A stretch of 55,907 nucleotides of DNA, taken from the NCBI GenBank assembly GCA_964475375.1, contig CAYYWI010000006.1, positions 1-55,907 on the forward strand, written 5' to 3'. Positions 1-55,907 of this stretch are shown piece after piece. The position numbers were made by a program, and so were the translations under genes. The DNA is from an uncultured Dehalococcoidia bacterium (lineage in GTDB: Bacteria; Chloroflexota; Dehalococcoidia; UBA2247; RBG-13-53-26). How positions within the stretch are numbered: position 1 is the stretch's first letter; each line of letters begins with the position of its first letter. Below the pieces are notes generated by a model, which saw nothing but the letters and a program-made list of their open reading frames with translations, ran no database searches and had not been told where the DNA came from.

Positions 1-418
1 TCCTGTCAGGCAGACACTCAACCTCCACGCTGGCCAGTTCATGCACCATCATATTTCCCTTAGACCTGAGTGCCGGTGCCTCACCTACCAACGCAATTGG
101 AACCTGCACTTTTATCTTCTCTTCCATGCTGACCTGGAAGAAGTCTACATGTACCAGTTCGCCTGTTAATGCGTTCCTCTGAATCTCTCGGACGACTACG
201 TTGCGCGGCTTCTTATGATCGTCTATCTTCAGCCCCACAAGCCGCGTCTTGCCTGCCTGCTTCAGCACAGGCTTCAGCTTCGCCGTCTCACACTGCAAGG
301 CCATCGGTTCGGTGTCATGCCCAAACAGGTGCACAGGAGTAATGCCCTGGCGCCGCAGGAATCTCGTTTTCTTGCCCATCAGTTCTCGGGTACCAACATT
401 TAACTCTATCTGCTCCAC
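1..418 (-). CDS. rplY: 50S ribosomal protein L25/general stress protein Ctc (5' part; runs off the left edge)
   Basis: The minus frame is open from GTG at 416-418 to the window edge. Translation is VEQIELNVGTRELMGKKTRFLRRQGITPVHLFGH...GELVHVDFFQV, typical of the L25/Ctc N-domain. AAGGAG RBS lies ~5 nt upstream. It is absent from the ORF track because it is truncated by the edge. Confidence 0.75.
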   Translation of the reverse strand, partial: MEQIELNVGTRELMGKKTRFLRRQGITPVHLFGHDTEPMALQCETAKLKPVLKQAGKTRLVGLKIDDHKKPRNVVVREIQRNALTGELVHVDFFQVSMEEKIKVQVPIALVGEAPALRSKGNMMVHELASVEVECLPDR

Positions 419-554
419 ACCTCTCTCCTTGTGTCTCCCTGGTAGACAAGCTCCATAGGCCTGCCTCTGCCTTTTTGGCAATTTCTTATGATACCTCAAG
501 CCTGAGGTCGTGAGCAAGAATCCCCAAGCTCAAAGGCTTTACAGGCAAGACTGG

Positions 555-1289
555 TCAGACGTGGTTTGCATCACCCAACCGCAGCAAATCTGCTCGCTGG
601 GGCTTGGCCAGGAAATCGGTCAGAAGACCATGGAAATGCTCCCGCTCCGTCCGGTGCGGGGCATGGCCGTAGCCGGGCAGAATTTCCAACTGTGCTTCGG
701 GAATCAGTTTCTTGGCTTTCAGTGCACCATCTACAGAGTAGTAAGGGTCCCGGCGATTCCACACGATGAGGCTGGGAGTCTTGAGTTCCGGCAGCCTCTC
801 CAGGCACATCCAGTGCGGCATGCTCCCTTTCTCCATAATGAATCGAGGATAAGGCTGCGGCCGACCCAGCACTTTGCGCACCAGAAAGGCCATCGTCCCC
901 AGGAAACTCCCCCAATATGCCAGCCGACCAAACCCGGCCGTATCCACCAGGACCAGTCTTCGCACTATTTCAGGATGATCGAGAGCAATCTCAAGCGAAA
1001 TCCTTCCACCCAGCGAATGGCCCACGACTATCAGCGATTCCAATCCAAGCACCTGAATGAGCCCCAGGGTCGAGTCAACAAAATCGGACAGGCAGTAGCC
1101 GTCCCGATTCCTCTCGCTCAGCCCATAGCCCACCAGGTCAGGTGCATAGAGTGTGTACGAATCTGAAAGAGCCGCCATCGTCTCAACCCAGTCACTCGAA
1201 TCACAGGAACCGCCGTGCAGGAGAAGAACAGGGGGGCCTTTGCCTGCCTTTCTCAAGAAGATACTGTCACCATTAACCCTCAGGGTCAT
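555..1289 (-). CDS. alpha/beta-fold hydrolase
   Basis: VLLLHGG oxyanion region and GHSLGG nucleophile elbow, with His near the C-terminus (GHAPH). The ORF track extends to 1397. ATG at 1289 (MTLRVNG...) gives the usual length, but the start is uncertain. Confidence 0.8.
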   Translation of the reverse strand: MTLRVNGDSIFLRKAGKGPPVLLLHGGSCDSSDWVETMAALSDSYTLYAPDLVGYGLSERNRDGYCLSDFVDSTLGLIQVLGLESLIVVGHSLGGRISLEIALDHPEIVRRLVLVDTAGFGRLAYWGSFLGTMAFLVRKVLGRPQPYPRFIMEKGSMPHWMCLERLPELKTPSLIVWNRRDPYYSVDGALKAKKLIPEAQLEILPGYGHAPHRTEREHFHGLLTDFLAKPQRADLLRLGDANHV

Positions 1290-1525
1290 GGATTCAACAC
1301 CGTTGCTTGAGACCGCAGAACATGACTTGTCGCTAGCTATCAGCATCATATACCTCGAATTACAAAAAACTACCTGTAGATAATAGACAACAGGCAATCG
1401 ACAGGCAAAACAAAAGATGATCTACCCTAAGCATTAGGAGCTTGCAAAGTAACTTCAGTTATGTCTATCATACCACCCGTGGCGCCGGACTGCGCCAAAT
1501 AAAGTTGGTGACCAAGGGGGGTTTT

Positions 1526-2995
1526 ATGGTCAAGAAGTACGATGTCATTGTTGTTGGTGGAGGTCCGGGAGGGATCACATGCAGTGCTTTGCTGGCCAAA
1601 TGGGGGCTCAAGACTCTCCTGATCGAGAAGAATGAGAACACCGGCGGCAAAGCGATTACTCCTACGAACAAGGATGGTTTCTCCTACGAACTCGGGCCCA
1701 AACTACAGGTTCCTGCCCAGGGACCAAGCTTTGCCACGGTCTTCAAGGAACTGGGAATAGAGTCGGAGCTGAAGCCGATTCCTCTGAACACGGCAGGCCT
1801 GGCATATCGAGGTCCTTCAGGGAAATACAAGAAAGGCACTCTGCCGGCAAGCACAGGGCTTCAGCCCGGGCCGTTCTTCGAACTGTGGGAACTCGAACCA
1901 TCAAAGCAGGATATCGCTCTCAACTTCATGATCAACATGGCTATGATGCCGCCGGAGCAGATCAGCGCTCTGGACGATTTGGCCTCAAAAGAATGGCTCT
2001 CGCAGTTCGACAACATCCCCAGCCAACTCATGAGCTACATGATGATGCACGCCAATGCATCGCTCGCCGAGCCTATAGATCTGGTCTCCGCATCGGAGCA
2101 GGTGGCCATCATGCAGGACATCGCCCTGCGCGGCGCAGCCGGATACTACGTTGGAGGCTTCGGTCGAGTGCTGAACGATCTGGCCAAAGCCATCAAGGCC
2201 AATGGCGGGGAGATCAAGACAAAGACCAGAGTTCAGAAGATCAAAGTAAGCAACGGCCGTGTGACCGGAGTGACCACTGACCAGGACAACTTTGAAGCGC
2301 CGATCGTGGTCAGCGACGCAGGGATTCAACCCACTGTGCTGAAGCTGGTCGGTGAGAAAGAATTCGATCCCGGCTACCTGAGCTGGGTCAAGGGCCTCGT
2401 TCCCGGATGGGCCTTCACCGGCGTCAAATACTTCCTGAACAAGAAGGTGTTGCCGGATCAGATGTACAACATCTGGGCCGATGACACTACCATGACCCTT
2501 CAGCGCTTCCGTGACATGCGGGCCGGAAAAATCGCTGATGAAGTCATGTTCTTCGCTACGGTCCCATCAAACTTCGATCCCAACATGGCGCCGCCAGGAA
2601 AGCAGTGCATCGTGTCCGGAACCATTTGCTCTCCCGATCCCAAAGCCGAGGAAATAAAGATTCTCCATGACAAGCTGGACAAGATGTGGGACAAACTGTA
2701 CCCCGGTGTTATGGATGCTTTGATGTACAAAGAGATCGAGGGTCCCGCTGAAGTGTCCGAGTTTACCCGTGACAGCGTGATGAAGGGACAGGGTGGCGAA
2801 TGCGTCGGGCTGGCTCAGATCGTGGGCCAGTGCGGCAAGCACCAGCCTTCACCCAAGGCACCCATCGCCGGTCTGTTCTACACGGGCGCGGATGTCGGCA
2901 TACCGGGCATGGGAACTCACAAGGCATCGGGCGGCGGTATCAAGACAGCCCGAATGGTGCTGCGGTATCAGCGTCAGCGCCAGGCAATGATCTAG
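1526..2995 (+). CDS. FAD-dependent oxidoreductase, phytoene-desaturase (CrtI)-like family
   Basis: N-terminal Rossmann motif YDVIVVGGGPGGITCSALLA...LIEKNENTGGKA. AAGGGGGG RBS lies 5 nt before ATG 1526; the track ORF starts upstream at 1442. Confidence 0.8.
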   Translation: MVKKYDVIVVGGGPGGITCSALLAKWGLKTLLIEKNENTGGKAITPTNKDGFSYELGPKLQVPAQGPSFATVFKELGIESELKPIPLNTAGLAYRGPSGKYKKGTLPASTGLQPGPFFELWELEPSKQDIALNFMINMAMMPPEQISALDDLASKEWLSQFDNIPSQLMSYMMMHANASLAEPIDLVSASEQVAIMQDIALRGAAGYYVGGFGRVLNDLAKAIKANGGEIKTKTRVQKIKVSNGRVTGVTTDQDNFEAPIVVSDAGIQPTVLKLVGEKEFDPGYLSWVKGLVPGWAFTGVKYFLNKKVLPDQMYNIWADDTTMTLQRFRDMRAGKIADEVMFFATVPSNFDPNMAPPGKQCIVSGTICSPDPKAEEIKILHDKLDKMWDKLYPGVMDALMYKEIEGPAEVSEFTRDSVMKGQGGECVGLAQIVGQCGKHQPSPKAPIAGLFYTGADVGIPGMGTHKASGGGIKTARMVLRYQRQRQAMI

Positions 2996-3083
2996 ACCCC
3001 CGGTTCTTTGACCTTGTCTGGCAAGAGCGGGAAGTCTTGTCGGGGATCACCTGACAGACAAGCCGAGCCATTTCCGGTAGACA

Positions 3084-4217
3084 TTGCTTGATATCGGGGC
3101 TCACTCCGCCCGGGGGGACTCAGAGCCCATTCCAGCCATGTTCTTGGAGAAGAGCGGCGAGCTTTTTCTCAGGGGGGGAGGCTGGCCGAAGAGGCTTCAG
3201 CCTGGAAAGGAACTTTTCGTGGCAGAGAACGACCTTTATCTACAACTGGTGGACATGATCAACAAGACGGACCCGCACGTGATCGGCATACCGAACACGC
3301 CAGCCATGCTCAAGGTACTCAGCCTCCAGTTTACGCCGGAAGAGGTCAAGCTGGCTCTTCAGGTCGGAACCGCGGGGGGAACGCTAAGCGAGCTGTCAGC
3401 GAAGACCGGCATCGACAAAGCAAAGCTGAAGAAGCAACTGGAGACCATGGCCGCCAAAGGGACGATGTGGATCGATCCCGACAAGGAGGATCCGGTGTAC
3501 CGGGTGGTGGGAAGCTGCGCCCCGGGGTTGGTGGAGACCGGGGCTTGGGGCGGTATAAGATTCCCTTACGACATCGAGCTGATCAAGAACCTGCATCCTG
3601 CATTGAAGGACTGGGCCAGGGAGAGGCTCTGTCCTCTAGGGTTTCCTTTCTCGCCGGTATTTGCGCACCCGAAGCATCTCCCTGCTGATGCCAAACCTGG
3701 CGAGAACATCTTTGAGACCCTCAAGAGGCAAGACTTCATCGCCGTTTCTGACTGCCCATGCCGTCTTTCTCACTGGCTGGCCGAGCCCGATAACCACTGC
3801 AACCATACCCTCCAGGCATGCATCCATTACGGCAGCGTGGCCAGGTGGACCGTCAAGTACGGAATGGCCCGCCAGATCACGTACAATGAGGCCGTCGAGA
3901 TCATGAACCGATGCCACGCCGAGGGCCTGGTTCACAGCATCGATATCGATGGCTGCATCTGCAACTGTTGCAAGGACTGCTGCCCCAACTTCATCGGCTT
4001 CCACCAGTTCAAGACTAAGACGCTTATCGCTTCACCTTTTGTGCCCCGGATCGATCCCGCCAAGTGCAGCGCCTGTTCTTCATGTGTGGATGCCTGTCCC
4101 GTGGGAGCTATGCAGTTGGACGATGTAGCCCAAGTGAACCAGGAGATCTGCATAGGGTGCTCAGTCTGCGTTCCGACGTGTGACTTTGAGGCTATCAAGA
4201 TGGCCAGGCGCCAATAG
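3084..4217 (+). CDS. Cys-rich 4Fe-4S dicluster domain protein
   Basis: C-terminal CSACSSCVDACP and CIGCSVCVPTC ferredoxin motifs, plus an internal Cys cluster (CICNCCKDCCP). It directly follows the FAD oxidoreductase on the same strand. Start is uncertain (TTG 3084 or ATG 3138). Confidence 0.7.
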   Translation: MLDIGAHSARGDSEPIPAMFLEKSGELFLRGGGWPKRLQPGKELFVAENDLYLQLVDMINKTDPHVIGIPNTPAMLKVLSLQFTPEEVKLALQVGTAGGTLSELSAKTGIDKAKLKKQLETMAAKGTMWIDPDKEDPVYRVVGSCAPGLVETGAWGGIRFPYDIELIKNLHPALKDWARERLCPLGFPFSPVFAHPKHLPADAKPGENIFETLKRQDFIAVSDCPCRLSHWLAEPDNHCNHTLQACIHYGSVARWTVKYGMARQITYNEAVEIMNRCHAEGLVHSIDIDGCICNCCKDCCPNFIGFHQFKTKTLIASPFVPRIDPAKCSACSSCVDACPVGAMQLDDVAQVNQEICIGCSVCVPTCDFEAIKMARRQ

Positions 4218-4303
4218 GTGCACGCGGCACAAATCCAGCTCTCTCAACCCGGTAATACTAACCGAGTCCTGATAATACAGGATTCAGGCCAGTCCGGATT
4301 TCA

Positions 4304-5566
4304 ATGGTCTATAATGGAGTGAATCGAGAGCCTGTGGAAGTGCGAGTGAATCCAAAGTTGAGAGACATTCATATCCAGCCAACCCTGCACCAGGGGCAGC
4401 AGGGATTTCTTCTGGCGGACCCTCTCGGCATCAGTGAAAGAGCACTATTTGTGCCCAACGTCCTGGCTCCCCTCCTTCCCCTCATGGACGGAAGTCGCGA
4501 TATAGGCACACTCAAAACCGGCTTTGAGCTCCGCACCGGCATTCCGATCAGCCTTGGTGTTTTGGAGAACCTCATCTCCGAAATGGATGCCTCCACATTT
4601 CTGGACAACAACCGCTATGCCGAGGCCTTGAAGCTTGCTACGGACAACTTCAGACAGGCAGCCTCCAGAATGCCTGTCATGGTGGGAAGGTCCTGCCCGG
4701 AAGACCCGATGGAACTCGCCTCGTTCCTTCAGGAATACCTGGATGGCATCGATGAGATGCCCGACCGGGCAGGTCAAATCACAGGCATGATCAGCCCGCA
4801 CATCGACTTCCCAAGAGGCGGTCCCGTCTACGGCGGGGTGTGGGCCGCAGCAGCACCGGCCATTAAGGAAGCCGAGCTTATCGTCATACTGGGCACCGAC
4901 CACAACGGCGGCAGCGGCGAGATCACGCTCACGCAGCAGAGCTATGAGACACCGTGGGGAGTCGTGAGTAGAATAGCCGGGATCACCGGAGAGGATGCCG
5001 TCTTCGGCGGTGAACTGCGCCATCGAGGCGAACACTCCGTTGAAGCCGCCTTGATATGGCTGCACTATCTGATGAGAGACAGGCCATGCCGGATAGTCCC
5101 CATCCTCTGCGGGTCATTCGAGCTGTTCATCCACCTGAACAACAGCCCATCACAAAGCAAGTCCGTATCGGCTGCCATCGAGGTTCTGCAGGAGACCTTC
5201 GGCAAGCGCCGCACTCTCATTGTTGCAGCCGCCGACCTGGCTCACGTCGGGCCTGCCTTCGGGGATCTCTTGCCCTTGAACCCTGCCGCATGCGCCAGGC
5301 TGGAAGCAAAGGACCGGCAGCTCATGAAGATCATGCGTTCGGCGGACGCCGGTGCCTTCTTCGAAGAGATCAGAAGTGAGGGAGATCAAAGGAAGATATG
5401 CGGGCTTCCGCCGATATACGTTGCCCTTTCGGTGCTCTCCGGCGCAAAGGGGTCTGTCACAGGCTATGCTCAGTGCCCCGCCAGCGAGGACGGCACTTCA
5501 GTCGTGTCCATCTGCGGGATGGTCTACCGCTCAGCACAGGACGGGACACACTCGCGGCCGGCTTAA
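4304..5566 (+). CDS. MEMO1 / AmmeMemoRadiSam system protein B family protein with ~110-aa N-terminal extension
   Basis: ISPHIDFPRGGPVYG, GTDH, AAADLAHVGP and ICGLPPI motifs are typical of the Memo-like family. Confidence 0.7.
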   Translation: MVYNGVNREPVEVRVNPKLRDIHIQPTLHQGQQGFLLADPLGISERALFVPNVLAPLLPLMDGSRDIGTLKTGFELRTGIPISLGVLENLISEMDASTFLDNNRYAEALKLATDNFRQAASRMPVMVGRSCPEDPMELASFLQEYLDGIDEMPDRAGQITGMISPHIDFPRGGPVYGGVWAAAAPAIKEAELIVILGTDHNGGSGEITLTQQSYETPWGVVSRIAGITGEDAVFGGELRHRGEHSVEAALIWLHYLMRDRPCRIVPILCGSFELFIHLNNSPSQSKSVSAAIEVLQETFGKRRTLIVAAADLAHVGPAFGDLLPLNPAACARLEAKDRQLMKIMRSADAGAFFEEIRSEGDQRKICGLPPIYVALSVLSGAKGSVTGYAQCPASEDGTSVVSICGMVYRSAQDGTHSRPA

Positions 5567-5573
5567 CGAGAAG

Positions 5574-5792
5574 CTACCTCGCCATCGCCTGCCGCAGCTT
5601 CTTCACCAAGGCAGCGCGGTCGGCATCGTTCGCCATCCGGAGCTTGAGGTTCTTCCAGGCGCCGGGGCAGTCCTTGTAGTCCACCCCTGCAACCTCATGA
5701 AGGACTCGGTCGACCTCTTTCCTGTTGGCAGGGGTAACCTCAATGCCGGCTTCAGCCATGACTTCCTTGAGATGACGGAAATAGCACGACAT
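5574..5792 (-). CDS. small hypothetical protein (72 aa)
   Basis: Compact ORF in a tight gap between neighbours, non-repetitive and charged (MSCYFRHLKEVMAEAGIEVTPANRKEVDRVLHEV...). No family recognised. Confidence 0.45.
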   Translation of the reverse strand: MSCYFRHLKEVMAEAGIEVTPANRKEVDRVLHEVAGVDYKDCPGAWKNLKLRMANDADRAALVKKLRQAMAR

Positions 5793-5818
5793 CGCCTGTT
5801 CCCTCCTTCAGCGAGCAT

Positions 5819-6547
5819 CTACTCAAATCCGTGCCAGGTCACCAGGTTCTCCATCGGCTCCCGGCTGGACTGGAAAGTGGCCGCCGGGTTCGAAAGGTCG
5901 GGGTATCCCATGGCTACACCCAGAATCATACGCTTCGTGTCCGGCAAATTCAGCAGGCTCCTCAAGACATCGGGGTATGCGACCGCCGCGCCCAAGGCAC
6001 AGGTCCCCACACCGTGGTGCCAGGCAGCCAGCATCAGGTTCTCCACGGCTATCCCTATGTCCACCAGCGACCACTGGCTGAGAGAAGCGTCAACATAGAC
6101 AACCACACCGTTGGGCGCATCGAAGAACTTCCTCATGGACATCCGCCAGCGTCGCATGGCATCACGATCACCCTTAGGCAATCCCAGTTCACGGACAAGC
6201 CGCCGCCCATCCAACTTGATGCGGTCCATGTAGGGTCCGGTGAACTTCGGCCAGGGAAGATCGAGCCGCGGCTTCTCTCCAGCCTGTCCCATAGCCGCCA
6301 GCGCTTCTTTCACGTTCTTCATCGCATCGCCGCCAAGCACGGCAAACTCCCATGGCTGCGTGTTCTCCCATGATGGAGCCCGGAGGGCCGCCTCCATTAT
6401 GGCTTGCAGAACCTCCCTGGGTATGGGGTCAGGCCTGAATGCCCGAATGCTTCTCCGACTGTGGATGGCCTCAATAACGTCCAACTTCTCCTCCCACGTC
6501 CGGCTGCCGCAGTCAGCAGCCTTCAACCCTTGTGGCAGTGGACTCAT
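5819..6547 (-). CDS. nitroreductase family protein
   Basis: RRSIRAFRPDPIPREVLQAIMEAALRAPSWENTQPWEF motif. The track ORF (to 6718) would overlap the upstream lipoprotein gene, so ATG 6547 (or TTG ~6486) is the more likely start. Confidence 0.8.
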   Translation of the reverse strand: MSPLPQGLKAADCGSRTWEEKLDVIEAIHSRRSIRAFRPDPIPREVLQAIMEAALRAPSWENTQPWEFAVLGGDAMKNVKEALAAMGQAGEKPRLDLPWPKFTGPYMDRIKLDGRRLVRELGLPKGDRDAMRRWRMSMRKFFDAPNGVVVYVDASLSQWSLVDIGIAVENLMLAAWHHGVGTCALGAAVAYPDVLRSLLNLPDTKRMILGVAMGYPDLSNPAATFQSSREPMENLVTWHGFE

Positions 6548-6668
6548 GAGCACTGTAGCACAGGCACAAACGAGCCTGCAATGGGCGATGCGCTCTCCCC
6601 AAAAAGCTGAGAGGCCTGATGCACTATCAGACCTCTCGTATATTCCAAGCCGGACCTGCGCCGGTTCC

Positions 6669-7508
6669 TTACAAGCCCTGGAACAGCGATGCAGCTTTGT
6701 CGATATCCAGCTCGGCACTGGCCTTTACCAGAACACCGGCTCTGGCAACATCAACGCGTTTGTACACACTCTCCATCAAATTTTCGATCTTGCCATCAGC
6801 GTCTCGCGCATCCTGCTCATCATCAAAGGTGGCAATACCGGATATTTTCAGCGTGTCGCTGTTCTTCTTGCTGACCGAAGTGCCGCTGGCCTCAAGCCCG
6901 CTGAGCAGCAAGCCAGCCACCTCCGTCTTCTGTATCTCTACCCGCAGGCCGTTGGGCAGATGCCCGGCAACGTCGTTGGCATCGGCATTACCAAGAAGAG
7001 ATGCCTCACCCTCCTTAATCACCTTTATGCAGCCTTCAACACCAGCCTCGTTGCCCAGGATTATCAGATCACCCATCAAGGCCACCATGTCCATGTCCGT
7101 GCCAAACCCGGTCTTCTTCCATACCTCGACGCCCTTGTATTCGCTGCTGTCATAGTTGCGATCATTCAGTTCGTCCTTTATCTCCTTCATGTCGAACTTG
7201 CCCACAAGCAGCGTGAAACGCTTGCTCAGGGTCGAGTTCGCGCCGGAGGCGAAACGATTCACCGCACCATGATCTATGCCATGAGAATCCAGCCGCGGAT
7301 CAACGGCTCCCTTCCAGGCCGTGTACAAATCGTCCAGATCGGCGTCGTTCCTCAGACTTTTGACGTTCACATACTTCAAGTAGGCAGTGTCATGCGGCAC
7401 TCTGGCCATCATATCAGTCATGCCTTTGCCGGAAGCACAGCCGGCATTCGTCAGTGTCGCCCCCAGCAGAAATGCCAGGCTTACCAGCAGCAGAATCCTT
7501 TTGAACAT
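6669..7508 (-). CDS. putative lipoprotein
   Basis: Signal peptide with lipobox MFKRILLLVSLAFLLGATLTNAGC; the mature part is hydrophilic. AGGAGGAG RBS upstream. Confidence 0.7.
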   Translation of the reverse strand: MFKRILLLVSLAFLLGATLTNAGCASGKGMTDMMARVPHDTAYLKYVNVKSLRNDADLDDLYTAWKGAVDPRLDSHGIDHGAVNRFASGANSTLSKRFTLLVGKFDMKEIKDELNDRNYDSSEYKGVEVWKKTGFGTDMDMVALMGDLIILGNEAGVEGCIKVIKEGEASLLGNADANDVAGHLPNGLRVEIQKTEVAGLLLSGLEASGTSVSKKNSDTLKISGIATFDDEQDARDADGKIENLMESVYKRVDVARAGVLVKASAELDIDKAASLFQGL

Positions 7509-7728
7509 GCGACTCCTCCTTATTGTATATTGGCAGCCGGGAACCTGAGTTACCAGGCTAAACAGAAAGTCTACAAAGCTGCTGTCTCAGACTCGTCTCG
7601 CAGAATGCCATGCCTTTATCAAAGTTGTCTCACGTGAGGTTGTGAACGTGGTTGGAGTAACCGAAAAGATGAACCGGCATGGTGTTGACCACCGTGCCGG
7701 TTCCGACTCGGCTCCTATATCAGAAGGC

Positions 7729-8943
7729 CTAGTGAATTGCGCCTTCGCCGCGCAGCTTCTTAATCTCGTCCTTCGAATAGCCCAGGCCTGACATCACTTC
7801 CTCAGTGTCATGTGCCAACGGCACCGCAAGGGTGCGGACTGAGCCTGGCGTATCCGAAAGCTTGATGCTGATGCCCACCTGCTTCACCTTGCCAAACTTC
7901 GGGTGAGCGATGTCCACCACCATCTGTCTGGCCAGCACCTGCGGGTCCTTGAAGACCTCATCGATGTCCAGCACCTTGCCCACGGGGACATCGGCCTTGA
8001 TCAAGATATCGAACCATTCGTCCCTCGTCTTACTGAGGAAGATCTTCCGCAGATCGCGCATCATTTCTTCCTTCTTCGGGCTGGGTGCGAACTCGTGAGG
8101 AATGAGATCCTCCCGACCCAGAACTTTGCACATATTGGCCCAGAAGCGGGGTTCTATGGGGCAGATGCTGAGGTACTTTTTGTCCTTCGTCTCGTAGACA
8201 GCGTAGAACGGACTCGTGCCGCTGGTTAGGGTGTCTCCGCGCTTGGGCACCACGCCGGTGTATGGGTACTCCACCGGTCCGGGGATTCCCGCCAGCAACC
8301 CAACGACGCCATCCATCATGGAGATGTCCACCATCTGGCCCTTGCCTGTCCTTTCACGAGCGCAGACAGCTAGCAATATCCCGATCAGCGTGTTGAGGTA
8401 AGCTACTGCCATGTCCGCAACAACATTGAGCGCCATGATGGGGGGGCCATCAACCCGATCGCCGGTCAGGCCCAGAACGCCGCCGAAGCCGGCGTAGTTC
8501 CCGTCATGTCCGGGATAGTTGCGATAGGGACCGGTTTGCCCGAAGCCGGAAACGGCACAATAGATGATCCTGGGGTTGATCTTGGAAAGGGCCGGATAGC
8601 CGACGTTCATACGGTCCATCACACCAGGCCGGAAACCCTCGATTACCACGTCCGAAGCCTTGGCCAGCCTCTGGAAAACGGCTTGACCGGCCTCGGTCCT
8701 CATGTTAATCGCCACTTTCTTCTTGTTCCGGTCGAGTGCCCCGAAGGCCGTCATCTTGGCGGCTTCGTCTTCCTTCTCCGGCAGGTACACCAGGCCATCG
8801 CCGACGCCTTTGTGCCCGCCGCCGGGCGGCATATCTACCTTGACCACCTCAGCCCCCATATCACCCATGGTCATGGAAACGAGTGACGCCGGCCCCATGC
8901 CGCAGACATCGATCACTTTGATACCACTGAGCGCTGATGCCAA
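7729..8943 (-). CDS. CoA transferase family III (CaiB/BaiF-like)
   Basis: LSGIKVIDVCGMGPASLVSMTMGDMGAEVVKVD N-terminal motif. AGGAGG lies 6 nt upstream of TTG 8943; the track ORF starts at 9030. Confidence 0.85.
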   Translation of the reverse strand: MASALSGIKVIDVCGMGPASLVSMTMGDMGAEVVKVDMPPGGGHKGVGDGLVYLPEKEDEAAKMTAFGALDRNKKKVAINMRTEAGQAVFQRLAKASDVVIEGFRPGVMDRMNVGYPALSKINPRIIYCAVSGFGQTGPYRNYPGHDGNYAGFGGVLGLTGDRVDGPPIMALNVVADMAVAYLNTLIGILLAVCARERTGKGQMVDISMMDGVVGLLAGIPGPVEYPYTGVVPKRGDTLTSGTSPFYAVYETKDKKYLSICPIEPRFWANMCKVLGREDLIPHEFAPSPKKEEMMRDLRKIFLSKTRDEWFDILIKADVPVGKVLDIDEVFKDPQVLARQMVVDIAHPKFGKVKQVGISIKLSDTPGSVRTLAVPLAHDTEEVMSGLGYSKDEIKKLRGEGAIH

Positions 8944-9266
8944 TCTGAACCTCCTCTTTGTTGGCCAAAAGCGATGGCCAATTATTGCGTTTGAATTGAG
9001 CGAGATTGCCCACCCCCGAAGAAGGGTCAATCAGAAGGTATGATACATCAAGCTCACTGGAACGATCAAACCGGGGCGGGGCACTACAAGGGGACGTGCA
9101 GGGGACAGAGCCATGGGCTGTGAGCTATCAGATCAAGTGCACCAGCCATGCCTTTTCAAAATCAAGATGATACAATAGACAACCGAGGCCGGAAGGCCAA
9201 TCCGCTATGAACAATCTCCTCACCACCACGTCACCGCAACAGTCTCTTCTGAAGTGAGGCCTTGAT

Positions 9267-10682
9267 TTGGACAGAAAAGCGCTGGATAGAGCCCTGAACC
9301 CCCGCTGTGTGGCGGTGGTGGGCGACAAGATGGCCAACGGCTACGTGTGGCTCCGGAATATGAGCACCTTCAATGGAAGGCTCTACTCCGTGCAGATCGA
9401 CCCCAACGAACTACCGGGAATAGAGAAGCTCGGGGTGAAGAACTATCGAAGCCTCATGGAGATCCCGGACCCGGTCGACTACGTCCTTGTCGCCGTTCCA
9501 CGAGCGGTGACCCCTCGTGTCTTGAGCGACTGCATCAAGAAAGGCGTGGGGGGAGCGACGATGTTCACCTCCGGCTTTGCCGAGTCACACAGCGACGAAG
9601 GGGCGATGCTGCAGGATGCGCTGGTCAAAATGGCACGGGAAGCGGACTTCAACCTTATCGGGCCCAATTGCATGGGGCTCTTCAACCCGAAGCTGGGGGT
9701 GCGCCAGGATGTCAATCAGTACAACGGACACAGCGGCCCCGTTGGATTCATCTCCCAGAGCGGGACCCATGCCATCTTCTTCAGTCAGGTGGGAATACGC
9801 AATGGCCTCAGAGTAAGCAAGTGCATAAGCTACGGCAACGGTGCTGTCCTGGATAGCAGCGACTTCCTGGAATACTTCGCTGATGACCATGAGACCAAGG
9901 TAATAGGGCTGTACATCGAGGGCGTGAAGGATGGTAGGAAGTTCCTCGAGTCTCTGCGATACGCCGCACAGAAGAAGCCGGTGCTGGTCTGGAAGGGCGG
10001 CAAGGGCGAGGAAGGCCACCGGGCCATCTCGTCCCACACAGGATCCCTGGCATCCGCTCCCATCCTCTGGGACTCCCTGATCAAGCAGTGCGGCGCTATG
10101 AGGATCGAGAACCTGGAGGAGATGATCGACTGCATGAAGGCCATTCTCTATGTCAACCGACCTTTGGGGACCAGGGTGGGTCTGGTGGCCCAGAGCGGCG
10201 GTCAGTCGGTGGTGATAGCCGACGCTTTCACCAAGGCCGGCTTGTCAGCTCCACTGCTCAGCCAGAGCACCTACCGGCAGTTCGCCGGCTTTTTCAATAT
10301 TATTGGGGGCAGCTACCTCAACCCCCTGGACATCTCCTGGCACGCACCTTCAATAAAGGACTCCATGAAGATACTCGACATCCTGAGCACGGAAGAGAAC
10401 ATAGATTCGCTGGTGGCGGAGCTGTCACTGCCATTCCTCTCTCAGATATGGGATTTCTATCCATCATACCTCGACAACCTGGTGTCGGCCCTGGCTGATT
10501 TCAAAGCCAGATGCCCTAAGGCATTCCTGGTGGTCATCTCCGCCGGGCAGCTTGAGGAGCAGGCCCTGATCGTCAGGAGCAAGCTGATGGACAAAGGCAT
10601 CCCCGGCTTCCCGAGCTTCGACCGGGCTGCCGAAGCACTGGCCAAGGTGGCCGAGTATCAGCGGTCACAAGGCACCCGGTAG
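9267..10682 (+). CDS. CoA-binding / ADP-forming acyl-CoA synthetase alpha-domain-like protein
   Basis: PRCVAVVG...VDYVLVAVP...GGATMFTSGFAE...LIGPNCMGL...GFISQSG pattern of succinyl-CoA-ligase-like CoA-binding and flavodoxin domains. Confidence 0.75.
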   Translation: MDRKALDRALNPRCVAVVGDKMANGYVWLRNMSTFNGRLYSVQIDPNELPGIEKLGVKNYRSLMEIPDPVDYVLVAVPRAVTPRVLSDCIKKGVGGATMFTSGFAESHSDEGAMLQDALVKMAREADFNLIGPNCMGLFNPKLGVRQDVNQYNGHSGPVGFISQSGTHAIFFSQVGIRNGLRVSKCISYGNGAVLDSSDFLEYFADDHETKVIGLYIEGVKDGRKFLESLRYAAQKKPVLVWKGGKGEEGHRAISSHTGSLASAPILWDSLIKQCGAMRIENLEEMIDCMKAILYVNRPLGTRVGLVAQSGGQSVVIADAFTKAGLSAPLLSQSTYRQFAGFFNIIGGSYLNPLDISWHAPSIKDSMKILDILSTEENIDSLVAELSLPFLSQIWDFYPSYLDNLVSALADFKARCPKAFLVVISAGQLEEQALIVRSKLMDKGIPGFPSFDRAAEALAKVAEYQRSQGTR

Positions 10683-10939
10683 CAGCCTGACACCGACCCC
10701 AGTCCCTCACAAGATGTGAGACTTCCGGAGCCCTTTGAGACCTGGATGTGAGGCTGGCACTTTATAATTACCCCGCAGCAGAATAGTGATTGGGAAGAGG
10801 GGGGCAAGCCCATCACTCAGCTCCAACCGGCAGAATTACGCGTTTGAGTTCCCTTTGTGCCCGGTTGAAACCTGGGTGCGACCTGACGGGGATTGGGGAT
10901 CAGTAGAAGAGCCAATCAGGCTTGGGGAGGAGGTCACAA

Positions 10940-11101
10940 ATGCCAGAGATAAGGGAGACGGCAAAGAGAGCCTGGGCAGAGATCAAGGAATCTTGCGGGA
11001 TGGTTGTGGAGATTGAAAGGGAAGGTCTGAGGGCAAGCCAGTTCGAAGCTGAGAGAAACTACCACATGATCAGGGGGAGACTCCGTAGAAGGAAGGACTA
11101 G
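10940..11101 (+). CDS. small hypothetical protein (53 aa)
   Basis: ATG preceded by GGAGGAGG RBS. Charged helical sequence MPEIRETAKRAWAEIKE... It falls below the ORF-track length cut-off. Confidence 0.3.
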   Translation: MPEIRETAKRAWAEIKESCGMVVEIEREGLRASQFEAERNYHMIRGRLRRRKD

Positions 11102-11116
11102 TCAGGAGGTCTGCAG

Positions 11117-11407
11117 ATGAATGACTGCCAGGGAAGGGGACAGGTCACCAGACTGGGCGAACACGTCGCAACAGTCGAGTACTCTGTCCAATCCGGGCCG
11201 GATGCTGTCTACAACTCCATTCACGGGCATGTAGAAATTGTGGAAGGGGATAAGAGACTATCCACCAGCGATCAGCTCACCCTGCATATGGAGGGTGCCC
11301 TGGATATTGATTTCCAGATTGCCGAGGTCAGTAATCAGTCTGAGGGCAAGTACCAAATTAGAGGGATTGGTGTCTTTCGCCGTTCCGTGATGGCACAGGG
11401 CAGTTGA
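11117..11407 (+). CDS. hypothetical protein (96 aa)
   Basis: ATG preceded by AGGAGG, 15 nt after the previous small ORF. No family recognised. Confidence 0.35.
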   Translation: MNDCQGRGQVTRLGEHVATVEYSVQSGPDAVYNSIHGHVEIVEGDKRLSTSDQLTLHMEGALDIDFQIAEVSNQSEGKYQIRGIGVFRRSVMAQGS

Positions 11408-11431
11408 GCCGAGAACCGCAGCAGGAGAATA

Positions 11432-12997
11432 TCAGGACCACTGCCAGACGGGCTGCTTCTTGCCCGGCACTTGAGCATGAGCCAGGTTGCCTTCAGAAAC
11501 CAGCCTTCCGATTTCCTGTTTAGCCAGCTTCTTACTGACACCGAGCTTCTCTGAGACAGCTTGAGCCAACTCCGCTTCAGAGCGGCCTGAGTTGTCGAAT
11601 CGTTCGATGACTCCGCCGTTGAGCAGCTTCCAGACAAACGCCTGGCTGGCAGCCTTGTCCACACGATCCTTAAGGGCTGCGTTTCCACGCCTGGCCTGTT
11701 TCTGGATCTCATCCCAAGCCTCGCTGACCTCGTGCTCGTAGGCGTTCACTATCTCCATCATCTGCCCGGCGCTGAAAGTAGTCGTCTCGGCCACCGGCCG
11801 GTTGGCGTTATACCTGGACCAGTTGTGAGTAAGTATGCGGACTCCTAGTTCATCGGCCCTCTCGCGCACCTCTGTTCCCGGCATGGGAGCCAGAAGGTGG
11901 AAACCGTAGCTGACCTTGTAGGCATCGAAGAGTTCCCTGGCCAGACCCACAGTCTGGCTGGCTGTGGTAGGGTCTTCTCCAGGCAATCCTAATATGAAAG
12001 AGGCCAGCACATTCAGGCCCGATTCCGTAGCCATCTTGACTGCATCTCTGGACTTGGCCACAGTGATCCTCTTTTTGATCGTGTCCAGGATCTTCTGTGA
12101 ACCGGACTCCAGTCCAAAACATACCCACGAGCACCCGGCCCCCTTCATGGTCTCCAGCACCCGAGGGTTGATGGTATCGACACGGGAGTAGACCGACCAG
12201 TTGATCTTCAACTTGCGATCCTGTATTCCCTGGCAGATAGCCTGCACATGCGGCTCTCTCACCGTGAAGGTGTCATCCACAATATTGATCTCATTGAAGC
12301 CGAGCTCCCGATTGATCATCTCAATCTCGTCCAGCACCAGCTTCGGGTTGCGATAGCGAACACCGCGGCCAAACATCTTCGGTGCAGAGCAGAAGATGCA
12401 TCCAAACGGGCAGCCGCGGCTGGTGATAACCGTGCAAGGCACCTTCAATGCTCGATACTTCGATATCGGAAGCAAATCCCGGGCCGGCAGCGGAAGCTTG
12501 TCCAGATCCTTGACGAGCGGCCGGGCCTGGTTGACCACAGCCTTGCCACTCTTTCTGAATGCAATTCCAGATACTTGAGTCAGATCGTGCCCATTGGTCA
12601 AAGCTTCAACCAGTTCCACCACGGTCTGGTCCCCCTCACCCATGACTACAATGTCAATCCAGGGAGCCTTCTCGATGATGTCTCCAGCTACAAAACTGGC
12701 ATGAGGCCCGCCAATGAGCGTGACCACACTTGAATCGAAGTTCTTGCACACCCGCAGAATTCTGGAGGCGGTTTTGAAGTTGACCGTGGAGCAGGTGGCC
12801 CCAACAACATCAGGCTGGAATTCCCTCAACTCCCTCTTCAGCAGGTCGGGAGTATACCGGAGCATGAGCAGGTCAAGGATGCGGACTTCGGCCCCTTCCC
12901 ATCGCAGCATGCCGGCAAGGTATGCCAAGCCCAGTGGTGGTACGGGACACTCCTCGTACGGGTAAGGAGTGTTGATCAGCAGGACGCGTTTTCTCAT
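11432..12997 (-). CDS. B12-binding domain radical SAM protein with C-terminal extension
   Basis: N-terminal cobalamin-binding-type domain (RVLLINTPYP...PPLGLAYLAGML) and radical-SAM CxxxCxxC (GCPFGCIFC). The ~110-aa C-terminal tail is helical and basic. Confidence 0.85.
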   Translation of the reverse strand: MRKRVLLINTPYPYEECPVPPLGLAYLAGMLRWEGAEVRILDLLMLRYTPDLLKRELREFQPDVVGATCSTVNFKTASRILRVCKNFDSSVVTLIGGPHASFVAGDIIEKAPWIDIVVMGEGDQTVVELVEALTNGHDLTQVSGIAFRKSGKAVVNQARPLVKDLDKLPLPARDLLPISKYRALKVPCTVITSRGCPFGCIFCSAPKMFGRGVRYRNPKLVLDEIEMINRELGFNEINIVDDTFTVREPHVQAICQGIQDRKLKINWSVYSRVDTINPRVLETMKGAGCSWVCFGLESGSQKILDTIKKRITVAKSRDAVKMATESGLNVLASFILGLPGEDPTTASQTVGLARELFDAYKVSYGFHLLAPMPGTEVRERADELGVRILTHNWSRYNANRPVAETTTFSAGQMMEIVNAYEHEVSEAWDEIQKQARRGNAALKDRVDKAASQAFVWKLLNGGVIERFDNSGRSEAELAQAVSEKLGVSKKLAKQEIGRLVSEGNLAHAQVPGKKQPVWQWS

Positions 12998-13206
12998 GTA
13001 TCGGAAATACTTTGGGTTTTGTCAAATATTGTGGTGATTTTGAGCCAAATTGTCCCGCCTGTCAAGTTGGACATTCTCCTTGGTATCCCAACCGTCAAGC
13101 GAAGCCCGATCGGCAATCCTCGCATCGAGCATTTGACAACCCGTTCAGGCCATCATTACACTCTTCATCCAGTGGGTCCAAGTGATCTTTGTGAAGGAGG
13201 TATGTA

Positions 13207-13602
13207 GTGTCCAAAGAACCAGATGCAAAACCAAGGTGGAGCCTGGTGGGCCTGCTCGGAGCCGTTGCCTTTTTCGCCGGCATGGTCGTTGCAATTATTT
13301 GCGGGGCGATCCCGGACACGCGGGATAGCGGTACAGTGGTATTGGTGCTCATCATTCTCGGCATCGTCGTGGGTCTGTTCAACATCACCAGCAAGGAGAT
13401 AATACCTTTCCTGGTTGCCGCCATCGCGCTGGTCGTAGTTGGGAGCGTGGGAGGATTCGGTCCCTTGGACAAGCTGATCAAGGGATTGGGAGCGGCCCTC
13501 GATTCCATGGTTGCGTTCATTGCAGTTTTCATGATACCTGCCGCCGTCATCAATGCCGTCCGAGTGGTGTGGGAACTGGCCCGGCCAGGAGAAGCCGGAT
13601 AA
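13207..13602 (+). CDS. small integral membrane protein (3-4 TM)
   Basis: GTG start 7 nt after AGGAGG. Strongly hydrophobic segments follow (LVGLLGAVAFFAGMVVAIICGAI...). Confidence 0.6.
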   Translation: MSKEPDAKPRWSLVGLLGAVAFFAGMVVAIICGAIPDTRDSGTVVLVLIILGIVVGLFNITSKEIIPFLVAAIALVVVGSVGGFGPLDKLIKGLGAALDSMVAFIAVFMIPAAVINAVRVVWELARPGEAG

Positions 13603-13651
13603 TCCACAAACCGGCATCCTATGATCCCCGCAGTACCCTTGCAGCTTAACG

Positions 13652-13690
13652 ACGAACCCCCCGGCAAGCCAGCCCGGGGGCTTCGTTTAT
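13652..13690 (+). terminator. putative rho-independent terminator
   Basis: GC-rich imperfect hairpin cgaaccccccgg...cccgggggcttcg followed by TTTAT, ~50 nt after the membrane-protein stop. Confidence 0.4.
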
Positions 13691-13830
13691 CTGCAAAAGC
13701 CATCATAGCTTGCCAATTTGCCTTCAGAGACTGGGCGTTTATTATGGGTGCAGCAACCTGTAGAATATGTCCATCAGGTTGACTACAATCCGGACACCCC
13801 CGCAGCTCAAGTCGGCAATGGAGGCGCGAA

Positions 13831-14385
13831 ATGCAGGTAATCATCAACAAGACCAAGCTCTCTCTACTTCAGGGAGACATAACAAGGCAGACAACCGATG
13901 CCATAGTCAATGCAGCCAACTCCAGCTTGATGGGCGGCGGTGGTGTCGATGGTGCCATACACCATGCCGGCGGCCCGGCCATCCTGGAGGAATGCAAGAG
14001 GATTGTTGCCAGGCAGGGCAGACTTCCGGCAGGCAAGGCTGTCATCACTACAGGGGGAAACCTGAAGGCCAGGCACGTCATTCACACCGTCGGACCGGTA
14101 TGGCACGGCGGCAGCCGCGGTGAGCCCGAAACTCTGGCCAGCGCCTACAGAGAGAGCCTGAGCCTGGCCGCATCAAGCGGCCTGAAGACCGTCTCCTTCC
14201 CATCCATAAGCACTGGCGCCTACGGGTACCCGATAGACTCCGCCGCGGAGGTGGCACTCAAAACAGTGATCGGTTTCCTTAAGAAAGAGCCGTCGCTCCA
14301 GGAAGTAGTCTTCGTGCTCTTCGACCACAGAACGTGCGAAGTATACGCCGAGACACTGAAGCGCCTGATGCCGGCGAGCACTTAA
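13831..14385 (+). CDS. macro domain protein (O-acetyl-ADP-ribose deacetylase / ADP-ribose binding, YmdB-like)
   Basis: DAIVNAANSSLMGGGGVDGAIHHAGG and SISTGAYGYP motifs. GGAGG RBS. Confidence 0.85.
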   Translation: MQVIINKTKLSLLQGDITRQTTDAIVNAANSSLMGGGGVDGAIHHAGGPAILEECKRIVARQGRLPAGKAVITTGGNLKARHVIHTVGPVWHGGSRGEPETLASAYRESLSLAASSGLKTVSFPSISTGAYGYPIDSAAEVALKTVIGFLKKEPSLQEVVFVLFDHRTCEVYAETLKRLMPAST

Positions 14386-14395
14386 GAATGATAAG

Positions 14396-15277
14396 ATGGA
14401 AACAGCTGAGAGCGAGATCGGATCGCAAACTGGAATCTTCTTTCACTACCAGAATGGGGAAAGGCTCCGGGATTTTCCCGAAGCGCTGGATGGAATCCTG
14501 GATAAGGACAACGTCTTCCTCTTCGACGCACACTATCCTTTGAAACCACCCTCTTCCTTTGAACTCGAACCCATTCCGGAGGAAACCCTTTCCAAAGTCC
14601 ATACGCCCCAGATGATCAGGCAGGTCAAGGCCAGCGGAGACTTCCAGGGAGCGCTGTTTTCTGCAGCGGGCACCGTGGCCGCAGCCATTAGAATATGGAA
14701 AGGCGAAATAGACAATGCCTTCGTTTTCACTGGCTACGGAGATCACCACGCCGGCACCGACTTCTTCGGTGGAGGTTGTTACTTCAATGGCGCTGCCATA
14801 GCCATCCACGAATTGAGGCAGAGGTTCAACATGAAGAGAACTGCCATTATCGACACTGACGCCCATCACGGCAACGGAACATGGCAAATCTTCGAGAATG
14901 ATCCGGGAGTGCTCTACGTTTGCCTCTGTTCAGACGATTTCGCTGAGAAGAAGAACAAGATAAACATAAAGGTGCCCTCCACAACCAACGACGACAACTA
15001 TGTCCAACTGGTCAGGGAGAACTTCATCCCCCGCGTCAGAGCATTCAGGTCAGAGTGCATCTTCTGGAACTGGGGCTACGATGGAACTCAGGGAGAGTAT
15101 GGAGACATGGGACTCACGCCTGATCTGCACATACGGCTGGCCCGGGAACTGAAGCGGGCAGCCGATGAGATGTGCTCGGGAAGACTCATTGTGGTACTGT
15201 GCGGCGGCAGCCGCCGCGACCTGGCCCATCAGCTCATTCCAAAAATAATCGCCGTCCTTTCTGAAGATAAATCATGA
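14396..15277 (+). CDS. histone deacetylase-family (arginase/deacetylase superfamily) amidohydrolase
   Basis: GDHHAG...GGGCYFNGAAIA...IIDTDAHHGNGTWQIF zinc/active-site motifs. Starts 10 nt after the macro-domain gene. Confidence 0.8.
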   Translation: METAESEIGSQTGIFFHYQNGERLRDFPEALDGILDKDNVFLFDAHYPLKPPSSFELEPIPEETLSKVHTPQMIRQVKASGDFQGALFSAAGTVAAAIRIWKGEIDNAFVFTGYGDHHAGTDFFGGGCYFNGAAIAIHELRQRFNMKRTAIIDTDAHHGNGTWQIFENDPGVLYVCLCSDDFAEKKNKINIKVPSTTNDDNYVQLVRENFIPRVRAFRSECIFWNWGYDGTQGEYGDMGLTPDLHIRLARELKRAADEMCSGRLIVVLCGGSRRDLAHQLIPKIIAVLSEDKS

Positions 15278-15289
15278 GGCTCTTTCCAC

Positions 15290-15775
15290 TTGAATCACCA
15301 CCCAGCGTCAAACAACCCTTTCGCTGAATGCCAAAGAGACGTCGCTATGTGCTATAATGAACCGCGGACGTGCACGGAGAGAACGGTGATAATCGAGTAT
15401 ACACACCCAGAGCTTGGCGAAGATATCCAGGGCCGGGCCGGGTACTACACCCCTATGGAGGAACTCACTCTGAAATACAAAGGGAGGGAGGTACTCTATG
15501 TGCTGGGCATGGCGCGTTTGGAGAGGCCATGCTGCGGTGCGGCAACCGGCTGGGGCTACATCCAGGTGCCGGGGTTTCTGGTGCGAAAGCACATACGCGG
15601 ACAGGGAAGCACGTCTGTATCACAGGTTGAGATAATTGAGAATGAAGATGACCGCACCCGGATCAGACAGGCGTTGATGGAGAAACACAAATGCACCCAA
15701 GTGGAGGTCTGGGGCAGTCAATATGCACAGGAGAGCAGCCCCCCGGCAAGTCCCAAGCTTGCGGGGCGATCATAG
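15290..15775 (+). CDS. hypothetical protein
   Basis: The open frame follows the HDAC-like gene. No motif recognised. Start uncertain (TTG 15290 or ATG 15347). The stop abuts the tRNA. Confidence 0.35.
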   Translation: MNHHPASNNPFAECQRDVAMCYNEPRTCTERTVIIEYTHPELGEDIQGRAGYYTPMEELTLKYKGREVLYVLGMARLERPCCGAATGWGYIQVPGFLVRKHIRGQGSTSVSQVEIIENEDDRTRIRQALMEKHKCTQVEVWGSQYAQESSPPASPKLAGRS

Positions 15776-15868
15776 GAGGGATCGCATAGTGGTCTAGTGC
15801 GGGCGCCTGCTAAGCGCTTACGGGGGCTCAAACCTCCGTCGTGGGTTCGAATCCCACTCCCTCCGCCA
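15775..15868 (+). tRNA. tRNA-Ser (anticodon GCU), CCA encoded
   Basis: Hand-folded cloverleaf. Acceptor stem GGAGGGA/TCCCTCC, anticodon stem GGCGC/GCGCT with loop CUGCUAA, long variable arm (cggggg-ctcaaa-cctccg) and T-arm GTGGG-TTCGAAT-CCCAC, followed by G-CCA. Confidence 0.85.
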
Positions 15869-15944
15869 GATCAGCAATCCCATCGAGAAGCCGGAATTCC
15901 ACCTTATAACTACTCCCAGGCAACCGTTTTCAACACTCCATTCC

Positions 15945-17234
15945 ATGACCGGGAAGTCTATGAAGTGCTACCACATATGGACCATCGGCTGTCAGATGAA
16001 CAAGGCCGATTCCGACTTGGTGGCCGAATACCTGGAACGGGCGGGCCTCAGGCAGACGGAGATCGTTGAGGAAGCCGACTTCGTTCTGCTCAATAGCTGC
16101 GTGGTGAGAGAGCACGCCGAACTCAAAGTGGTCAACAAGCTCCAGTCACTTCGAGGCCTGAAGAAGAAGCGTCCCGGCGTTGTCATCGCCCTCACCGGCT
16201 GCATGGTCGATTCCCGAATCGATGACCTGGAGATACGGTTCCCCTGGGTGGATCTGTTCTTCCGTCCGCAGCAGTGGGATGTCCTCTCACAGTGGGCCGA
16301 GAGCCATCAACTGCCCGCTCTGCACCAGAGCGAACTGCTGGTTCCTCGGAATCCATCGCTGAGCGTCTACGTTCCTGTCATGCATGGATGCGACAGCTTC
16401 TGCTCCTACTGCGTTGTACCCTACCGGCGCGGCAGAGCCAGAAGCAGGGACCTGGAGGAAATTCGCTGCCAGGTAGAGAGTCTGGTTCAGCGCGGCACCA
16501 GGGAAGTCATTCTGCTTGGGCAGATTGTCGATGCATACGGAGAGGACCTGCCTTCCAAACCGGACTTGGCCGATCTGCTGGCCAGGTTGAACCGGATCGA
16601 TGGACTCCTCCGTATCCGTTTCCTGACCAGTCACCCCAGCCACATGAGCCGGAAGCTTATACAGGCCGTGGCCGATCTTGACAAGGTCTGCGAGCATTTC
16701 AGCTTGCCCATCCAGGCAGGCGATAACGAAATCCTCAAAGCCATGAGGCGGGGATACACATCGGAGGAGTATACCGATCTGATCGACCACATACGCCGTA
16801 CCATCCCGGACGTCGCCATCAGCACCGATGTGATCGTCGGCTTCCCGGGAGAAACGGACGAGCAGTTCGCCCGGACGATGAACGTGCTGCGCCACACCCG
16901 CTTCGACAAGGTGCACATAGCAGCCTACTCCCCCCGGCCGGACACTATCGCCGCCAGGAAGCTGGAAGATGATGTTCCAGATGAGAAGAAGGAATTCCGG
17001 CGCTCCCAGGCCGAAGCCCTCCAAAACACTATAGCCGCCGGGATCAACGCCACTTTCGTGGGGAAAACGGTGGAAATTCTGGTGGAGGGCGAAAAGAACG
17101 GCAAATGGTACGGGAGAACCAGGGGAGACAAGCTGGTCTTCTTCTCCTGCAAGGGCGACCCGGCAGGGCAGTTGGTGAAGGTTAAGATTGGGAAGGCCAG
17201 CCCATTCGCACTGCAGGGAGTGCCGGAAGGCTAG
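15945..17234 (+). CDS. miaB: tRNA-2-methylthio-N6-dimethylallyladenosine synthase
   Basis: YHIWTIGCQMN N-terminal UPF0004 cysteine motif, radical-SAM GCDSFCSYC and a C-terminal TRAM-like region. ATG 15960 is an alternative start. Confidence 0.9.
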   Translation: MTGKSMKCYHIWTIGCQMNKADSDLVAEYLERAGLRQTEIVEEADFVLLNSCVVREHAELKVVNKLQSLRGLKKKRPGVVIALTGCMVDSRIDDLEIRFPWVDLFFRPQQWDVLSQWAESHQLPALHQSELLVPRNPSLSVYVPVMHGCDSFCSYCVVPYRRGRARSRDLEEIRCQVESLVQRGTREVILLGQIVDAYGEDLPSKPDLADLLARLNRIDGLLRIRFLTSHPSHMSRKLIQAVADLDKVCEHFSLPIQAGDNEILKAMRRGYTSEEYTDLIDHIRRTIPDVAISTDVIVGFPGETDEQFARTMNVLRHTRFDKVHIAAYSPRPDTIAARKLEDDVPDEKKEFRRSQAEALQNTIAAGINATFVGKTVEILVEGEKNGKWYGRTRGDKLVFFSCKGDPAGQLVKVKIGKASPFALQGVPEG

Positions 17235-18031
17235 TTGTCTGCCGGGGGAACCATGTTCCGGTTCAGAATCTCCTTCCAGCAGTCGAACCACTTCGCTTTG
17301 ACATCATCCGGCCATTCGGCATTAAGACTGGGAAACTTTTCCATCAGTGCCATTGTCGTCTGGAGGGTTCGGTGATGCGCCAACCACTCGTCCCTGACCT
17401 CCTTGGGCCAGTTTGGATCGAACACCGGCAACTTGCTGGTCAGATGGCTGGGACCACCAGCTCCACCGGCATTTCTTCTGGATGACCTGCTCCTGGGTAC
17501 CACAGAAACTCTCCGGCTGACTCCTCCCGCCGCGGCTGCGGATGCCTCATGTCTCTGCGGGGCACCCACTCGGGACTTTGTCAGCAGGCTGGGCGACAAC
17601 GTCATGCCTGCGTCTTTGGCCAGCGCCAGGAAGAAAGTCACACACTTGTGGCCCACATTCCCCTCAGCACCAGCCCTCTTGAAACAGTCCTGAAGATGTC
17701 CCATGGTAGTATGCCCCAGGTCCACATCACCTACAACGGGGCCGTACGCCTCCTGGAGCACCTCCCTGATCACTACCTTCCGCGCATCCCCCTCGGCATT
17801 CACCATCTCCATCAGCTTATCTGTGGGTAAGCCATCCCCCTCGATCAAGCCTAAATACCACAGCGTAGCCTTCACCGTAACGCCGGTGCTGTCCGAAAGA
17901 CCCAAATCTCGAAAATAACTACCATCCAGGTGTGTCGGCTTCCGCTGCTTCACATCTTCCATGACCCGCGTCCAGGTGGCATAGGTCACATAAGGCGGTC
18001 GAGGACCCTTTTGTCTAGGCTTCATCACCAT
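17231..18031 (-). CDS. hypothetical protein (266 aa)
   Basis: Long ORF convergent with miaB, overlapping it by 4 nt. Structured N-domain, Ser/Arg/Ala-rich linker and a Trp-rich C-terminal region. No confident family. Confidence 0.5.
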   Translation of the reverse strand: MVMKPRQKGPRPPYVTYATWTRVMEDVKQRKPTHLDGSYFRDLGLSDSTGVTVKATLWYLGLIEGDGLPTDKLMEMVNAEGDARKVVIREVLQEAYGPVVGDVDLGHTTMGHLQDCFKRAGAEGNVGHKCVTFFLALAKDAGMTLSPSLLTKSRVGAPQRHEASAAAAGGVSRRVSVVPRSRSSRRNAGGAGGPSHLTSKLPVFDPNWPKEVRDEWLAHHRTLQTTMALMEKFPSLNAEWPDDVKAKWFDCWKEILNRNMVPPADN

Positions 18032-18229
18032 TTCACCTTCTTTCGCTGCCGTATTTCCAGTTTCGGCATTATAGCATTAGTGAAATGACATGTCAACAGG
18101 CCAAACTGCCTGCATCCAGTTTGCGTAATAACTTGTTTAGCGTAATGACATGTGGTGCAATTATTGATTCCGGTTCCATGCTTATCTCAGGTAGAAATTT
18201 GTATAATTCAATTGTCTTAATTTCATTTA

Positions 18230-18259
18230 CTAAAACCTATTGACAAACATATTTCTATT
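18230..18259 (+). promoter_or_regulatory. sigma70-like promoter upstream of the FtsZ array
   Basis: TTGACA (18230-18235), 18-nt spacer, TAGAAT (18254-18259) in an AT-rich 285-bp divergent intergenic region. A second TATAAT lies at 18192-18197. Confidence 0.4.
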
Positions 18260-18316
18260 GTTCTAGAATCTTCAAGCAATCCCCGCACACGATCAGGCAG
18301 GTCATGTTCCGGGGGA

Positions 18317-19408
18317 ATGAGCTCAAAAGACCTGGAGAATAGAAGGAGGAGAGAAAAAGTGGAGCAAAGAGAGCAGAGAGTACCAGCCCCAATCAAGGTA
18401 ATCGGCGTAGGTGGCGGAGGGTGTAATGCTGTCAAGCGCATGCTCAAGAAACCGACCCCTGGTTGTCAGTACATTGTGTGCAACACAGACATCAAATCCC
18501 TGGACTCGGTTCCCGGTGACATCCTGTCAGTACAGATCGGCGAACACCTGACTCGCGGCTTCGGCGCAGGTGGAGACGCCAGAGTTGGCATGAGAGCTGC
18601 TGAGGAAGGCCGCTTTCTGTTGAAGAGAGCCCTCAAGGATGCGGAGTTGGTCTTCATCACCGCCGGCATGGGTGGCGGAACAGGCACTGGTGCTGCTCCC
18701 GTCGTGGCCAGCATAGCCAAGGAAAGCCGCGCGCTGGTTGTCGGCATTGTCACCACCCCGTTCTCATTTGAAGGAAAGAAGCGCTTTCAGCTGGCATTGG
18801 GCGGCATCCGCAGGCTGAGAGAAGAGGTCGACAACTTGATCATCATTCACAACGACCGCCTCCTTCAATATACTGACTCCCACACCCCGACGCAGCATGC
18901 CTTCGGCGTTGCCGACGAAGCAATTTCGGAAGGCATCATGGCTGTGTCCAATCTGGTCAACGTTCCCGGTGAGATAAACGTTGACCTGGCTGATGTCAAG
19001 ACCGTCATGGGCATCCCCGGTGGTGCACTGATGGCCATCGGCAAGGCAGACGCCAAGTCCCGCTACCCTGCCCAGGAAGCAGCAGAAATGGCCATCGCCA
19101 ATCCGCTGCTTGATATCGACGTAAAGGGCGCCAAGGGTGTTCTGTTCAACTTCAGCGGCGGCCCCGATCTGACCCTCGGCGAGGTCAACGACGCAGCCAA
19201 TCTCATCGCCAGGGAAGTGGACCCCACCGCCATCATGTTCTTCGGGATGTCTACGCCCAGCGAAGAAATGCGGAACGAAGTGAAGCTCACCCTTCTGGCC
19301 ACCGGCATAAATCCGCCGCTGCCGAGCAACTGGCTGTCAGAGCTCAAAGAGGACGTAAAGAGCTTCTTCGACAGCGGACGCAAGTCAGCGTCATCCCAGT
19401 GGAGGTAG
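18317..19408 (+). CDS. ftsZ: FtsZ-family tubulin-like GTPase, paralogue 1
   Basis: KVIGVGGGGCNAV, GMGGGTGTGAAPVVA, TTPFSFEG and the T7-loop NVDLADV are all intact. GTG 18359 (AGGAGG 9 nt upstream) is an alternative start. Confidence 0.9.
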   Translation: MSSKDLENRRRREKVEQREQRVPAPIKVIGVGGGGCNAVKRMLKKPTPGCQYIVCNTDIKSLDSVPGDILSVQIGEHLTRGFGAGGDARVGMRAAEEGRFLLKRALKDAELVFITAGMGGGTGTGAAPVVASIAKESRALVVGIVTTPFSFEGKKRFQLALGGIRRLREEVDNLIIIHNDRLLQYTDSHTPTQHAFGVADEAISEGIMAVSNLVNVPGEINVDLADVKTVMGIPGGALMAIGKADAKSRYPAQEAAEMAIANPLLDIDVKGAKGVLFNFSGGPDLTLGEVNDAANLIAREVDPTAIMFFGMSTPSEEMRNEVKLTLLATGINPPLPSNWLSELKEDVKSFFDSGRKSASSQWR

Positions 19409-19459
19409 AACAACAAAACACATAGTAGCCAGTGATCTGGCGAAAGGGGAGTGAGAAAG

Positions 19460-19657
19460 ATGTCAGTGTTGTTAGCCGGGCTGAATGTAGTGGCAGCATC
19501 TATACTGTTTTTCTCCATGTCCGGTATAACGAACTGGGTCATTTATGCATCGCCGCAAGCCAAGATATTCCCCTTCGTCCTTGGGCTGCTGCTCCTGTTC
19601 AATGCAGTATACCTTGGTACGAGCAGGGGAGAGGTCGGAGCACGTCACGGCGGGTGA
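19460..19657 (+). CDS. small two-TM hairpin membrane protein (family copy 1a)
   Basis: GGGGAG RBS. Sequence MSVLLAGLNVVAASILFFSMSGITNWVIYASPQAKIFPFVLGLLLLFNAVYLG... is very similar to the ORF at 22692. Confidence 0.6.
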   Translation: MSVLLAGLNVVAASILFFSMSGITNWVIYASPQAKIFPFVLGLLLLFNAVYLGTSRGEVGARHGG

Positions 19658-19711
19658 CATACGGCCTGATGCCTGCAGATGCATCAGGTACTACATGAAG
19701 GAGGCCTTCAT

Positions 19712-19906
19712 ATGGCGCGTTTGTTGAGTTTAGCCAACCTGACAGTCGGCGCGCTGCTCATGTTTGCGCTGTCAGACATAGCAAGTTGGACGTGGTTTGA
19801 GAATCAGCCGTCCAAGATCATAGTCTTCATCCTCAGCATGTTGCTGCTCGGAAATGGAATCAGCCTGGCCTTCAAAGAAGAGGGGACGGCGCTGCGCCGA
19901 GGGTAG
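19712..19906 (+). CDS. small two-TM hairpin membrane protein (family copy 1b)
   Basis: GAAGGAGG RBS before ATG 19712. MARLLSLANLTVGALLMFALSDIASWTWFENQPSKIIVFILSMLLLGNGISL has the same architecture as the other copies. Confidence 0.55.
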   Translation: MARLLSLANLTVGALLMFALSDIASWTWFENQPSKIIVFILSMLLLGNGISLAFKEEGTALRRG

Positions 19907-19966
19907 GCCGCTCTGGCTTCCCCAGGAAGGCGTGATTAGCAGCACCAAGTGGAGACAACTTATCGG

Positions 19967-19992
19967 GGGGAAGGAGCACGAGCTCCTTCCCC
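19967..19992 (+). promoter_or_regulatory. intercistronic GC-rich stem-loop (no U-tract)
   Basis: Perfect 11-bp stem ggggaaggagc / gctccttcccc with a 4-nt loop, between cassette 1 and FtsZ paralogue 2. Confidence 0.5.
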
Positions 19993-20040
19993 TCTAAGGA
20001 CCAACCAACACAATAGATAAATGAAAGGAGGGCGAGGGGA

Positions 20041-21171
20041 ATGATAGAACCCATGCGGGGCGGATACTATAGAGGATCCGACAGAGGTAAAGCTCCCGCC
20101 TTGATCAAAGTAATCGGCGTTGGTGGTGGCGGATGTAACACCGTTCGACGCATGATGCGCGCCCGTCAGATTCCGGGCGTGGAATATGCCGTAGCTAATA
20201 CTGATGTTAAATCCCTGGACCTTATTCAAGGAGCACTATCCCTGCAAATAGGTGAGCACCTGACTCACGGCTTCGGAGCCGGCGGGGACGCCAGAGTCGG
20301 CCAGAAAGCCGCAGAGGAAGGCGAGTTCCTGGTCAAGAGAGCCGTCAAAGATGCTGAGATGGTGTTCATTACAGTGGGTATGGGAGGAGGCACCGGCACC
20401 GGTGCTGCTCCGGTCGTAGCCCAAATAGCCAAGGAATCGGGTGCCTTGGTTATAGCCGTGGTAACCACCCCCTTCTCGTTCGAGGGCAAGAAGCGCTTTG
20501 AGGTTGCCACTTCAGGTCTCGACCGACTCAGAAACATGGTCGATAACATGATCATTATCCACAATGACAAGCTCCTTCAATATTCGGAGCACAACGCCAG
20601 CATAAGTCAGGCTTTTGCTATGGCTGACGATGTGGTCTGCGAAGGTATCATGAGCGTCTCTTCACTGGTCAACGTCCCCGGCGAGATCAACGTGGACATG
20701 GCCGACGTTAAGAACGTCATGCGCATCCCGGGGGTCACCATCATGGCCATCGGTCAGGGTGCGGGTCAGCATCCAGCCATGGATGCAGCCGAGCAAGCCA
20801 TGAACAACCCTCTGATAGACGTAACCATGAAGGGTGCAAAGGGTCTGCTCATCAGCTTCTCCGGCGGTCCCGATCTGACCCTCGGTGAGGTCAACGAGGC
20901 AGCCACACTGATCAGCCGGGAGTGCGACCCCAACTGCATGTTCAAGTTCGGCCTGGCCACACTCAGCGAGGAGCTCAGGAGCAAGTCCAAGGTCACCCTG
21001 ATAGCGACGGGCATACGGTCCACCAATCCGCTCTATGCCACAACCGGCACATCGAGCTATTCTTCATCATCAGCACCGTCACCGGCACAATCAGCCGCAT
21101 CAACCGCCAGCAGATGGCTGTCGGGTCTGGGGAAGAGGCTCGGCGACTCCAGTGGCAATCGCAGGTTCTAG
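20041..21171 (+). CDS. ftsZ: FtsZ-family tubulin-like GTPase, paralogue 2
   Basis: KVIGVGGGGCNTV, GMGGGTGTGAAPVVA, TTPFSFEG and NVDMADV. AAAGGAGG RBS. Ser/Ala-rich C-terminal linker. Confidence 0.9.
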   Translation: MIEPMRGGYYRGSDRGKAPALIKVIGVGGGGCNTVRRMMRARQIPGVEYAVANTDVKSLDLIQGALSLQIGEHLTHGFGAGGDARVGQKAAEEGEFLVKRAVKDAEMVFITVGMGGGTGTGAAPVVAQIAKESGALVIAVVTTPFSFEGKKRFEVATSGLDRLRNMVDNMIIIHNDKLLQYSEHNASISQAFAMADDVVCEGIMSVSSLVNVPGEINVDMADVKNVMRIPGVTIMAIGQGAGQHPAMDAAEQAMNNPLIDVTMKGAKGLLISFSGGPDLTLGEVNEAATLISRECDPNCMFKFGLATLSEELRSKSKVTLIATGIRSTNPLYATTGTSSYSSSSAPSPAQSAASTASRWLSGLGKRLGDSSGNRRF

Positions 21172-21215
21172 GCGGACCCAACGAATCTAAGAGGAATCAA
21201 AAGGAGGTAGTCACA

Positions 21216-21434
21216 ATGACGCGAGTGCTAGGCTGGATCAACGTCGTGGCTGGCTTCTGCTTGCTGGTCTTGATCCTTTCAGGCGTCTTCAGTCGCCTGC
21301 TTACAAACATAGCAGACTGGAACAGCTTCAATACCCTTGCTGCCAAGATAGTTGTCTCGATAGCCGGGGTCCTGGCTATTCTCAGCTCCGTCTATCTGGT
21401 TGTCGGTCAAGTCCGAGAGCACAGCAAGAGCTAA
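21216..21434 (+). CDS. small two-TM hairpin membrane protein (family copy 2)
   Basis: AAAGGAGG RBS 7 nt before ATG 21216. MTRVLGWINVVAGFCLLVLILSGVF...AAKIVVSIAGVLAILSSVYLV. In the track it appears only as the tail of a longer out-of-context ORF (20922..21434). Confidence 0.6.
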   Translation: MTRVLGWINVVAGFCLLVLILSGVFSRLLTNIADWNSFNTLAAKIVVSIAGVLAILSSVYLVVGQVREHSKS

Positions 21435-21450
21435 CCTTCGTTCAACAGCG

Positions 21451-21483
21451 CAGGAGTTGGCTTGATACTCAAGCCAACTCCTG
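21451..21483 (+). promoter_or_regulatory. intercistronic perfect 15-bp stem-loop (no U-tract)
   Basis: caggagttggcttga-tac-tcaagccaactcctg between cassette 2 and FtsZ paralogue 3. It covers the TTG (21462) that the ORF track used as a start. Confidence 0.6.
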
Positions 21484-21509
21484 GAAACCTGAGAAAAGGA
21501 GAGGTCAGA

Positions 21510-22634
21510 ATGTTAGAGGGGACATTCAAACCAAAATCGAGAGATGATGCCGGCAGCCGGATAATTGCCCACATCAAGGTAATAGGGGTAGGCGGAGGCG
21601 GCTGCAACACCGTAAGGCGCATGATGCAGCACTGCGATATCGGAGGGCTCGAATACATCGTAGTGAACACCGATGTCAAATCTCTCGAATTGATTTCTCG
21701 CGGCTATTCAATACAGATCGGCTCGCACTTCACCCAGGGATTCGGTGCCGGAGGAGATCCTAAAGTAGGTGAAATGGCTGCCCGGGAAAACAGGATGGCG
21801 CTCCAGAAGGCATGCAGAGGAGCTGACCTTATATTCATTACTGCCGGAATGGGTGGCGGCACCGGAACCGGCTCTGCGCCGGTGGTCGCCGACATCGCCA
21901 AGGAAACCGGTGCGCTGGTTATTGCCGTCGTCACTACACCATTCACATTTGAAGGCCCGCGCAGAGCGGATGTGGCTTTCAATGGTCTGAAGACCCTCAT
22001 GGACAAGGTAAACAGCACCATTATTGTTCCCAACGACCACCTGCTCCGCCTCGGCGACCACGATGTGCCGATATCGAAGGCATTCGCCGCCGCCGACGCA
22101 GTTGTGTCCGAGGGCATCATATCTATATCCGAGCTCATCAACATCCCCGGCGAGATAAATGTCGACTTGGCCGACGTCAAGAGGGTCATGGGTATACCGG
22201 GTATATCCCTCATGGCTACAGGTCGGGGAGAAGGCCCCAACGGTGCAGAGCGAGCTGCTGAAGAAGTCATTTTTGAGCCCCTGCTGGAAACACATGTCAA
22301 CGGTGCCAAAGGAGTGCTCTTCTGCTTCTCCGGCGGCCCGGACCTGACTCTAGGCTCAGTGGAAAAGGCAGCCAGTCTCATCTCAAAGCACGTCGACCCG
22401 CATGCCATGATCTTCTTCGGCATGAACCTACCCAAGCCGGAGATGACCGGAAAGGTCAAGATAAACCTGGTGGCAACAGGCATAGATCCCGTTGCAGGCA
22501 GCACGTGGTTCGCACGACTGAAGCAAGCTTCAAAGGTACCGACAACCCAGCCTCAATCTCAGTCCCAACCACAATCTCAGCCGGGCAAACTGACCAGGCT
22601 GAGCATGGCATACGCTACCAAGCTGTTCCAATAG
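21510..22634 (+). CDS. ftsZ: FtsZ-family tubulin-like GTPase, paralogue 3
   Basis: KVIGVGGGGCNTV, GMGGGTGTGSAPVVA, TTPFTFEG and NVDLADV. AAGGAGAGG RBS before ATG 21510. PQSQSQPQSQP linker. Confidence 0.9.
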   Translation: MLEGTFKPKSRDDAGSRIIAHIKVIGVGGGGCNTVRRMMQHCDIGGLEYIVVNTDVKSLELISRGYSIQIGSHFTQGFGAGGDPKVGEMAARENRMALQKACRGADLIFITAGMGGGTGTGSAPVVADIAKETGALVIAVVTTPFTFEGPRRADVAFNGLKTLMDKVNSTIIVPNDHLLRLGDHDVPISKAFAAADAVVSEGIISISELINIPGEINVDLADVKRVMGIPGISLMATGRGEGPNGAERAAEEVIFEPLLETHVNGAKGVLFCFSGGPDLTLGSVEKAASLISKHVDPHAMIFFGMNLPKPEMTGKVKINLVATGIDPVAGSTWFARLKQASKVPTTQPQSQSQPQSQPGKLTRLSMAYATKLFQ

Positions 22635-22691
22635 AGTCGCGCTTGAGAGACAGCAGATAGATATTAAGTAAGAGAAAAGGGAGGAAAGAAG

Positions 22692-22886
22692 ATGCCACAG
22701 CTACTATCATGGATGAATATGATGGCAGGTTTGATACTCTTCTTCTCAATGTCAGGGATAAGCAACTGGCTGATATTCACTTCATCTGAGGCCAAGATAT
22801 TCCCCTTCATACTGGGTATACTCCTCCTCTCCAATGCAGTCTACCTGGCACTGGCAAGAGGGGAATTCTGGGCTCGCCGCAGCTAG
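22692..22886 (+). CDS. small two-TM hairpin membrane protein (family copy 3)
   Basis: AGGGAGG RBS. MPQLLSWMNMMAGLILFFSMSGISNWLIFTSSEAKIFPFILGILLLSNAVYLA is close to copy 1a. Confidence 0.65.
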   Translation: MPQLLSWMNMMAGLILFFSMSGISNWLIFTSSEAKIFPFILGILLLSNAVYLALARGEFWARRS

Positions 22887-23014
22887 AAGAGTAATCAGCG
22901 GGTCAGCGCAGGTCGTCTGTCTCAACGGTGCCAACCTGACTTGGCCTGCGCTGCAGACAACCATAGAAACGTCAAGGTTAATTCACATCTCGGGGAAGAG
23001 AGAAGGGAGGAGCA

Positions 23015-23104
23015 ATGCTGAGCAGGACTGATGTGATGGTATGGGGAATGGTGATGGTAGTGATGTGCATGATAGCAATCGAAATTGTGAGGACTCAACT
23101 CTAG
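23015..23104 (+). CDS. possible 29-aa single-TM micropeptide
   Basis: GGGAGGAG RBS 4 nt before ATG. MLSRTDVMVWGMVMVVMCMIAIEIVRTQL. Very short, so low confidence. Confidence 0.2.
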   Translation: MLSRTDVMVWGMVMVVMCMIAIEIVRTQL

Positions 23105-23421
23105 TCCGGAATTCGCTGGAGATCGGGAAAAACAACGCCGTCGGGCTTCTAGTTCGGCATCGTTATTTTTCCAGGTGGGCGAGAAAATCTATGATAGCAA
23201 GAACACCAGACGGCGAGACTCTGAAAGCGACTGGGGCTGATGAGCAAGAAGTAACCTGGGCTCGCAGAACCAGAAAGATATGCGGATCGCCAATGAATCC
23301 AACGATATCACAAGTCAATTGCTATGCGGCAATCCGACGCTGGATGTATTGCCGCAGTTCAGAATCAAGGGCAACCTCGTTAGGCCCGACTACGGGATGT
23401 GCGTTGAGGCGGAGGTGACAC

Positions 23422-23640
23422 ATGAAACAGAAGATAACCGTCAATAAAATACTAAAAAGAACCAGAAGCCCGCTTAGAAGAGGGATAATAGCCGTCGGCG
23501 TGGCTTTGATAGTGTTCCCGGAGCCCATCACCACAGCGGTCGGCACAGCAATGGTAGGCATCTCTCTGGCTGTTCCCGAACCGCGCAGCATGGCCTTGGT
23601 CTATTCCGGTGCAACTGTTAGGAAAGGCCGGGTTGGGTAA
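23422..23640 (+). CDS. small membrane protein (72 aa)
   Basis: GGAGGTG RBS 5 nt before ATG. Basic N-terminus followed by two hydrophobic stretches (GIIAVGVALIVFPEPITTAVGTAMVGISLAV). Confidence 0.4.
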   Translation: MKQKITVNKILKRTRSPLRRGIIAVGVALIVFPEPITTAVGTAMVGISLAVPEPRSMALVYSGATVRKGRVG

Positions 23641-23885
23641 CGATAGCACTGTGTAGTCAGGCAGAGACACTTAGAGGTTTGAGATAAGTGATCAAAGAGT
23701 GCATCAGCAAGCAGGCTAGGAGCAAGGTTGTGCCCCCCCACCCTTGCTTGGCAGCCTCTCCTCATGGCCACAAATGCCAAATTCCACGGCGTCTTCAGGC
23801 CTTATAACAGCTAGACTATCTGCACTAGCCTGCTTGCTGGTCACATACCACCCACAGAAATGGCCATCCTGTGGCAGTGGAGCTA

Positions 23886-24803
23886 CTAAGCAGAATCAAA
23901 AAGCCTTTTCTGTACCTCGCCCAGACGATCCAGCCCTTTTATCTCATAGGCAAACATGGGTACCCTGGTAGAACCCATCCCCTGCATACCCTCGACCTCA
24001 GCAAGATACTTCTGCTGCAATTCCGCCTTCTTACGAAGAAAGGGGGAGTCCGCCTCTTCAACCACCTGGTTGATGATTATATGGTTTATGCTCAGACCGT
24101 AACTCCGGAACTCTCCGAGGATATCTTGAAGCTGGTGTACAGCCAGAGCTTCAGGTATAGTAACCAGGTTGAACTGCACCTGCTCCTTGAGAAATGCCAT
24201 GTCCTTGTTGGACAGCTGCTCCCAATCCTTAATCACCCCCAGAACCGACCGCTTCAGATTCTGTGTTGACTTAAGTGAGGAGTAGATCTTGACAGCCGGT
24301 TTCAGGTGGCGGTTCATCATAGACGGCATGCGCAGTAGGCCGAGGGTCTGCCCCGCTGGCGCCGTGTCCCACACAATTCTGTCGAACTCCTGGGACTCGC
24401 TGAGTTCGCGGATGTAGTCCACCATAAACTCATCTTTTATCCCCGGCAACATAGTGGCCACATAGCGAACGAACTCCTGGTATTCAATCTCCACGAAAGT
24501 CGAGAACACGTCATATACCTGGGAACCGAACTTGCGATCCCACAGAATCTTGACATTGTCATAGCTGATCTCGTCCAGGTAGAGGTTGTCAGTCACCTTT
24601 GCCGGCTTGTCAGATGAGTCAACCTCAAAGATGTCCCTGAGGGAAGGCGTGAAGTCAGTCGATATGATGAGGGTCTTCCTGCCATTGCCGGCATGATGAA
24701 GAGCAGTAGCAGCGGCCGACGTTGTCTTGCCGACCCCACCCTTGCCGCAAAACATCATTACTTTCTTAGAGCCGAGCTCAGAAATGCCTGCAACTGCGCA
24801 CAT
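23886..24803 (-). CDS. ArsA/GET3-family P-loop ATPase (single domain)
   Basis: Deviant Walker A CGKGGVGKTT, then ISTD and WDTAPAGQTLGLL (DTAPTGHT-like switch). Confidence 0.8.
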   Translation of the reverse strand: MCAVAGISELGSKKVMMFCGKGGVGKTTSAAATALHHAGNGRKTLIISTDFTPSLRDIFEVDSSDKPAKVTDNLYLDEISYDNVKILWDRKFGSQVYDVFSTFVEIEYQEFVRYVATMLPGIKDEFMVDYIRELSESQEFDRIVWDTAPAGQTLGLLRMPSMMNRHLKPAVKIYSSLKSTQNLKRSVLGVIKDWEQLSNKDMAFLKEQVQFNLVTIPEALAVHQLQDILGEFRSYGLSINHIIINQVVEEADSPFLRKKAELQQKYLAEVEGMQGMGSTRVPMFAYEIKGLDRLGEVQKRLFDSA

Positions 24804-24889
24804 TGGAATCTTATGTTAACATAGAAATAGAGGCAATGCTATTTACATCTCTCAACCTCTGAAAATAAAATGTCCCACAAATTTTGGTA

Positions 24890-24918
24890 TTGACAGTACC
24901 TGTAGATGGTTCTATAAT
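24890..24918 (+). promoter_or_regulatory. consensus sigma70 promoter for rpoBC
   Basis: TTGACA (24890-24895), exactly 17 nt, then TATAAT (24913-24918), ~120 nt upstream of the rpoB start in an AT-rich gap. Confidence 0.55.
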
Positions 24919-25036
24919 TGTAAGTTGCGCGTAAATGCGAAATCTTTCCTCGTTGTGTTTGTTTCCATCATTAGTTAAGTGATCCCCTTCTTTTTCATTT
25001 TGGCGCTTTCATGCCCAGCAAAGGAGTGTGTAGGAG

Positions 25037-28000
25037 TTGATTCGCACTACATCATTATCTGATCCCATGGATACCTCCCGGAGATCTTTCGCCAAGACTT
25101 CCCCGGTCCTGAGAATACCCAACTTGATCCAAGTCCAGTTTGACTCCTTCCGTCGTTTCCTCGAGATCGGCTTGAGGGAGTTGTTCGAGAACCTGGCAAT
25201 TCAGGACATGGCCGGGACCCGCTTGGAGCTCCGCTTTGTTAATTGCGAGCTTGGCCAGCCAAAGAACCCCATACCCGCTTGCCGTGAACGCGATCTTACT
25301 TACTCTGCTCCCCTCTATGCCAAGGTGCAGCTGCTGGTCAAGGAGACAGGCGAGATAAAAGAGCAGAACATCTTCATCGCTGATGTCCCCTTGATGACCC
25401 CAACGGGCACATTCATCATAAACGGCGCCGAGCGGGTGGTCGTCAGCCAGTTGATCCGTTCGCCCGGCCTCTATCTCACCATAGAAACCGATCTTACCAC
25501 CGGGCGAGAACTCTGCTATGGCAAACTCATACCTGAGCATGGGTCCTGGCTGGATTTCGAAACCAGCAGCAAGGACATAGTATGGGTGAAGGTCAATGGC
25601 AAGAGACGCTTCCCGGTCACCACGCTTCTTCGAGCCATAGGCTATCCGTCCACAGAAGAACTGACCAGCCTTTTCCAGGAAGTTGATAACTCGCCTGATC
25701 ATTCCTTCATCGCAGCCAGCGCCAAGCAGGACTCCTTCATCAAGAGCGAGAATGATGCCATACTGGAAATATACAGGCGCCTGCGGCCCGGCGATCTGCC
25801 CAACATTGAAAACGCCCGAAACCTGCTGAATAACCTGTTCTTCCATCCGCGACACTACAACCTGGGCAAGGTAGGACGCTATAAGCTCAACAAGCGCCTG
25901 GGGCAGGAATCAGCAGCCCAGGCGAATTTGCTGGCGCTGACCAAAGATGATCTGGTGGCTATAGTTCGCCACATCATCATGGTCAACAACGGTGTGGAAG
26001 CCCCCGATGACATCGACCATCTGAGCAACAGAAGACTTCGCACCGTCGGCGAGTTGATACAAAACCAGTTGCGTGTAGCACTGCTGAACCTGGAGCGCAT
26101 GGTAAAAGAGCGCATGAGCATTGTGGACACGGCCACAGTCACACCCAATGCCCTGATAAACACCAGGCCGATCACCACCGCCATCCGCGATTTCTTCAGT
26201 GGATCCCCGCTCTGCCAGTTCATGGATCAGACTAACCCGCTGGCGGAACTGACCAACAAACGGCGACTCTCAACCTTGGGCCCCGGTGGTCTCTCCAGAG
26301 ACCGGGCCGGATTCGAAGTGCGCGACATCCATCATTCACACTACGGCCGCATTTGCCCCATCGAAACTCCGGAAGGACCAAACATCGGTTTGATTGCCTC
26401 GCTGGCCACTTATGGGGCCGTCGACGAATACGGCTTCATCGTTACACCATATCGAAGAGTTATTCGTGAGCTGAAGAATACCGACCAACAACTTGTGAAC
26501 CGGACCCTGGGAGAAACGGTGACCCAGGACGGCAAGAGCATTGCCAAGGAAGGCGCCCGCGTGACCCCGAACCTTTTCAAAGAAATCTCCGCCCTGTCTT
26601 CGAGAAAAGTCAAGGTTGTGCCGTTCGTTTCACAAGAGATCGTCTATCTATCCGCTGACCGGGAGGAAGACTATATCATCGCTCAGGCCAGCGCTCCGCT
26701 CAACGCCAATGACGAGTTCAGCGAGAGCAAGATAGAAGCCAGAAAGGGAGAGCAGTTCCCCAGGGTTTCACCGGAGAACGTTGACCTCATGGACGTCTCT
26801 CCAAAACAGATTGTGGGCGTCTCCGCATCGCTGATCCCATTCCTGGAGCATGACGACGCCAACCGTGCCCTGATGGGATCCAACATGGAGCGGCAAGCTG
26901 TGCCCCTGCTCTGCGCTGAGTCCCCCGCAGTGGGAACCGGAATGGAACGCCAGGTGGCCAGGGACAGCGGCCAATTGGTCATAGCTGAAAGCGAAGGTGA
27001 TGTAGTCTCTGCCACCTCCAGAGAGATAGTGATCAGGACTGATGATGGTGAAGAGCATAGTTTCCCATTGATGAAATTCGTTCGCACCAACCAGGGGACC
27101 TGCATCAACCAGCATCCCATCGTAAAGAAAGGCGATCGAGTCAAGCCGGGGCATGTGCTGGCTGACAGCTCAGCTACCGATCAGGGGATTCTGGCCCTCG
27201 GTCAAAACGTACTCTGCGCCTTCATGAGTTGGGAAGGCTACAACTTCGAAGACGCCATTATTGTGTCGGAGAAGCTGGTTAAGGAAGACAAGTTCACCTC
27301 GATCCACATTGAGAGATATGAGGTCGAGGCCAGAGAAACCAAGCTGGGCGCAGAGGAAATCACCAGAGATATACCCAACGTCGGCGAAGAGAGCTTGCGC
27401 AAGCTCGATGATGAAGGCATTGTGCAGGTTGGCGCTGACGTCGAATCAGGAGACATCCTGGTAGGCAAGATCACTCCGAAGGGAGAGACCGAGCTGAGCG
27501 CTGAGGAGAAGCTGCTGCGGGTGATCTTCGGCGAGAAGGCCCGGGAAGTAAAGGACACCTCCCTGCGGGTACCTCACGGAGAGAGAGGGCTGGTAATCGC
27601 GGTGAAGATCTTTACCAACCGTGACGAACTGCCCGAGGGCGTGAGCAAGCTGGTGCGTGTGTGGGTGGCCCAGAAGCGCAAGGCATCAGAAGGAGATAAA
27701 CTAGCCGGGCGTCATGGCAACAAAGGTGTAATCTCCCGCATCCTGCCGGTGGAAGATATGCCCTTCCTGCCCGATGGGACGCCTATAGACATTGTGCTTA
27801 ATCCCATTGGTGTGCCGTCTCGTATGAACCTGGGACAGATCTTCGAGACCCATCTCGGCTGGGCTGCCACAGAGTTGGGGTTCAAAGCGGACTGTCCAGT
27901 ATTCGAAAGCGCCGACACTGCCGTAGTCGAGGATGCGCTGGCAAGGGCATGGATAGTCCGCGAAGCCAATGCCGCCGGCAGCGACTCAGATACAAAAGGC

Positions 28001-28645
28001 AGACTGGAACGCGCCAAGGAATGGTTGCAGGAGCAGGGGTACAACCCGGCAGTAGTGTTCAGTGAGGAATATAACGGTGAGGCCAGGCGAGCCTGCATCC
28101 GCCTCTGGCTCAAGGGATTCGGTGTCAACACAGAAGGACTCACTGACCAGGAGATTCAGAAACAAGTCGAGAAGGTCAGCAAACAAGGATCAGTCTCTCC
28201 TCCAATTTATGGAAAGACTACGCTATACGACGGCCGCACCGGTCAGCCATTCGACCAGCCGGTGACGGTGGGTTGTGTCTATATGATGAAACTGATCCAC
28301 CTTGTGGAGGACAAGGTGCACGCACGCTCCACCGGTCCATACACCCTGATCACTCAGCAGCCCCTGGGCGGCAAAGCCCAGTTCGGCGGACAGCGGTTCG
28401 GTGAGATGGAGGTCTGGGCACTTGAGGCGTACGGAGCTGCACATACCCTCCAGGAACTGCTGACCATCAAGTCAGATGATATCGCCGGTCGAGCCAAGGC
28501 TTACGAGGCCATCACCAAGGGCGAAGACGTGCATCCACCGGGTCTGCCGGAATCCTTCAATGTCCTCGTCCGCGAACTCCAGAGCCTCGGGCTCGCTGTA
28601 GAGCTTTTCGTGAATGAGGGCCCCAGTCCGAAGAAGAATGAATAG
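25037..28645 (+). CDS. rpoB: DNA-directed RNA polymerase subunit beta
   Basis: 1202-aa ORF with hallmark beta motifs ([50 protein letters not shown]). Start is TTG 25037 or ATG 25067. Confidence 0.95.
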
Positions 28646-28671
28646 AAGCCAATCTCCAAGGAGGAATACCT

Positions 28672-31600
28672 GTGCTTAGTGCTGACAGTCTTAATGGAAT
28701 ACGCATCTCGCTGGCCTCACCGGAACAGATCAAGAGCTGGTCCTGGGGTGAAGTCACGAAGCCGGAGACGATAAATTACCGCAGTCTGAAACCGGAGCGG
28801 GATGGCCTCTTTTGCGAGAGGATTTTCGGCCCCACCAAGGACTTCGAGTGCTACTGCGGAAAGTACAAGAAGATACGCTACAAGGGCATACGCTGCGACC
28901 GTTGCGGTGTCGAAGTCACACTGTCCAAGGTTCGCCGCGAGCGCATGGGCCACATCGAACTGGCAGCGCCCGTGGCTCACAGCTGGTTTGTAAAGGGAAT
29001 CCCCAGCCGCATCGGACTGCTACTCGATCTGTCTCCGCGCAGCCTGGAACGTGTCATCTACTTCGCGCAGTACATCATAATCAAGGTCAACGATGCCGCC
29101 AAGAACGCGCTGCTGGATGAATTGAAACAGGAGCGGGATAAACTGGCCGAGAGAGAAGACCTCGATGTGGAAGAAAGCACGCGGCTCAACAAAGAGGTTG
29201 AAGACAAGATCGGCAGCGTGGAGGACCTTGTCCCGCTGAAGCTGCTCACCGACAGTAAGTATCGGGAGATGCGGAACAAGTATGGCCAAATCTTCGAAGC
29301 CGATACGGGGGCCCAGGCCATTCTTACCATACTTCAGCAGCAGAACCTGGATGAGCTCCACTCGAAGCTCCACGAAGAGATCAACTCGGCCTCAGGACAG
29401 AGGCGCAAGAAAGCCATTAAGAGACTGCAGGTGGTAGAGGCCTTCCGGCGCAGCGGCAACAAACCGGAATGGATGATCATGACGATCCTGCCGGTCCTGC
29501 CGCCTGACCTCAGACCTATCGTGCAATTGGATGGCAGACGATTTGCCACAAGCGACCTCAATGACCTGTACAGAAGGGTGATAAACAGGAACAACCGTCT
29601 CAGGAGGTTGCTGGATGTCGGCGCTCCGGAGATCATTATTCACAACGAAAAGAGGATGCTGCAGGAAGCAGTAGACTCTCTGATTGACAACGGTCGACAG
29701 CGCAGAGCCATAACAGGCGTCGGCAACAGGCCCCTGCAGTCGCGATCGGATGTACTTCGCGGCAAGCAAGGTCGGTTCCGCCAGAACCTCCTGGGCAAGC
29801 GCGTTGACTACAGTGGACGATCCGTCATCGTGGTGGGACCCGAACTGGAACTCCATCAGTGCGGACTGCCCAAACGCATGGCCCTGGAGCTGTTCAAACC
29901 TTTCCTGATGTACCGACTGGTCCAGCAAGGCATCGCCACCAACATCAAGAGCGCCAAGAGGATGGTGGAAAGAGCCCGGCCGGAAATCTGGGGCATCCTG
30001 GAGGAAGTGGTGAAGGAGCGGCCGGTCCTGCTCAACCGAGCGCCGACTCTGCACCGGCTGAGCATCCAGGCATTTGAGCCCGTATTGATTGAAGGAAGCG
30101 CTATTCAGCTTCACCCGCTGGTGTGCACCGCCTTCAACGCCGACTTCGACGGTGACCAGATGGCGGTACACGTTCCGCTCTCCAAGGCAGCCGTCATGGA
30201 GGCCAGGAGGGCCATGCTCAGCACCCGCAACATGGTCCTGCCCAGCAACGGCGAGCCTGTCATAGCGCCTACGCTGGACATGGTTCTGGGCTGCTACTAC
30301 CTAACTTCCCTCAAGCAGGGGGCAAAAGGTGAGGGCCAGAAGTTCAGCAATTTCAGAGATGCAGAGCTGGCCTACGATCTCAATCTGATAGCCATCGGCG
30401 CAGAGATTGAGGTCAGGCAGCCAAACAACGGCGAACGGCTGAAGACCACCGTCGGTCGAATCATCTTCAACTCCGTCCTCCCCAAGGAAATGGGCTTCGT
30501 CAACGAAACCGTGGACAAGGGCATGCTCAAGAAACTGATCGGGCGTTGCCTGAGGATTTGCGGGAGCGAAACGGCCGCCGTCATGGTGGACAGAATCAAG
30601 CAGCTTGGCTTCAAGTACGCCACCAGGTCCGGCACCACCATCAGCGTCCACGACGTCAGAGTTCCGGATGCGAAGAACCAGGCTTTGAAAGAAGCTGAGA
30701 AGATCGTAGCCCAGATCGAGGATCAACACTATCGCGGTCTGATTACCGACGATGAACGCTACACCGGCATCGTGGATGTGTGGACAGACACCACGGAAAA
30801 AGTCACCGACCTGGTGTCCCAGTCATTGGATCGCTCCGGCAGCGTGTACATGATGGCAACATCCGGCGCAAAAGGTAACATCTCCCAGATCAGGCAGATG
30901 GCCGGCATGCGAGGTCTGATGACCGACCCCTCGGGCAAAATCATCGACTTCCCCATCCGGTCCAGTTTCAACGAAGGTCTCTCCGTGCTGGAGTACTTCA
31001 TCTCCACACATGGAGCCCGCAAAGGTCTGGCAGACACGGCCCTGAGAACATCCGACGCCGGCTACCTGACCAGGCGACTGGTTGACATTGTTCAGGACAT
31101 GATAATCCTGGAAAAGGATTGTGGAACCACATTCGGAATATGGTGCACGGAACCCAAGGACAGCTTCCTGCCGTCTTTGACCGAACGAATCATAGGGAGA
31201 CTGGCGGCGGCAAAGGTCGTCGATCCCAAGACCGGCGAAACCATAGTTGAACAGAACCAGGAGATAGACGACGAGAAAGCAAAACAGATTGCCAAATCTG
31301 GAATTGACCAGGTTTATGTAAGGTCGCCCCTGACCTGTCAGTCAAGGCAGGGAATATGCCAGGCTTGCTATGGAGTGGATTTGTCCAAAGGCAGTCCGGT
31401 TGATCTCTGTACCACGGTAGGCATAATCGCCGCCCAAAGCATTGGAGAACCCGGCACCCAGCTTACTCTGCGCACATTCCACACCGGCGGTGTAATGGGC
31501 CTGGACATCACGACCGGCTTGCCTCGCGTAGAGGAGCTCTTCGAAGCCAGAATCCCGAAGGGACAAGCAGTCCTCTCCGAGATCGATGGTACCGTTGAGA

Positions 31601-32670
31601 TACTGTCAACGGAGGAGGGCTACCGTATAAGGATTACCAACTCCGAGTCCTATCGCAACGAATACCCTCTGCCTCCGAGTGCGGACTTGTTGGTACGCGA
31701 CGGGGACAGAGTGGAGGTAGGCGCTATTCTGGCCACCAAGGTCGAACCGGCAGCCAAAGCAAAAGGTAAGGATAAGGACAAAGAGAAGGATAAAGAATCG
31801 GCGCCGACGCCTGTGCTGCTGGCACCGGTTACCGGCATCGTAAGCATCGAGGGATCGACCCTCGTTATCACCTACGAAGAGAGGGAGGAGGAGGAATACC
31901 CCGTTCCTTTCACGGCCACTATTCGTGTTGAGAACGGCGCTCACGTGAAGGCCGGCGACCAGCTTACCGAGGGCCACGTAAATCCTCAGGACATCCTGCG
32001 AATCAAAGGACGAGAAGCAGCCCAGCGGTATCTGGTGGATGAAATCCAGAAGGTCTACCGGTCTCAGGGTGTGAACATCAACGACAAGCACATTGAGGTC
32101 GTGGCGCGCCGCATGCTCCAGAAAGTCAGGGTGGACTCCCCAGGCGACACAGAACTGCTCCCCGGCGATCTGGTGGATCGGTTCAACTTCGAGGAAATCA
32201 ATGCCAGGACCGTGGCCGAAGGAGGCGAGGCCGCCACAGCCCAGACGGCATTGCTGGGCATAACAAAGGCGGCATTGAATGCCGACAGTTGGCTGGCAGC
32301 GGCTTCGTTCCAGGAGACAACCAGGGTGCTGACAGAGGCAGCCATCAACGGCAAGACTGACAGACTTGTGGGTTTGAAAGAGAACGTGATCATCGGAAGG
32401 CTGATACCGGCACGTTGTCTCAGCGCGGAAGACCTCGAGCTGATAAAACCGGCCCAACAGGAACTGACTACGCAGATACTGGATGCCGGCCTTGTTCTGG
32501 ACACCAAGGAGGAAGGAATCGAGATTGGGCCCGATGCCGAGATTGTCAGCGAGCTCGAACGAGAGGGCGAGGATGAAGCTGAGATGGACAATGAGGATCA
32601 GAACAACACTGAAGGAGAGATTGAACCTGAACCTGAACCTGACTCGGAGCCGGAGAGCGAGCCACAGTAA
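28672..32670 (+). CDS. rpoC: DNA-directed RNA polymerase subunit beta'
   Basis: 1332-aa ORF with Zn motif CYCGKYK...CDRCGVEV and the catalytic [12 protein letters not shown]. It has a Lys/Asp-rich insert and an acidic [14 protein letters not shown] tail. Confidence 0.95.
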
Positions 32671-32691
32671 GTCTTGAGTACTCAGTGAACC

Positions 32692-32729
32692 GAATCGCCA
32701 GCTGGGTCCCGGCTGGCGATTCTTGTTTT
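32692..32729. terminator. rho-independent terminator after rpoC (possibly bidirectional)
   Basis: Perfect 11-bp stem gaatcgccagc / gctggcgattc followed by TTGTTTT. It sits between convergent rpoC and dtd. Confidence 0.6.
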
Positions 32730-32754
32730 GGCAATCTCCAGAAGTCTCGCGGAC

Positions 32755-33201
32755 TCACCTGGCTCTGCTATCCAGAAAGATGGTGACCGGGCCGTCGTTG
32801 TGGATTTCCACCAGCATATGTTGCTGAAAACGGCCGGTCTCCACTCGAAGACCCGTGGCCCGCGACAGTTCCACAAACCGGTTGAACAAGGACTCCGCTT
32901 CCGCCGGACCGGCGGCTTCAATGAAGCTGGGACGCCGCCCCTTTCTCGTATCGGCGAGAAGGGTGAACTGGCTCACCAGCAGCAGACCCCCATTCACATC
33001 CACCAGGGATCGGTTAAACTTGCCCGCCTCGTCGGGGAAGATGCGAAGGTTGACCGTCTTGTCAACCAGATACCGGGCATCCTCCTCCGAGTCCCCCTGC
33101 GCCACCCCCACCAGACCAACCAGCCCCAGACCTATCCTCCCCACCTCTTCTCCATTCACGCTGACCGAAGCCTTGGCAACCCGCTGAAGAAGAATCCTCA
33201 T
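32755..33201 (-). CDS. dtd: D-aminoacyl-tRNA deacylase
   Basis: MRILLQRV...VSQFTLLADTRKGRRPSF...GRFQQHMLVEIHNDGPVTI are canonical Dtd motifs. Confidence 0.9.
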   Translation of the reverse strand: MRILLQRVAKASVSVNGEEVGRIGLGLVGLVGVAQGDSEEDARYLVDKTVNLRIFPDEAGKFNRSLVDVNGGLLLVSQFTLLADTRKGRRPSFIEAAGPAEAESLFNRFVELSRATGLRVETGRFQQHMLVEIHNDGPVTIFLDSRAR

Positions 33202-33204
33202 CTC

Positions 33205-33399
33205 TTACTTCTTGGCAAAAGTCAGCCCGTCGCCCTTGGCATCGACCAGTATCGTACTCCCCTCCACATACTCACCGTCCAGAATGCCCTTCGAGATGGG
33301 ATTCTCCACATATCGCTGTATCGCCCGACGCAAAGGCCTCGCACCGTAGGCGGGATCGTAACCCTCCTTCAGCAGCCACGACTTCGCGGCATCGGTCAG
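33205..33399 (-). pseudogene. clpC: C-terminal ~64 codons of clpC in a different reading frame from the main ORF
   Basis: The frame beginning at the ctg codon 33397-33399 translates [40 protein letters not shown]...TFAKK*, the conserved Clp/Hsp100 C-terminal domain. This frame is closed by TGA ~10 codons upstream. Confidence 0.75.
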
Positions 33400-35597
33400 C
33401 GCTTCTTCACTTCCCCGATCAGCAGGTCAACGATCTGGCGCAATTGCTGCTGGTTGAGCGCGTCAAAGATGATGATCTCGTCGATCCGGTTGATGAGCTC
33501 GGGCCTGAAGGCCTGTTTCAGAGCGTTCTTGATGGTCTGGCGCAGCTTTTCCTGATCGAGTTCTTTGTCCGGGCGGAAGCCGATGCTCTGCCTCTGCACC
33601 TCTTGCGTTCCCAGATTGCTCGTCATTATGACAACTACGTTCTTGAAGTCCACCATCCGGCCGTGGCCGTCAGTCAGCCTGCCATCCTCCAGTATCTGCA
33701 GCAGGATATTGAACACATCCGGATGGGCCTTTTCTATTTCATCAAACAGGATCACCCGGAAGGGGCGGCGCCTCACCAGTTCGGTAAGCTGCCCGCCTTC
33801 TTCATACCCAATGTATCCCGGCGGAGCACCGATCAATCTCGAAACCGTGTGCTTCTCCATGTACTCCGACATATCCAGGCGAACCATGGCATTCTCATCA
33901 TCGAACAGGAATGCAGCGAGCGCCCGCGCCAGTTCCGTCTTGCCGACACCGGTGGGACCGAGGAACATGAAACTGCCGATGGGCCGCTTCGGGTCCTTCA
34001 ACCCGGCTCTGGCCCGCCGGATAGCCTCGGAGACCGCCACTACGGCTTTCTCCTGATTCACAATCCTCTTGTGCAGCTCCTCCTCCATGTTGACCAGCTT
34101 CTTCGACTCGCTCTCCAACATCCTGGTAACCGGTATGCCGGTCCACTTGGAGACAAGCTCGGCGATATCGCCTTCGTCCACAACGCGATCAATCTTCTTC
34201 TCGCCCAACCATGCGTTCTTGGCCGCCTTGTATTCCTCATCTGTGCGCAGCATCTCCGCCTTCAGTTCGGCGGCGTGCTGGTAGTCGCCCCGCTGTGAAG
34301 CAGACTCCTCTTCATTGGCCAGGCGTCTCACCTCCTGCTCCAATTGCTTGACCTCCGAAGGAGCGCTCTCCAGATCGATGCGCAGCTTGCTGGCTGCCTC
34401 GTCAATCAGGTCGATGGCCTTGTCCGGCAGGAAGCGATCGGTGATGTAGCGGTGCGAAAGCTTGGCCGCAGCTTCCAGCGCTGAGTCTGCGATCTCGATC
34501 TTGTGGTGCGCCTCATATCTCGGCTTCAGCCCCTTCAACATCTCCACGGTGGCCTCAACACTCGGCTGATCAATGAAGACGGGCTGCAGCCGCCGCTCAA
34601 GAGCCTTGTCTTTCTCAATGCGCTGGCGGTACTCATCGAGAGTCGTGGCTCCTATGCACTGCAGCTCGCCCCGGGCCAGGGCCGGCTTGAGAATATTGCT
34701 GGCATCGATAGCACCCTCCGCTGCCCCAGCGCCCACCACGGTATGGAACTCGTCAATGAAAAGGATGACCTCGCCCTCCGACTGGCGGACCTCGTCGATC
34801 ACAGCCTTCAACCTGTCTTCGAACTCGCCCCTGAACTTGCTGCCGGCCACCAGTGACGTCATGTTCAGCGCAATCATCCTCTTGTTCTTAAGCGAATCAG
34901 GAACGTCATCGGCCACAATCTTCTCCGCCAGGCCCTCAGCGATAGCGGTCTTGCCTACACCGGCCTCGCCAATGATGATAGGGTTGTTCTTGGTGCGCCG
35001 CGAAAGTATCTGCATCACCCGGCGGATCTCATCGTCACGGCCAATCACCGGGTCCAACTTGCCGCTCCTGGCCAGCTCGGTAAGATCGCGACCGTATTTG
35101 TCCAGGCTCCGATACTTGCTTTCAGCTTTTCTGTCCATAACTCGATGGCCTCCCCGGATATTGCGCAAAGCCCGATATATGCTCTCCTGATCGACGCCGT
35201 TGGCCCGAAGGATGCGAGCCGCCTCGCCCTGCTGTTCACCAGCGATGGCAATCAGGATATGCTCAACGCCGACGAACTCATCCTTCAGCCTGTCTGCCTC
35301 TGCTGCCGCTGAATTGAGGATGGTCGGGATGCGAGGCGTGGCGAATATCTGCGCCCCCTCGTATGTGACCTTGGGCACCTTTTCCAGAACCAGTTCGGTT
35401 TGCTGCTTTACCAACTGATCGCTGACGCCAAGCCCCTTGAGTATCTCACTGGTCAAGCTGCCCTGCTGCTCCAAAAGGGCCAGCAGGATATGCTCAACAT
35501 CCCACTGGCTGTGGCGATATCGCCTGACCATCTCTTGTGAAGCGGCCAGTGCTTCTTGTGCTTGCTCGGTCAGTCTCTCCGGCCCCATAGATACCAT
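33396..35597 (-). CDS. clpC: ATP-dependent Clp protease ATP-binding subunit ClpC (first 733 aa; terminates prematurely)
   Basis: Clp N-domain repeats, two AAA+ modules ([16 protein letters not shown]), a short UVR-like middle domain ([14 protein letters not shown]) and an IGF ClpP-docking loop (SIGFRPD). The ORF stops at ...LIGEVKKR*, just before the conserved C-terminal domain. Confidence 0.85.
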
Positions 35598-35789
35598 AAT
35601 TCACACTCCACAGGAAGAAATTGTAAACGAGTGAAAACCGAGTGTAAGGTACTTAGCTCACTTGTAGAGAAGGCGAGTGCAACCACAGTTCCGCTTGCTC
35701 AGGACTGCTGTCATCGCCTGCTTCTCTATCCCCCCGAACGCCTATCTGGGTTCCTTTTCGATTCTACCACAGCTTCCAAGGCGGCGGGG

Positions 35790-36620
35790 CTACGAACTGC
35801 GCGGGGGGAGGTCGATCTCAGCCTCCCTCCTCTTGGGCCTCTTCAACACGTACCGGCTGCGGACCAAGTTCCACTTGGACCCCGTCATCATGAAGTACCT
35901 CTTCATTTCCCTCGGCCCCGGGTGCACTGTGAAGGAGTAGATCAGGTTCGGGTTCCAATTGTCCACGCCGTAGACTCCGATACGGTTTATGCTTAGATAC
36001 TCCTGGTTGCGCAACATCCAGCGGTCCTGCACCAGGAGCGACACTCCGAGGGTCTCCTGAAAAGCGGGGATGACCAGACCGTAGTCGTGGTCAACGCCGT
36101 TCTTCTCGCGAAGCTCCGCGAGTTTCCTGGCCTTGGACAGTGCAGCCTCGTCGCAGCGCTCAGCCAACTCGAGGAAGAAGCCGTGCCCTTGAAACTCAAA
36201 GTAGAGTTCGACATCATCCCGCTCCACCTGGCTGTAGCCCTTATCATGAAGCAGATGAGTGAAAGAATCCTGGAGATAGGCTCTGGCAGCCTCATCATTC
36301 TCGAACCCTTCCTGCGAACGCAGAGGGAGGAGGACCGCCAGCGGCGGCTGTTCAATCTCAGCCGTGGCTGCCCGTTTCTTCTCCTCTGATTCAACCGCGC
36401 CTTCGCAATGGAACAGGTCGGAGAGTTCCTCGCCCTTGTCGTTGATGAACCGGATGCTCAGCAGCAGAGCCACGCCTCCCGGCGTCTTCTTCCGCTCCAG
36501 AATGGCGAGGTTCTTCACCACGAAGCTGGCAGGAAGAGGCAGCTTAATGTACACGCCCTTTTCAGCAAAGGTATTGTTTATCTCTGCCACGGTAAGCATC
36601 TTGTCACCCGGCTTGTTCAT
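35790..36620 (-). CDS. hypothetical protein (276 aa)
   Basis: Long non-repetitive ORF with a TATAAT-containing module immediately upstream. No family recognised. Confidence 0.5.
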   Translation of the reverse strand: MNKPGDKMLTVAEINNTFAEKGVYIKLPLPASFVVKNLAILERKKTPGGVALLLSIRFINDKGEELSDLFHCEGAVESEEKKRAATAEIEQPPLAVLLPLRSQEGFENDEAARAYLQDSFTHLLHDKGYSQVERDDVELYFEFQGHGFFLELAERCDEAALSKARKLAELREKNGVDHDYGLVIPAFQETLGVSLLVQDRWMLRNQEYLSINRIGVYGVDNWNPNLIYSFTVHPGPREMKRYFMMTGSKWNLVRSRYVLKRPKRREAEIDLPPRSS

Positions 36621-36676
36621 GTGGTGAGGCCATTATAGCAGAACGAGCGTGCTCGCGTCAGAGGTAGGGCGGTCAC

Positions 36677-36735
36677 TCAACGCCCCCAGGCTCCCGCCTA
36701 CCCCCTCTTTGTCAAAGAGGGGGTAGGCGGGAGTT
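36677..36735. repeat. palindromic intergenic repeat, family A copy 1
   Basis: tcaacgcccccaggctcccgcctaccccctctttgtcaaagagggggtaggcgggagtt. Bases 36691-36733 form a perfect 43-nt palindrome. It overlaps the 3' end of the DUF559 ORF. Confidence 0.85.
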
Positions 36736-37117
36736 CGAGTTCCTTCGCGATCTCCGTCAGAACTCCTTCGACATTCTGCAAGACGTCGAGGTTGCTGAAC
36801 CGGATCGTCTTTATAGTCAGAGAACTCATGTATTCTTCACGCGACTCATCGTATTCTCTGCCCTCGCCAAAAGAATGTTGACTCCCATCAATCTCAATAA
36901 CCAGCTTGCGTTGTGGGCAATAGAAATCGACGATGTATTCACCGATACCATATTGACGGTAGAATTTGCAGCCCATGAAGCCCTTGCCCCGGAGTTTCTG
37001 CCACAGTACCATCTCCGCTTCAGTCTGGCTCTTGCGAAGGTTCTTTCGCTTGGCTCTGGTGGAAGACCTGTTGAATGTCTGCATACCTGACGTTCCCCTT
37101 TGTCGCTGCCCCCCCAC
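36698..37117 (-). CDS. DUF559 (Vsr-like endonuclease fold) domain protein
   Basis: LRKSQTEAEMVLWQKLRGKGFMGCKFYRQYGIGEYIVDFYCPQRKLVIEIDGSQH is typical of DUF559. ATG 37084 is an alternative start. The last ~12 codons are encoded by repeat A1. Confidence 0.8.
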   Translation of the reverse strand: MGGQRQRGTSGMQTFNRSSTRAKRKNLRKSQTEAEMVLWQKLRGKGFMGCKFYRQYGIGEYIVDFYCPQRKLVIEIDGSQHSFGEGREYDESREEYMSSLTIKTIRFSNLDVLQNVEGVLTEIAKELELPPTPSLTKRG

Positions 37118-37144
37118 CTTGGAGAGGAGACCTCTTCGTCGCGA

Positions 37145-37207
37145 TCCAACGCCCCCAGGCTTCCGCCTACCCCCTCTTTGACAAAGAGGGGGTGAGGGGG
37201 AGTTCCC
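37145..37207. repeat. palindromic intergenic repeat, family A copy 2
   Basis: tccaacgcccccaggcttccgcctaccccctctttgacaaagagggggtgagggggagttccc, just upstream of the DUF559 start. Confidence 0.85.
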
Positions 37208-37380
37208 AGTAGTCAGGCCATTGTATCAGAAGAAGGAGCACGCTCGTGTCAGAAGCGGCATCTTGCGTTGTCCCATCTCCTGTGAAGTGGGGGACAGAAT
37301 CCTTGACATGTAAGACACACTTCAATCAGAATTAATTGAGGTGTTGCAGAGTAGGCAGAGCAACAGAGGAGGGAACGAAC

Positions 37381-37737
37381 ATGCTCGTACTTGGGGCAAC
37401 AAGTATCGCACTTGGGCTATTGTGGATTGTAATCGGTGTTCTGTTGGCCCGGGCAAAGAACTGGAAACCCAATTGTTTGGTGGGCTACCGTACCGCCAAG
37501 TCAATGTCATCCCAGGAACTCTGGATCAAAGCGAACCGTTTCTCCGGCCGGTGTCTGGCAGTATCCGGGTTGGTCCTTGCAGTCTTCGGAATACTGTCAT
37601 TTGGAGTTGAAGAGAAGAATGGAACCTTGATGTTCTTCATCTTCATGGGGCTGCTCCTGATTCCTCTCGTAATCACTGTTCTCCTGACTGAGTGGCATCT
37701 CCGCAGGTCATCCCGGCAGGAAGAACCACGGAACTGA
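37381..37737 (+). CDS. SdpI/YhfL-family small membrane protein
   Basis: GGAGGGA RBS before ATG 37381. NWKPNCLVGYRTAKSMSSQELWIKANRFSG motif flanked by TM helices. Confidence 0.65.
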   Translation: MLVLGATSIALGLLWIVIGVLLARAKNWKPNCLVGYRTAKSMSSQELWIKANRFSGRCLAVSGLVLAVFGILSFGVEEKNGTLMFFIFMGLLLIPLVITVLLTEWHLRRSSRQEEPRN

Positions 37738-37810
37738 TCGATATCCGATGAGCGTCAGGTCTACGACCTCACTTGCTTGCTGGTCCGGCAAGCTGAATCT
37801 GAACGCAGGA

Positions 37811-37872
37811 TCCAACGCCCCCAAGCTACGCGCCTCCCCTCTTTGGCAAAGAGGGGGTGAGGGGGAGTTCCC
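37811..37872. repeat. palindromic intergenic repeat, family A copy 3
   Basis: tccaacgcccccaagctacgcgcctcccctctttggcaaagagggggtgagggggagttccc, ~150 nt upstream of the AAA+/CooC/vWA operon. Confidence 0.85.
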
Positions 37873-38024
37873 ATTACCCTCCACTTTGCACCTTGCCACG
37901 TATTTGGTGAGTTTCAGGTCCTTGACCTACCCGCTCGCGAGGCATTTGCGGTCAAGCGTCACCGAGGCCATCCCGATTGGTTTCAATCCACGCTCCTATT
38001 GTATACTCTAGGCTAGGAGGAACC

Positions 38025-39065
38025 ATGATTGAGGGACTAAGGGAGACCATTCTCAAGTCAGCCACCGAAGGCAGAGACATGCTTTCGGTCATAGTGGGAC
38101 AAGAGGATGCCAAGAAGAAGATTCTGGCCTCGCTGCTGGCAGGCCATCACGTGCTCATCGAGGGACCGCCCGGCGTAGGGAAGACCACATTGGCCAAGCA
38201 CATAGCGGCCGCCTTGCCTGCCATCTCCGCCGTGAAGGACTGCCCCTACCATTGCAACCCGGAAGCGCCGGTGTGTCCACAGTGCAGAGTAAAGAAAGCA
38301 GCAGGTGGGAAGCTGGAGAGCATCACCATCCAGGGCGAACAGCGATTCATCAGACTGCAGGGCTCGCCCGACCTCACCGCTGAGGACCTGCTGGGAGATA
38401 TCGATCCCACTCAGGCCTTCAAGTACGGCCCTCAGGACTACCGGGCCTTCATACCGGGGAAGCTGCTCAAGGGCAATCGCGGCGTCGTCTTCTTCGACGA
38501 ATTGAACCGGGTCACCGAGAAGCTGCAGAACGCTCTGCTGCAGGTTCTCGAAGAGGGCATCGCCACCATCGGGCCTTACGATGTGGATTACCCCGCTGAT
38601 TTCGTGATGATCGCCACCATGAACCCCAGGGAACGCGCCGGCGTGGAAGAGCTCTCAGATGTCCTCCTCGACAGGTTCGACGTGGTCAAGATGGGCTACC
38701 CGGAAACCGCAGATCGCGAGAAGGAGATCCTCCTGAAGCACGGCCTGAGGATGGACAACATCAAGGTTCCGGACGATGTCGTCAACAGCGTGGTTGCCCT
38801 GGTCAGGGCCACCCGGGAAGAACCCTGGTCAAAGGAACTGGACCAGGCCGCCAGCGTGCGGGCCACCTTGTCGCTCTACGAGAAAGTGCAGGCTGTGGCG
38901 AGCCTGGAGAATCGGTCGGAGGCCACTGTCGATGACATCAGGCAAATGGCAGCCTCTTCGCTGGGCAGCCGGATCAAGCCGTCTCCCGAGTCCAAGTTCT
39001 ACGACTCCCAGATCGACTTGATCAACGAGCTGCTGGATAACGTTCTGGATGGCAGGCAAAGATGA
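38025..39065 (+). CDS. ChlI/BchI(MoxR)-like AAA+ ATPase with 4-Cys insert
   Basis: VIVGQEDAKKKIL...IEGPPGVGKTT (Walker A), VFFDELN (Walker B) and ATMNPRE...LLDRFD (sensor / Arg finger region). CPYHCNPEAPVCPQC insert follows Walker A. AGGAGG RBS before ATG 38025. Confidence 0.8.
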   Translation: MIEGLRETILKSATEGRDMLSVIVGQEDAKKKILASLLAGHHVLIEGPPGVGKTTLAKHIAAALPAISAVKDCPYHCNPEAPVCPQCRVKKAAGGKLESITIQGEQRFIRLQGSPDLTAEDLLGDIDPTQAFKYGPQDYRAFIPGKLLKGNRGVVFFDELNRVTEKLQNALLQVLEEGIATIGPYDVDYPADFVMIATMNPRERAGVEELSDVLLDRFDVVKMGYPETADREKEILLKHGLRMDNIKVPDDVVNSVVALVRATREEPWSKELDQAASVRATLSLYEKVQAVASLENRSEATVDDIRQMAASSLGSRIKPSPESKFYDSQIDLINELLDNVLDGRQR

Positions 39066-39826
39066 CCGTCAGAGGATTGTCCATCGCACTGTCGGGAAAA
39101 GGCGGGGTTGGCAAGACCTTCATCTCAAGCACGCTGATCAAGCGTCTGTCCGAGCATGGATCAGTGCTGGCCATCGATGCCGACCCGGACTCCAATCTGC
39201 CTCAGGCGTTGGGAGTGAAGGTGACCAAGAGCGTGGGCGAATCCCGCGAAGCTATCATCAACGCCCCGGCCCGCAGCGCCGTTGCCGCCTCCAAGCAGGA
39301 GCATTTGGAACTATCCATTCATGAGTCAATAGAGGAATTCCCCCAATTCGACATCATAGTCATGGGCCGCTCCGAAGGAGAAGGCTGTTACTGCTCAGTC
39401 AACCATGTCATAAGGCAGGTGATCGACACCAGGGCCAGAGGCTACGACTTCACGGTGATCGACTGCCATGCCGGTCTGGAGCACCTCAGCCGGCGGACCA
39501 CGCGCGATGTTGACATCATGCTGGTAGTGGTCGAGCCCACCAACAATGCGTTCCATACGGCCAGAAGAGTCATGGAGATATCCAAGGAACTGCTGATTCA
39601 GTTCGGCGCTATACTGGTGGTGGTCAACCGCGTTACGCCGGAGAACAGAGCCCGCGCTGAACAACTCGCCAGGGAGAATGGGGTGGAGATAGCCGTCTAC
39701 GTCCCGTTTGATCCGGTGGTAGCGGAATATGACGTGATGGGCAAACCGGTCAGCGATATTCCCAGGGATTCCCCCGCCGCCAAAGCCATTGACGAGATCT
39801 GCCAGAAGATTCTCAGCTATGCCTGA
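39062..39826 (+). CDS. cooC: CooC/AcsF-type Ni-insertion P-loop ATPase (CO dehydrogenase maturation factor)
   Basis: Deviant Walker A SGKGGVGKT, IDADPDSNL and the CxC metal motif (EGCYCSVN). Its start overlaps the previous stop (ATGA). Confidence 0.85.
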   Translation: MTVRGLSIALSGKGGVGKTFISSTLIKRLSEHGSVLAIDADPDSNLPQALGVKVTKSVGESREAIINAPARSAVAASKQEHLELSIHESIEEFPQFDIIVMGRSEGEGCYCSVNHVIRQVIDTRARGYDFTVIDCHAGLEHLSRRTTRDVDIMLVVVEPTNNAFHTARRVMEISKELLIQFGAILVVVNRVTPENRARAEQLARENGVEIAVYVPFDPVVAEYDVMGKPVSDIPRDSPAAKAIDEICQKILSYA

Positions 39827-42053
39827 TTCCGGACACAAGAAGTTGCTCAGACAAGAAATCATCAAGACACTCTTCAGACTTGGCCCGGGCGGGCTGAGCC
39901 GTTCAGTTTTTGGCGATCTCGAACTGCAGGACTCTGAGAAGCAGGATCTGCTGAGCAGCATCTGCAGCGGCCATCACCTGATGATCCTCGGCCCGCCCGG
40001 AAGCGGCAAAACCAGCGTGGCCGGCAACCTCTGGACTGTTCTCGGCGACATTGAAGTAGTCGAGGGCTGCCCCATGAACTGTGCGCCTGAGGACGCCTCG
40101 TGCCCGTGGTGCCTGGAGAGGAAAGCCAAAGGCGAAACCCTTCGCAGCACAACCCTCCCGGCAGAGAAGAGAATGACAAGAGTCCAGGGGAGCGGGGGAC
40201 TGATGGTCGAGGACCTCATCGGAGACCTCAACCCGGAGGTTGCCTTGAAGAAAGGCATTTACTCTCCCGAATCCTTCATGCCCGGCAAACTGCTGAGGGC
40301 CAACAGAGGAATACTGCTCATAGACTTCATCGACAGGGTGCCGGAGCGTGTGCTGAACGTGATCATGTATGCCGTGCAGGGCGGCAGCATCAGCATCGGC
40401 GTCCTGGAGCACAAGATTGAACTGGACACTCTGGTGGTAGCCACCGGCGGCGAAGACACGTTGAAGGGGCTGTCGCTGGATTTCCTGGACAACTTCGACG
40501 TCGTTCGCCTGGGACACGTGGAAGACCCGCAGAAGCAAAAGAGGATAGTGCGGAGCCGCATGGGCAAGGAAGCCGGGACGCTGAGTGACGATGTCCTGGA
40601 GCAGGCCATCCGGATTGTGAACGAGACCAGACACCATATGGAAGTTGAGCGAGGCGTGGGCACGCGCGGCATGATCAGGAACGCTGAGTACCTGGCCCGC
40701 CTGCCGGAGCTGGGCTACGACGGTGAAGACACGATGCTGGCCGTTGCCGCCAACGTATCGCTGCCACACCGCCTCAAGCTGTCCGCTGAGGTGGACCTGC
40801 CGGGCAAAAGAGAAGAGATTATCGATGAGATCGTGAGCAAGGTCACCGGCGAGGTGAAAACCCACAAAGAGGAACTGGCCGTTCTCACCAAAGAGGACGT
40901 GCTGGCCCTTGTAGAAGAGATCGCCAGAGAGGACAAGCTGCGGAAGCCTCTGAAGTACGGCGCGTTCGACCTGCTTCTCAGGAGGATCAAGAGGTTCCCC
41001 GATACCAGGCTGGCCAAGCTTTACCACGACATCGCTGCCCGCCTGCCGGAACTCTATCCGGAGAGGTACAAGGCCGACAACCTGGACGATGCGCTGCTGC
41101 TGGAGGTCGAGGAGTATCGGAAGGAGAAGGAGAGGATCGCACAATTTCTGGAGCAGCAGGCGCTGGCCAAGACGCTGGAGTTCCTGGAGAAGCAGGACAT
41201 CCTGGAACGCACCAGCAGCGGATGGATGCTGAGCCAGCGTGGCATCAACGTGCTGCTGGAGAAGCTGACACCGCGACTCGACGAGGGCGCTAATCTTTAC
41301 GGTTATGGCAAGCACGCTTCGGGCAAGAAGCTGAGCCTGGGAGAAGGCCGGATAGTCGGCACACGGCACTACAGGTTCGGGGACAAGTACCGCGACATCT
41401 CGTTCAGGGACACAGTGAGAGAAGCCATCCGCAACCGGAGGCAGCATATCACCAGAGAGGACATACTGGTCAACATCAAGGACATCCGCACCAGGATGGA
41501 TATTGTGCTGGTGATCGACGTGTCCGGCACCATGCTGCAGTTGGAGAAGTTCTGGTTCGCCAAGGAGAGCGCCATAGCCCTCACGCTGGCGGCAACCACG
41601 TACAAGGATAGGGTGGCCGTCATCTCATTCTCCAACCTGGCCGATGTGGTGGTCGATCTGACCGCCAGTCCTCATAAGGCAACGCGGAAGCTGATCGACC
41701 TCGAACTGCACGAGAACGCCTTCACCAATATCGGCTACGGCCTGTCAAAGGCCTGCGAGCTTCTGGAACATCATCCCAAGGGCAGGGCAAAGCAGCACGT
41801 TATTCTCATTTCCGACGGTGACGCCACAGCTCCCCATCCATCTCCGCAGAAGTACGCGCTGAGGCAGGCGGCCAACGTGGCGCGGCGAGGCATCACCATA
41901 TCCTGCATCTGCATCAACCAGCGCTCCGCCGACCCGGAGCTGATGAGAAGGATCGCCAAGACCGGCAAGGGAAGGATATATCTCATCGGGGCCGAGGAGT
42001 TGTCGTCAACCGTGCTGGAGGAAGCAGCGGCGGCGCGCGCTTCCGGTGGATGA
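39819..42053 (+). CDS. ChlD/BchD-like protein: AAA+ domain (4-Cys insert, degenerate Walker B) + helical linker + C-terminal vWA/MIDAS domain
   Basis: ILGPPGSGKTS, then CPMNCAPEDASCPWC insert, then LLIDFID in place of hhhDE. C-terminal IVLVIDVSGTM...ISDGDAT is a vWA pattern. ATG 39819 overlaps the cooC stop (ATGCCTGA); the track ORF starts at 39789. Confidence 0.8.
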   Translation: MPDSGHKKLLRQEIIKTLFRLGPGGLSRSVFGDLELQDSEKQDLLSSICSGHHLMILGPPGSGKTSVAGNLWTVLGDIEVVEGCPMNCAPEDASCPWCLERKAKGETLRSTTLPAEKRMTRVQGSGGLMVEDLIGDLNPEVALKKGIYSPESFMPGKLLRANRGILLIDFIDRVPERVLNVIMYAVQGGSISIGVLEHKIELDTLVVATGGEDTLKGLSLDFLDNFDVVRLGHVEDPQKQKRIVRSRMGKEAGTLSDDVLEQAIRIVNETRHHMEVERGVGTRGMIRNAEYLARLPELGYDGEDTMLAVAANVSLPHRLKLSAEVDLPGKREEIIDEIVSKVTGEVKTHKEELAVLTKEDVLALVEEIAREDKLRKPLKYGAFDLLLRRIKRFPDTRLAKLYHDIAARLPELYPERYKADNLDDALLLEVEEYRKEKERIAQFLEQQALAKTLEFLEKQDILERTSSGWMLSQRGINVLLEKLTPRLDEGANLYGYGKHASGKKLSLGEGRIVGTRHYRFGDKYRDISFRDTVREAIRNRRQHITREDILVNIKDIRTRMDIVLVIDVSGTMLQLEKFWFAKESAIALTLAATTYKDRVAVISFSNLADVVVDLTASPHKATRKLIDLELHENAFTNIGYGLSKACELLEHHPKGRAKQHVILISDGDATAPHPSPQKYALRQAANVARRGITISCICINQRSADPELMRRIAKTGKGRIYLIGAEELSSTVLEEAAAARASGG

Positions 42054-42163
42054 CAGGAGATTATGGTCGTGCCGAAAGTCCTCCCTGCGATCGCTCCTCA
42101 CGGGCAAGCTCCGCTTCGCCCGTGCCACCCGTCTAGGGTGTGCAGAGGAGAAAAGCCCCTTTG

Positions 42164-42234
42164 CCGAGGGTCTGGGGGTGTCCCTCAGTTTAATCCCCCT
42201 CAGTCCCCCTTTGCGAAAGGGGATTCAGGGGGTT
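42164..42234. repeat. hairpin repeat, family B copy 1
   Basis: ccgagggtctgggggtgtccctcagtttaatccccctcagtccccctttgcgaaaggggattcagggggtt. Core hairpin is tccccctttgcgaaagggga. Confidence 0.85.
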
Positions 42235-42307
42235 CAGAACGAGTTCTGAGACAAAGGCGTCAGGTCCAAGACCTGACAGCCACGAAAGAGGTGCAGGATG
42301 CTTCCTG

Positions 42308-42380
42308 CCGGGAGTCTGAGGGTGTCCCTCAGTTCAAATCCCCCTCAGTCCCCCTTTGCGAAATGGGGATTCAGGGGGTT
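42308..42380. repeat. hairpin repeat, family B copy 2
   Basis: ccgggagtctgagggtgtccctcagttcaaatccccctcagtccccctttgcgaaatggggattcagggggtt. A near-identical direct copy 144 nt after B1. Confidence 0.85.
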
Positions 42381-42395
42381 GAATAGACAAGTACA

Positions 42396-43622
42396 ATGAA
42401 CAAGACTCTAGTCTGCACCGGCTGTGGCTGCCTTTGCGACGACATTCAGGTCGAGATTGAAGACGGCCGCCTTGGAAAGACGGAAAACGCCTGCGCCAAA
42501 GGCGCAGCCTATATCCAGTCAGCCTTCAACACCGAGCGTCGCCCGAAGAGCAGCATCAAAGGCCGGAGCTGCACCACGGATGAGGCGATCGAGGAAGCCG
42601 TCCGGCTCCTTTCCAGAGCCAAAAAGCCTCTCATATTCGGCCTGGACAATTCGACCGTGGAGACTCAGGGCCTTGCAATTGAGCTGGCCCGGAGGCTTGA
42701 GGCGACTCTTGACGATTCTTCGTCGTTTTCCTACGGACCTCTCGTCGAAAAAATCCTCACTGGAGAGCTGCCCAACTGTTCATTGTCCCAGTTGAAAGAC
42801 AAGGCTGACCTGCTTCTGTACTGGGGAGCCAATCCCACCGCCACCCATCCCCGGCACCTCTCCAAGTACACCTACTACGCTTACACCGATTTCACCCCGG
42901 CGGGGTGGTTTCCCAAGGTTACGCTCACTTCTATCGATGTCCGTCAGACCGAGCTGACGGCAATGTCCAAGCCCTCCTTTAAGATTAAACCCGGCAGCGA
43001 TAGAGAACTGATCGCGGGCCTCTTGCACGAGTCACCGGAATCTATAGCGAAAGCGAAACTGCTGGCAGAACTGATCACGAAATCCAAGTTCTGCGCCATG
43101 TTCTGCGGGCTGGGTCTGGTTCATTCCCTGGATGGCGACTTCGGCAGCTTCACCAAAATGGTCGGCATGCTCAGTCAGTCGCTTCGCTTCGCCGTGATCC
43201 CGATGATATCCGAGACCAACATGCTCGGATTTAATCAACTGCTCCGAAAAGAGATTGGTTATGTCAACCAAGTCAGCTTCGCCAACGGCATTTCTCACGG
43301 GCGCGAGTTCTCCTTTGCGGAGCAGGTACAGAACCGCGCCTCGGACTGCATACTGATCGTCGGCTCTGACCCCTTCACCATGCTGCCCCAGTCGCTCATG
43401 GGCAATCTGCGAAACACCAACATCATCTGTCTGGATCACTCATCCACGCTGACCGCACAGGTGGCCGACGTCGTGATACCCACATCGGTGCCGGGCTTGG
43501 AGTCAAGCGGCAGCATGGTACGTTTTGATGGGGACAACATCACTCTGGCGGAACCGATCAGGAACGGATACCCGGCAGAGGCGGAAGTCCTCAGGCAACT
43601 TCTGGAGAAGGTGCGGCCATGA
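42396..43622 (+). CDS. fwdB: formylmethanofuran dehydrogenase subunit B-like molybdopterin/tungstopterin oxidoreductase
   Basis: N-terminal VCTGCGCLCDDI Fe-S motif and ~410-aa size, characteristic of FwdB/FmdB. LLLYWGANPTATHPRH region present. Confidence 0.75.
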   Translation: MNKTLVCTGCGCLCDDIQVEIEDGRLGKTENACAKGAAYIQSAFNTERRPKSSIKGRSCTTDEAIEEAVRLLSRAKKPLIFGLDNSTVETQGLAIELARRLEATLDDSSSFSYGPLVEKILTGELPNCSLSQLKDKADLLLYWGANPTATHPRHLSKYTYYAYTDFTPAGWFPKVTLTSIDVRQTELTAMSKPSFKIKPGSDRELIAGLLHESPESIAKAKLLAELITKSKFCAMFCGLGLVHSLDGDFGSFTKMVGMLSQSLRFAVIPMISETNMLGFNQLLRKEIGYVNQVSFANGISHGREFSFAEQVQNRASDCILIVGSDPFTMLPQSLMGNLRNTNIICLDHSSTLTAQVADVVIPTSVPGLESSGSMVRFDGDNITLAEPIRNGYPAEAEVLRQLLEKVRP

Positions 43623-44020
43623 CATCGCCACAGCAAGGCATCCGGCTCATCATCGTGGCTCACGATGATGCCCATCTGTCCATCGTGCAGCAGAAGGAAG
43701 GATGGGGAGATGCTTACCAGAAGAAAGCTGCCGTCCTGCGCCTTTCCCCGGCTGACATCAAGAAGCTGAGCCTGAAGGACAGCGCCAGGCTCGAGCTTGT
43801 CAGTCCCGCAGGATCGATAGTCATCAATGTGAAGATGGACAGCACATGCCAGGAAGGCACAGGCTGCATGGCTTTCAGCCTCTATACGAACCGCCTGGCC
43901 GGCTACGATCCAAAATCGTCGAGATTACCGGGCACCAGGCACATTCAAGCCCAGGCCGTACCTACCGACAAGAACATCACGCCACTATCAGATCTGTTTG
44001 TGAGAAGGGATCTTGCCTAA
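43619..44020 (+). CDS. fwdD: formylmethanofuran dehydrogenase subunit D-like (molybdopterin dinucleotide-binding beta-barrel)
   Basis: 133 aa with ATGA overlap to the fwdB-like gene. VLRLSPADIKKLSLKDSARLELVSPAGSIVINVKMD...EGTGCM pattern of the MopB C-terminal domain. Confidence 0.65.
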   Translation: MTSPQQGIRLIIVAHDDAHLSIVQQKEGWGDAYQKKAAVLRLSPADIKKLSLKDSARLELVSPAGSIVINVKMDSTCQEGTGCMAFSLYTNRLAGYDPKSSRLPGTRHIQAQAVPTDKNITPLSDLFVRRDLA

Positions 44021-44510
44021 AAAAGAGCTTCAGCCGCTGCAAATATACAGGTTGCTGCCGCGCACCAACTGCAAGAAATGCGGCTCGGCCACCTGTTACG
44101 CTTTCGCTTTTGACCTCATAAGCCGGGGTAAGAAGCCCGAGGGTTGCCCGCCGCTGCTGACAGAGGAATTCGGCGAGTCGTACCTGATGCTCAAGGAGAT
44201 GCTGGGCGAAGGCGAGCTCATCAAGGGAACCGAGCACGTCCTGGACAAGTCACGGTGCACCGGCTGCGGCGACTGCGTCACCGTATGCAACAGAGCACTG
44301 ACTACCATCACAAAGGGAGGCCGCTTCTCACAGCGAGCATCCGTGCCGCCGCCGCTGAAGATTGTGGACGGCAACCTTCAGGTCATACAGTGGTCGAGCT
44401 GCAAACGAGCCACTCCGGGTCTGGACATCTGCAACCTCTGCGCTGAGAAGTGCCCCTTCAGCGCGATAGACCTGGTCAAGCCTGAAGAAGAAGAGACGGA
44501 AGAAGACTAG
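44013..44510 (+). CDS. Fe-S protein: AcsC/RnfB-N-terminal-type [4Fe-4S] domain plus ferredoxin-like Cys motifs
   Basis: LLPRTNCKKCGSATCYAFA matches the Fe-S motif of the corrinoid Fe-S protein large subunit and RnfB N-termini. CTGCGDCVTVC and CNLCAEKCP motifs lie downstream. TTG start. Confidence 0.7.
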   Translation: MPKKELQPLQIYRLLPRTNCKKCGSATCYAFAFDLISRGKKPEGCPPLLTEEFGESYLMLKEMLGEGELIKGTEHVLDKSRCTGCGDCVTVCNRALTTITKGGRFSQRASVPPPLKIVDGNLQVIQWSSCKRATPGLDICNLCAEKCPFSAIDLVKPEEEETEED

Positions 44511-46990
44511 TCGCTCTTCTTCTGCTTCTTAACGCTGTTCGGCAACAACCTCTGCAGATGGCAATGGTACCGGCCGAGCTCCATGCCATAGCTGGTGTTG
44601 AACTCTGAGAGAGTCAACAGCTTGCCATCGCGGTTCCGGGCCTTGGTGACCTTCAGCATGTCGCCTTCCCAGCCATGCTCATCCCGCAGTATCTTGAGCA
44701 GCTTGATGCGGTGCCTGGTCGGTATGTCCAGGTGAGACCGGATCAACAGATGCCAGTCCTCAGGCAGCTCATTGTAGAAGATTCGGTAGAGCTCCAGGTA
44801 GAAGTCCATGCGCGCCGCCCGGCCTTCCCTCATCTCCGAGGTGCTGAAGAACATGCGCGGAATCATAGTGAGGGCCTCTTCCTTGGTCTCCACCGGAACC
44901 AGCAGATGCTCCGGAATAGGCTCGGTCTCTCTCTTCTTCCCATCGTCTCCGTGGTACACAAACCACTTGCTGCGGTCGTACCTGTCCCCAACCATGTATC
45001 GGCCCCAGGTCAGTCCGGAAGCAGGCCCCACCACCACCCTGATCCCCAGCCGGGCATACGCTGCAGCCACAGCATACATCCGGTCGGGCAAACCGCCCCA
45101 CAGCAGCAGTGAGAACGTGGTGTACAGCGATCCCTCACCGACCTCCGGTATTCCACCATACAGTGGGATACCGCCTGCCGCACGCGAGTACATGTACATG
45201 TTGTTGGCCAACGAGATAGCCGCGCAGCCGCCGCAGTTGATCAGCGATCGCGGCTCGATGGACGCCAGGTAAGGCTCGAAAACATACTTGCCCTTGCTGT
45301 CGATGTAGTGTCTGGCCAACTCAGACGCACCGCATCCCGCCGTGAAGACGATGCAGTTCCTTCTGGTCAGCTCATATGCCAGCCAGCCGATCTCTTCGCG
45401 AGGTGCATCGCCGCAGCCCGCTATGATCACGATACCCGGAGCATTGCCCCAGACCATGGAGAAGGCCGACTGCAGTATCTCGGTGAGCGGCAGCGGTCCT
45501 CTGCCCGGCCTCATAACGAACTTGTCCTTGGCCGCTTGCTTTCTCTCAGCAGCAACGATGATGTCGCGCACTTGTATCTTGGACGGGCAGGCAGCTTCAC
45601 ACTTGCCGCAGAAGAAGCAGCCCTTCTCAACCTCAAAGAACGTCTCCCACTTGCCGGCGCTGAGGGACTTCAACGCCTTGGAAACCGGCAGGTCGTTCGG
45701 ACAGGCCATAGAGCAGAGGTCGCAATTGGCCTGGCACTTCTTCGTCTCGGCCACGGCGGCATCGTCACTCATGACATGTGCGGTCCGCTTCACCGTCTGA
45801 GCCACTTTGACCGCCACCTCAGCGGCCTTCTCAGCATCTCTGATCCAGGCGGCCTTCCCGCCGCCAACCAAGTCACCAACTATCTTGTCAACCGCCACGT
45901 CCGTGCTGTCGGCAACGCCGGAAACGCCGTTCGATCCCACCCAGATAAACTTGCTGTCCACTCGGGCAGCCTCGGACGCCAGATCCAGCGGCATGCACGA
46001 AGCGCTGGCCACAACCACATCGAATACACCGTTCCTGATGGCCTTGCCCGCACGCACCATAGGCGCTATGATATGGCCCTTATCATAGAAACGGACAATG
46101 TCATCGCCGGCAGGCCCGATTCCGCAGATCTCCACCTTGTCCAGAGACCCGGCCTTCTTCAGCAAATCAACGGCGCACCACGCCGGCAGGAAATCATCGC
46201 CGGCAAAGGCGATAACCGGCTTGCCCGCCTGTATTGATGCAAAACCTCCGGTCACCTTGGCTGGAGGGAAATTCTCCAGTTCGTCGATCTTCTGCTTCGC
46301 CGCAGAGATGAAGCCGAAACAGGACACCTTGAGCATCTCAGCAACGCCCATAGCCAGCAAAAGGATCGAACCGGCGTGCATCGTCATGCTCTCAAAGCCG
46401 GCCGCATCGCCTGTCCCCGAGAAGCTGGCGGACACGAGCTTGCCCAGTTGCACCTCACCATAGGAGAGAGCCCGATTGAGCTGCTTGAGCGTCTTCACCG
46501 GTATGCCGCTCACCAGACCCACGGGAGGGCAGGAATCAGACATGGTCAGGAGATCGCCCATGCTGACCGGCGTGTCCTCGCTGTGCAGCTTCAACGCGTA
46601 GTTCATCAGGCTTCGCGTGGCGACCATCTGGCTTGCGCAGCCGCGGCAAGCCTTTCTCAGACTCAACCGGCCCTGATATGCGTCGAAGCTCAGTCCGCAA
46701 TTCCCATTGCCTTCTTTCAGGTTGCACGGCCCCAGGCCACAATCGGTGCAGACTCCTTGAGGGCTGGCGTACAGCGGCTCGTATCTCTCCAGCAGAGCGC
46801 GATCCCAGTCTTCCAGATCAGCCGACTCCGGCATTATGTTCAGAGAGGCACCGAATTGCGCGTAGCGGCTCTCAACAAAGTCCTTCTCCAGAATCTCCTT
46901 GACTATGTCCTCGATACCGCGTGGATCACGCACCACTTGTCTTATGTCAACCTTATGCGGTCCAACATGTGCAATCCACTTATCTTCCAC
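44507..46990 (-). CDS. cdhA: archaeal-type CO dehydrogenase/acetyl-CoA synthase alpha subunit (CdhA), copy 1
   Basis: 827 aa. N-terminal Cys cluster (CTDCGLGPC...CGLSF...CRGC) and an inserted 2x[4Fe-4S] ferredoxin module (CQANCDLCSMACP, CFFCGKCEAACP) typical of CdhA rather than CooS. GTG start with GAGGAG RBS. Confidence 0.85.
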   Translation of the reverse strand: MEDKWIAHVGPHKVDIRQVVRDPRGIEDIVKEILEKDFVESRYAQFGASLNIMPESADLEDWDRALLERYEPLYASPQGVCTDCGLGPCNLKEGNGNCGLSFDAYQGRLSLRKACRGCASQMVATRSLMNYALKLHSEDTPVSMGDLLTMSDSCPPVGLVSGIPVKTLKQLNRALSYGEVQLGKLVSASFSGTGDAAGFESMTMHAGSILLLAMGVAEMLKVSCFGFISAAKQKIDELENFPPAKVTGGFASIQAGKPVIAFAGDDFLPAWCAVDLLKKAGSLDKVEICGIGPAGDDIVRFYDKGHIIAPMVRAGKAIRNGVFDVVVASASCMPLDLASEAARVDSKFIWVGSNGVSGVADSTDVAVDKIVGDLVGGGKAAWIRDAEKAAEVAVKVAQTVKRTAHVMSDDAAVAETKKCQANCDLCSMACPNDLPVSKALKSLSAGKWETFFEVEKGCFFCGKCEAACPSKIQVRDIIVAAERKQAAKDKFVMRPGRGPLPLTEILQSAFSMVWGNAPGIVIIAGCGDAPREEIGWLAYELTRRNCIVFTAGCGASELARHYIDSKGKYVFEPYLASIEPRSLINCGGCAAISLANNMYMYSRAAGGIPLYGGIPEVGEGSLYTTFSLLLWGGLPDRMYAVAAAYARLGIRVVVGPASGLTWGRYMVGDRYDRSKWFVYHGDDGKKRETEPIPEHLLVPVETKEEALTMIPRMFFSTSEMREGRAARMDFYLELYRIFYNELPEDWHLLIRSHLDIPTRHRIKLLKILRDEHGWEGDMLKVTKARNRDGKLLTLSEFNTSYGMELGRYHCHLQRLLPNSVKKQKKSD

Positions 46991-47036
46991 TGTTCATCTC
47001 CTCAAACGATCAGATTGTGGCAAGGGCCTGTTCAGG

Positions 47037-47258
47037 CTATCCGAGAAACTCTTTTTCCTTGAAGCACTTCTCACAGACCTTGATCTTCTGTGAAGCCGAC
47101 TTCATGGGGCTGGTGATCCGGCCCATCATCCTCTGGCCGGGCCTGGTCGAGTCGATCCTCACCTCGCGAACGCACTCGTCACAAAGAGCAACACCGCACT
47201 CCTTGCATGTCTCCTGAGCTTCCTTTTTCTGACATACGCCGCACAGATTCTCTGACAT
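47037..47258 (-). CDS. 8-Cys zinc-ribbon/B-box-like small protein (73 aa), copy 1
   Basis: GGGGGA RBS. Four CxxC pairs: CGVC, CKEC, CDEC and CEKC. A paralogue occupies the same position in the second module. Confidence 0.6.
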   Translation of the reverse strand: MSENLCGVCQKKEAQETCKECGVALCDECVREVRIDSTRPGQRMMGRITSPMKSASQKIKVCEKCFKEKEFLG

Positions 47259-47279
47259 GTCTATCCCCCAATCTACCGC

Positions 47280-48650
47280 TTACCCTTCGTCAGGCCAGTC
47301 TTCGCCCGGAAGAGGCAGTTTCAACGGCTGCGGTTCTCCGTTCTTCCAGAACAGCTTTGTTATCGGATGCCCGTTCTTGCTCAGTAATTCCTTAAGCACC
47401 CCGACGTCCAAGGTCTCTTCATTGGTAATAATCTTGTCGTAGACCTCTTCCGGGATCACGTCCGCAATATCCCGCTTAAGGTCCGCCGGCATCCAGACTA
47501 TCCTGTTCCAGCCGCCGTCGCCCTTGAGGAAGTTTTTGCTCGCCATGCCGGCGATAGAGAGTCCCTTGAATCCATGATTCTGGGCGCCGCCGGAGATGGT
47601 CCCCGCCAAAGTAGAGAACTTGACACCGAGCGGAGTCATGCCGGTGTATCGCCGCATGGCCAGGCCGATGCCGTCCACTTCCGGTATGTAGAAGGATGCT
47701 GCTTCGAAGCATCCGCAGTTGGTCGTCGGGTACCTTATGCTGCTGTAGATGTTCACGCGGTTGACCAGATGATTGCATCTCTCCCATATAGCCTGGTCCA
47801 CGCCGGTATAGTGTCCCTTCTGTTTATCCAGACATTCACCCTTGGGGATGGTGAAGACATATCCTTCCGGGTCTATCTCCGCCGTCACCTTGGCCGAGTC
47901 ATAGCCAATGATGCCGCAGTATGGCAGAGCGCTGGGCGTAAGAACACAGGCATGGTTCGGCGCCAGGGACTTGCAGATGGTGCAGCCATAGAAATTCTCG
48001 ACGTCTTCGTCGTCATAGAGCTCCTTGGCGCTGATGATCTTGAATTTCTCTTTGGCCCAGTCCACCAGCGGATTGATCATCTCAACACCGCCGACCTCCG
48101 GAGCGCCAACTGCCCAGAAGAAGGCTATGGAATCCACCTGAGGCATCAGCGTCTTGGCCGTGGCGTAGCAGAACTGGGAAATCTTGGCAAAGGTCAGCCT
48201 CTTGGAGACATCCTTGCTGATACGTATCCAGAGGGAATCCGGCGTACCGAAGAGCATGAAGCCCTCGATACCCTGGAGAGCAGTCCCAATCTGTCTGGAG
48301 ACATAGCCCTGGTGCTTCTGGGTCAAGGTCTTGCCATAGATCCTGATAGTGAAAGCACCCGGCAGCGAAGTGCCCGGCGCTACCTCAGATATGTCAGGGC
48401 CGATGAGTTTGACTTCCCCGTCTTTCACCTTCTCCGGGTCTTCCTCGATGTAGAAGATGGAGAACATCTTGTAGTCCCACTTCGGGCCACCCAGCTCGAT
48501 GTGCATGTCGGCCTTCTTGACTTCGCTCAGCCACCTCAACCCAAGTCCAATGTCGTCCAGGCCATCCCATAAATGTTCAAGATCGGTGGGTAACTGAAAA
48601 ATTCTCCCCGGCGGGAGCTTGGATACTGCTTCTTCCTCTGGAATAGCCAT
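47280..48650 (-). CDS. cdhC: acetyl-CoA synthase / ACDS beta subunit (CdhC), copy 1
   Basis: A-cluster ligand motifs GCTICKSLAPNHACVLTPSALPYCG and NCGCFE. The 456-aa size fits the archaeal-type short form. Confidence 0.85.
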   Translation of the reverse strand: MAIPEEEAVSKLPPGRIFQLPTDLEHLWDGLDDIGLGLRWLSEVKKADMHIELGGPKWDYKMFSIFYIEEDPEKVKDGEVKLIGPDISEVAPGTSLPGAFTIRIYGKTLTQKHQGYVSRQIGTALQGIEGFMLFGTPDSLWIRISKDVSKRLTFAKISQFCYATAKTLMPQVDSIAFFWAVGAPEVGGVEMINPLVDWAKEKFKIISAKELYDDEDVENFYGCTICKSLAPNHACVLTPSALPYCGIIGYDSAKVTAEIDPEGYVFTIPKGECLDKQKGHYTGVDQAIWERCNHLVNRVNIYSSIRYPTTNCGCFEAASFYIPEVDGIGLAMRRYTGMTPLGVKFSTLAGTISGGAQNHGFKGLSIAGMASKNFLKGDGGWNRIVWMPADLKRDIADVIPEEVYDKIITNEETLDVGVLKELLSKNGHPITKLFWKNGEPQPLKLPLPGEDWPDEG

Positions 48651-48751
48651 CTACATAACCCCTTTCGTCGACTTGCGAATCCTAACTAAAATGATACCGG
48701 CAAGAGCACAGTCCAAGCAAAGCTGACTTGCCAGCCAGTCAAATCAGTGCG

Positions 48752-49354
48752 CTATCTGGTCTCCTGCTTGAATTCCCACTTACAGTGGACTTCATCCTTG
48801 CTCTGGCGGCAGCCCGCCCTCAAACACCTCACCTGGATGTCAGGATTCACCGGCCTCACATAGGCCTTCATAGCTTCGTATTCCAGGACCTTGCACACCC
48901 AGTCCAGATGCTCCAGGTCACCCTGCATCTCCATGGCATTGAACGCAGGACAGTAGTGGACGGTAAGGATTGCATGGTTCCTGTTCTTCAGATCGAAATC
49001 GTATTTGTAGTAACCCTGGGCAAACGAGCCCATCAGTTGCGTTGCCTTGATATAGGACTCCACATCATTGCCCTTGATATTAGCCGCCTCCATGGCCCAC
49101 ACTGTCTCATACTTGCCGATCCTGGTCCAGGTGGACAGAAGGCATTCCCTCTCCACATCGCGTCCCAGGCGCTTGCGGACTTCCGCCGCCCAGTACGTGG
49201 GAAGTACGTTCACCTCTCTGGAATAGGCAAGCAGCAGCTTGACCAGCACTTCTTTGGAGAAGTCCTCATACTTCAAGTTGGGGATGTACGGTCCGCTATA
49301 GTCCTTCAGTTCCATTCGGCTCCTCTGCAAAGCGGGGTTGTCAGGGATGTCCAA
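48752..49354 (-). CDS. hypothetical protein (200 aa) upstream of cdhC
   Basis: Clean ORF on the same strand, 100 nt upstream of cdhC. Not similar to CdhB epsilon as I remember it. No family assigned. Confidence 0.55.
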   Translation of the reverse strand: MDIPDNPALQRSRMELKDYSGPYIPNLKYEDFSKEVLVKLLLAYSREVNVLPTYWAAEVRKRLGRDVERECLLSTWTRIGKYETVWAMEAANIKGNDVESYIKATQLMGSFAQGYYKYDFDLKNRNHAILTVHYCPAFNAMEMQGDLEHLDWVCKVLEYEAMKAYVRPVNPDIQVRCLRAGCRQSKDEVHCKWEFKQETR

Positions 49355-49526
49355 GATGTATCGGCAATTTGGAGAGTTGCCGCGCTACTGCGGAGAAAGA
49401 ATTGAAAGAGAAAACAAGGCACTTCGGTAGAACCTGCGAGTTCAATATTAGGGAGGTCCGAACAGGATGACAATCAGGATAAAGCTGGTTCTTGCACTCG
49501 AAAAACCTTGGGGCATGGCCGTGCGG

Positions 49527-50180
49527 CTAATCCTCGACGGAGGTGAGGCCTTCGCGGATGGCGTATTTTGTCAGACCGGCCACGTGGTCTATCTTCAGTT
49601 TGTGCATGATCTGCTGGCGGTGAAACTCCACCGTCTTCACGCTCACATTGAGGGTTGAGGCGATCGTTTTGACGTTCTTGCCTTCGGCTATAAGCTGCAG
49701 CACCTCGCGCTCTCTCGGGGTCAGGTTGGACAGTGTAGAAAGCCGCGCAGCTTTCGGATTTCGCACATACGTGTCCACCACCATACCGGCCACTCCCGGG
49801 CTCAGATAGACCTGCCCTGAAGTCACCACATTGACCGCCCGGATCAGTTCCTCGAAGGCGCAGTCCTTCAGCAGATAACCTGATGCCCCTGCGTTGAGCG
49901 CCTCAGCCACAAATCTCTTGTCCGAATGCATGGACAGGGCAAGCACCTTGGTTTCAGGGCAATCCGCCGCTATCTGCCGCGTGGCCTCGAAGCCGCTCAT
50001 CTCCGGCATGGTCAGATCCATCACTACAACGTCGGGTCTCATCTCTCTGACCAGTTCCACTGCCCTGCGGCCGTTCTCCGCCTCACCGACCACCGCCATA
50101 CCCGGTTCTTTGTTGATCAGGGACGCCAACCCCGCCCGAACGATGCCGTGGTCATCAGCCAGCATGATCCTGATGGTCAA
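49527..50180 (-). CDS. NarL/LuxR-family response regulator
   Basis: REC domain (IMLADDHGIVR...VVVMDLTMPEMSG) and a C-terminal LuxR HTH (LTPREREVLQLIAEGKNVKTIASTLNVSVKTVEFHR). Confidence 0.9.
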   Translation of the reverse strand: MTIRIMLADDHGIVRAGLASLINKEPGMAVVGEAENGRRAVELVREMRPDVVVMDLTMPEMSGFEATRQIAADCPETKVLALSMHSDKRFVAEALNAGASGYLLKDCAFEELIRAVNVVTSGQVYLSPGVAGMVVDTYVRNPKAARLSTLSNLTPREREVLQLIAEGKNVKTIASTLNVSVKTVEFHRQQIMHKLKIDHVAGLTKYAIREGLTSVED

Positions 50181-51517
50181 TTCGTCTTCTCCGAAGCAGA
50201 CTTGTCACCACTTAGAGGAGCCACGAGAATAACCGCAGTTCCCCAACCCGGCTTTGATTTTATCTCAATATGCCCGCCTATTGCTGTCAGCCGCTCTCTG
50301 ATATTGAAAAGGCCGAATCCGTGTGCCGGCCGCGTGCTATCCTCGCTGTCGAACCCAACCCCATCGTCCTTCACCTGTATGCATATGTTCTCATTCACCC
50401 TCTTCACGGAGAGCAGCACCTCACGGGCCCGGGCGTGTTTAGCCACATTGATCAGCAGTTCGTTCGCTGCCCGGAACAGAAGGCCCCGTATGTCGTCGTC
50501 CAGCGGCTTGGCCCGGCCGTCATCCTGCAACTGAGTTGAGATGCCATGCTTGGCCTGGAACTCCTCAGCCAGCCATTCCAGCGCCGGCTCCAGACCCAGT
50601 TCATAGAGCATGGGCGGGCTGAGATCGAAGGTCAGCGATCGGGTCTGCGAAATCGCCTTCTCCAGAAGATCACGTATCTCATCCAGATAGCTTTTGGTCT
50701 CGGAGTTGCCGATCGACTGCCGCAACGGGCCAAGCTTGAGCTTGATCACCGCGAGGGCCTGCCCCACTTGGTCATGGAGATCGGCAGCCAGACGCCTTCG
50801 TTCGCGTTCCTCGGCCACCGAGAGCTGTGATGCCAGCGAACGCAACTGTTCCTGATAGGTGCGAAGCTGCTGCTGCGCCCGCTTCAGGCCTGTAACCTCC
50901 TGCATCTCCACGAGGTATCCGGTCAAAGAAGACCCGACTCGCGCTCCCAGAGGGCAGATCAGGACATCAAAGGACGCGATTCCGCGTCTGGTTCCTTTGT
51001 ACAGGCCGTGTGTCCGGAGATCATCGAAGTCCATGGACACTTCATATCTCACCGTCTCGTTCTTCAACAAGGCATTCTTGACGTCGTCCGGCACAATGGG
51101 GTCGTCGAACAGTGCGGGCCAGTTTCGATCGACGGTCTCACGCATCCCGAACATGTCCAGGCAGGCTTTGTTCACGTCAACAATGCGGCCGCCGGCGTCA
51201 AGGAGCTCGATGGAGATGGGAGATTCCCTGTAGACGCTCCGGAAAAGGTCTTCGCTCTCCTGCAGTTGTCCTATCTCACGCCTGTACTGCGCCTCACGTG
51301 CCTGCAGCTCAGCGACGGTCTTTCGCAGGCGTTCCAACTCGGAAGCCGAGTGTTCGGCCGATGACTCATCAAACGGAGCTACCGACATGACTCCCGAAAT
51401 GCTGCGTAGATAGCAGGTCCTTTGAACTTCAACATCCAGATTGATTTTACCATCCTCGGGGCTGGAAGGACGAAAAATGTCGTACACAGGGCTTGCAGAG
51501 GGCGAAGCCCACGCCAT
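50177..51517 (-). CDS. cytoplasmic PAS-domain sensor histidine kinase (HisKA_3 type)
   Basis: Coiled-coil plus PAS, then the H-box LAADLHDQVGQ and HATPase motifs (NVAKHA, DDGVGF, GFGLFNIRER). No TM segment. 4-nt overlap with the regulator. The true start may be internal. Confidence 0.85.
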   Translation of the reverse strand: MAWASPSASPVYDIFRPSSPEDGKINLDVEVQRTCYLRSISGVMSVAPFDESSAEHSASELERLRKTVAELQAREAQYRREIGQLQESEDLFRSVYRESPISIELLDAGGRIVDVNKACLDMFGMRETVDRNWPALFDDPIVPDDVKNALLKNETVRYEVSMDFDDLRTHGLYKGTRRGIASFDVLICPLGARVGSSLTGYLVEMQEVTGLKRAQQQLRTYQEQLRSLASQLSVAEERERRRLAADLHDQVGQALAVIKLKLGPLRQSIGNSETKSYLDEIRDLLEKAISQTRSLTFDLSPPMLYELGLEPALEWLAEEFQAKHGISTQLQDDGRAKPLDDDIRGLLFRAANELLINVAKHARAREVLLSVKRVNENICIQVKDDGVGFDSEDSTRPAHGFGLFNIRERLTAIGGHIEIKSKPGWGTAVILVAPLSGDKSASEKTN

Positions 51518-51660
51518 GAGCCATCAGCTATGAGCCATGAGCCATAAGGCTTTGAAACGAGGTTGAAGGCAAGTATTGAGACCACGGCCAAGCGTCAATC
51601 ACTCGTCCCTGGTCTTCAGAGTGCGCACGAGCTTCCTGGCCAGGCGCTCAAGCCGCAGCT

Positions 51661-52152
51661 CTACGTCCTGTCCTTTGAGACCTGCTTCGGCGTTTTCGCC
51701 AGCGCGGTCACCTGGCCGACCCAGTGCATGCTGCAGATACCAGCGTATGCCTTGAGGTTGGCGATTGCCTGCCCGATACCCGCCTCCGCGACCGCTACAC
51801 CTGCCACCGGCTTCGATTCGAGATGCGGCCAGATGGGACACGTTCGGTCCATGAAGTTCTTCAGCAAGCCGGAGAGCATATCGAAATAGACAGGTGTGCC
51901 GAGCACGAAGCCGTCCGCCTTCATCAGCACAGGATAAAGCTGCTGCATGTCATCCTGAATGTGGCAAGAGCCCTTTCGCTCAGTTCCGCCCACCTCACAG
52001 CTCAGGCAGCCGTCGCAACCCTTGATATCCTTCTCGCGGAGCAGGATCAGCTCAGTCTCCGCTCCCACCTTGGCCGCCTCATCCAAAAGCTTTCTCAGCA
52101 TCCATTCCGTGTTGCCTTTCCGGGGAGAGCCGCAGATGCCAACGATCTTCAT
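51661..52152 (-). CDS. isf: iron-sulfur flavoprotein (Isf) / NADPH-dependent FMN reductase family
   Basis: MKIVGICGSPRKGNT flavodoxin-like P-loop and a compact Cys cluster CDGCLSC...C. Confidence 0.75.
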   Translation of the reverse strand: MKIVGICGSPRKGNTEWMLRKLLDEAAKVGAETELILLREKDIKGCDGCLSCEVGGTERKGSCHIQDDMQQLYPVLMKADGFVLGTPVYFDMLSGLLKNFMDRTCPIWPHLESKPVAGVAVAEAGIGQAIANLKAYAGICSMHWVGQVTALAKTPKQVSKDRT

Positions 52153-52329
52153 TTGTGGTCACCTCCGTTGGCCAGCGTTGGCGGATTGAAGAGCATGGTG
52201 CCAACGAGACACCCCTATCATAACGTGAATCGCGCTGTGGGAAAAGTAGTCAGTGCAAGGCAAAAAGAATCCGGCGCTTCCTCAAGCGAAAGCGCCGGAC
52301 CTGCGTTTCAGTCTGTGCAGCCTGTCAGG

Positions 52330-54828
52330 CTACTTGGCCTCGCGGGCCTTGTCTCTGATGCGCAACGGGGTCGCGCTTATGAGACGGGTGCTGTAAATAC
52401 CCTGCTCCATGCCGTAGCTGCCCGCAAATTCCGACATGTTCATCACTCTACCATCGCGGTGTTTGGCCTTGATGAGCTTCATGCCGTCCGCTTGCCAGCC
52501 GAACTCCTTGGCCAGCAGGTTGACGACGCGTCTTCTGTAGCGGGGTGGAAGCTCGAAGTCGGACCTTACGAAGAGCTGCCAGTCCTCCGGAAGCTGATCG
52601 TAGAAGCGGTTGTAGAAGTCAATGAGGACTTCCAGGTGGGTCAGACGGCTCTCTCTGTAGTCCTTCACGTTGACCACCGACCGGGCCAGCATGGTGAGCG
52701 CCTCTTCCTTCGTCTCCACCGGCACGATGAGGTGCTCCTTCACCGGCTCCACCTCACGCTTCTCGCCTGTTTCGCCGTGGTAGACCCACCACTTGCTCCG
52801 GTCATACCGGTCTCCGGTCAAGTAGCGGTTCCAACCCAGGGACGATGCCGGTCCGACGATGACCGTCGAACCCATGCGCGCCCACGCGGCCGCCACGGCA
52901 TACATCCTGTCGGGCATGCCACCCCAGATGATGATCGACTGGGCGCCGCCCAGGAATATGGAGTCGCCCAGAGGCGGGATGTTCCCGAAGAGGGAGATGC
53001 CGCCCGAAGGCCGCAGCATCAGGTACATCGGCACTGAATGGCAGATGGCGGAACAACTGCCGCAGTTCACCAGGTTGCGAGCAGCGGCTGTAGCATTGTA
53101 TTGCTGCATGAGGAACTTCTTCTTCGTCGGGCTGAAGGACCGGGCCATTTCAGCCCCGCCGCATCCGGCCACGAAGCACATGTAGCCACTGTTGAGCAAC
53201 TCGTCGGCTATCCAGGCCACCTCATCCTTTTGGGCATCGCCGCAGGCGTATATGGTGACCATGGCCGGGATGCTGCCCCATCCCACCGCGAACGCTGACT
53301 GCAGGAGTTCGGTGATCGAGAACGGGCCTCGTCCGGGCCTCATGAGGAACTTGTCCTGCGCCGCCTGCTTTCTCTCGGCGGCCACGATGATGTCGCGCAA
53401 CTGCACCTTGCTCGGACAAGCTTCGTCGCACTTGCCGCAGAAGTTGCAGCCCTTCTCCACCTCGGCGAAGCCCTTCCAATCGCCGCCGGCCAGTTGCCGC
53501 ACGGCCTTGGATACCGGCAGGTTCACCGGGCAGACGCTGGAGCAGAGATCACAGTCCTGCTTGTGCTCTTTGCACTGCTTGGCGGCATCGGCATCAGAGA
53601 TGATGTGGCTGCCGGTCCTCTTCAGGGCCTGCGCCACCTTGACCGCCACCTCTCCGGCCTTCTCCACATCCCTGACCCAGACCGCCTTCGCGTCACCGAG
53701 CAGGGATTTCACTATCTTGTCGGTTGGCACATCGGTGCTGTCGGCCAGACCGTCAACTCCGTTAGCACCCACCCAGATCGCCTTGGTGCCCACCCTGGCC
53801 GCCTCGGACATGAGGTCGAGCGGAGTGCAGCCGGGGCTGACCACCAGTACATCGAACACACCATTGCGCACAGCCTTGGTCGATCTGACCATGGGAGCTA
53901 TGAGCCGGCCGCGATCGTAGAACCGGACGATATCGTCGCCGGCCGCACCCATGCCACACACTTCGATCTTCTCAGTCAGCTCGTTCTTTTTCAGGTAGTT
54001 GATGGCACACCACGCCGGCAGGAAGTCATCACCGACAAAGGCTATGACCGGTTTCCCGGCTTCAACCGACGCCCATCCTGCATTCAGGGTAGCTGGAGGG
54101 AACTGCTCGATCGTCTCCAGTTCCTGGTTGGCGGCGCTGATGAAGCCGTAGCAGGATATCTTCAACATCTCAGCCACGCCCATGGCCAGAAGCAGAACGG
54201 AGCCTGCATGCAGAACCATGCTCTCGAAATCCGCCGCCGACCCTGTGCCCGAGAAGCTCGCCTGGAACAGCTTGGCCAACTGCCCCTCACCGTATGACTG
54301 GGCCCTGTTGACGTCCTTCAAGGTCTTGATCTGTATGCCGGACAGGACGGTGACGGCCGGAGCGTGGTCCTGAATATTCAGGATTTCGCCCATGCTCACC
54401 TCGGTGTCCTCAGGATGGAGCTTGAGAGCGTAATTCAGAAGCTGCCGGCTGGCCACCAACTGAGTCATGCAGCCACGGCAGGCTTTCCGCAAGCTCAAAC
54501 GACCCTGGTAGGACTCCATCGCCAACCCGCACTTCCCGGTGTTCTTCTTCAGGTCACACGGCCCGAGCTCACAGTCGGAGCAGGTGCCTTTGGGCTGAGT
54601 ATAGAGAGGCTCGCACCTGGCCAGAAGGGCTCGGTCCAACTCGGCAACATCCGCAGCATCAGGTAAGAGATGTATCCATCCGCCGAAGTTGCTGTGACGT
54701 CCTTCGACGAAGTCATTTTCCACGATCTCCATGATTTCGTCCTCGTGGCCCCGCACGTCACGAACAACACTGTTGATGGGGACTTTCAAAGATCCAACGT
54801 TAGCGATCTTGGCTTCCTTATCCTTCAC
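52330..54828 (-). CDS. cdhA: archaeal-type CO dehydrogenase/acetyl-CoA synthase alpha subunit (CdhA), copy 2
   Basis: 832 aa, collinear with copy 1. CSDCELGPC, CKEHKQDCDLCSSVCP and CNFCGKCDEACP motifs. GTG start with GAGGAG RBS. Confidence 0.85.
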   Translation of the reverse strand: MKDKEAKIANVGSLKVPINSVVRDVRGHEDEIMEIVENDFVEGRHSNFGGWIHLLPDAADVAELDRALLARCEPLYTQPKGTCSDCELGPCDLKKNTGKCGLAMESYQGRLSLRKACRGCMTQLVASRQLLNYALKLHPEDTEVSMGEILNIQDHAPAVTVLSGIQIKTLKDVNRAQSYGEGQLAKLFQASFSGTGSAADFESMVLHAGSVLLLAMGVAEMLKISCYGFISAANQELETIEQFPPATLNAGWASVEAGKPVIAFVGDDFLPAWCAINYLKKNELTEKIEVCGMGAAGDDIVRFYDRGRLIAPMVRSTKAVRNGVFDVLVVSPGCTPLDLMSEAARVGTKAIWVGANGVDGLADSTDVPTDKIVKSLLGDAKAVWVRDVEKAGEVAVKVAQALKRTGSHIISDADAAKQCKEHKQDCDLCSSVCPVNLPVSKAVRQLAGGDWKGFAEVEKGCNFCGKCDEACPSKVQLRDIIVAAERKQAAQDKFLMRPGRGPFSITELLQSAFAVGWGSIPAMVTIYACGDAQKDEVAWIADELLNSGYMCFVAGCGGAEMARSFSPTKKKFLMQQYNATAAARNLVNCGSCSAICHSVPMYLMLRPSGGISLFGNIPPLGDSIFLGGAQSIIIWGGMPDRMYAVAAAWARMGSTVIVGPASSLGWNRYLTGDRYDRSKWWVYHGETGEKREVEPVKEHLIVPVETKEEALTMLARSVVNVKDYRESRLTHLEVLIDFYNRFYDQLPEDWQLFVRSDFELPPRYRRRVVNLLAKEFGWQADGMKLIKAKHRDGRVMNMSEFAGSYGMEQGIYSTRLISATPLRIRDKAREAK

Positions 54829-54976
54829 AGCTTTCTCCTCCAGAATTTTCGGTTACTCGGGCCAACCAGCTTGCTTCAGACGAGACAAAGGTTCCAGCGT
54901 CTCACGACGCCGGAACCTTCCGCAATCTCAACCGGAACCCGCACGGTCCGCAGCCTGCTGCCAGCCCATAGTGCAG

Positions 54977-55192
54977 CTAGTCAACGAAATCCACTTCCTT
55001 CATGCACTTTTCGCAAACCTTCTGCTTCTTCATACCCGACTTCAAAGGGCTGGTCAGTACGCCCAGCACTCTCTGTCCCGGGTTCTCTATGGCTACCTCT
55101 TTCAAACACTCAGCGCAGAGAGGAACGCCGCAAACGCTGCACTTCTCTTCCGCCGGCTTCTTCTTGCATACACCACATAACTTCTCTGTCAT
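54977..55192 (-). CDS. 8-Cys zinc-ribbon/B-box-like small protein (71 aa), copy 2
   Basis: GGAGGTGG RBS. CGVC, CSVC, CAEC and CEKC pairs at the same spacing as copy 1. Confidence 0.6.
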   Translation of the reverse strand: MTEKLCGVCKKKPAEEKCSVCGVPLCAECLKEVAIENPGQRVLGVLTSPLKSGMKKQKVCEKCMKEVDFVD

Positions 55193-55211
55193 GATCCACC
55201 TCCGGTGTTGT

Positions 55212-55907
55212 TTACTCCGGCCACTCCCCGCCCGGTGCTGGGACCTTAAGCGGCTGAGGCTCTCTGTTCTTCCAGTACTTCTCGACGATAGGATGATTCT
55301 TCTTCTTGAGGAATTCCTTCAAGTCCTTGGGGTCAATGGCATCCTGCTCCGTGGCTATCTTGTCATAGATTTCTTCCGGGATGTACTCGGCAACCTCTTT
55401 CTTGAGGTCTGCCGGCATCCACACTATTCTGTTCCAGCCGCCATCGCCCTTGAGGAACGTCTTGCTCTGCATGGAGCGCATGGAGACGCCCTTGTTGCCA
55501 TGGTTCTGAGAACCACCGGAGATCGTGCCGGCGAGCCGGGAAAACTTGATCCCCAGCGGCGTGAGTCCGGCATACCGTCTCACCGAGACCCCGATTCCAT
55601 CAACCTCGGGGATATAGAACGCCGCTCCTTCGAAGCAGCCGCAGTTGGTTGTGGGATACTTTATGCAACTGAAGATGTTGCAGTGCTTGATCTGGTGGTT
55701 CGACCTTTCATAGACGGCCTCATCCACGCCGACGTAGCTTCCCATCACCTCGTTCTTGCACTCACCCTTGGGCATGCGGAATATGTATCCCTCCGGATCG
55801 AGCTCAATGGTAACTTGGGCACCATTGTAGGAAAGGATACCGCAGTAAGGAATCTGGCTCGGCGTAATCACGCAGACATGGTTCGGCGCCAGCGACTTGC
55901 AGATGGT
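55212..55907 (-). CDS. cdhC: acetyl-CoA synthase / ACDS beta subunit (CdhC), copy 2 (3' part; runs off the right edge)
   Basis: The frame is open to the window edge (...TICKSLAPNHVCVITPSQIPYCG, NCGCFE) and collinear with copy 1. Confidence 0.85.
   Translation of the reverse strand, partial: TICKSLAPNHVCVITPSQIPYCGILSYNGAQVTIELDPEGYIFRMPKGECKNEVMGSYVGVDEAVYERSNHQIKHCNIFSCIKYPTTNCGCFEGAAFYIPEVDGIGVSVRRYAGLTPLGIKFSRLAGTISGGSQNHGNKGVSMRSMQSKTFLKGDGGWNRIVWMPADLKKEVAEYIPEEIYDKIATEQDAIDPKDLKEFLKKKNHPIVEKYWKNREPQPLKVPAPGGEWPE

Follow-up and report, generated by a model that had tools for sequence, protein, structure and literature searches.

Three tandem FtsZ paralogues interleaved with an orphan family of two-helix membrane proteins suggest an unusual division-ring attachment in uncultured Dehalococcoidia

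The window, by which we mean the whole stretch of DNA analysed (55,907 nt), contains between positions 18317 and 22886 three complete FtsZ ORFs and four interleaved small genes, designated S, all on the plus strand. Both here and in relatives the order is Z1-A-B-Z2-C-Z3-A, where A, B and C denote subfamilies of S, behind a DUF5343 gene on the opposite strand. FtsZ-1 (18317..19408, 363 aa), FtsZ-2 (20041..21171, 376 aa) and FtsZ-3 (21510..22634, 374 aa) each matched Pfam Tubulin (E 1e-41 to 1e-42) and FtsZ_C and scored 353, 343 and 340 bits, respectively, against the NCBIfam ftsZ equivalog TIGR00065 (cut-off 295 bits), which bears out the original prediction of three complete FtsZ proteins encoded on one strand. 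The best PDB match was B. subtilis FtsZ (1e-87). Alignment of the three proteins, which are 53-60% identical, confirmed the predicted motifs GVGGGGCN, GGGTGTG, TTPF(S/T)FEG and NVD(L/M)ADV, and the GTP-binding and T7 catalytic motifs are kept in every copy. All three are under strong purifying selection (dN/dS 0.06-0.13), and the genes are clearly diverged in DNA, as had been claimed, with just 64-76% identity in their best-conserved stretches.

As also predicted, every FtsZ gene is followed, after a gap of 42-57 nt, by a small ORF of 64-72 aa with a strong Shine-Dalgarno site and two transmembrane helices, two such ORFs lying behind the first. Using the better-supported ATG starts behind GGAGG-type Shine-Dalgarno sites, these plus-strand genes are S-A1 (S1a; 19460..19657, 65 aa, dN/dS 0.13-0.23), S-B (S1b; 19712..19906, 64 aa, dN/dS 0.08-0.17), S-C (S2; 21216..21434, 72 aa, with a 9-residue insertion in TM1, dN/dS 0.11-0.14) and S-A3 (S3; 22692..22886, 64 aa, with the conserved cytoplasmic tail GEFWARR, dN/dS 0.12). 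The four two-TM hairpins are mutually homologous (30-61% identity) and evolve under purifying selection (dN/dS 0.08-0.23 overall), indicating genuine, selected genes. In the AlphaFold2 model of S3 (mean pLDDT 78.6), one helix spans residues 2-23 and a second spans 32-63. K+R counts are 3.4 at the termini compared to 1.1 in the loop, and the predicted topology is N-in/C-in, with approximately 3 N-terminal and 10 C-terminal residues exposed to the cytoplasm. A cytoplasmic surface of this very small size speaks against S as a docking partner.

The S proteins constitute a previously undescribed family of two-helix membrane proteins, with no relatives found in Pfam, NCBIfam, PADLOC or the PDB. The family comprises 132 clusters, all annotated as hypothetical, and the few with an organism name belong to Chloroflexi or Dehalococcoidia; an exhaustive search of 1.84e9 protein representatives returned 15 matches in total. 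Each S locus inspected, those of the three most divergent members among them, sits within a tandem FtsZ array, and neither the 132 clusters nor the large search yielded a member away from FtsZ. The original prediction that the small ORFs would be conserved beside FtsZ paralogues in relatives thus held, and the subfamilies are position-specific, with A behind Z1 and Z3, B behind A, and C behind Z2. The stronger claim of one dedicated partner per paralogue is partly supported by this positional specificity, but the pairing is not strictly 1:1 in all relatives. Arrays carry from one to five S genes: no S gene follows Z1 in L011 or Z3 in L012, and L010 has just one in all.

The same array was found in MAGs of 13 Dehalococcoidia species, each a species representative, as well as in several other contigs from metagenomes, one of which (ERZ25039480:contig_30969) is 1.84 Mb long. 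Given this recurrence, the array reflects neither chance nor an assembly artefact, in agreement with the original prediction. Linkage of FtsZ and S persists at saturated synonymous divergence (dS 0.8-2), and distant arrays with divergent S show different gene orders. A literature search found no paper describing the FtsZ and S arrangement, consistent with the earlier view that it is new.

The neighbours are those originally listed, namely MiaB, a hypothetical gene, a Get3/ArsA-type ATPase (minus strand) and rpoB/rpoC, and the array lies outside any dcw or ftsA context: Pfam scans of the large ORFs across the whole 56-kb window detected no FtsA, SepF, ZapA, Min or Mur domains. The hypothetical neighbour, whose gene is transcribed divergently from FtsZ-1, is a 266-aa DUF5343 protein (17231..18031, minus strand; PF17278, E 9e-6), in which the DUF5343 domain at the N-terminus is followed by a basic, disordered linker and, at the C-terminus, by a conserved helical hairpin that carries W-rich motifs. 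Its AlphaFold2 model (mean pLDDT 83.6) had no fold match in the PDB. In L001-L013, L085 and L086 this gene is likewise found upstream of the array, and in L014 it is upstream of the one FtsZ; more distant homologues are unlinked to FtsZ.

A strong Shine-Dalgarno site precedes every array gene, and consensus scans identified one strong promoter-like site upstream, a candidate σ70-like promoter for the FtsZ operon (18240..18269, plus strand; TTGACA-18-TAGAAT), together with a candidate divergent promoter for the DUF5343 gene (18096-18068, minus strand; 12/12 match). The same kind of scan placed no plus-strand terminator-like site inside the array before its end, where a terminator-like hairpin with a T-run (23140..23158, plus strand) lies downstream of a conserved 29-aa single-TM micro-ORF (23015..23104, plus strand; MLSRTDVMVWGMVMVVMCMIAIEIVRTQL) with a strong Shine-Dalgarno site. 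Judging from these signals, the array is probably co-transcribed. The micro-ORF, with which the operon probably ends, was recovered by tblastn at the corresponding position of L001-L013 and L081-84 (48-79% identity), and in L081 a 30-aa gene is called at this position. Further downstream, the T protein (23422..23640, plus strand; 72 aa) is a membrane protein that contains an LPEPxTT motif and ends in an SSGVIVRRG-like C-terminus. It showed 33-53% amino acid identity across array loci, lies directly behind the last FtsZ in L010, L012 and L087, and had no match in Pfam or NCBIfam; as judged from these comparisons, it represents another orphan family linked to the arrays.

In the FtsZ tree, the triplet is monophyletic (bootstrap 76) and sister to single-copy Dehalococcoidia FtsZ, with the branching order ((Z1,Z2),Z3) and orthologue clades supported by bootstraps of 100 (FtsZ-1), 100 (FtsZ-2) and 92 (FtsZ-3). 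The three genes are thus lineage-specific in-paralogues, and on this phylogeny the lineage's own bacterial FtsZ has been triplicated in tandem. In the single-FtsZ relative L014, ftsZ occupies the same DUF5343-adjacent locus, which suggests that the array descends from the primary ftsZ; a complete 3.2-Mb chromosome with a single-copy FtsZ at the DUF5343-linked locus returned this lone locus in a non-exhaustive scan. The trees of S and FtsZ are incongruent: A-type genes lie behind both Z1 and Z3, while Z1 groups with Z2.

Alignment of the C-terminal tails showed that the canonical terminal peptide, through which FtsZ binds FtsA, SepF or ZipA, is absent from all three proteins. Instead, each carries a short, W/L-containing amphipathic helix with a conserved W within a paralogue-specific tail. 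FtsZ-1 ends in NPPLPS-NWLSELKEDVKSFF-SGRK.., without a long linker; FtsZ-2 has an S/T/A-rich linker of approximately 30 aa followed by RWLSGLGKRLG...NRRF; and FtsZ-3 has STWFARLKQASK, a Q-rich linker and a second conserved motif, KLTRLSMAYATKLFQ. The helix directly abuts the globular domain in Z1 and Z3. Hydrophobic moments were 0.42-0.67, mostly near the 95th percentile (0.61) of Z1 11-mers, from the lowest value, 0.42, for the Z3 helix of the window (TWFARLKQASK, net charge +3) to 0.67 for the Z2 helix (RWLSGLGKRLG, also +3); the Z1 helix (NWLSELKEDVK) is net acidic. A similar C-terminal helix occurs in the S-less single-copy FtsZ of L014 and L016-L019, and also in distant arrays; it is therefore older than S, does not depend on it and could bind the membrane directly. 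This independence and the variable S copy number are observations that count against an S-FtsZ tether. The second Z3 motif (KLTRLSM.Y) was present in 10/10 loci with S after Z3 and degenerate in the two loci without it, a co-occurrence that favours S as a partner of FtsZ but may reflect just one or two evolutionary events; in L011, the Z1 tail is intact though no S lies behind Z1.

We tentatively propose that the array is a lineage-specific cell-division module with dedicated membrane partners in an uncultured Dehalococcoidia clade, which is likely GTDB order UBA2777 / family RBG-13-53-26. The Dehalococcoidales and SAR202 groups of Dehalococcoidia have lost their dcw cell-wall genes (PMC10608941), a background that fits this reading. 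The three FtsZ proteins would form the division ring, as co-polymers or as separate filament layers, with the S hairpins as their dedicated integral-membrane partners. The interfacial C-terminal tails of S would receive the membrane-proximal C-terminal helices of FtsZ, and S might thereby hold the filaments at the membrane or organise them there, in place of FtsA, SepF or ZipA. Tail geometry (almost linker-free in Z1, a linker of about 30 aa in Z2, two motifs in Z3) could set paralogue-specific distances and partners. For S, the tether role is inferred from sequence.

A serious rival, though we consider it rather unlikely, is that FtsZ anchors itself through the C-terminal helices and that the S proteins, perhaps with the micro-protein and T, are not tethers but regulate or organise the ring as inhibitors, spacers, or curvature or lipid-domain factors, with a role like that of known small membrane regulators of division. 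Precedents are M. genitalium FtsZ, which lacks the canonical peptide and uses an amphipathic helix at its C-terminus to bind liposomes (bioRxiv 10.1101/2023.08.29.555414), and OdinFtsZ1 and chloroplast FtsZ1, which bind membranes directly (PMC12583498). Also in favour are the cationic, amphipathic character of the Z2 and Z3 helices, the position of the helix next to the globular domain in Z1 and Z3, its presence in S-less relatives and distant arrays, and the variable S copy number. However, the acidic Z1 helix is atypical of a membrane-targeting sequence, the moments lie no higher than around the 95th percentile of background for the protein itself, and self-anchoring by itself leaves unexplained an orphan family that is exclusive to FtsZ arrays and has position-specific subfamilies.

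CetZ and magnetosome FtsZm are examples of accessory FtsZ-type proteins. An improbable reading is that the array likewise forms an accessory cytoskeleton (for shape, membrane remodelling or a specialised structure) while a canonical ftsA-linked ftsZ elsewhere divides the cell. Dehalococcoidales and SAR202 are reported to retain mraZ-mraW-ftsA-ftsZ (PMC10608941), genes not found in the 56-kb window; the FtsA-binding peptide is missing from the array proteins, and other multi-FtsZ bacteria, such as Agrobacterium, divide with only one homologue (bioRxiv 10.1101/412759). Set against this are the equivalog scores of all three copies, the placement of the triplet inside the Dehalococcoidia FtsZ clade beside single-copy FtsZ at the same locus, the single locus in the non-exhaustive scan of the complete chromosome, and dN/dS values typical of an essential gene. 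Highly improbable, finally, is that the small ORFs have an unrelated membrane role and were simply carried along in a segmental duplication. Tandem duplication of an FtsZ-S unit automatically yields a repeated pattern, and synteny in one clade is by itself weak evidence, but the incongruent S tree, the survival of linkage at high dS and in very distant, rearranged arrays, and the confinement of S to FtsZ loci argue against it.

Several known systems share features with the proposed module. As proposed for the array, chloroplast FtsZ1/FtsZ2, with the integral-membrane tethers ARC6 and PARC6, and archaeal FtsZ1/FtsZ2, with SepF and CdpC, keep several paralogues for one ring, and these paralogues attach to the membrane by different routes (PMC12583498; bioRxiv 10.64898/2026.07.16.738847; PMC5471200). 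In contrast to those pairs, the array comprises three recent, lineage-specific bacterial in-paralogues in tandem in what is probably one operon, and the S hairpins, with their putative partner role, show no similarity to SepF in Pfam scans. M. genitalium-type FtsZ resembles the array proteins in lacking the canonical peptide and in having an amphipathic helix adjoining the globular domain (bioRxiv 10.1101/2023.08.29.555414), and a wall-less background is possibly common to both because Dehalococcoidales and SAR202 lost dcw genes. Mycoplasma differs in that its only ftsZ usually lies in a remnant mraZ-mraW-ftsA-ftsZ cluster and is not accompanied by small membrane genes of its own; its helix binds liposomes, whereas membrane binding is putative for the array helices. 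Agrobacterium (FtsZAT/FtsZ1/FtsZ3) and Magnetospirillum (FtsZm) also have more than one FtsZ homologue per genome (bioRxiv 10.1101/412759), but their extra copies are dispersed and in many cases truncated or missing domains, and division requires only one homologue, whereas the array copies are three, full-length, in tandem, equally conserved and each next to membrane-protein genes.

Gammaproteobacterial ZipA, like S as proposed, is an integral membrane protein that holds FtsZ by the FtsZ C-terminus, but it is bitopic and binds FtsZ through a large domain in the cytoplasm, whereas the S hairpins place about 10 residues there and had no match to ZipA in Pfam or NCBIfam. Among the very small membrane proteins known as associates or regulators of the divisome are CrgA (Actinobacteria), YlmG/YggT (Firmicutes, cyanobacteria and plastids) and SidA/DidA (Caulobacter); CrgA and YlmG have two TM helices, and the YlmG gene lies near ftsZ/sepF. 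These proteins resemble S in tiny size and membrane location, although S had no match to PF06781 (CrgA) or PF02325 (YGGT) even at E<=1 and, unlike S, they are not interleaved one per FtsZ and co-exist with FtsA or SepF. An orphan hairpin family that occurs only beside FtsZ thus suggests that these uncultured Dehalococcoidia may attach the division ring to the membrane in an unusual manner.

Analysis of the three FtsZ genes of the array, FtsZ-1 (18317-19408), FtsZ-2 (20041-21171) and FtsZ-3 (21510-22634), all on the plus strand, indicated that each encodes a bacterial FtsZ. The HMM searches found both the Pfam PF00091 Tubulin/FtsZ GTPase domain and the PF12327 FtsZ_C domain in all three proteins, which also exceeded the NCBIfam TIGR00065 ftsZ equivalog cut-off of 295.2 bits (353, 343 and 340 bits for FtsZ-1, FtsZ-2 and FtsZ-3, respectively), and the best PDB match was B. 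subtilis FtsZ (2vam, 1e-87). The original prediction of three complete FtsZ proteins with the G-box and T7-loop motifs was borne out by the alignment, in which GMGGGTGTG (G-box) and INVD(L/M)ADV (T7 synergy loop) were invariant. Membership of the FtsZ-like/Tubulin_2 families, which include FtsZl-1 (PMC2875224), was rejected because PF13809 was detected only in FtsZ-3, at 16.5 bits compared to a cut-off of 27. An archaeal FtsZ1/FtsZ2 or CetZ identity was also rejected because FtsZ_C, the absence of which was used as the criterion for CetZ, was present in all three proteins, because they formed a clade with single-copy Dehalococcoidia FtsZs, and because the TIGR00065 and PDB matches were bacterial.

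The three copies share 53-60% protein identity, and their most alike DNA stretches reach 64-76% identity and no more. Together with recurrence of the array in many independent assemblies, this divergence rules out an assembly artefact or collapsed repeat, in agreement with the original prediction. Comparison to orthologues (FtsZ-1 versus L003 left out) gave dN/dS values of 0.06-0.13. The array is a conserved, selected set of three FtsZ in-paralogues. A neighbor-joining tree (330 columns, 100 bootstraps), with Saccharibacteria, Actinobacteria, Myxococcota and gammaproteobacteria as outgroups, recovered FtsZ-1, FtsZ-2 and FtsZ-3 as separate orthogroups (bootstraps of 100, 100 and 92, respectively), with FtsZ-1 and FtsZ-2 as sisters (83), a monophyletic triplet (76) and a single group of all Dehalococcoidia FtsZs, single-copy ones included, apart from these bacterial outgroups (80). 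Based on these orthogroups, the triplet monophyly and the Dehalococcoidia grouping, the copies are in-paralogues that arose by triplication of the bacterial FtsZ native to the lineage, before L012, one of the array-bearing loci, split from the rest. Because the tree was built from bacterial sequences, with no archaeal FtsZ or CetZ among them, the bacterial placement rests on the bacterial neighbors, TIGR00065 and the PDB matches.

When one genome was scanned for each GTDB species, 13 Chloroflexota/Dehalococcoidia MAGs (L001-L013) were found with a FtsZ-1 orthologue 67-92% identical to that of the window. The search for synteny in relatives, made by tblastn, showed that these loci keep, as far as their contigs reach, the order MiaB, DUF5343 protein (minus strand), FtsZ-1, two small hairpin genes, FtsZ-2, one hairpin gene, FtsZ-3, a further hairpin gene and, downstream, Get3/ArsA (minus strand), with rpoB also syntenic in several. 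Independent assemblies from ENA and Logan, long-read contigs and one contig of 1.84 Mb among them, also contained the array, and gene callers had independently called the small ORFs there. In Dehalococcoidia that are more distant (L014-L019, 53-59% identity), FtsZ is single and no small hairpin ORF follows it; one of these, L014, comes from a complete 3.2-Mb chromosome and has a DUF5343 gene upstream of its sole FtsZ. L006 is 'Chloroflexi bacterium RBG_13_53_26', the namesake of RBG-13-53-26, a GTDB family in the Dehalococcoidia order UBA2777 (supplement of PMC10608941), and judging from this name only, the array clade is probably order UBA2777 or family RBG-13-53-26.

Pfam scans of the large ORFs of the 56-kb window revealed no FtsA, FtsQ, Mur, MraZ/W, SepF, ZapA or Min domains, in agreement with the predicted lack of such genes around the array, and no FtsA, FtsQ, Mur, MraZ/W or SepF was present in the ±10-kb flanks of related loci with called genes listed. 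The immediate neighbors are MiaB, a divergent DUF5343 protein, an opposite-strand Get3/ArsA-family ATPase and rpoB/rpoC; thus miaB, the ArsA-like ATPase and rpoBC stand as predicted, and the gene previously considered hypothetical encodes the DUF5343 protein. Among the other large ORFs, Pfam identified CODH/ACS genes, a two-component system, a ClpB-like ATPase and others. Two CO dehydrogenase/acetyl-CoA synthase-type sets (Prismane/CODH and ACS beta subunit; 44507-48650 and 52330-55871, minus strand), separated by a LuxR-type two-component system, are consistent with anaerobic Wood-Ljungdahl-type metabolism. Just ahead of miaB is a tRNA gene (15775-15865, plus strand; Rfam RF00005, 56 bits).

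Interleaved with the FtsZ genes are four small plus-strand ORFs, S1a (19460-19657), S1b (19712-19906), S2 (21216-21434) and S3 (22692-22886), each with an ATG behind a GGAGG-type Shine-Dalgarno site, confirming the prediction of two-helix ORFs with strong ribosome binding sites after each FtsZ gene and two after the first. The four are mutually homologous (30-61% identity) and define a family, S, whose members span about 62-73 aa, contain two TM helices and a basic C-terminal tail and, in alignments, conserve N9, G13, W26 and F29. The AlphaFold2 model of S3 (35-sequence alignment; pLDDT 78.6) is a two-helix hairpin with helices at 2-23 and 32-63. Across the family, K+R counts were 3.4 for the termini versus 1.1 for the loop, favoring a cytoplasmic location of both termini, and this charge bias and the two hydrophobic helices predict membrane insertion. 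With dN/dS at 0.08-0.23 (dS about 0.8-2), the S genes are coding genes under selection.

Database searches indicated that S is an orphan family. An S profile search of 5.8 billion proteins yielded 132 clusters with no credible functional name, the few organism names being Chloroflexi or Dehalococcoidia, and when HMMER was run exhaustively against 1.84 billion representatives at 50% identity, only 15 S matches emerged. Pfam contained nothing significant for S or for two small ORFs downstream of the array, the 72-aa membrane protein T and a 29-aa micro-ORF (best, Yip1, E 0.007, below the cut-off); NCBIfam had no match for S2, S3 or T; PADLOC had none for S1b, S2 or S3 and a negligible one for T; and PDB had none for the S family profile. 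CrgA, YggT/YlmG, ZipA, SepF, FtsA, EzrA and defense or phage proteins were considered as identities for S and rejected for lack of family matches.

Among the loci examined, the family was found in such FtsZ arrays only: in 22 of 22 S-containing loci, the window included, the S genes lie inside FtsZ arrays. Even the weakest matches (P0131-P0133, E 3e-5 to 2e-4) were each again flanked by tandem FtsZ genes or followed them, and in two of the three DUF5343 lay upstream. Clustering resolved subfamilies A (S1a, S3), B (S1b) and C (S2), the last with a 9-residue insertion in TM1, and the canonical architecture is FtsZ-1-A-B-FtsZ-2-C-FtsZ-3-A(-B). Exceptions were L011, with no S gene after FtsZ-1, L012, with none after FtsZ-3, and L010, with one S gene in all. 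In L010, the FtsZ-1 frame (4732-5988) continues beyond the usual stop and overlaps the next hairpin gene, probably because the MAG sequence contains a frameshift or other sequencing error here. The S and FtsZ trees are discordant, with A-type genes following both FtsZ-1 and FtsZ-3 and yet FtsZ-1 closest to FtsZ-2; the pattern is therefore more than block duplication. This argues against the view that S and FtsZ have no functional coupling, which we regard as very improbable.

The tails of the array FtsZs are non-canonical. The canonical FtsZ C-terminal peptide (D-I/L-P-x-F-L/V-R-type), which binds FtsA, ZipA or SepF, was absent from all of them in the tail alignment; the Thermoleophilia outgroup L020 has a canonical EYDIPSFVRQ. 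Instead, each orthogroup conserves its own tail type. FtsZ-1 has NPPLPS-NWLSELKEDVKSFF-SGRK, with nearly no linker and the helix NWLSELKEDVK; FtsZ-2 has a S/T/A-rich linker of about 30 aa followed by RWLSGLGKRLG; and FtsZ-3 has STWFARLKQASK, a Q-rich linker and then KLTRLSMAYATKLFQ, with the helix TWFARLKQ. The best 11-mer hydrophobic moments were 0.42-0.67 (0.42 for the FtsZ-3 helix of the window), most of them close to the 95th percentile (0.61) of FtsZ-1's own 11-mers, compared to 0.78 for the E. coli FtsA membrane-targeting helix. The cationic FtsZ-2 and FtsZ-3 helices bear more resemblance to membrane-binding elements, and the net acidic FtsZ-1 helix to a protein-binding one. The second FtsZ-3 motif was kept in all ten loci with an S gene after FtsZ-3 and degenerate in the two lacking one (L010 and L012), a suggestive linkage that may reflect just one or two events. 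A similar short helix (LSKAISxKGG, LHRLGEAVKK etc.) occurs in S-less single-copy relatives and in distant arrays, which counts against strict dependence of the helix on S.

Consensus matches placed a strong promoter-like site (TTGACA-18-TAGAAT) 48 nt upstream of FtsZ-1, a perfect, divergent one facing the DUF5343 gene, and the first plus-strand terminator-like site at 23140-23158, past the array. Just before this terminator-like hairpin and downstream of the last hairpin gene is the micro-ORF (23015-23104, plus strand), which encodes a single-TM peptide behind a strong Shine-Dalgarno site and was present, at 48-79% aa identity, in every core-clade locus that extends past the array. T (23422-23640, plus strand) contains an LPEPxTT motif and terminates in an SSGVIVRRG-like sequence; it too is conserved in array loci, and in L010, L012 and L087 it comes directly after the last FtsZ.

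The DUF5343 gene (17231-18031, minus strand), divergent from FtsZ-1, also adjoins FtsZ in Dehalococcoidia with a single FtsZ or a distant array. AF2 gave a confident model of the protein, and a Foldseek search of PDB with this model returned nothing below E 0.39, with only faint winged-helix-like resemblances. PADLOC gave a weak match to the defense candidate PDC-M34A (E 3e-5), and the literature search found no mention of DUF5343 in papers. Distant homologues occupy mobile- or defense-like contexts away from ftsZ; DUF5343 is therefore a lineage-level neighbor, not a proven part of the array. The Get3/TRC40/ArsA-family ATPase (23886-24803, minus strand; TIGR00345, 173 bits), convergent to the array, was kept in core-clade loci whose contigs reach it, but this holds only within the core clade, in which gene order is generally retained in any case. 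Tail-anchored membrane proteins are inserted by the eukaryotic and archaeal relatives of this ATPase, which could therefore conceivably help to insert the small membrane proteins, a speculation to which we give no weight.

Between T and the 3' end of Get3/ArsA lies an element of about 150 nt (23695-23850, plus strand) that is near-invariant in nucleotides across L001, L002, L003, L005 and L011, its flanking genes being less conserved. In 13 loci, a covariance model detected the element in the same syntenic position on the plus strand (E 1e-9 to 1e-47). The closing stem of about 17-20 bp shows compensatory changes in five pairs, and three invariant G-U pairs fit the plus strand only. Rfam gave no match even with the cut-off relaxed to E≤10, and we regard the element as a candidate for a new structured RNA.

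We infer that the array module is the lineage's division apparatus, with the S proteins working alongside FtsZ at the membrane. The reading we favor, tentatively and at slightly less than even confidence, is that the S proteins are dedicated tethers or organizers for FtsZ. The FtsZs could instead anchor themselves, with S proteins as regulators; the cationic, membrane-binding-like FtsZ-2 and FtsZ-3 helices and the presence of a similar helix in single-copy relatives without S fit this proposal, but the acidic character of the FtsZ-1 helix does not, and we consider it somewhat unlikely. Self-anchoring and tethering by S are not mutually exclusive. It is less probable still, and in our estimate rather improbable, that the array is an accessory system that does not serve division. 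The most far-reaching form of the tether proposal is a self-contained, FtsA/SepF-free division machine evolved in wall-less Dehalococcoidia, in which three co-operating FtsZs would each be tethered by their own subfamily of minimal, ~65-aa two-TM Z-ring anchors, with the micro-protein and the LPEPxTT protein as further parts; we consider such a natural 'minimal divisome' somewhat unlikely.

Peptidoglycan is absent from Dehalococcoides mccartyi, and Dehalococcoidales and SAR202 have lost dcw genes but reportedly kept mraZ-mraW-ftsA-ftsZ (PMC10608941); the array FtsZs lie outside this context at the examined loci. Direct membrane binding has been described for M. genitalium FtsZ, which lacks the canonical peptide and uses an amphipathic helix (bioRxiv 10.1101/2023.08.29.555414), and for OdinFtsZ1 and chloroplast FtsZ1 (PMC12583498). 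Archaea have paralogue-specific anchors, SepF for FtsZ2 and CdpC for FtsZ1 (bioRxiv 10.64898/2026.07.16.738847). In full-text literature searches, neither a tandem FtsZ triplet nor the S proteins were found to have been described in Chloroflexota. The array is real and, as far as searched, undescribed, as the original prediction had held. It fits a known theme, in which FtsZ rings attach to the membrane in lineage-specific ways and paralogues subfunctionalize, and what is new here is the components and architecture.

How FtsZ rings attach and constrict without FtsA, SepF, ZipA or a wall is poorly understood, and the FtsZ-membrane question is central to the evolution of division and to minimal synthetic cells. 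The components are small and soluble or easily reconstituted, making tests on liposomes feasible despite the organisms being uncultured. If the S hairpins tether FtsZ, no smaller Z-ring anchors would be known, and they would constitute a new family of proteins. The equally conserved tandem triplet would parallel, in bacteria, the archaeal and plastid FtsZ1/FtsZ2 division of labor, with an independent origin recent enough to be traced step by step.

What the first reader, a model, noticed from the sequence alone, without database searches (positions are those of the whole stretch)
38025..42053. Translationally coupled ChlI-like AAA+ / CooC / ChlD-like AAA+-vWA operon without a chelatase large subunit, next to CODH/ACS genes
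Three genes are stacked with overlapping start and stop codons (ATGA at 39062-39065; ATGCCTGA at 39819-39826):
- A BchI/ChlI-type AAA+ ATPase with an intact Walker A and B.
- A CooC-type Ni-insertion ATPase with GKGGVGKT and the CxC metal motif.
- A BchD/ChlD-like protein with an AAA+ domain, a long helical linker and a vWA domain carrying a MIDAS-like DVSGT.

No ChlH/CobN-type porphyrin-binding subunit is present. The nearest enzymes are Ni-Fe-S proteins (two CdhA/CdhC modules) and a FwdB-like protein.

Established precedents pair an AAA+ MoxR/ChlI protein with a vWA protein to mature or reactivate metallo-active sites. Examples are BchI/BchD, CoxD/CoxE for Mo-Cu CO dehydrogenase, NorQ/NorD and CbbQ/CbbO.

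Inserting CooC between such a pair suggests an undescribed three-component, ATP-driven machine. It could insert nickel into, or repair, the C-cluster or A-cluster of archaeal-type CODH/ACS.
Basis: partly seen in the sequence, partly recalled or inferred. Interest (0 to 1): 0.8.

Follow-up and report, generated by a model that had tools for sequence, protein, structure and literature searches.

The report
Chelatase-like motor beside variant CODH/ACS
Three tightly coupled genes (a chelatase-type AAA+ motor, a CooC nickel-chaperone ATPase and a ChlD-type adaptor) are a conserved accessory set of an uncharacterised, active-site-altered relative of CO dehydrogenase/acetyl-CoA synthase, and most likely build or activate its metal centres.

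Summary
The functional link to CdhA/CdhC holds. Of CdhA-seeded loci of the window's active-site type with at least 5 kb on both sides, 17/19 carry the ChlD-like gene. ChlI-CooC are adjacent in 49/49 non-redundant loci, and ChlD often sits in CdhC-ChlD-zf-CdhA.

The partner is not a canonical archaeal CODH/ACS. All about 130 linked CdhA-like genes lack the C-cluster His and first Cys (Inoue et al. 2019 groups A-4/A-6). No corrinoid subunits are present, and the window's FwdB-like protein has Ser-Tyr where FwdB has its Cys-His. The ChlD-like AAA+ module is degenerate, like BchD. One trio serves two CdhC-zf-CdhA modules. A 276-aa protein (35790-36620, minus strand) is a fourth conserved partner.

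Best reading: a ChlI/ChlD (NorQD-, CoxDE- or chelatase-type) motor-adaptor coupled to CooC that inserts metal into, or activates, this variant enzyme. This is inference only. The gene order is listed in a 2019 supplementary table but is discussed nowhere that I could find. In 13 related loci the CdhC Cys-Gly-Cys nickel motif is TGA-GGN-TGA, probably Sec-Gly-Sec.

The parts
35790..36620 (-). Conserved 276-aa protein of unknown function; fourth accessory partner
   Evidence: No Pfam or NCBIfam hit. It is 38-50% identical to the 258-281-aa proteins inside related clusters, which lie directly upstream of ChlI in L002 and L036. All 73 homologues are 'hypothetical'. The AF2 model has pLDDT 82, with weak Foldseek similarity to NucS/EndoMS (prob 0.99, TM about 0.3).
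38025..39065 (+). ChlI/BchI-type AAA+ ATPase (motor), catalytically intact, with a Cys4 insert
   Evidence: It is 62-90% identical across phyla. The insert CPYHC...CPQC has no counterpart in the solved cyanobacterial ChlI sequences shown aligned (8osf, 6l8d).
39062..39826 (+). CooC-type P-loop metallochaperone ATPase (GKGGVGKT, C-x-C)
   Evidence: CooC1 3kje, E 8e-21. Walker A is conserved in 54/54 and CxC in 55/55 related genes. It is adjacent to ChlI in 49/49 non-redundant loci.
39819..42053 (+). ChlD/BchD-type adaptor: degenerate AAA+ with Cys4 insert, helical linker, MIDAS-VWA
   Evidence: Only about 6-10 full-length representative clusters exist at 50% identity among 1.84 billion proteins.
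42162..42367 (+). Two copies, 144-145 bp apart, of a roughly 60-nt element in the ChlD-FwdB spacer; the 107-aa ORF 42063-42386 is probably spurious
   Evidence: No Rfam match. Relatives have no such spacer.
42396..43622 (+). FwdB-like molybdo/tungstopterin subunit with Ser-Tyr in place of the Cys-His of FwdB
   Evidence: TIGR03129 scores 338 bits (cut-off 328). The alignment to 8rja_B places 'svCHGP' opposite 'sfSYGP'. The position varies among relatives.
43619..44020 (+). FwdD-like (Molydop_binding) subunit
44013..44510 (+). Small Fe-S protein (PF04060 FeS domain plus ferredoxin motifs; no corrinoid-binding part)
   Evidence: Syntenic in relatives.
44507..46990 (-). CdhA-like subunit 1, structural group A-4 (His to Asp265, first Cys to Pro293, acid-base His to Gln)
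   Evidence: TIGR00314 scores 464 bits, below the cut-off of 781. The alignment to 8riu_A is and the signature DGPCCCC. The definition of A-4 is in PMC6344411.
47037..47258 (-). 73-aa Cys8 zinc-finger (B-box-like) protein, always just upstream of CdhA-like
   Evidence: Synteny.
47280..48650 (-). CdhC-like (ACS beta) subunit 1 with A-cluster ligand motifs intact
   Evidence: 9c0s_E E 4.5e-80. C-x2-C...C...C and C-G-C are present.
48752..49354 (-). 200-aa protein (weak DUF6125), conserved in the Dehalococcoidia versions of the cluster
51661..52152 (-). FMN_red flavoprotein downstream of CdhA-like 2
   Evidence: Syntenic in relatives.
52330..54828 (-). CdhA-like subunit 2 (His to Asp, first Cys to Ala)
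54977..55192 (-). Second zinc-finger protein (71 aa)
55212..55907 (-). CdhC-like subunit 2, C-terminal 231 residues; the gene runs off the window end

Best explanation
The trio, with the 276-aa protein, is the dedicated accessory (maturation or activation) module of an uncharacterised metalloenzyme. That enzyme is built from an A-4-type CdhA-like subunit, a small zinc-finger protein, a CdhC-like subunit and, usually, FwdB/FwdD-like and Fe-S subunits.

Proposed mechanism (inferred, not shown):
1. The ChlI-like protein forms the ATP-hydrolysing AAA+ ring.
2. The ChlD-like protein docks on that ring through its hydrolysis-dead AAA+ module.
3. The ChlD-like protein uses its MIDAS-VWA domain to grip the apo-enzyme, most likely the zf/CdhA-like/CdhC-like unit.
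4. The CooC-like dimer carries the metal (nickel, by analogy) on its C-x-C site.
5. ATP-driven pulling or twisting by the motor opens the buried cluster site so that the metal is inserted.

This follows what is proposed for NorQD and for the ChlI/D-type chelatases. One motor set serves both paralogous CdhC-zf-CdhA modules of this genome.
For: Shown:
- Translational coupling of the three genes.
- Intact catalytic motifs in ChlI-like and CooC-like, and a degenerate but conserved AAA+ plus an invariant MIDAS in ChlD-like.
- ChlI-CooC adjacency in 49/49 non-redundant loci. ChlD is directly followed by zf-CdhA in 36/78 loci and flanked as CdhC|ChlD|zf in 19.
- In loci seeded by CdhA (blind to the trio) with at least 5 kb on both flanks, 17/19 Asp-type CdhA have ChlD, 16/19 CooC and 14/19 ChlI.
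- In loci seeded by ChlD with at least 5 kb flanks, 14/20 have CdhA. For those at least 53% identical to the window protein it is 10/10.
- The locus of the A-4 type specimen OIP92259 (L032) carries the trio.
- The trio persists in clusters that lack FwdB (L002, L034, L058).
- One trio accompanies two enzyme modules here and in L074, L082 and L083. In Deltaproteobacteria ChlD-like is duplicated per target while ChlI is single (L105, and the three loci of MAG CSMAG_2994). This is the behaviour expected of a shared motor with target-specific adaptors.
- Foldseek places the AAA+ part nearest NorQ (E 2.6e-12), BchI, CbbQ and MoxR.

Precedents:
- NorQD drives Fe insertion by a twisting mechanism (PMC13036017).
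- CobSTN motor-adaptor-target assembly (bioRxiv 10.64898/2026.07.21.739949).
- CoxD/CoxE for the CuSMoO2 cluster (PMC4240915).

The CdhC-like nickel ligands are under strong selection: Cys-Gly-Cys is kept or replaced by TGA-GGN-TGA.
Against: - There is no experiment, no expression data and no cultured host. All 61 genome loci are from MAGs.
- Synteny cannot separate biogenesis from activation, or from a stoichiometric structural role.
- The target subunit and the metal are unknown. The CdhA-like C-cluster site lacks two canonical ligands, so it may not bind Ni-Fe in the known way.
- ChlI-CooC also sit next to FwdB-FwdD-FeS, 480 kb away from ChlD-CdhA in one genome (L148 versus L003/L120).
- Exceptions exist. 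L088 has two Asp-type modules and no trio within 8.5 kb. Asn-type (A-6) clusters mostly show no trio in the available flank (0/3 with at least 5 kb). L036 has the trio without CdhA, next to cobU/cobS. Thirteen ChlD-like paralogues stand alone.
- The 276-aa partner has a nuclease-like fold that this model does not explain.
Confidence: 0.55

Rival explanations
1. The ChlI/ChlD pair is an activase or conformational motor, not a biogenesis factor. Like CbbQ/CbbO on Rubisco, it would remodel the mature enzyme to release an inhibited or oxidised state, or drive a step of the catalytic cycle. CooC would re-supply lost nickel.
For: The synteny evidence is the same as for the best explanation. CbbQ is among the closest folds (5c3c). 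The tight translational coupling and very high conservation of ChlI-like (62-90% identity across phyla) would suit a constantly used partner.
Against: One trio serves two enzyme modules. The trio can lie 480 kb from the enzyme genes or be absent from the flank (L088). CooC proteins are known as maturation factors (established knowledge; PMC13056359).
Confidence: 0.2
2. The motor and CooC serve the FwdB/FwdD-like molybdo/tungstopterin module, or the assembly of the whole multi-subunit complex, rather than the nickel sites of CdhA/CdhC.
For: ChlI-CooC are often contiguous with FwdB-FwdD-FeS (window; L006, L105, L031, L117). In one genome they stay with FwdBD while ChlD stays with CdhC/CdhA. FwdB co-occurs with 14/19 Asp-type CdhA.
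Against: The trio is kept in clusters with no FwdB (L002, L034, L039, L058). ChlD, the target-binding adaptor, is positioned with CdhC and zf-CdhA. CooC-type proteins are not known to act on pterin cofactors (established knowledge).
Confidence: 0.1
3. It is a true class I tetrapyrrole (Co/Ni/Mg) chelatase whose porphyrin-binding partner is encoded elsewhere or replaced by an unrecognised protein such as the 276-aa protein.
For: The best NCBIfam matches are chelatase models TIGR02442, TIGR02030 and TIGR02031. Some outlying loci lie beside cobalamin genes: cobU/cobS in L036, and cobA with a precorrin-2 dehydrogenase-like gene in Ca. Alkanophaga L062.
Against: Scores are far below every chelatase cut-off: 97-122 bits against 467-779. 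No ORF of at least 900 aa other than RpoC or a helicase lies near any of 78 loci. Linkage is to CdhA/CdhC and CooC, not to tetrapyrrole genes, in the large majority of loci. The Fe-S protein lacks a corrinoid-binding domain.
Confidence: 0.05
4. The neighbourhood is coincidental, or the trio is a MoxR-VWA conflict/defence module that happens to sit near CODH genes.
For: There is a weak partial Pfam match to bpMoxR (34 bits, Walker A region only). The 276-aa partner has a nuclease-like fold.
Against: Synteny is conserved over more than 100 non-redundant loci and several phyla. PADLOC gives only generic AAA+ fragments and nothing for CooC, the 276-aa protein or zf.
Confidence: 0.02

Closest known systems
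Class I (ATP-dependent) chelatases: BchI/ChlI-BchD/ChlD-BchH/ChlH and CobS-CobT-CobN
   Same: The motor has a ChlI-type AAA+ fold. The adaptor has the ChlD architecture: an N-terminal AAA+-like module that does not hydrolyse ATP, a linker, and a C-terminal MIDAS-VWA. The motor-adaptor-target logic matches.
   Different: There is no H/N-type tetrapyrrole-binding subunit. Scores are far below the chelatase equivalog cut-offs. Both AAA+ modules carry a Cys4 insert absent from the solved cyanobacterial ChlI sequences shown aligned. The linker is helical, possibly winged-helix-like, but was modelled at low confidence. A CooC gene lies between the two. The genomic partner is an Fe-S/Ni enzyme.
NorQ/NorD (FeB insertion into cNOR)
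   Same: It is an AAA+ motor plus VWA adaptor encoded with the target metalloenzyme. It is the closest structural match of the AAA+ part (9qh8, 9qh4, 9qhd). Metal insertion by mechanical remodelling has been proposed for it (PMC13036017).
   Different: NorD has no AAA+ module and engages NorQ by a VWA finger in the pore. No separate metallochaperone ATPase is involved. The target and the metal differ.
CoxD/CoxE(/CoxF) of aerobic Mo-Cu CO dehydrogenase
   Same: A MoxR-type AAA+ protein and a VWA protein are needed for post-translational assembly of a heterometal cluster in a folded apo-enzyme (PMC4240915). The ChlD-like protein has a weak VWA_CoxE Pfam match (4e-7).
   Different: The enzyme family is unrelated (a molybdenum hydroxylase). 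There is no CooC, and the adaptor has no AAA+ module.
CooC (C-cluster) and AcsF (A-cluster) nickel-insertion ATPases
   Same: The middle gene is a CooC-family protein by sequence, Walker A and C-x-C motif, and it is encoded with CdhA/CdhC-like genes.
   Different: Known CooC/AcsF act without an AAA+ motor or VWA adaptor (no such partner is mentioned in the genomic-context surveys). Here CooC is invariably fused in an operon to a ChlI-like gene, and the target enzyme has an altered C-cluster site.
CbbQ/CbbO Rubisco activase
   Same: A MoxR-type hexamer plus a VWA/MIDAS adaptor acts on a large metabolic enzyme, and the fold is similar (5c3c).
   Different: It acts on a mature enzyme to release inhibitors. 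No metal delivery is involved.

Membership tests
Mg/Co chelatase I subunit (BchI/ChlI, TIGR02030; TIGR02442) | Reaches the curated family score | tested here: not met
   96.8 bits against a cut-off of 467 (TIGR02030), and 113.9 against 779 (TIGR02442).
Mg/Co chelatase I subunit (BchI/ChlI) | ChlI-type AAA+ fold with Walker A, Walker B (DE), Arg finger and lid domain | tested here: met
   Pfam Mg_chelatase, AAA_5 and AAA_lid_2. The best PDB hits are ChlI and BchI. The motifs are conserved.
Mg chelatase D subunit (BchD/ChlD, TIGR02031) | N-terminal AAA+-like module, linker and C-terminal VWA with MIDAS | tested here: met
   The linker differs from the usual one: it is helical rather than acidic and Pro-rich. 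The latter comparison rests on my own knowledge.
Mg chelatase D subunit (BchD/ChlD, TIGR02031) | Reaches the curated family score | tested here: not met
   53.9 bits against a cut-off of 499.6.
Class I chelatase holoenzyme | A ChlH/BchH/CobN tetrapyrrole-binding subunit accompanies the I and D subunits | tested here: not met
   None is in the window. No ORF of at least 900 aa other than RpoC or a helicase lies in 78 related loci. Whole genomes could not be tested.
CooC/AcsF nickel-insertion ATPases | Deviant Walker A GKGGxGKT/S and a C-x-C metal site at the dimer interface | tested here: met
   The alignment to CooC1 3kje places CYC on Cys112-x-Cys114. The motifs are conserved in 54/54 and 55/55 genes.
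CooC/AcsF nickel-insertion ATPases | ATP-dependent Ni binding and delivery to a CODH or ACS | not testable with these tools
   Needs biochemistry.
MoxR/ChlI-VWA metalloenzyme maturation systems (NorQD, CoxDE type) | AAA+ motor and MIDAS-VWA adaptor encoded with, and specific to, a target metalloenzyme | tested here: met
   Synteny statistics. MIDAS is invariant.
MoxR/ChlI-VWA metalloenzyme maturation systems | Loss of the pair gives a cofactor-deficient apo-enzyme | not testable with these tools
   Needs genetics or heterologous expression.
Canonical archaeal-type CODH/ACS (ACDS) as the partner enzyme | CdhA with complete C-cluster ligands (His, 5 Cys) and acid-base His/Lys, reaching the TIGR00314 cut-off | tested here: not met
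   His is replaced by Asp, the first Cys by Pro or Ala, and the acid-base His by Gln. Scores are 464 and 425 bits against a cut-off of 781. This matches Inoue's group A-4.
Canonical archaeal-type CODH/ACS (ACDS) as the partner enzyme | Corrinoid Fe-S protein subunits CdhD/CdhE in the cluster | tested here: not met
   Only a 165-aa FeS-domain protein is present. None appear in the gene lists.
Acetyl-CoA synthase beta (CdhC) | A-cluster ligands: four Cys of the [4Fe-4S] cubane and the Cys-Gly-Cys nickel motif | tested here: met
   The cubane Cys are kept in 71/71 genes. The C-G-C motif is kept in 60/73, and the other 13 have TGA-GGN-TGA.

The most novel reading that the evidence does not exclude
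The ChlI-CooC-ChlD set (plus the 276-aa and zinc-finger proteins) is the assembly machine for a previously unknown heterometal site. In the A-4 CdhA-like subunit the two ligands of the pendant iron of the C-cluster are replaced by Asp and Pro/Ala. The machine would install a different metal or cluster there and load a Ni-Ni (in some lineages Ni-selenolate) A-cluster in the CdhC-like subunit. The result would be a new class of CODH/ACS-derived enzyme that works with an FwdBD-like module and without a corrinoid protein. It would therefore catalyse something other than methyl + CO + CoA = acetyl-CoA, for example (de)carbonylation of other acyl-CoAs in anaerobic degraders of the deep subsurface.
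Probability: 0.25. Interest if true: 0.9.

Novelty: new variant of a known kind. Interest (0 to 1): 0.7.

Why it matters
How nickel and iron reach the buried C- and A-clusters of CODH/ACS is still poorly understood, and CooC is the only general factor known. Here CooC is hard-wired to a chelatase-type AAA+ motor and a MIDAS adaptor. That gives a concrete, testable model in which mechanical remodelling of the apo-enzyme is coupled to metal delivery, as is now being worked out for NorQD and CobSTN.

The finding also flags a practical problem. The linked 'cdhA/cdhC' genes of Dehalococcoidia, Desulfobacterales, Syntrophales and Nitrospinae MAGs lack C-cluster ligands and corrinoid subunits. They should not be counted as evidence for the Wood-Ljungdahl pathway or for CO oxidation in metagenome surveys.

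The enzyme itself looks like an unexplored branch of one of the oldest enzyme families. It has an A-4/A-6 CdhA, an FwdB-like subunit with variable active-site residues, and in some lineages a probable Sec-Gly-Sec nickel site.

Tried and rejected
- Literature: eight full-text searches for the trio or for Sec-containing ACS found no description of either. Targeted reading of four papers also found nothing: the 2019 and 2026 CODH genomic-context surveys (PMC6344411, PMC13056359), two selenoproteome reviews (PMC13188914, PMC9312934) and a marine CODH survey (PMC13240472). The one exception is the supplementary gene lists of PMC6344411. Adam et al. 2018 could not be read.
- Defence-system reading: PADLOC gave only generic AAA+ fragments.
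- Regulatory RNA in the 340-bp ChlD-FwdB spacer: no Rfam family. It is a local duplication with copies 144-145 bp apart.
- Promoter/terminator scan of 37100-44600: no more sites than in shuffles.
- Function of the 276-aa protein: only weak NucS/EndoMS-like fold matches (TM about 0.3). No function could be assigned.
- 'Halobacteriota archaeon' as a host: that contig (L041) is 4.9 kb. L002, which I at first took to be archaeal, belongs to a MAG labelled Deltaproteobacteria (L039). Only the Ca. Alkanophaga loci look archaeal, and they carry the stand-alone ChlD-like paralogue.
- The 107-aa ORF 42063-42386 was rejected as a gene: it lies in repeat-derived sequence, has no family match and is absent from relatives.

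Full report
OBSERVATION

ChlI-like is at 38025-39065, with an AGGAGG 7 nt upstream of its ATG. CooC-like is at 39062-39826, and its ATG overlaps the upstream TGA. ChlD-like is at 39819-42053, and its ATG lies 8 nt inside the CooC gene.

Profile and structure-database searches confirm every domain.
- Gene 1 matches AAA_3, Mg_chelatase, AAA_5 and AAA_lid_2 (E 1e-18 to 1e-19). Its closest solved relatives are ChlI (8osf, 6l8d) and BchI (1g8p).
- Gene 2 is closest to CooC1 of Carboxydothermus (3kje, E 8e-21). GKGGVGKT is present and its Cys-Tyr-Cys aligns on the Cys112-x-Cys114 metal site.
- Gene 3 has a ChlI-like N-terminus and a C-terminal VWA domain (E 2e-17).

In an alignment of 41 homologues the MIDAS residues D567, S569, T571, T636 and D666 are invariant. 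One correction applies. The AAA+ module of gene 3 keeps Walker A, but it has Phe instead of the Walker B Glu and no arginine finger, throughout the family. It is therefore a non-hydrolysing module, as in BchD.

Both AAA+ modules carry a conserved Cys4 insert. It has no counterpart in the solved cyanobacterial ChlI sequences shown aligned.

No CobN/ChlH-sized gene exists in the window. None lies within 10 kb of any of 78 non-redundant related loci.

SURROUNDINGS

The host is a bacterium. rpoB, rpoC and clpB lie just upstream, and the closest relatives (84-96% identity) come from Dehalococcoidia MAGs.

Downstream on the same strand are:
- an FwdB-like gene (42396-43622; TIGR03129 338 bits, cut-off 328);
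- an FwdD-like gene (43619-44020);
- a small Fe-S protein (44013-44510).

Converging on them is CdhC-like (47280-48650), then a 73-aa Cys8 zinc-finger protein (47037-47258), then CdhA-like (44507-46990). A second copy of the same three-gene module lies at 52330-55907 and runs off the window.

The 107-aa ORF between ChlD and FwdB is repeat-derived and probably not a gene.

THE PARTNER ENZYME IS NOT A CANONICAL CODH/ACS

Both CdhA-like proteins score well below the cdhA cut-off: 464 and 425 bits against 781. Aligned to the ACDS alpha subunit 8riu_A, three changes stand out.
- The C-cluster His is Asp.
- The first C-cluster Cys (the CC of 'GICCT') is Gly-Pro in copy 1 and Gly-Ala in copy 2.
- The acid-base His is Gln.
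- The other four Cys are kept.

This is exactly the signature of 'structural group A-4' of Inoue et al. 2019 (PMC6344411).

All roughly 130 CdhA-like genes recovered in related loci are either this Asp type or an Asn type corresponding to group A-6. None is canonical.

No CdhD/CdhE corrinoid subunits are present.

The CdhC-like subunit keeps all A-cluster ligand motifs.

The FwdB-like protein of the window has Ser-Tyr at the position where solved FwdB (8rja_B) has Cys-His. That the Cys is the tungsten/molybdenum ligand is from my own knowledge. Relatives in Deltaproteobacteria and Nitrospinae keep Cys.

IS THE TRIO LINKED TO THIS ENZYME?

Yes. I fetched 61 genome loci with the ChlD-like protein as seed. 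I fetched 79 metagenome loci with the CdhA-like protein as seed. I mapped the window's proteins on all of them. After removing duplicates, 127 loci remained.

- ChlI-like and CooC-like are adjacent in 49/49 loci. Of these, 48 are within 400 bp and one is 435 bp apart.
- The ChlD-like gene follows CooC in 35 loci. It is directly followed by zf-CdhA in 36 of 78. It lies between CdhC and zf-CdhA in 19.
- In CdhA-seeded loci, which are blind to the trio, with at least 5 kb on both sides, 17/19 Asp-type CdhA have ChlD, 16/19 have CooC, 14/19 have ChlI and 14/19 have FwdB.
- In ChlD-seeded loci with at least 5 kb flanks, 14/20 have CdhA. For those at least 53% identical to the window protein the figure is 10/10.

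The taxa are Dehalococcoidia/Chloroflexota, Thermodesulfobacteriota (Desulfobacterales, Syntrophales, Desulfatiglans-like), Nitrospinae and Spirochaetota. All are MAGs, and many come from tar biofilms, Guaymas sediments and deep aquifers.

The contig of the A-4 type specimen (OIP92259, Syntrophaceae CG2_30_49_12 = L032) carries the full set.

A FOURTH PARTNER

The 276-aa ORF at 35790-36620 (minus strand) has no family match. It is nevertheless 38-50% identical to a 258-281-aa protein present in every well-covered cluster I compared by BLAST (L001, L002, L003, L004, L006). In L002 and L036 that protein lies directly upstream of ChlI.

Its AlphaFold model (pLDDT 82) resembles NucS/EndoMS only weakly. 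I cannot assign it a role.

EXCEPTIONS AND STRUCTURE OF THE ASSOCIATION

1. A sub-branch of ChlD-like proteins (46-50% identity) stands alone. Examples lie beside a 2-oxoacid:ferredoxin oxidoreductase (L042) or beside moaA/cobA in Ca. Alkanophaga (L060, L062). Where the assembly is given, the same MAGs also hold a trio locus.
2. L036 has TetR, the 277-aa protein and the trio without CdhA, next to cobU/cobS.
3. L088 has two Asp-type modules but no trio within 8.5 kb.
4. In one 908-kb contig, ChlD stays with CdhC/zf/CdhA (L003/L120). ChlI-CooC sit 480 kb away, directly after FwdB-FwdD-FeS (L148).

The system therefore falls into two sub-modules, [FwdB-FwdD-FeS + ChlI-CooC] and [CdhC-ChlD-zf-CdhA]. 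The trio is also retained in Asn-type clusters without any FwdB (L002, L034, L058).

HOW IT MOST LIKELY WORKS

What is shown is the anatomy and the linkage. What follows is inferred.
- The ChlD-like protein has the architecture of the chelatase D subunit. It combines a dead AAA+ module that can co-assemble with the I-type ring and a MIDAS-VWA domain that grips a partner.
- The fold search puts the AAA+ part nearest NorQ, BchI, CbbQ and MoxR.
- In NorQD the motor remodels the adaptor to enable iron insertion into NOR (PMC13036017).
- In CobSTN the adaptor bridges the motor ring and the substrate-carrying subunit.
- CoxD/CoxE do the equivalent for the Mo-Cu CO dehydrogenase.

By analogy, I propose that ChlI-like is the motor and ChlD-like is the target-specific adaptor. 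The adaptor's gene position points to the zf/CdhA-like/CdhC-like unit. CooC-like would deliver the metal.

Two observations fit an accessory factor rather than a stoichiometric subunit.
- One trio accompanies two enzyme modules, here and in L074, L082 and L083.
- In Deltaproteobacteria the adaptor is multiplied per target while the motor is single.

I put 0.55 on 'dedicated maturation/activation module of this enzyme by motor-assisted metal insertion'. Confidence is lower (about 0.35) that the metal is nickel and that the site is specifically the C- or A-cluster.

RIVALS

- An activase or repair motor of the CbbQO kind (0.2) cannot be separated from biogenesis by genomics.
- A role centred on the FwdBD-like module or on whole-complex assembly (0.1) is kept alive by L148. 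It is weakened by the clusters that lack FwdB.
- A genuine tetrapyrrole chelatase (0.05) is disfavoured by three things: scores far below every chelatase cut-off, the absence of any large subunit, and the dominant linkage to CdhA/CdhC.
- A defence module or chance neighbourhood (0.02) is excluded in practice.

COMPARISON WITH WHAT IS KNOWN, AND NOVELTY

The parts belong to known superfamilies (ChlI/ChlD-type AAA+/VWA, and CooC), but none reaches an orthologue-level cut-off.

At 50% clustering the full-length ChlD-like family has only about 6-10 representatives among 1.84 billion proteins.

I found no paper that describes or discusses a ChlI/ChlD-type pair with CooC and CODH/ACS. The gene order can, however, be read in Supplementary Table 2 of Inoue et al. 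2019. COG1239 is listed there as enriched in Ni-CODH directons in Supplementary Table 4 (FDR 0.022), without comment.

I therefore rate it a new variant of a known kind. It is a motor-adaptor maturation system of the chelatase/NorQD/CoxDE type, permanently coupled to a CooC metallochaperone and dedicated to an uncharacterised CODH/ACS derivative.

SEEN IN PASSING, POSSIBLY IMPORTANT

In 13 of 73 non-redundant CdhC-like genes of related loci, both Cys codons of the nickel-binding Cys-Gly-Cys motif are in-frame TGA (TGA-GGN-TGA). The frame and the conservation continue afterwards, and there are no other stops.

All 13 share a hairpin, AUCCCUCA-GGU-UGAUGGGAU, 21 nt after the second TGA. L058 and L126 carry a variant that keeps the stem paired (UCCAUCA...UGAUGGA). 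All but one of the Cys-type genes lack this hairpin; a second CdhC copy in L102 carries the same sequence.

This is the expected picture for two selenocysteines with a SECIS element. It explains why annotators split these genes in two. Two recent selenoproteome reviews list an HgcA/CdhE-like selenoprotein but no ACS/CdhC.

The window's own genes have Cys. The Sec variants nevertheless argue that this site is a functional metal site that must be loaded.

Noticed in passing
L027:9150-9158, L032:5160-5168, L025:9549-9557, L061:9534-9542, L030:9525-9533, L108:6562-6570, L002:6120-6128, L034:4856-4864, L058:14476-14484, L121:12519-12527, L126:4773-4781, L127:7996-8004, L136:4184-4192: In 13 of 73 CdhC-like genes of related clusters the A-cluster Cys-Gly-Cys nickel motif is encoded TGA-GGN-TGA in frame, followed 21 nt later by a conserved GGU-loop hairpin that all but one of the Cys-type genes lack (a second copy in L102 has it). 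This is probably Sec-Gly-Sec with a SECIS element. It is not listed among selenoproteins in two recent reviews. The window itself has Cys-Gly-Cys.
   Followed up: partly
window 35790-36620 (-): A 276-aa protein without any family match is a conserved member of the cluster across phyla, and lies directly upstream of ChlI in L002 and L036. The model is confident (pLDDT 82), but only weak NucS/EndoMS-like (PD-(D/E)xK) fold matches were found.
   Followed up: partly
window 42396-43622 (+), residues about 108-113: The FwdB-like protein has Ser-Tyr where solved FwdB has Cys-His ('svCHGP' against 'sfSYGP'). Dehalococcoidia relatives have S/A/T plus an aromatic residue. Delta/Nitrospinae relatives keep Cys (C-Q, C-H, C-K).
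   Followed up: partly
window 47037-47258 (-) and 54977-55192 (-): A 71-80-aa Cys8 B-box-like zinc-finger protein lies immediately upstream of nearly every CdhA-like gene where the upstream flank is available (a few loci, such as L096 and L098, show none), and often directly after ChlD. It could be a subunit or a metallochaperone.
   Followed up: no
L042:9983-12187, L051, L053, L060:9983-12232, L062:9911-12178: A paralogous branch of the ChlD-like protein (46-50% identity) occurs alone. Examples lie next to a 2-oxoacid:ferredoxin oxidoreductase operon (L042) or next to moaA/cobA in Ca. Alkanophaga. Where the assembly is given, the same MAGs also carry a trio locus. It may be an adaptor for another target.
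   Followed up: partly
PMC6344411 Supplementary Table 2 (Lachnospiraceae CAG:364 BN627_01608-01612; Firmicutes CAG:227 BN546_00493-00497): A different MoxR (COG0714) and COG3864 gene pair (I take COG3864 to be a VWA-type protein, from memory; not checked) sits directly upstream of clade C-1 CooS-CooF-FNOR genes in gut Firmicutes. An AAA+ MoxR-type partner of Ni-CODHs may therefore have arisen more than once.
   Followed up: no
window 42162-42222 and 42306-42367: A roughly 60-nt element is present twice, 144-145 bp apart, in the 340-bp ChlD-FwdB spacer that relatives lack. There is no Rfam match. It creates a spurious 107-aa ORF.
   Followed up: yes
window 18317-19408, 20041-21171, 21462-22634 (+): Three consecutive full-length FtsZ paralogues (Tubulin + FtsZ_C) lie in a row.
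   Followed up: no
(P0329, P0335, P0341 and similar, 560-970 aa): Many proteins match only the linker + VWA half (profile positions about 390-730) of the ChlD-like family, with other N-terminal parts. The wH-like linker plus VWA may be a mobile adaptor cassette.
   Followed up: no
L001, L003, L004, L042, L148 flanks: The clusters are repeatedly flanked by acyl-CoA genes: acyl-CoA dehydrogenases, family III CoA-transferases, thiolase/DUF35, methylmalonyl-CoA-mutase-like + B12-binding, OYE and BcrAD/HGD-D. This hints that the enzyme acts in anaerobic acyl-CoA catabolism rather than in autotrophy.
   Followed up: no

Follow-up and report, generated by a model that had tools for sequence, protein, structure and literature searches.

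Structural group A-4 of the clade A Ni-CO dehydrogenases (Ni-CODHs) was described by Inoue et al. 2019 (PMC6344411), with OIP92259.1 as its representative. The group is bacteria-only and clustered with the gene of the acetyl-CoA synthase (ACS) beta subunit. Table 2 of that paper lists for it no D-cluster, an aspartate at the C-cluster histidine, a proline at the first C-cluster cysteine (Cys1), the retained Cys2-5, a glutamine and an arginine at the acid-base histidine and lysine, and E/F clusters. A-4 as published is a sequence class only, without a function. The hybrid-cluster protein (HCP) and the clade D CODH-V are CODH homologs that have altered clusters and do not oxidise CO. The archaeal acetyl-CoA decarbonylase/synthase (ACDS; CdhABCDE; PDB 9c0q-t, 3cf4, 8riu) is a further system to be compared.

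The window analysed here is the full 55,907-nt stretch of contig CAYYWI010000006.1 from an uncultured Dehalococcoidia bacterium. It exhibits two beta / Zn-ribbon / alpha modules, both on the minus strand. Module 1 comprises ALPHA1 (44507..46990, 827 aa), Zn-ribbon 1 (47037..47258, 73 aa) and BETA1 (47280..48650, 456 aa). Module 2 comprises ALPHA2 (52330..54828, 832 aa), Zn-ribbon 2 (54977..55192, 71 aa) and the C-terminal 231 aa of BETA2 (55212..55907), which runs past the window end. A preliminary description had proposed these modules with matching order and orientation, and all of their ORFs were confirmed. Its claim of an old divergence agrees with the paralog identities (alpha, 58.1% aa and 66% nt; beta, 65.8% aa and 69% nt; Zn-ribbon, 60% aa). 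The genomic setting is bacterial, as also claimed: rpoB and rpoC score above the cutoffs of the bacterial equivalog models, and the window also carries ftsZ, miaB and the gene of a ClpC-type ATPase. With a GC3 of 0.72-0.79 the modules resemble rpoBC (0.67-0.70), and nothing points to the archaeal chimera that had been considered.

Both alpha sequences exhibit a Prismane/CODH match and, as previously described, a double-[4Fe-4S] insertion (at about residues 415-475). Their scores against the cdhA model TIGR00314 (464 bits for ALPHA1 and 425 for ALPHA2) are far under the cutoff of 781, and they share 26-31% identity with archaeal ACDS alpha. The AlphaFold2 model of ALPHA1 (pLDDT 88.8) nevertheless matches the CdhA structures 9c0r/8riu/3cf4 with TM 0.85/0.92, versus only about 0.45 for CooS types, which is against a CooS/HCP-type placement. 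Judged from the predicted fold, the alphas are thus Cdh-type (clade A), yet non-canonical. HCP and CODH-V share with them the superfamily PF03063, and the replacement of C-cluster ligands accompanies a changed function there, but these proteins differ in their CooS/HCP-type folds, their glutamate ligands and the lack of an ACS partner.

The ligand changes were read from pairwise alignments to 8riu and 9c0q, then from about 85 homologs. In ALPHA1 the C-cluster histidine (His261-equivalent) is replaced by Asp265, Cys1 (Cys295-equivalent) by Gly292-Pro293, and the two acid-base residues by Gln121 (His93-equivalent) and Arg637 (Lys563-equivalent). ALPHA2 exhibits the same signature except for an alanine at Cys1, and both sequences lack the D-cluster cysteines. 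Both retain the [4Fe-4S] motifs of clusters B, E and F as well as the C-site Cys2-5, including the Ni-binding cysteine. This active-site pattern is identical to that of A-4, whose representative OIP92259.1 turns out to be the alpha of one of the related loci (L031), in the same clade and gene cluster as the window proteins (42% identity). The A-4 representative has proline at Cys1, whereas ALPHA2 and its orthologs have alanine or serine. On these sequence grounds we assign the alphas to the bacteria-only subclade A-4; they are no recent import of an archaeal enzyme. They share with archaeal ACDS alpha the B-cluster and the E/F ferredoxin insertion, and differ from it in the missing C-cluster histidine and Cys1, acid-base histidine and lysine, and D-cluster, and in being longer at either terminus by some 45 aa specific to the family.

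The losses are not peculiar to this genome. The substitutions at both pendant-iron ligands, both acid-base residues and the D-cluster are fixed across the roughly 85 homologs, from several phyla, and the replacement aspartate, glutamine and arginine are invariant in the alpha family together with Glu218 and Lys221. The dN/dS values are low (ALPHA1, 0.09-0.13; ALPHA2, 0.08; beta, 0.08; Zn-ribbon, 0.08), albeit rough since dS is near saturation (about 1). The ligand loss is a fixed family trait under purifying selection, not the decay of one copy.

The beta subunits match CdhC and ACS_CODH_B_C and align with residues 331-688 of bacterial AcsB, in agreement with the short form proposed before. 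BETA1 passes the cdhC model TIGR00316 (357.8 versus a cutoff of 355.95) and has all six A-cluster cysteines (CxxC..C..C and CGC). Seventy positions are conserved at ≥90% within the family as well as within canonical CdhC, and 69 of these are identical between the two; the sole fixed beta difference from canonical CdhC is N311 in place of serine. In the visible part of BETA2, CGC is present together with three of the four [4Fe-4S] cysteines; the remaining one, the first of the four, lies past the window end. The beta half thus appears, from its sequence, to be a functional acetyl-CoA synthase with a complete A-cluster. Zn-ribbon 1 contains four CxxC pairs (B-box-like), and its eight cysteines are kept in 29 homologs. 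The Zn-ribbon is a family-specific partner present at 27 loci, always between beta and alpha. The name "archaeal-type CODH/ACS" given in the preliminary description accordingly holds for the class of both subunits and fails for the ordinary enzyme that it implies: the A-cluster ligands are kept, so far as BETA2 is visible, and two C-cluster ligands, the histidine and Cys1, are lost in both alphas. A lack of cluster ligands had been named in the preliminary description itself as counting against its reading.

A larger gene cluster surrounds the modules. Its co-occurrence and gene order are kept at 76 genome loci from several phyla, and the independent Pfam-annotated loci L081 and L082 add to this. 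Relatives are found in Dehalococcoidia, Desulfobacterota, ANME-1 and Ca. Alkanophaga. In a neighbor-joining tree the ALPHA1 and ALPHA2 orthologs form sister groups inside Dehalococcoidia, where both lineages are kept in many genomes and ALPHA2 orthologs exhibit 69-91% identity; this phylogeny places the module duplication within Dehalococcoidia. Related loci also hold c4 and a diverged epsilon-like gene as a regular partner. By synteny the latter should lie just past the window end, upstream of BETA2. The reported absence of epsilon, gamma and delta subunits is thus correct for 44.5-55.9 kb, where no cdhB, cdhD/E or methyltransferase gene was found, but does not extend to epsilon in the related loci.

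Between 35.8 and 44.5 kb, the preliminary description overlooked seven genes that are conserved partners of the modules. Convergent with ALPHA1 is a gene for a 165-aa Fe-S protein (44013..44510, plus strand) with a PF04060 domain (the AcsC/CdhE/RnfB-type N-terminal [4Fe-4S] domain) and a 2x[4Fe-4S] ferredoxin. Five further plus-strand genes encode an FwdD-like molybdopterin-dinucleotide-binding domain protein (43619..44020, 133 aa), an FwdB-like Mo/W-bisPGD subunit (42396..43622, 408 aa; TIGR03129, 338 versus 328), a ChlD-like protein that joins an AAA+-like N-terminal half to a C-terminal VWA domain (39789..42053, 754 aa), a CooC/AcsF-like P-loop ATPase (39062..39826, 254 aa) and a ChlI/MoxR-like AAA+ ATPase (37977..39065, 362 aa). 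The CbiA/ParA-family (generic P-loop) match of the 254-aa ATPase and its C-x-C motif (CYC) make it a candidate CooC-type Ni-insertion factor. The conserved cluster ends with c8 (35790..36620, minus strand, 276 aa). The c8 protein begins with a beta domain, and its C-terminal domain is PD-(D/E)xK-like and a paralog of the c4_189 protein from related loci; the AlphaFold2 model of c8 (pLDDT 82) gives weak Foldseek matches to NucS/EndoMS. The FwdB- and FwdD-like proteins pass or approach the Fwd models, and their nearest known counterparts are formylmethanofuran dehydrogenase FwdBD (PDB 5t5i, 8rja) and FhcB of the Fhc complex. The FwdB-like protein keeps the N-terminal [4Fe-4S] motif, but its catalytic Arg288 is replaced by isoleucine and Cys118-His119 by Ser-Tyr. 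The arginine is absent in all cluster members, Cys118/His119 (Ser-Tyr/Trp) in the window's clade, and the cluster lacks FwdA and FwdC partners. An epsilon-like partner (in related loci) and a CooC-type gene are shared with archaeal ACDS, while the Zn-ribbon, ChlI/ChlD-like, FwdBD-like, 165-aa ferredoxin and c4/c8 partners are extra, and ACDS gamma/delta genes (the corrinoid Fe-S protein, CFeSP) are missing near the window modules. Neither the Zn-ribbon, ChlI/ChlD-like, FwdBD-like and c4/c8 partners nor the Dehalococcoidia duplication appear in the A-4 publication (PMC6344411).

Given the catalytic residues lost from the CO-dehydrogenase half, a normal CO2-fixing CODH/ACS is probably the wrong reading of these genes. 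With moderate confidence, we propose that the modules are paralogous A-4 cores in which a non-CODH alpha serves the acetyl-CoA synthase beta. Alpha would not carry out normal CO2/CO interconversion and may be a redox wire, scaffold or CO-handling partner of beta, which would form or break the C-C and C-S bonds in acetyl-CoA or in another short, closely related acyl-CoA. Related loci exhibit an acyl-CoA context (mutase/MeaB/SDR in Dehalococcoidia, thiolase and DUF35 in Alkanophaga), and CoA-transferase and ADP-forming CoA ligase genes are also encoded on the window. Judged purely from gene clustering, the alpha cluster chain and the 165-aa ferredoxin may deliver electrons to the remodelled FwdBD-like pterin module or draw them from it. 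Maturation, for example metal insertion, may be the task of the CooC-like ATPase and the ChlI/ChlD-like pair. That an ACS without CO2/CO catalysis can serve physiology is illustrated in the same bacterial class by Dehalococcoides mccartyi, for which Zhuang et al. in 2014 reportedly described a CODH-less acetyl-CoA synthase in an incomplete Wood-Ljungdahl pathway. The D. mccartyi ACS works without a functional CODH and cleaves acetyl-CoA for C1 units. That organism has no alpha-like gene, and its acsC/acsD lie beside acsB; in contrast, a remodelled alpha is strictly kept here and CFeSP genes are unlinked.

The preliminary description and the usual MAG annotation would instead make these genes ordinary ACDS-type Wood-Ljungdahl isoenzymes, with CFeSP and methyltransferase encoded elsewhere and a re-ligated C-cluster (Asp265 and Cys289 for His and Cys1, Arg for Lys) interconverting CO2 and CO. 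This we regard as unlikely. Such enzymes would fit the Cdh-type fold, the occurrence of beta, alpha and the epsilon-like gene in one cluster, the retained Cys2-5 with the Ni-binding cysteine, and the CooC-like gene within the cluster. Moreover, Cys289, four residues before the lost Cys1, is kept in 57/61 clade members versus 3/7 canonical CdhA, and could with Asp265 re-create a pendant-metal site giving some CO/CO2 activity. However, His, Cys1 and both acid-base residues are all altered together and invariantly, and in CooS-type CODHs (Ch CODH-II, Mt CODH/ACS) substitutions at the His, Cys1 and acid-base positions eliminate activity or severely impair it. PDB structure matches include the CODH variants C295D, K563A/H and H93A. 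JGI and some NCBI records do use ACDS alpha/beta names, but most members are "hypothetical protein" at NCBI, and the alpha scores are far under the cdhA cutoff. Across the 82 loci, none of the flanking regions showed a CFeSP gene. Besides their canonical ACDS, Alkanophaga and ANME-1 retain relatives of alpha as additional copies, and this points to a different role. In favor of the ordinary enzyme, Inoue et al. 2019 (PMC6344411) put A-4 in a gene network associated with the Wood-Ljungdahl pathway.

It is similarly doubtful that alpha runs another small-molecule reaction at its remodelled cluster (such as N-/S-oxide reduction or non-redox CO hydration, compare HCP and CODH-V), or that the FwdBD-like pterin site has come to use oxygen-atom transfer to oxidise the CO that beta releases. 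The invariant Asp, Gln, Arg, Glu218 and Lys221 indicate a selected functional site, not a dead one, and there is a precedent in CODH homologs whose ligands at the corresponding positions are O-donors (D-1/HCP rows in Table 2 of PMC6344411). The case for another reaction is nonetheless wholly inferential: the neighbours point to no substrate, one carboxylate only replaces the lost ligands, unlike in HCP, and alpha's close link with a canonical ACS favours carbonyl/acetyl chemistry over N-oxide chemistry. The pterin variant fits a FwdB-like pocket that has lost Arg, His and Cys, gained Ile and Tyr/Trp, and has serine at the metal-ligand position. Serine is the DMSO-reductase-type metal ligand, but we know of no precedent for CO oxidation by a bisPGD enzyme. 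Finally, decaying relics of a former CODH/ACS, suggested by the missing catalytic residues in alpha and the FwdB-like protein, are effectively refuted by the intact ORFs, the dN/dS of about 0.08-0.13, the identical substitutions and gene order across phyla, and the retention of both paralog lineages.

As a further part of our proposal, the two isoforms would be products of the Dehalococcoidia duplication that share one accessory gene set and are transcribed separately. Modules 1 and 2 directly abut in most related loci, whereas genes for a LuxR-type response regulator (49527-50180) and a histidine kinase with a PAS domain (50177-51517), both on the minus strand, intervene here. This two-component system (49527..51517) is a candidate regulator of module 1 and probably controls it. 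Directly past the ALPHA2 stop, a terminator-like hairpin (52268..52301; 14-bp stem and T-run, a consensus match only) suggests that module 2 is its own transcription unit. Two more minus-strand genes adjoin the modules. Upstream of BETA1, a 200-aa DUF6125-like ORF (48752..49354; weak PF19620 match) exhibits 39% identity (E-value = 3e-38) to the DUF6125 gene following the L081 epsilon-like gene; with homologs at L003, L018, L019, L020 and L073, it is a recurrent module neighbour in related Dehalococcoidia. Downstream of module 2, a 163-aa FMN-reductase/flavodoxin-fold protein (51661..52152; PF03358) is likewise a recurrent neighbour and has homologs adjoining the cluster at L021, L073 and L082.

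The window holds two modules on the minus strand, each composed of a CdhC-type beta subunit, a small Cys-rich Zn-ribbon ORF and a CdhA-like alpha subunit. Module 1 comprises BETA1 (456 aa, position 47280 to 48650), Zn-ribbon 1 (73 aa, 47037 to 47258) and ALPHA1 (827 aa, 44507 to 46990). Module 2 comprises BETA2 (55212 to beyond 55907, 231 aa visible), Zn-ribbon 2 (71 aa, 54977 to 55192) and ALPHA2 (832 aa, 52330 to 54828). Both betas match the Pfam families CdhC and ACS_CODH_B_C, and both alphas match Prismane/CODH with a dicluster ferredoxin insertion. The ORF listing and the Pfam matches agree with the preliminary description, which placed two such modules here, considered them well diverged at the DNA level, and saw neither epsilon, gamma nor delta genes in view. 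The paralogs are 66-69% identical as DNA, and as proteins 58.1% (alpha), 65.8% (beta) and 60% (Zn-ribbon). No epsilon (CdhB) gene and no gamma/delta corrinoid Fe-S protein genes were found within the window. The genomic context is bacterial, as had also been noted, with rpoB, rpoC, miaB, a ClpC-type ATPase and ftsZ forming the backbone. A chimeric contig or a recent archaeal import was ruled out: the GC3 of the modules resembles that of rpoB and rpoC, the clade is bacterial, and the same synteny is present in more than 20 Dehalococcoidia metagenome-assembled genomes (MAGs). As consensus matches only, there is a strong terminator-like hairpin after ALPHA2 and a promoter-like site 5' of a 200-aa ORF (48752 to 49354) upstream of BETA1. 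A search of the whole window with Rfam at the gathering threshold returned no Moco, NiCo or cobalamin riboswitch, the sole match being one tRNA.

Both alphas exhibit homology to the cdhA model TIGR00314 (464.2 bits for ALPHA1, 425.3 bits for ALPHA2), below its NCBIfam equivalog cutoff of 781.3. Ferredoxin (Fer4) matches locate a 2x[4Fe-4S] module, the E/F clusters, inserted at residues ~415-475 in both. An AF2 model of ALPHA1 (pLDDT 88.8, pTM 0.91) superimposes on the CdhA structures 9c0r, 8riu and 3cf4 with TM-scores of 0.85/0.92, and on CooS-type CODHs with only ~0.45. Since the fold resembles CdhA this closely and CooS this poorly, the earlier assignment of the alphas to the Cdh type, rather than to CooS or HCP, is right in terms of architecture. 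The catalytic site of an ordinary CODH, which that assignment had implied, is not there. Pairwise HMMER alignments with 8riu_A and 9c0q_A reveal that the canonical "GHN" has become "GDD" and "GICCT" has become "GIGPA"; the N-terminal Cys motif is two Cys short, and the Cys of a type I D-cluster are missing. We then read the ligand columns of 101 aligned homologs, obtained from a search of 5.8 billion proteins, against the Methanothermobacter CdhA. About 85 family members have Asp in place of the C-cluster His and Gly plus Pro, Ala or Ser in place of the CC pair, and retain Cys2 to Cys5. Their acid-base His and Lys are replaced by Gln and Arg, the D-cluster Cys are absent and all four B-cluster Cys remain. 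The canonical sequences aligned alongside have H/C/C/C/C/C at the C-cluster, and H and K at the acid-base positions. Neither window protein has the full C-cluster set of one His and five Cys, Cys1 being Pro in ALPHA1 and Ala in ALPHA2. The acid-base positions (His93 and Lys563 in CODH-II numbering) correspond to Gln121 and Arg637, which are invariant in the family. Thus the possibility raised earlier, that one copy lacks cluster ligands, turns out to hold for both alphas. The family-specific invariant residues include Gln121, Asp265, Gly292, Arg637, Met638, Glu218, Lys221 and Asp424.

This sequence type of alpha is already known. In 2019, Inoue et al. (PMC6344411) catalogued it as group A-4 of clade A Ni-CODHs, a deeply branching group restricted to bacteria, with genes that cluster with those of ACS and with "incomplete active-site signatures". 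The A-4 signature in their Table 2 is D/P/C C C C at the C-cluster and Q/R at the acid-base positions, with E and F clusters and no D-cluster. ALPHA1 matches it exactly, and ALPHA2 differs solely by the Ala at Cys1. An exact-sequence look-up identified the A-4 representative OIP92259.1 as the alpha of one of our related loci (L031, Syntrophaceae CG2_30), which has the same gene cluster. In a neighbor-joining (NJ) tree without bootstrap, this protein groups with the window alphas, apart from canonical CdhA. Bacterial hosts and a gene cluster with the ACS beta are common to A-4 and to the window family.

All alphas lacking the pendant-iron ligands form one clade apart from canonical CdhA in the NJ tree. 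The clade holds the bacterial A-4 group, an A-6-like deltaproteobacterial group and an archaeal group. In the A-6-like group the C-cluster His is Asn or Phe, Cys1 is Ser and the Lys is Leu. In the archaeal group Asn replaces the C-cluster His and Gly-Ala the CC pair; the acid-base His is Gln, and the Lys is Glu, Thr or Asp. Its alphas (35-38% identity) come from Ca. Alkanophaga (L036, L042, L078) and from ANME-1/Methanophagales and Methanosarcinales MAGs, the latter from AMOR (L043-L051, L060, L062, L069, L070, L072, L074-L076). The genes in Alkanophaga run Zn-ribbon, alpha, epsilon, beta, thiolase and DUF35 protein; in ANME-1 the ligand-deficient alpha is mostly alone. The Alkanophaga 2023 paper reports "multiple ACDS" and unresolved carbon-flow steps in that lineage. 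Within Dehalococcoidia, ALPHA1 and ALPHA2 head sister lineages in the NJ tree, with orthologs 68-83% and 69-91% identical, respectively. Their position as sister lineages inside the class indicates that the duplication is old but internal to Dehalococcoidia.

In alignments with bacterial AcsB the betas cover its residues 331-688 and are therefore of the short CdhC form. BETA1 scores marginally above the cutoff of the cdhC model TIGR00316 (357.8, cutoff 355.95) and more clearly above that of NF003379 (390, cutoff 372). The A-cluster motifs CxxC-x7-C-x9-C and CGC are present with all six Cys; in BETA2, truncated by the window end, the visible part contains CGC and all but one of the four cluster Cys. 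Both the short form and the A-cluster motifs had been recognized in the preliminary description. We aligned 103 family betas with 14 canonical CdhC sequences and considered positions conserved at 90% or more in both groups. Identical residues occupy 69 of the 70 positions so conserved, all six A-cluster Cys included, and the sole fixed difference is a Ser to Asn change immediately before CGC. Where Moorella ACS has Phe512 (CQSFAP), both beta lineages of Dehalococcoidia carry Leu (CKSLAP), and the other family betas and canonical CdhC have mostly Phe. The BETA1 and BETA2 lineages differ at 58 sites, with no obvious clustering at the A-cluster loops. Judged by its residues, the beta looks fully competent. 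Four loci (L025, L029, L065 and L077) exhibit two successive beta ORFs where other loci have one, which could mean that the gene is split or that the assembly contains a frameshift.

The modules form part of a larger conserved gene cluster. A scan with the family alignment, covering one genome for each GTDB species, yielded 76 loci, and the gene order was read after ORF calling and BLASTP clustering of the ORFs. The order shared by Nitrospinae, by Syntrophaceae and other Desulfobacterota, and by some Chloroflexota runs ChlI-like AAA+, CooC-like ATPase, beta, ChlD-like (AAA + VWA), Zn-ribbon, alpha, epsilon-like, c4_189, FwdB-like, FwdD-like, a 165-aa ferredoxin and c8_263, where c4 and c8 are conserved proteins of no assigned function. 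The Dehalococcoidia order starts with epsilon-like, c4, SDR and two successive beta-Zn-ribbon-alpha modules, the epsilon-like gene being preceded in some loci by an acyl-CoA mutase, its B12 subunit and MeaB. It continues with ferredoxin, FwdD, FwdB, ChlD, CooC and ChlI, convergent with the modules, and c8 comes last. The window follows this Dehalococcoidia layout: ferredoxin (44013 to 44510), FwdD-like (43619 to 44020), FwdB-like (42396 to 43622), ChlD-like (39789 to 42053), CooC-like with a C-x-C motif (39062 to 39826), ChlI-like (37977 to 39065) and c8 (35790 to 36620, minus strand). The exception is that an FMN-reductase-fold gene, a histidine kinase/response regulator pair and the 200-aa ORF lie between its modules. 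This ORF was considered as the c4_189 partner and rejected, having no similarity to it; it is a relative of DUF6125. The same partner genes occur in two independently annotated loci (L081 and L082). Three REP-like palindromic repeats with perfect 21-nt arms (CTCCCGCCTACCCCCTCTTTG / CAAAGAGGGGGTAGGCGGGAG; 36678 to 36736, 37147 to 37205 and 37812 to 37870) lie in the 1.35 kb that separate c8 from the ChlI-like gene, and a related pair (42162 to 42222 and 42306 to 42367) lies between the ChlD-like and FwdB-like genes.

A diverged CdhB-like gene is found after the alpha or before module 2 in 27 related loci. This epsilon-like protein scores 29 bits against PF02552 (cutoff 21) and 47 against the cdhB model TIGR00315 (cutoff 101). 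By synteny, it is expected just past the window end. Among the loci with Pfam annotation (L001, L079, L081 and L082), none has a PF03599-type (CdhD/E) gene, and ORF clustering of 79 sequences (78 loci and the window) gave no recurrent cluster of the size of the corrinoid Fe-S protein. c4_189 is located at L029:13275-13820 and in 23 other loci; its profile has a sole match in the PDB, the uncharacterised A. fulgidus protein 2ph7. The C-terminal domain of c8 is paralogous to c4 (hhalign probability 77%, E-value = 2e-5). The c8 sequence has no match in the PDB, and its AF2 model (pLDDT 82) bears a weak resemblance to PD-(D/E)xK nucleases of the NucS/EndoMS type (E-value ~2e-3, all above 1e-3).

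The FwdB-like protein exceeds the cutoff of TIGR03129 (338.3 against 327.8 bits), and its N-terminal [4Fe-4S] motif CxxCxCxCDD...C is conserved. Compared with 8rja_B (M. wolfeii numbering), the tungsten ligand pair Cys118-His119 is replaced by Ser-Tyr and Arg288 by Ile in the window protein. Arg288 is absent in all 23 FwdB-like cluster members (the window and 22 loci). The metal-ligand position is Cys (Cys-Gln or Cys-His) outside Dehalococcoidia, namely in Desulfobacterota, Nitrospinae and Spirochaetota; most Dehalococcoidia proteins have Ser-Tyr or Ser-Trp, and one (L009) has neither Cys nor Ser. Because these catalytic residues are changed, the protein probably does not act as an ordinary CO2 reductase or formate dehydrogenase.

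The cluster thus combines a canonical A-cluster synthase, a remodelled pterin module, a ferredoxin and three ATPase-type accessory proteins with an alpha that keeps the CdhA fold and the electron-transfer cluster chain and has lost the residues for binding the pendant Fe and for shuttling protons. The explanation that we favor, with somewhat better than even confidence, is that an ACS beta works with the pterin module and with an alpha that does not interconvert CO2 and CO. The beta would perform acetyl-CoA-type C-C/C-S chemistry, and the alpha may act as a redox wire, scaffold or CO-handling partner rather than as the catalyst. The alpha and the ferredoxin would form the electron link to the pterin module. 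By analogy with MoxR/VWA pairs (CoxD/E and NorQ/D, for instance), which mature metal sites, the CooC-like and ChlI/ChlD-like proteins may have that role here. Both isoforms would use the one set of accessory genes.

Other readings should be weighed. One, to which we give only limited credence, is a new kind of Ni-Fe-S/pterin multienzyme, in which a canonical A-cluster synthase works without a C-cluster. Either the carbonyl redox step would have moved to the remodelled FwdBD-like Mo/W site, or the complex would act on something other than the acetyl-CoA/CO2 pair, for example by carbonylating or decarbonylating a different short acyl-CoA connected with the mutase, thiolase and CoA-transferase genes nearby. 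If so, the ANME-1 and Ca. Alkanophaga relatives would also perform non-ACDS chemistry. Slightly less probable is a canonical ACDS with a re-ligated C-cluster. Cys289, four residues before the lost Cys1, could provide a substitute ligand; 57 of the 61 wider-clade members have it, against 3 of 7 canonical CdhA sequences. A different reaction, at the alpha or at the pterin site, both of which carry altered residues, is unlikely to a similar degree. Decay into non-functional copies can be dismissed as very improbable, given the fixation of the changes throughout the family and Nei-Gojobori dN/dS values against orthologs of 0.09-0.13 (ALPHA1), 0.08 (ALPHA2), 0.08 (BETA1) and 0.08 (Zn-ribbon), which are approximate because dS is about 1. 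On this comparison of sequences, the active-site changes in the alphas are selected.

No function for A-4 or for the gene cluster is given in Inoue et al. (2019), Bohm & Land (2026), a 2026 marine CODH survey, the Alkanophaga 2023 paper, Chadwick (2022) or two Chloroflexi genome papers. The literature searched contains no account of the extended cluster, of the changes in FwdB, of the Zn-ribbon, c4 and c8 as partners, of the duplication within Dehalococcoidia or of the archaeal relatives. Such genes are routinely annotated as CODH/ACS in metagenome bins, and in subsurface Chloroflexota and Desulfobacterota these annotations have led to the Wood-Ljungdahl pathway, autotrophy and homoacetogenesis being inferred. 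If the alpha is unable to interconvert CO2 and CO, as our favored explanation has it, these pathway inferences need rechecking wherever it is the only CODH. The pairing of a strictly conserved, apparently intact ACS with a C-cluster-deficient CdhA, a remodelled FwdBD and chelatase-like ATPases is a defined candidate for new nickel/iron-sulfur/pterin chemistry, with relatives in methane- and alkane-oxidising archaea, where some carbon-flow steps remain to be settled. The two isoforms with shared accessory genes offer a natural system to ask what sets isoforms apart.

Recurrent neighbours of the cluster are an acyl-CoA mutase, SDR, AOR, an ADP-forming CoA ligase, a family-III CoA-transferase, LivK-type ABC transporters and amine-oxidase-like flavoproteins, and they point to an acyl-CoA context. 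The B12-dependent acyl-CoA mutase genes (large subunit, B12 subunit and MeaB) adjoin the cluster in two distant subfamilies: in Dehalococcoidia (L008, L009, L011, L013, L014, L016 and L021) and in loci of A-6 type (L037 and L038), as well as in L001. Only generic mutase domain models matched these genes, and no NCBIfam assignment indicated the substrate type. The window itself encodes a family-III (formyl-CoA-transferase-like) CoA-transferase (7729 to 9030, minus strand), homologs of which adjoin the cluster in L041, L056 and L065, and an ADP-forming acyl-CoA ligase (9267 to 10682, plus strand). A B12-binding radical SAM protein (11432 to 12997, minus strand) and a homolog of AmmeMemoRadiSam system protein B (4304 to 5566, plus strand) are also present. 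It should also be noted that the window carries three tandem ftsZ paralogs on the plus strand (18317 to 19408, 20041 to 21171 and 21462 to 22634), with scores of 353, 343 and 340 bits against an equivalog cutoff of 295, an arrangement unusual for a bacterium.
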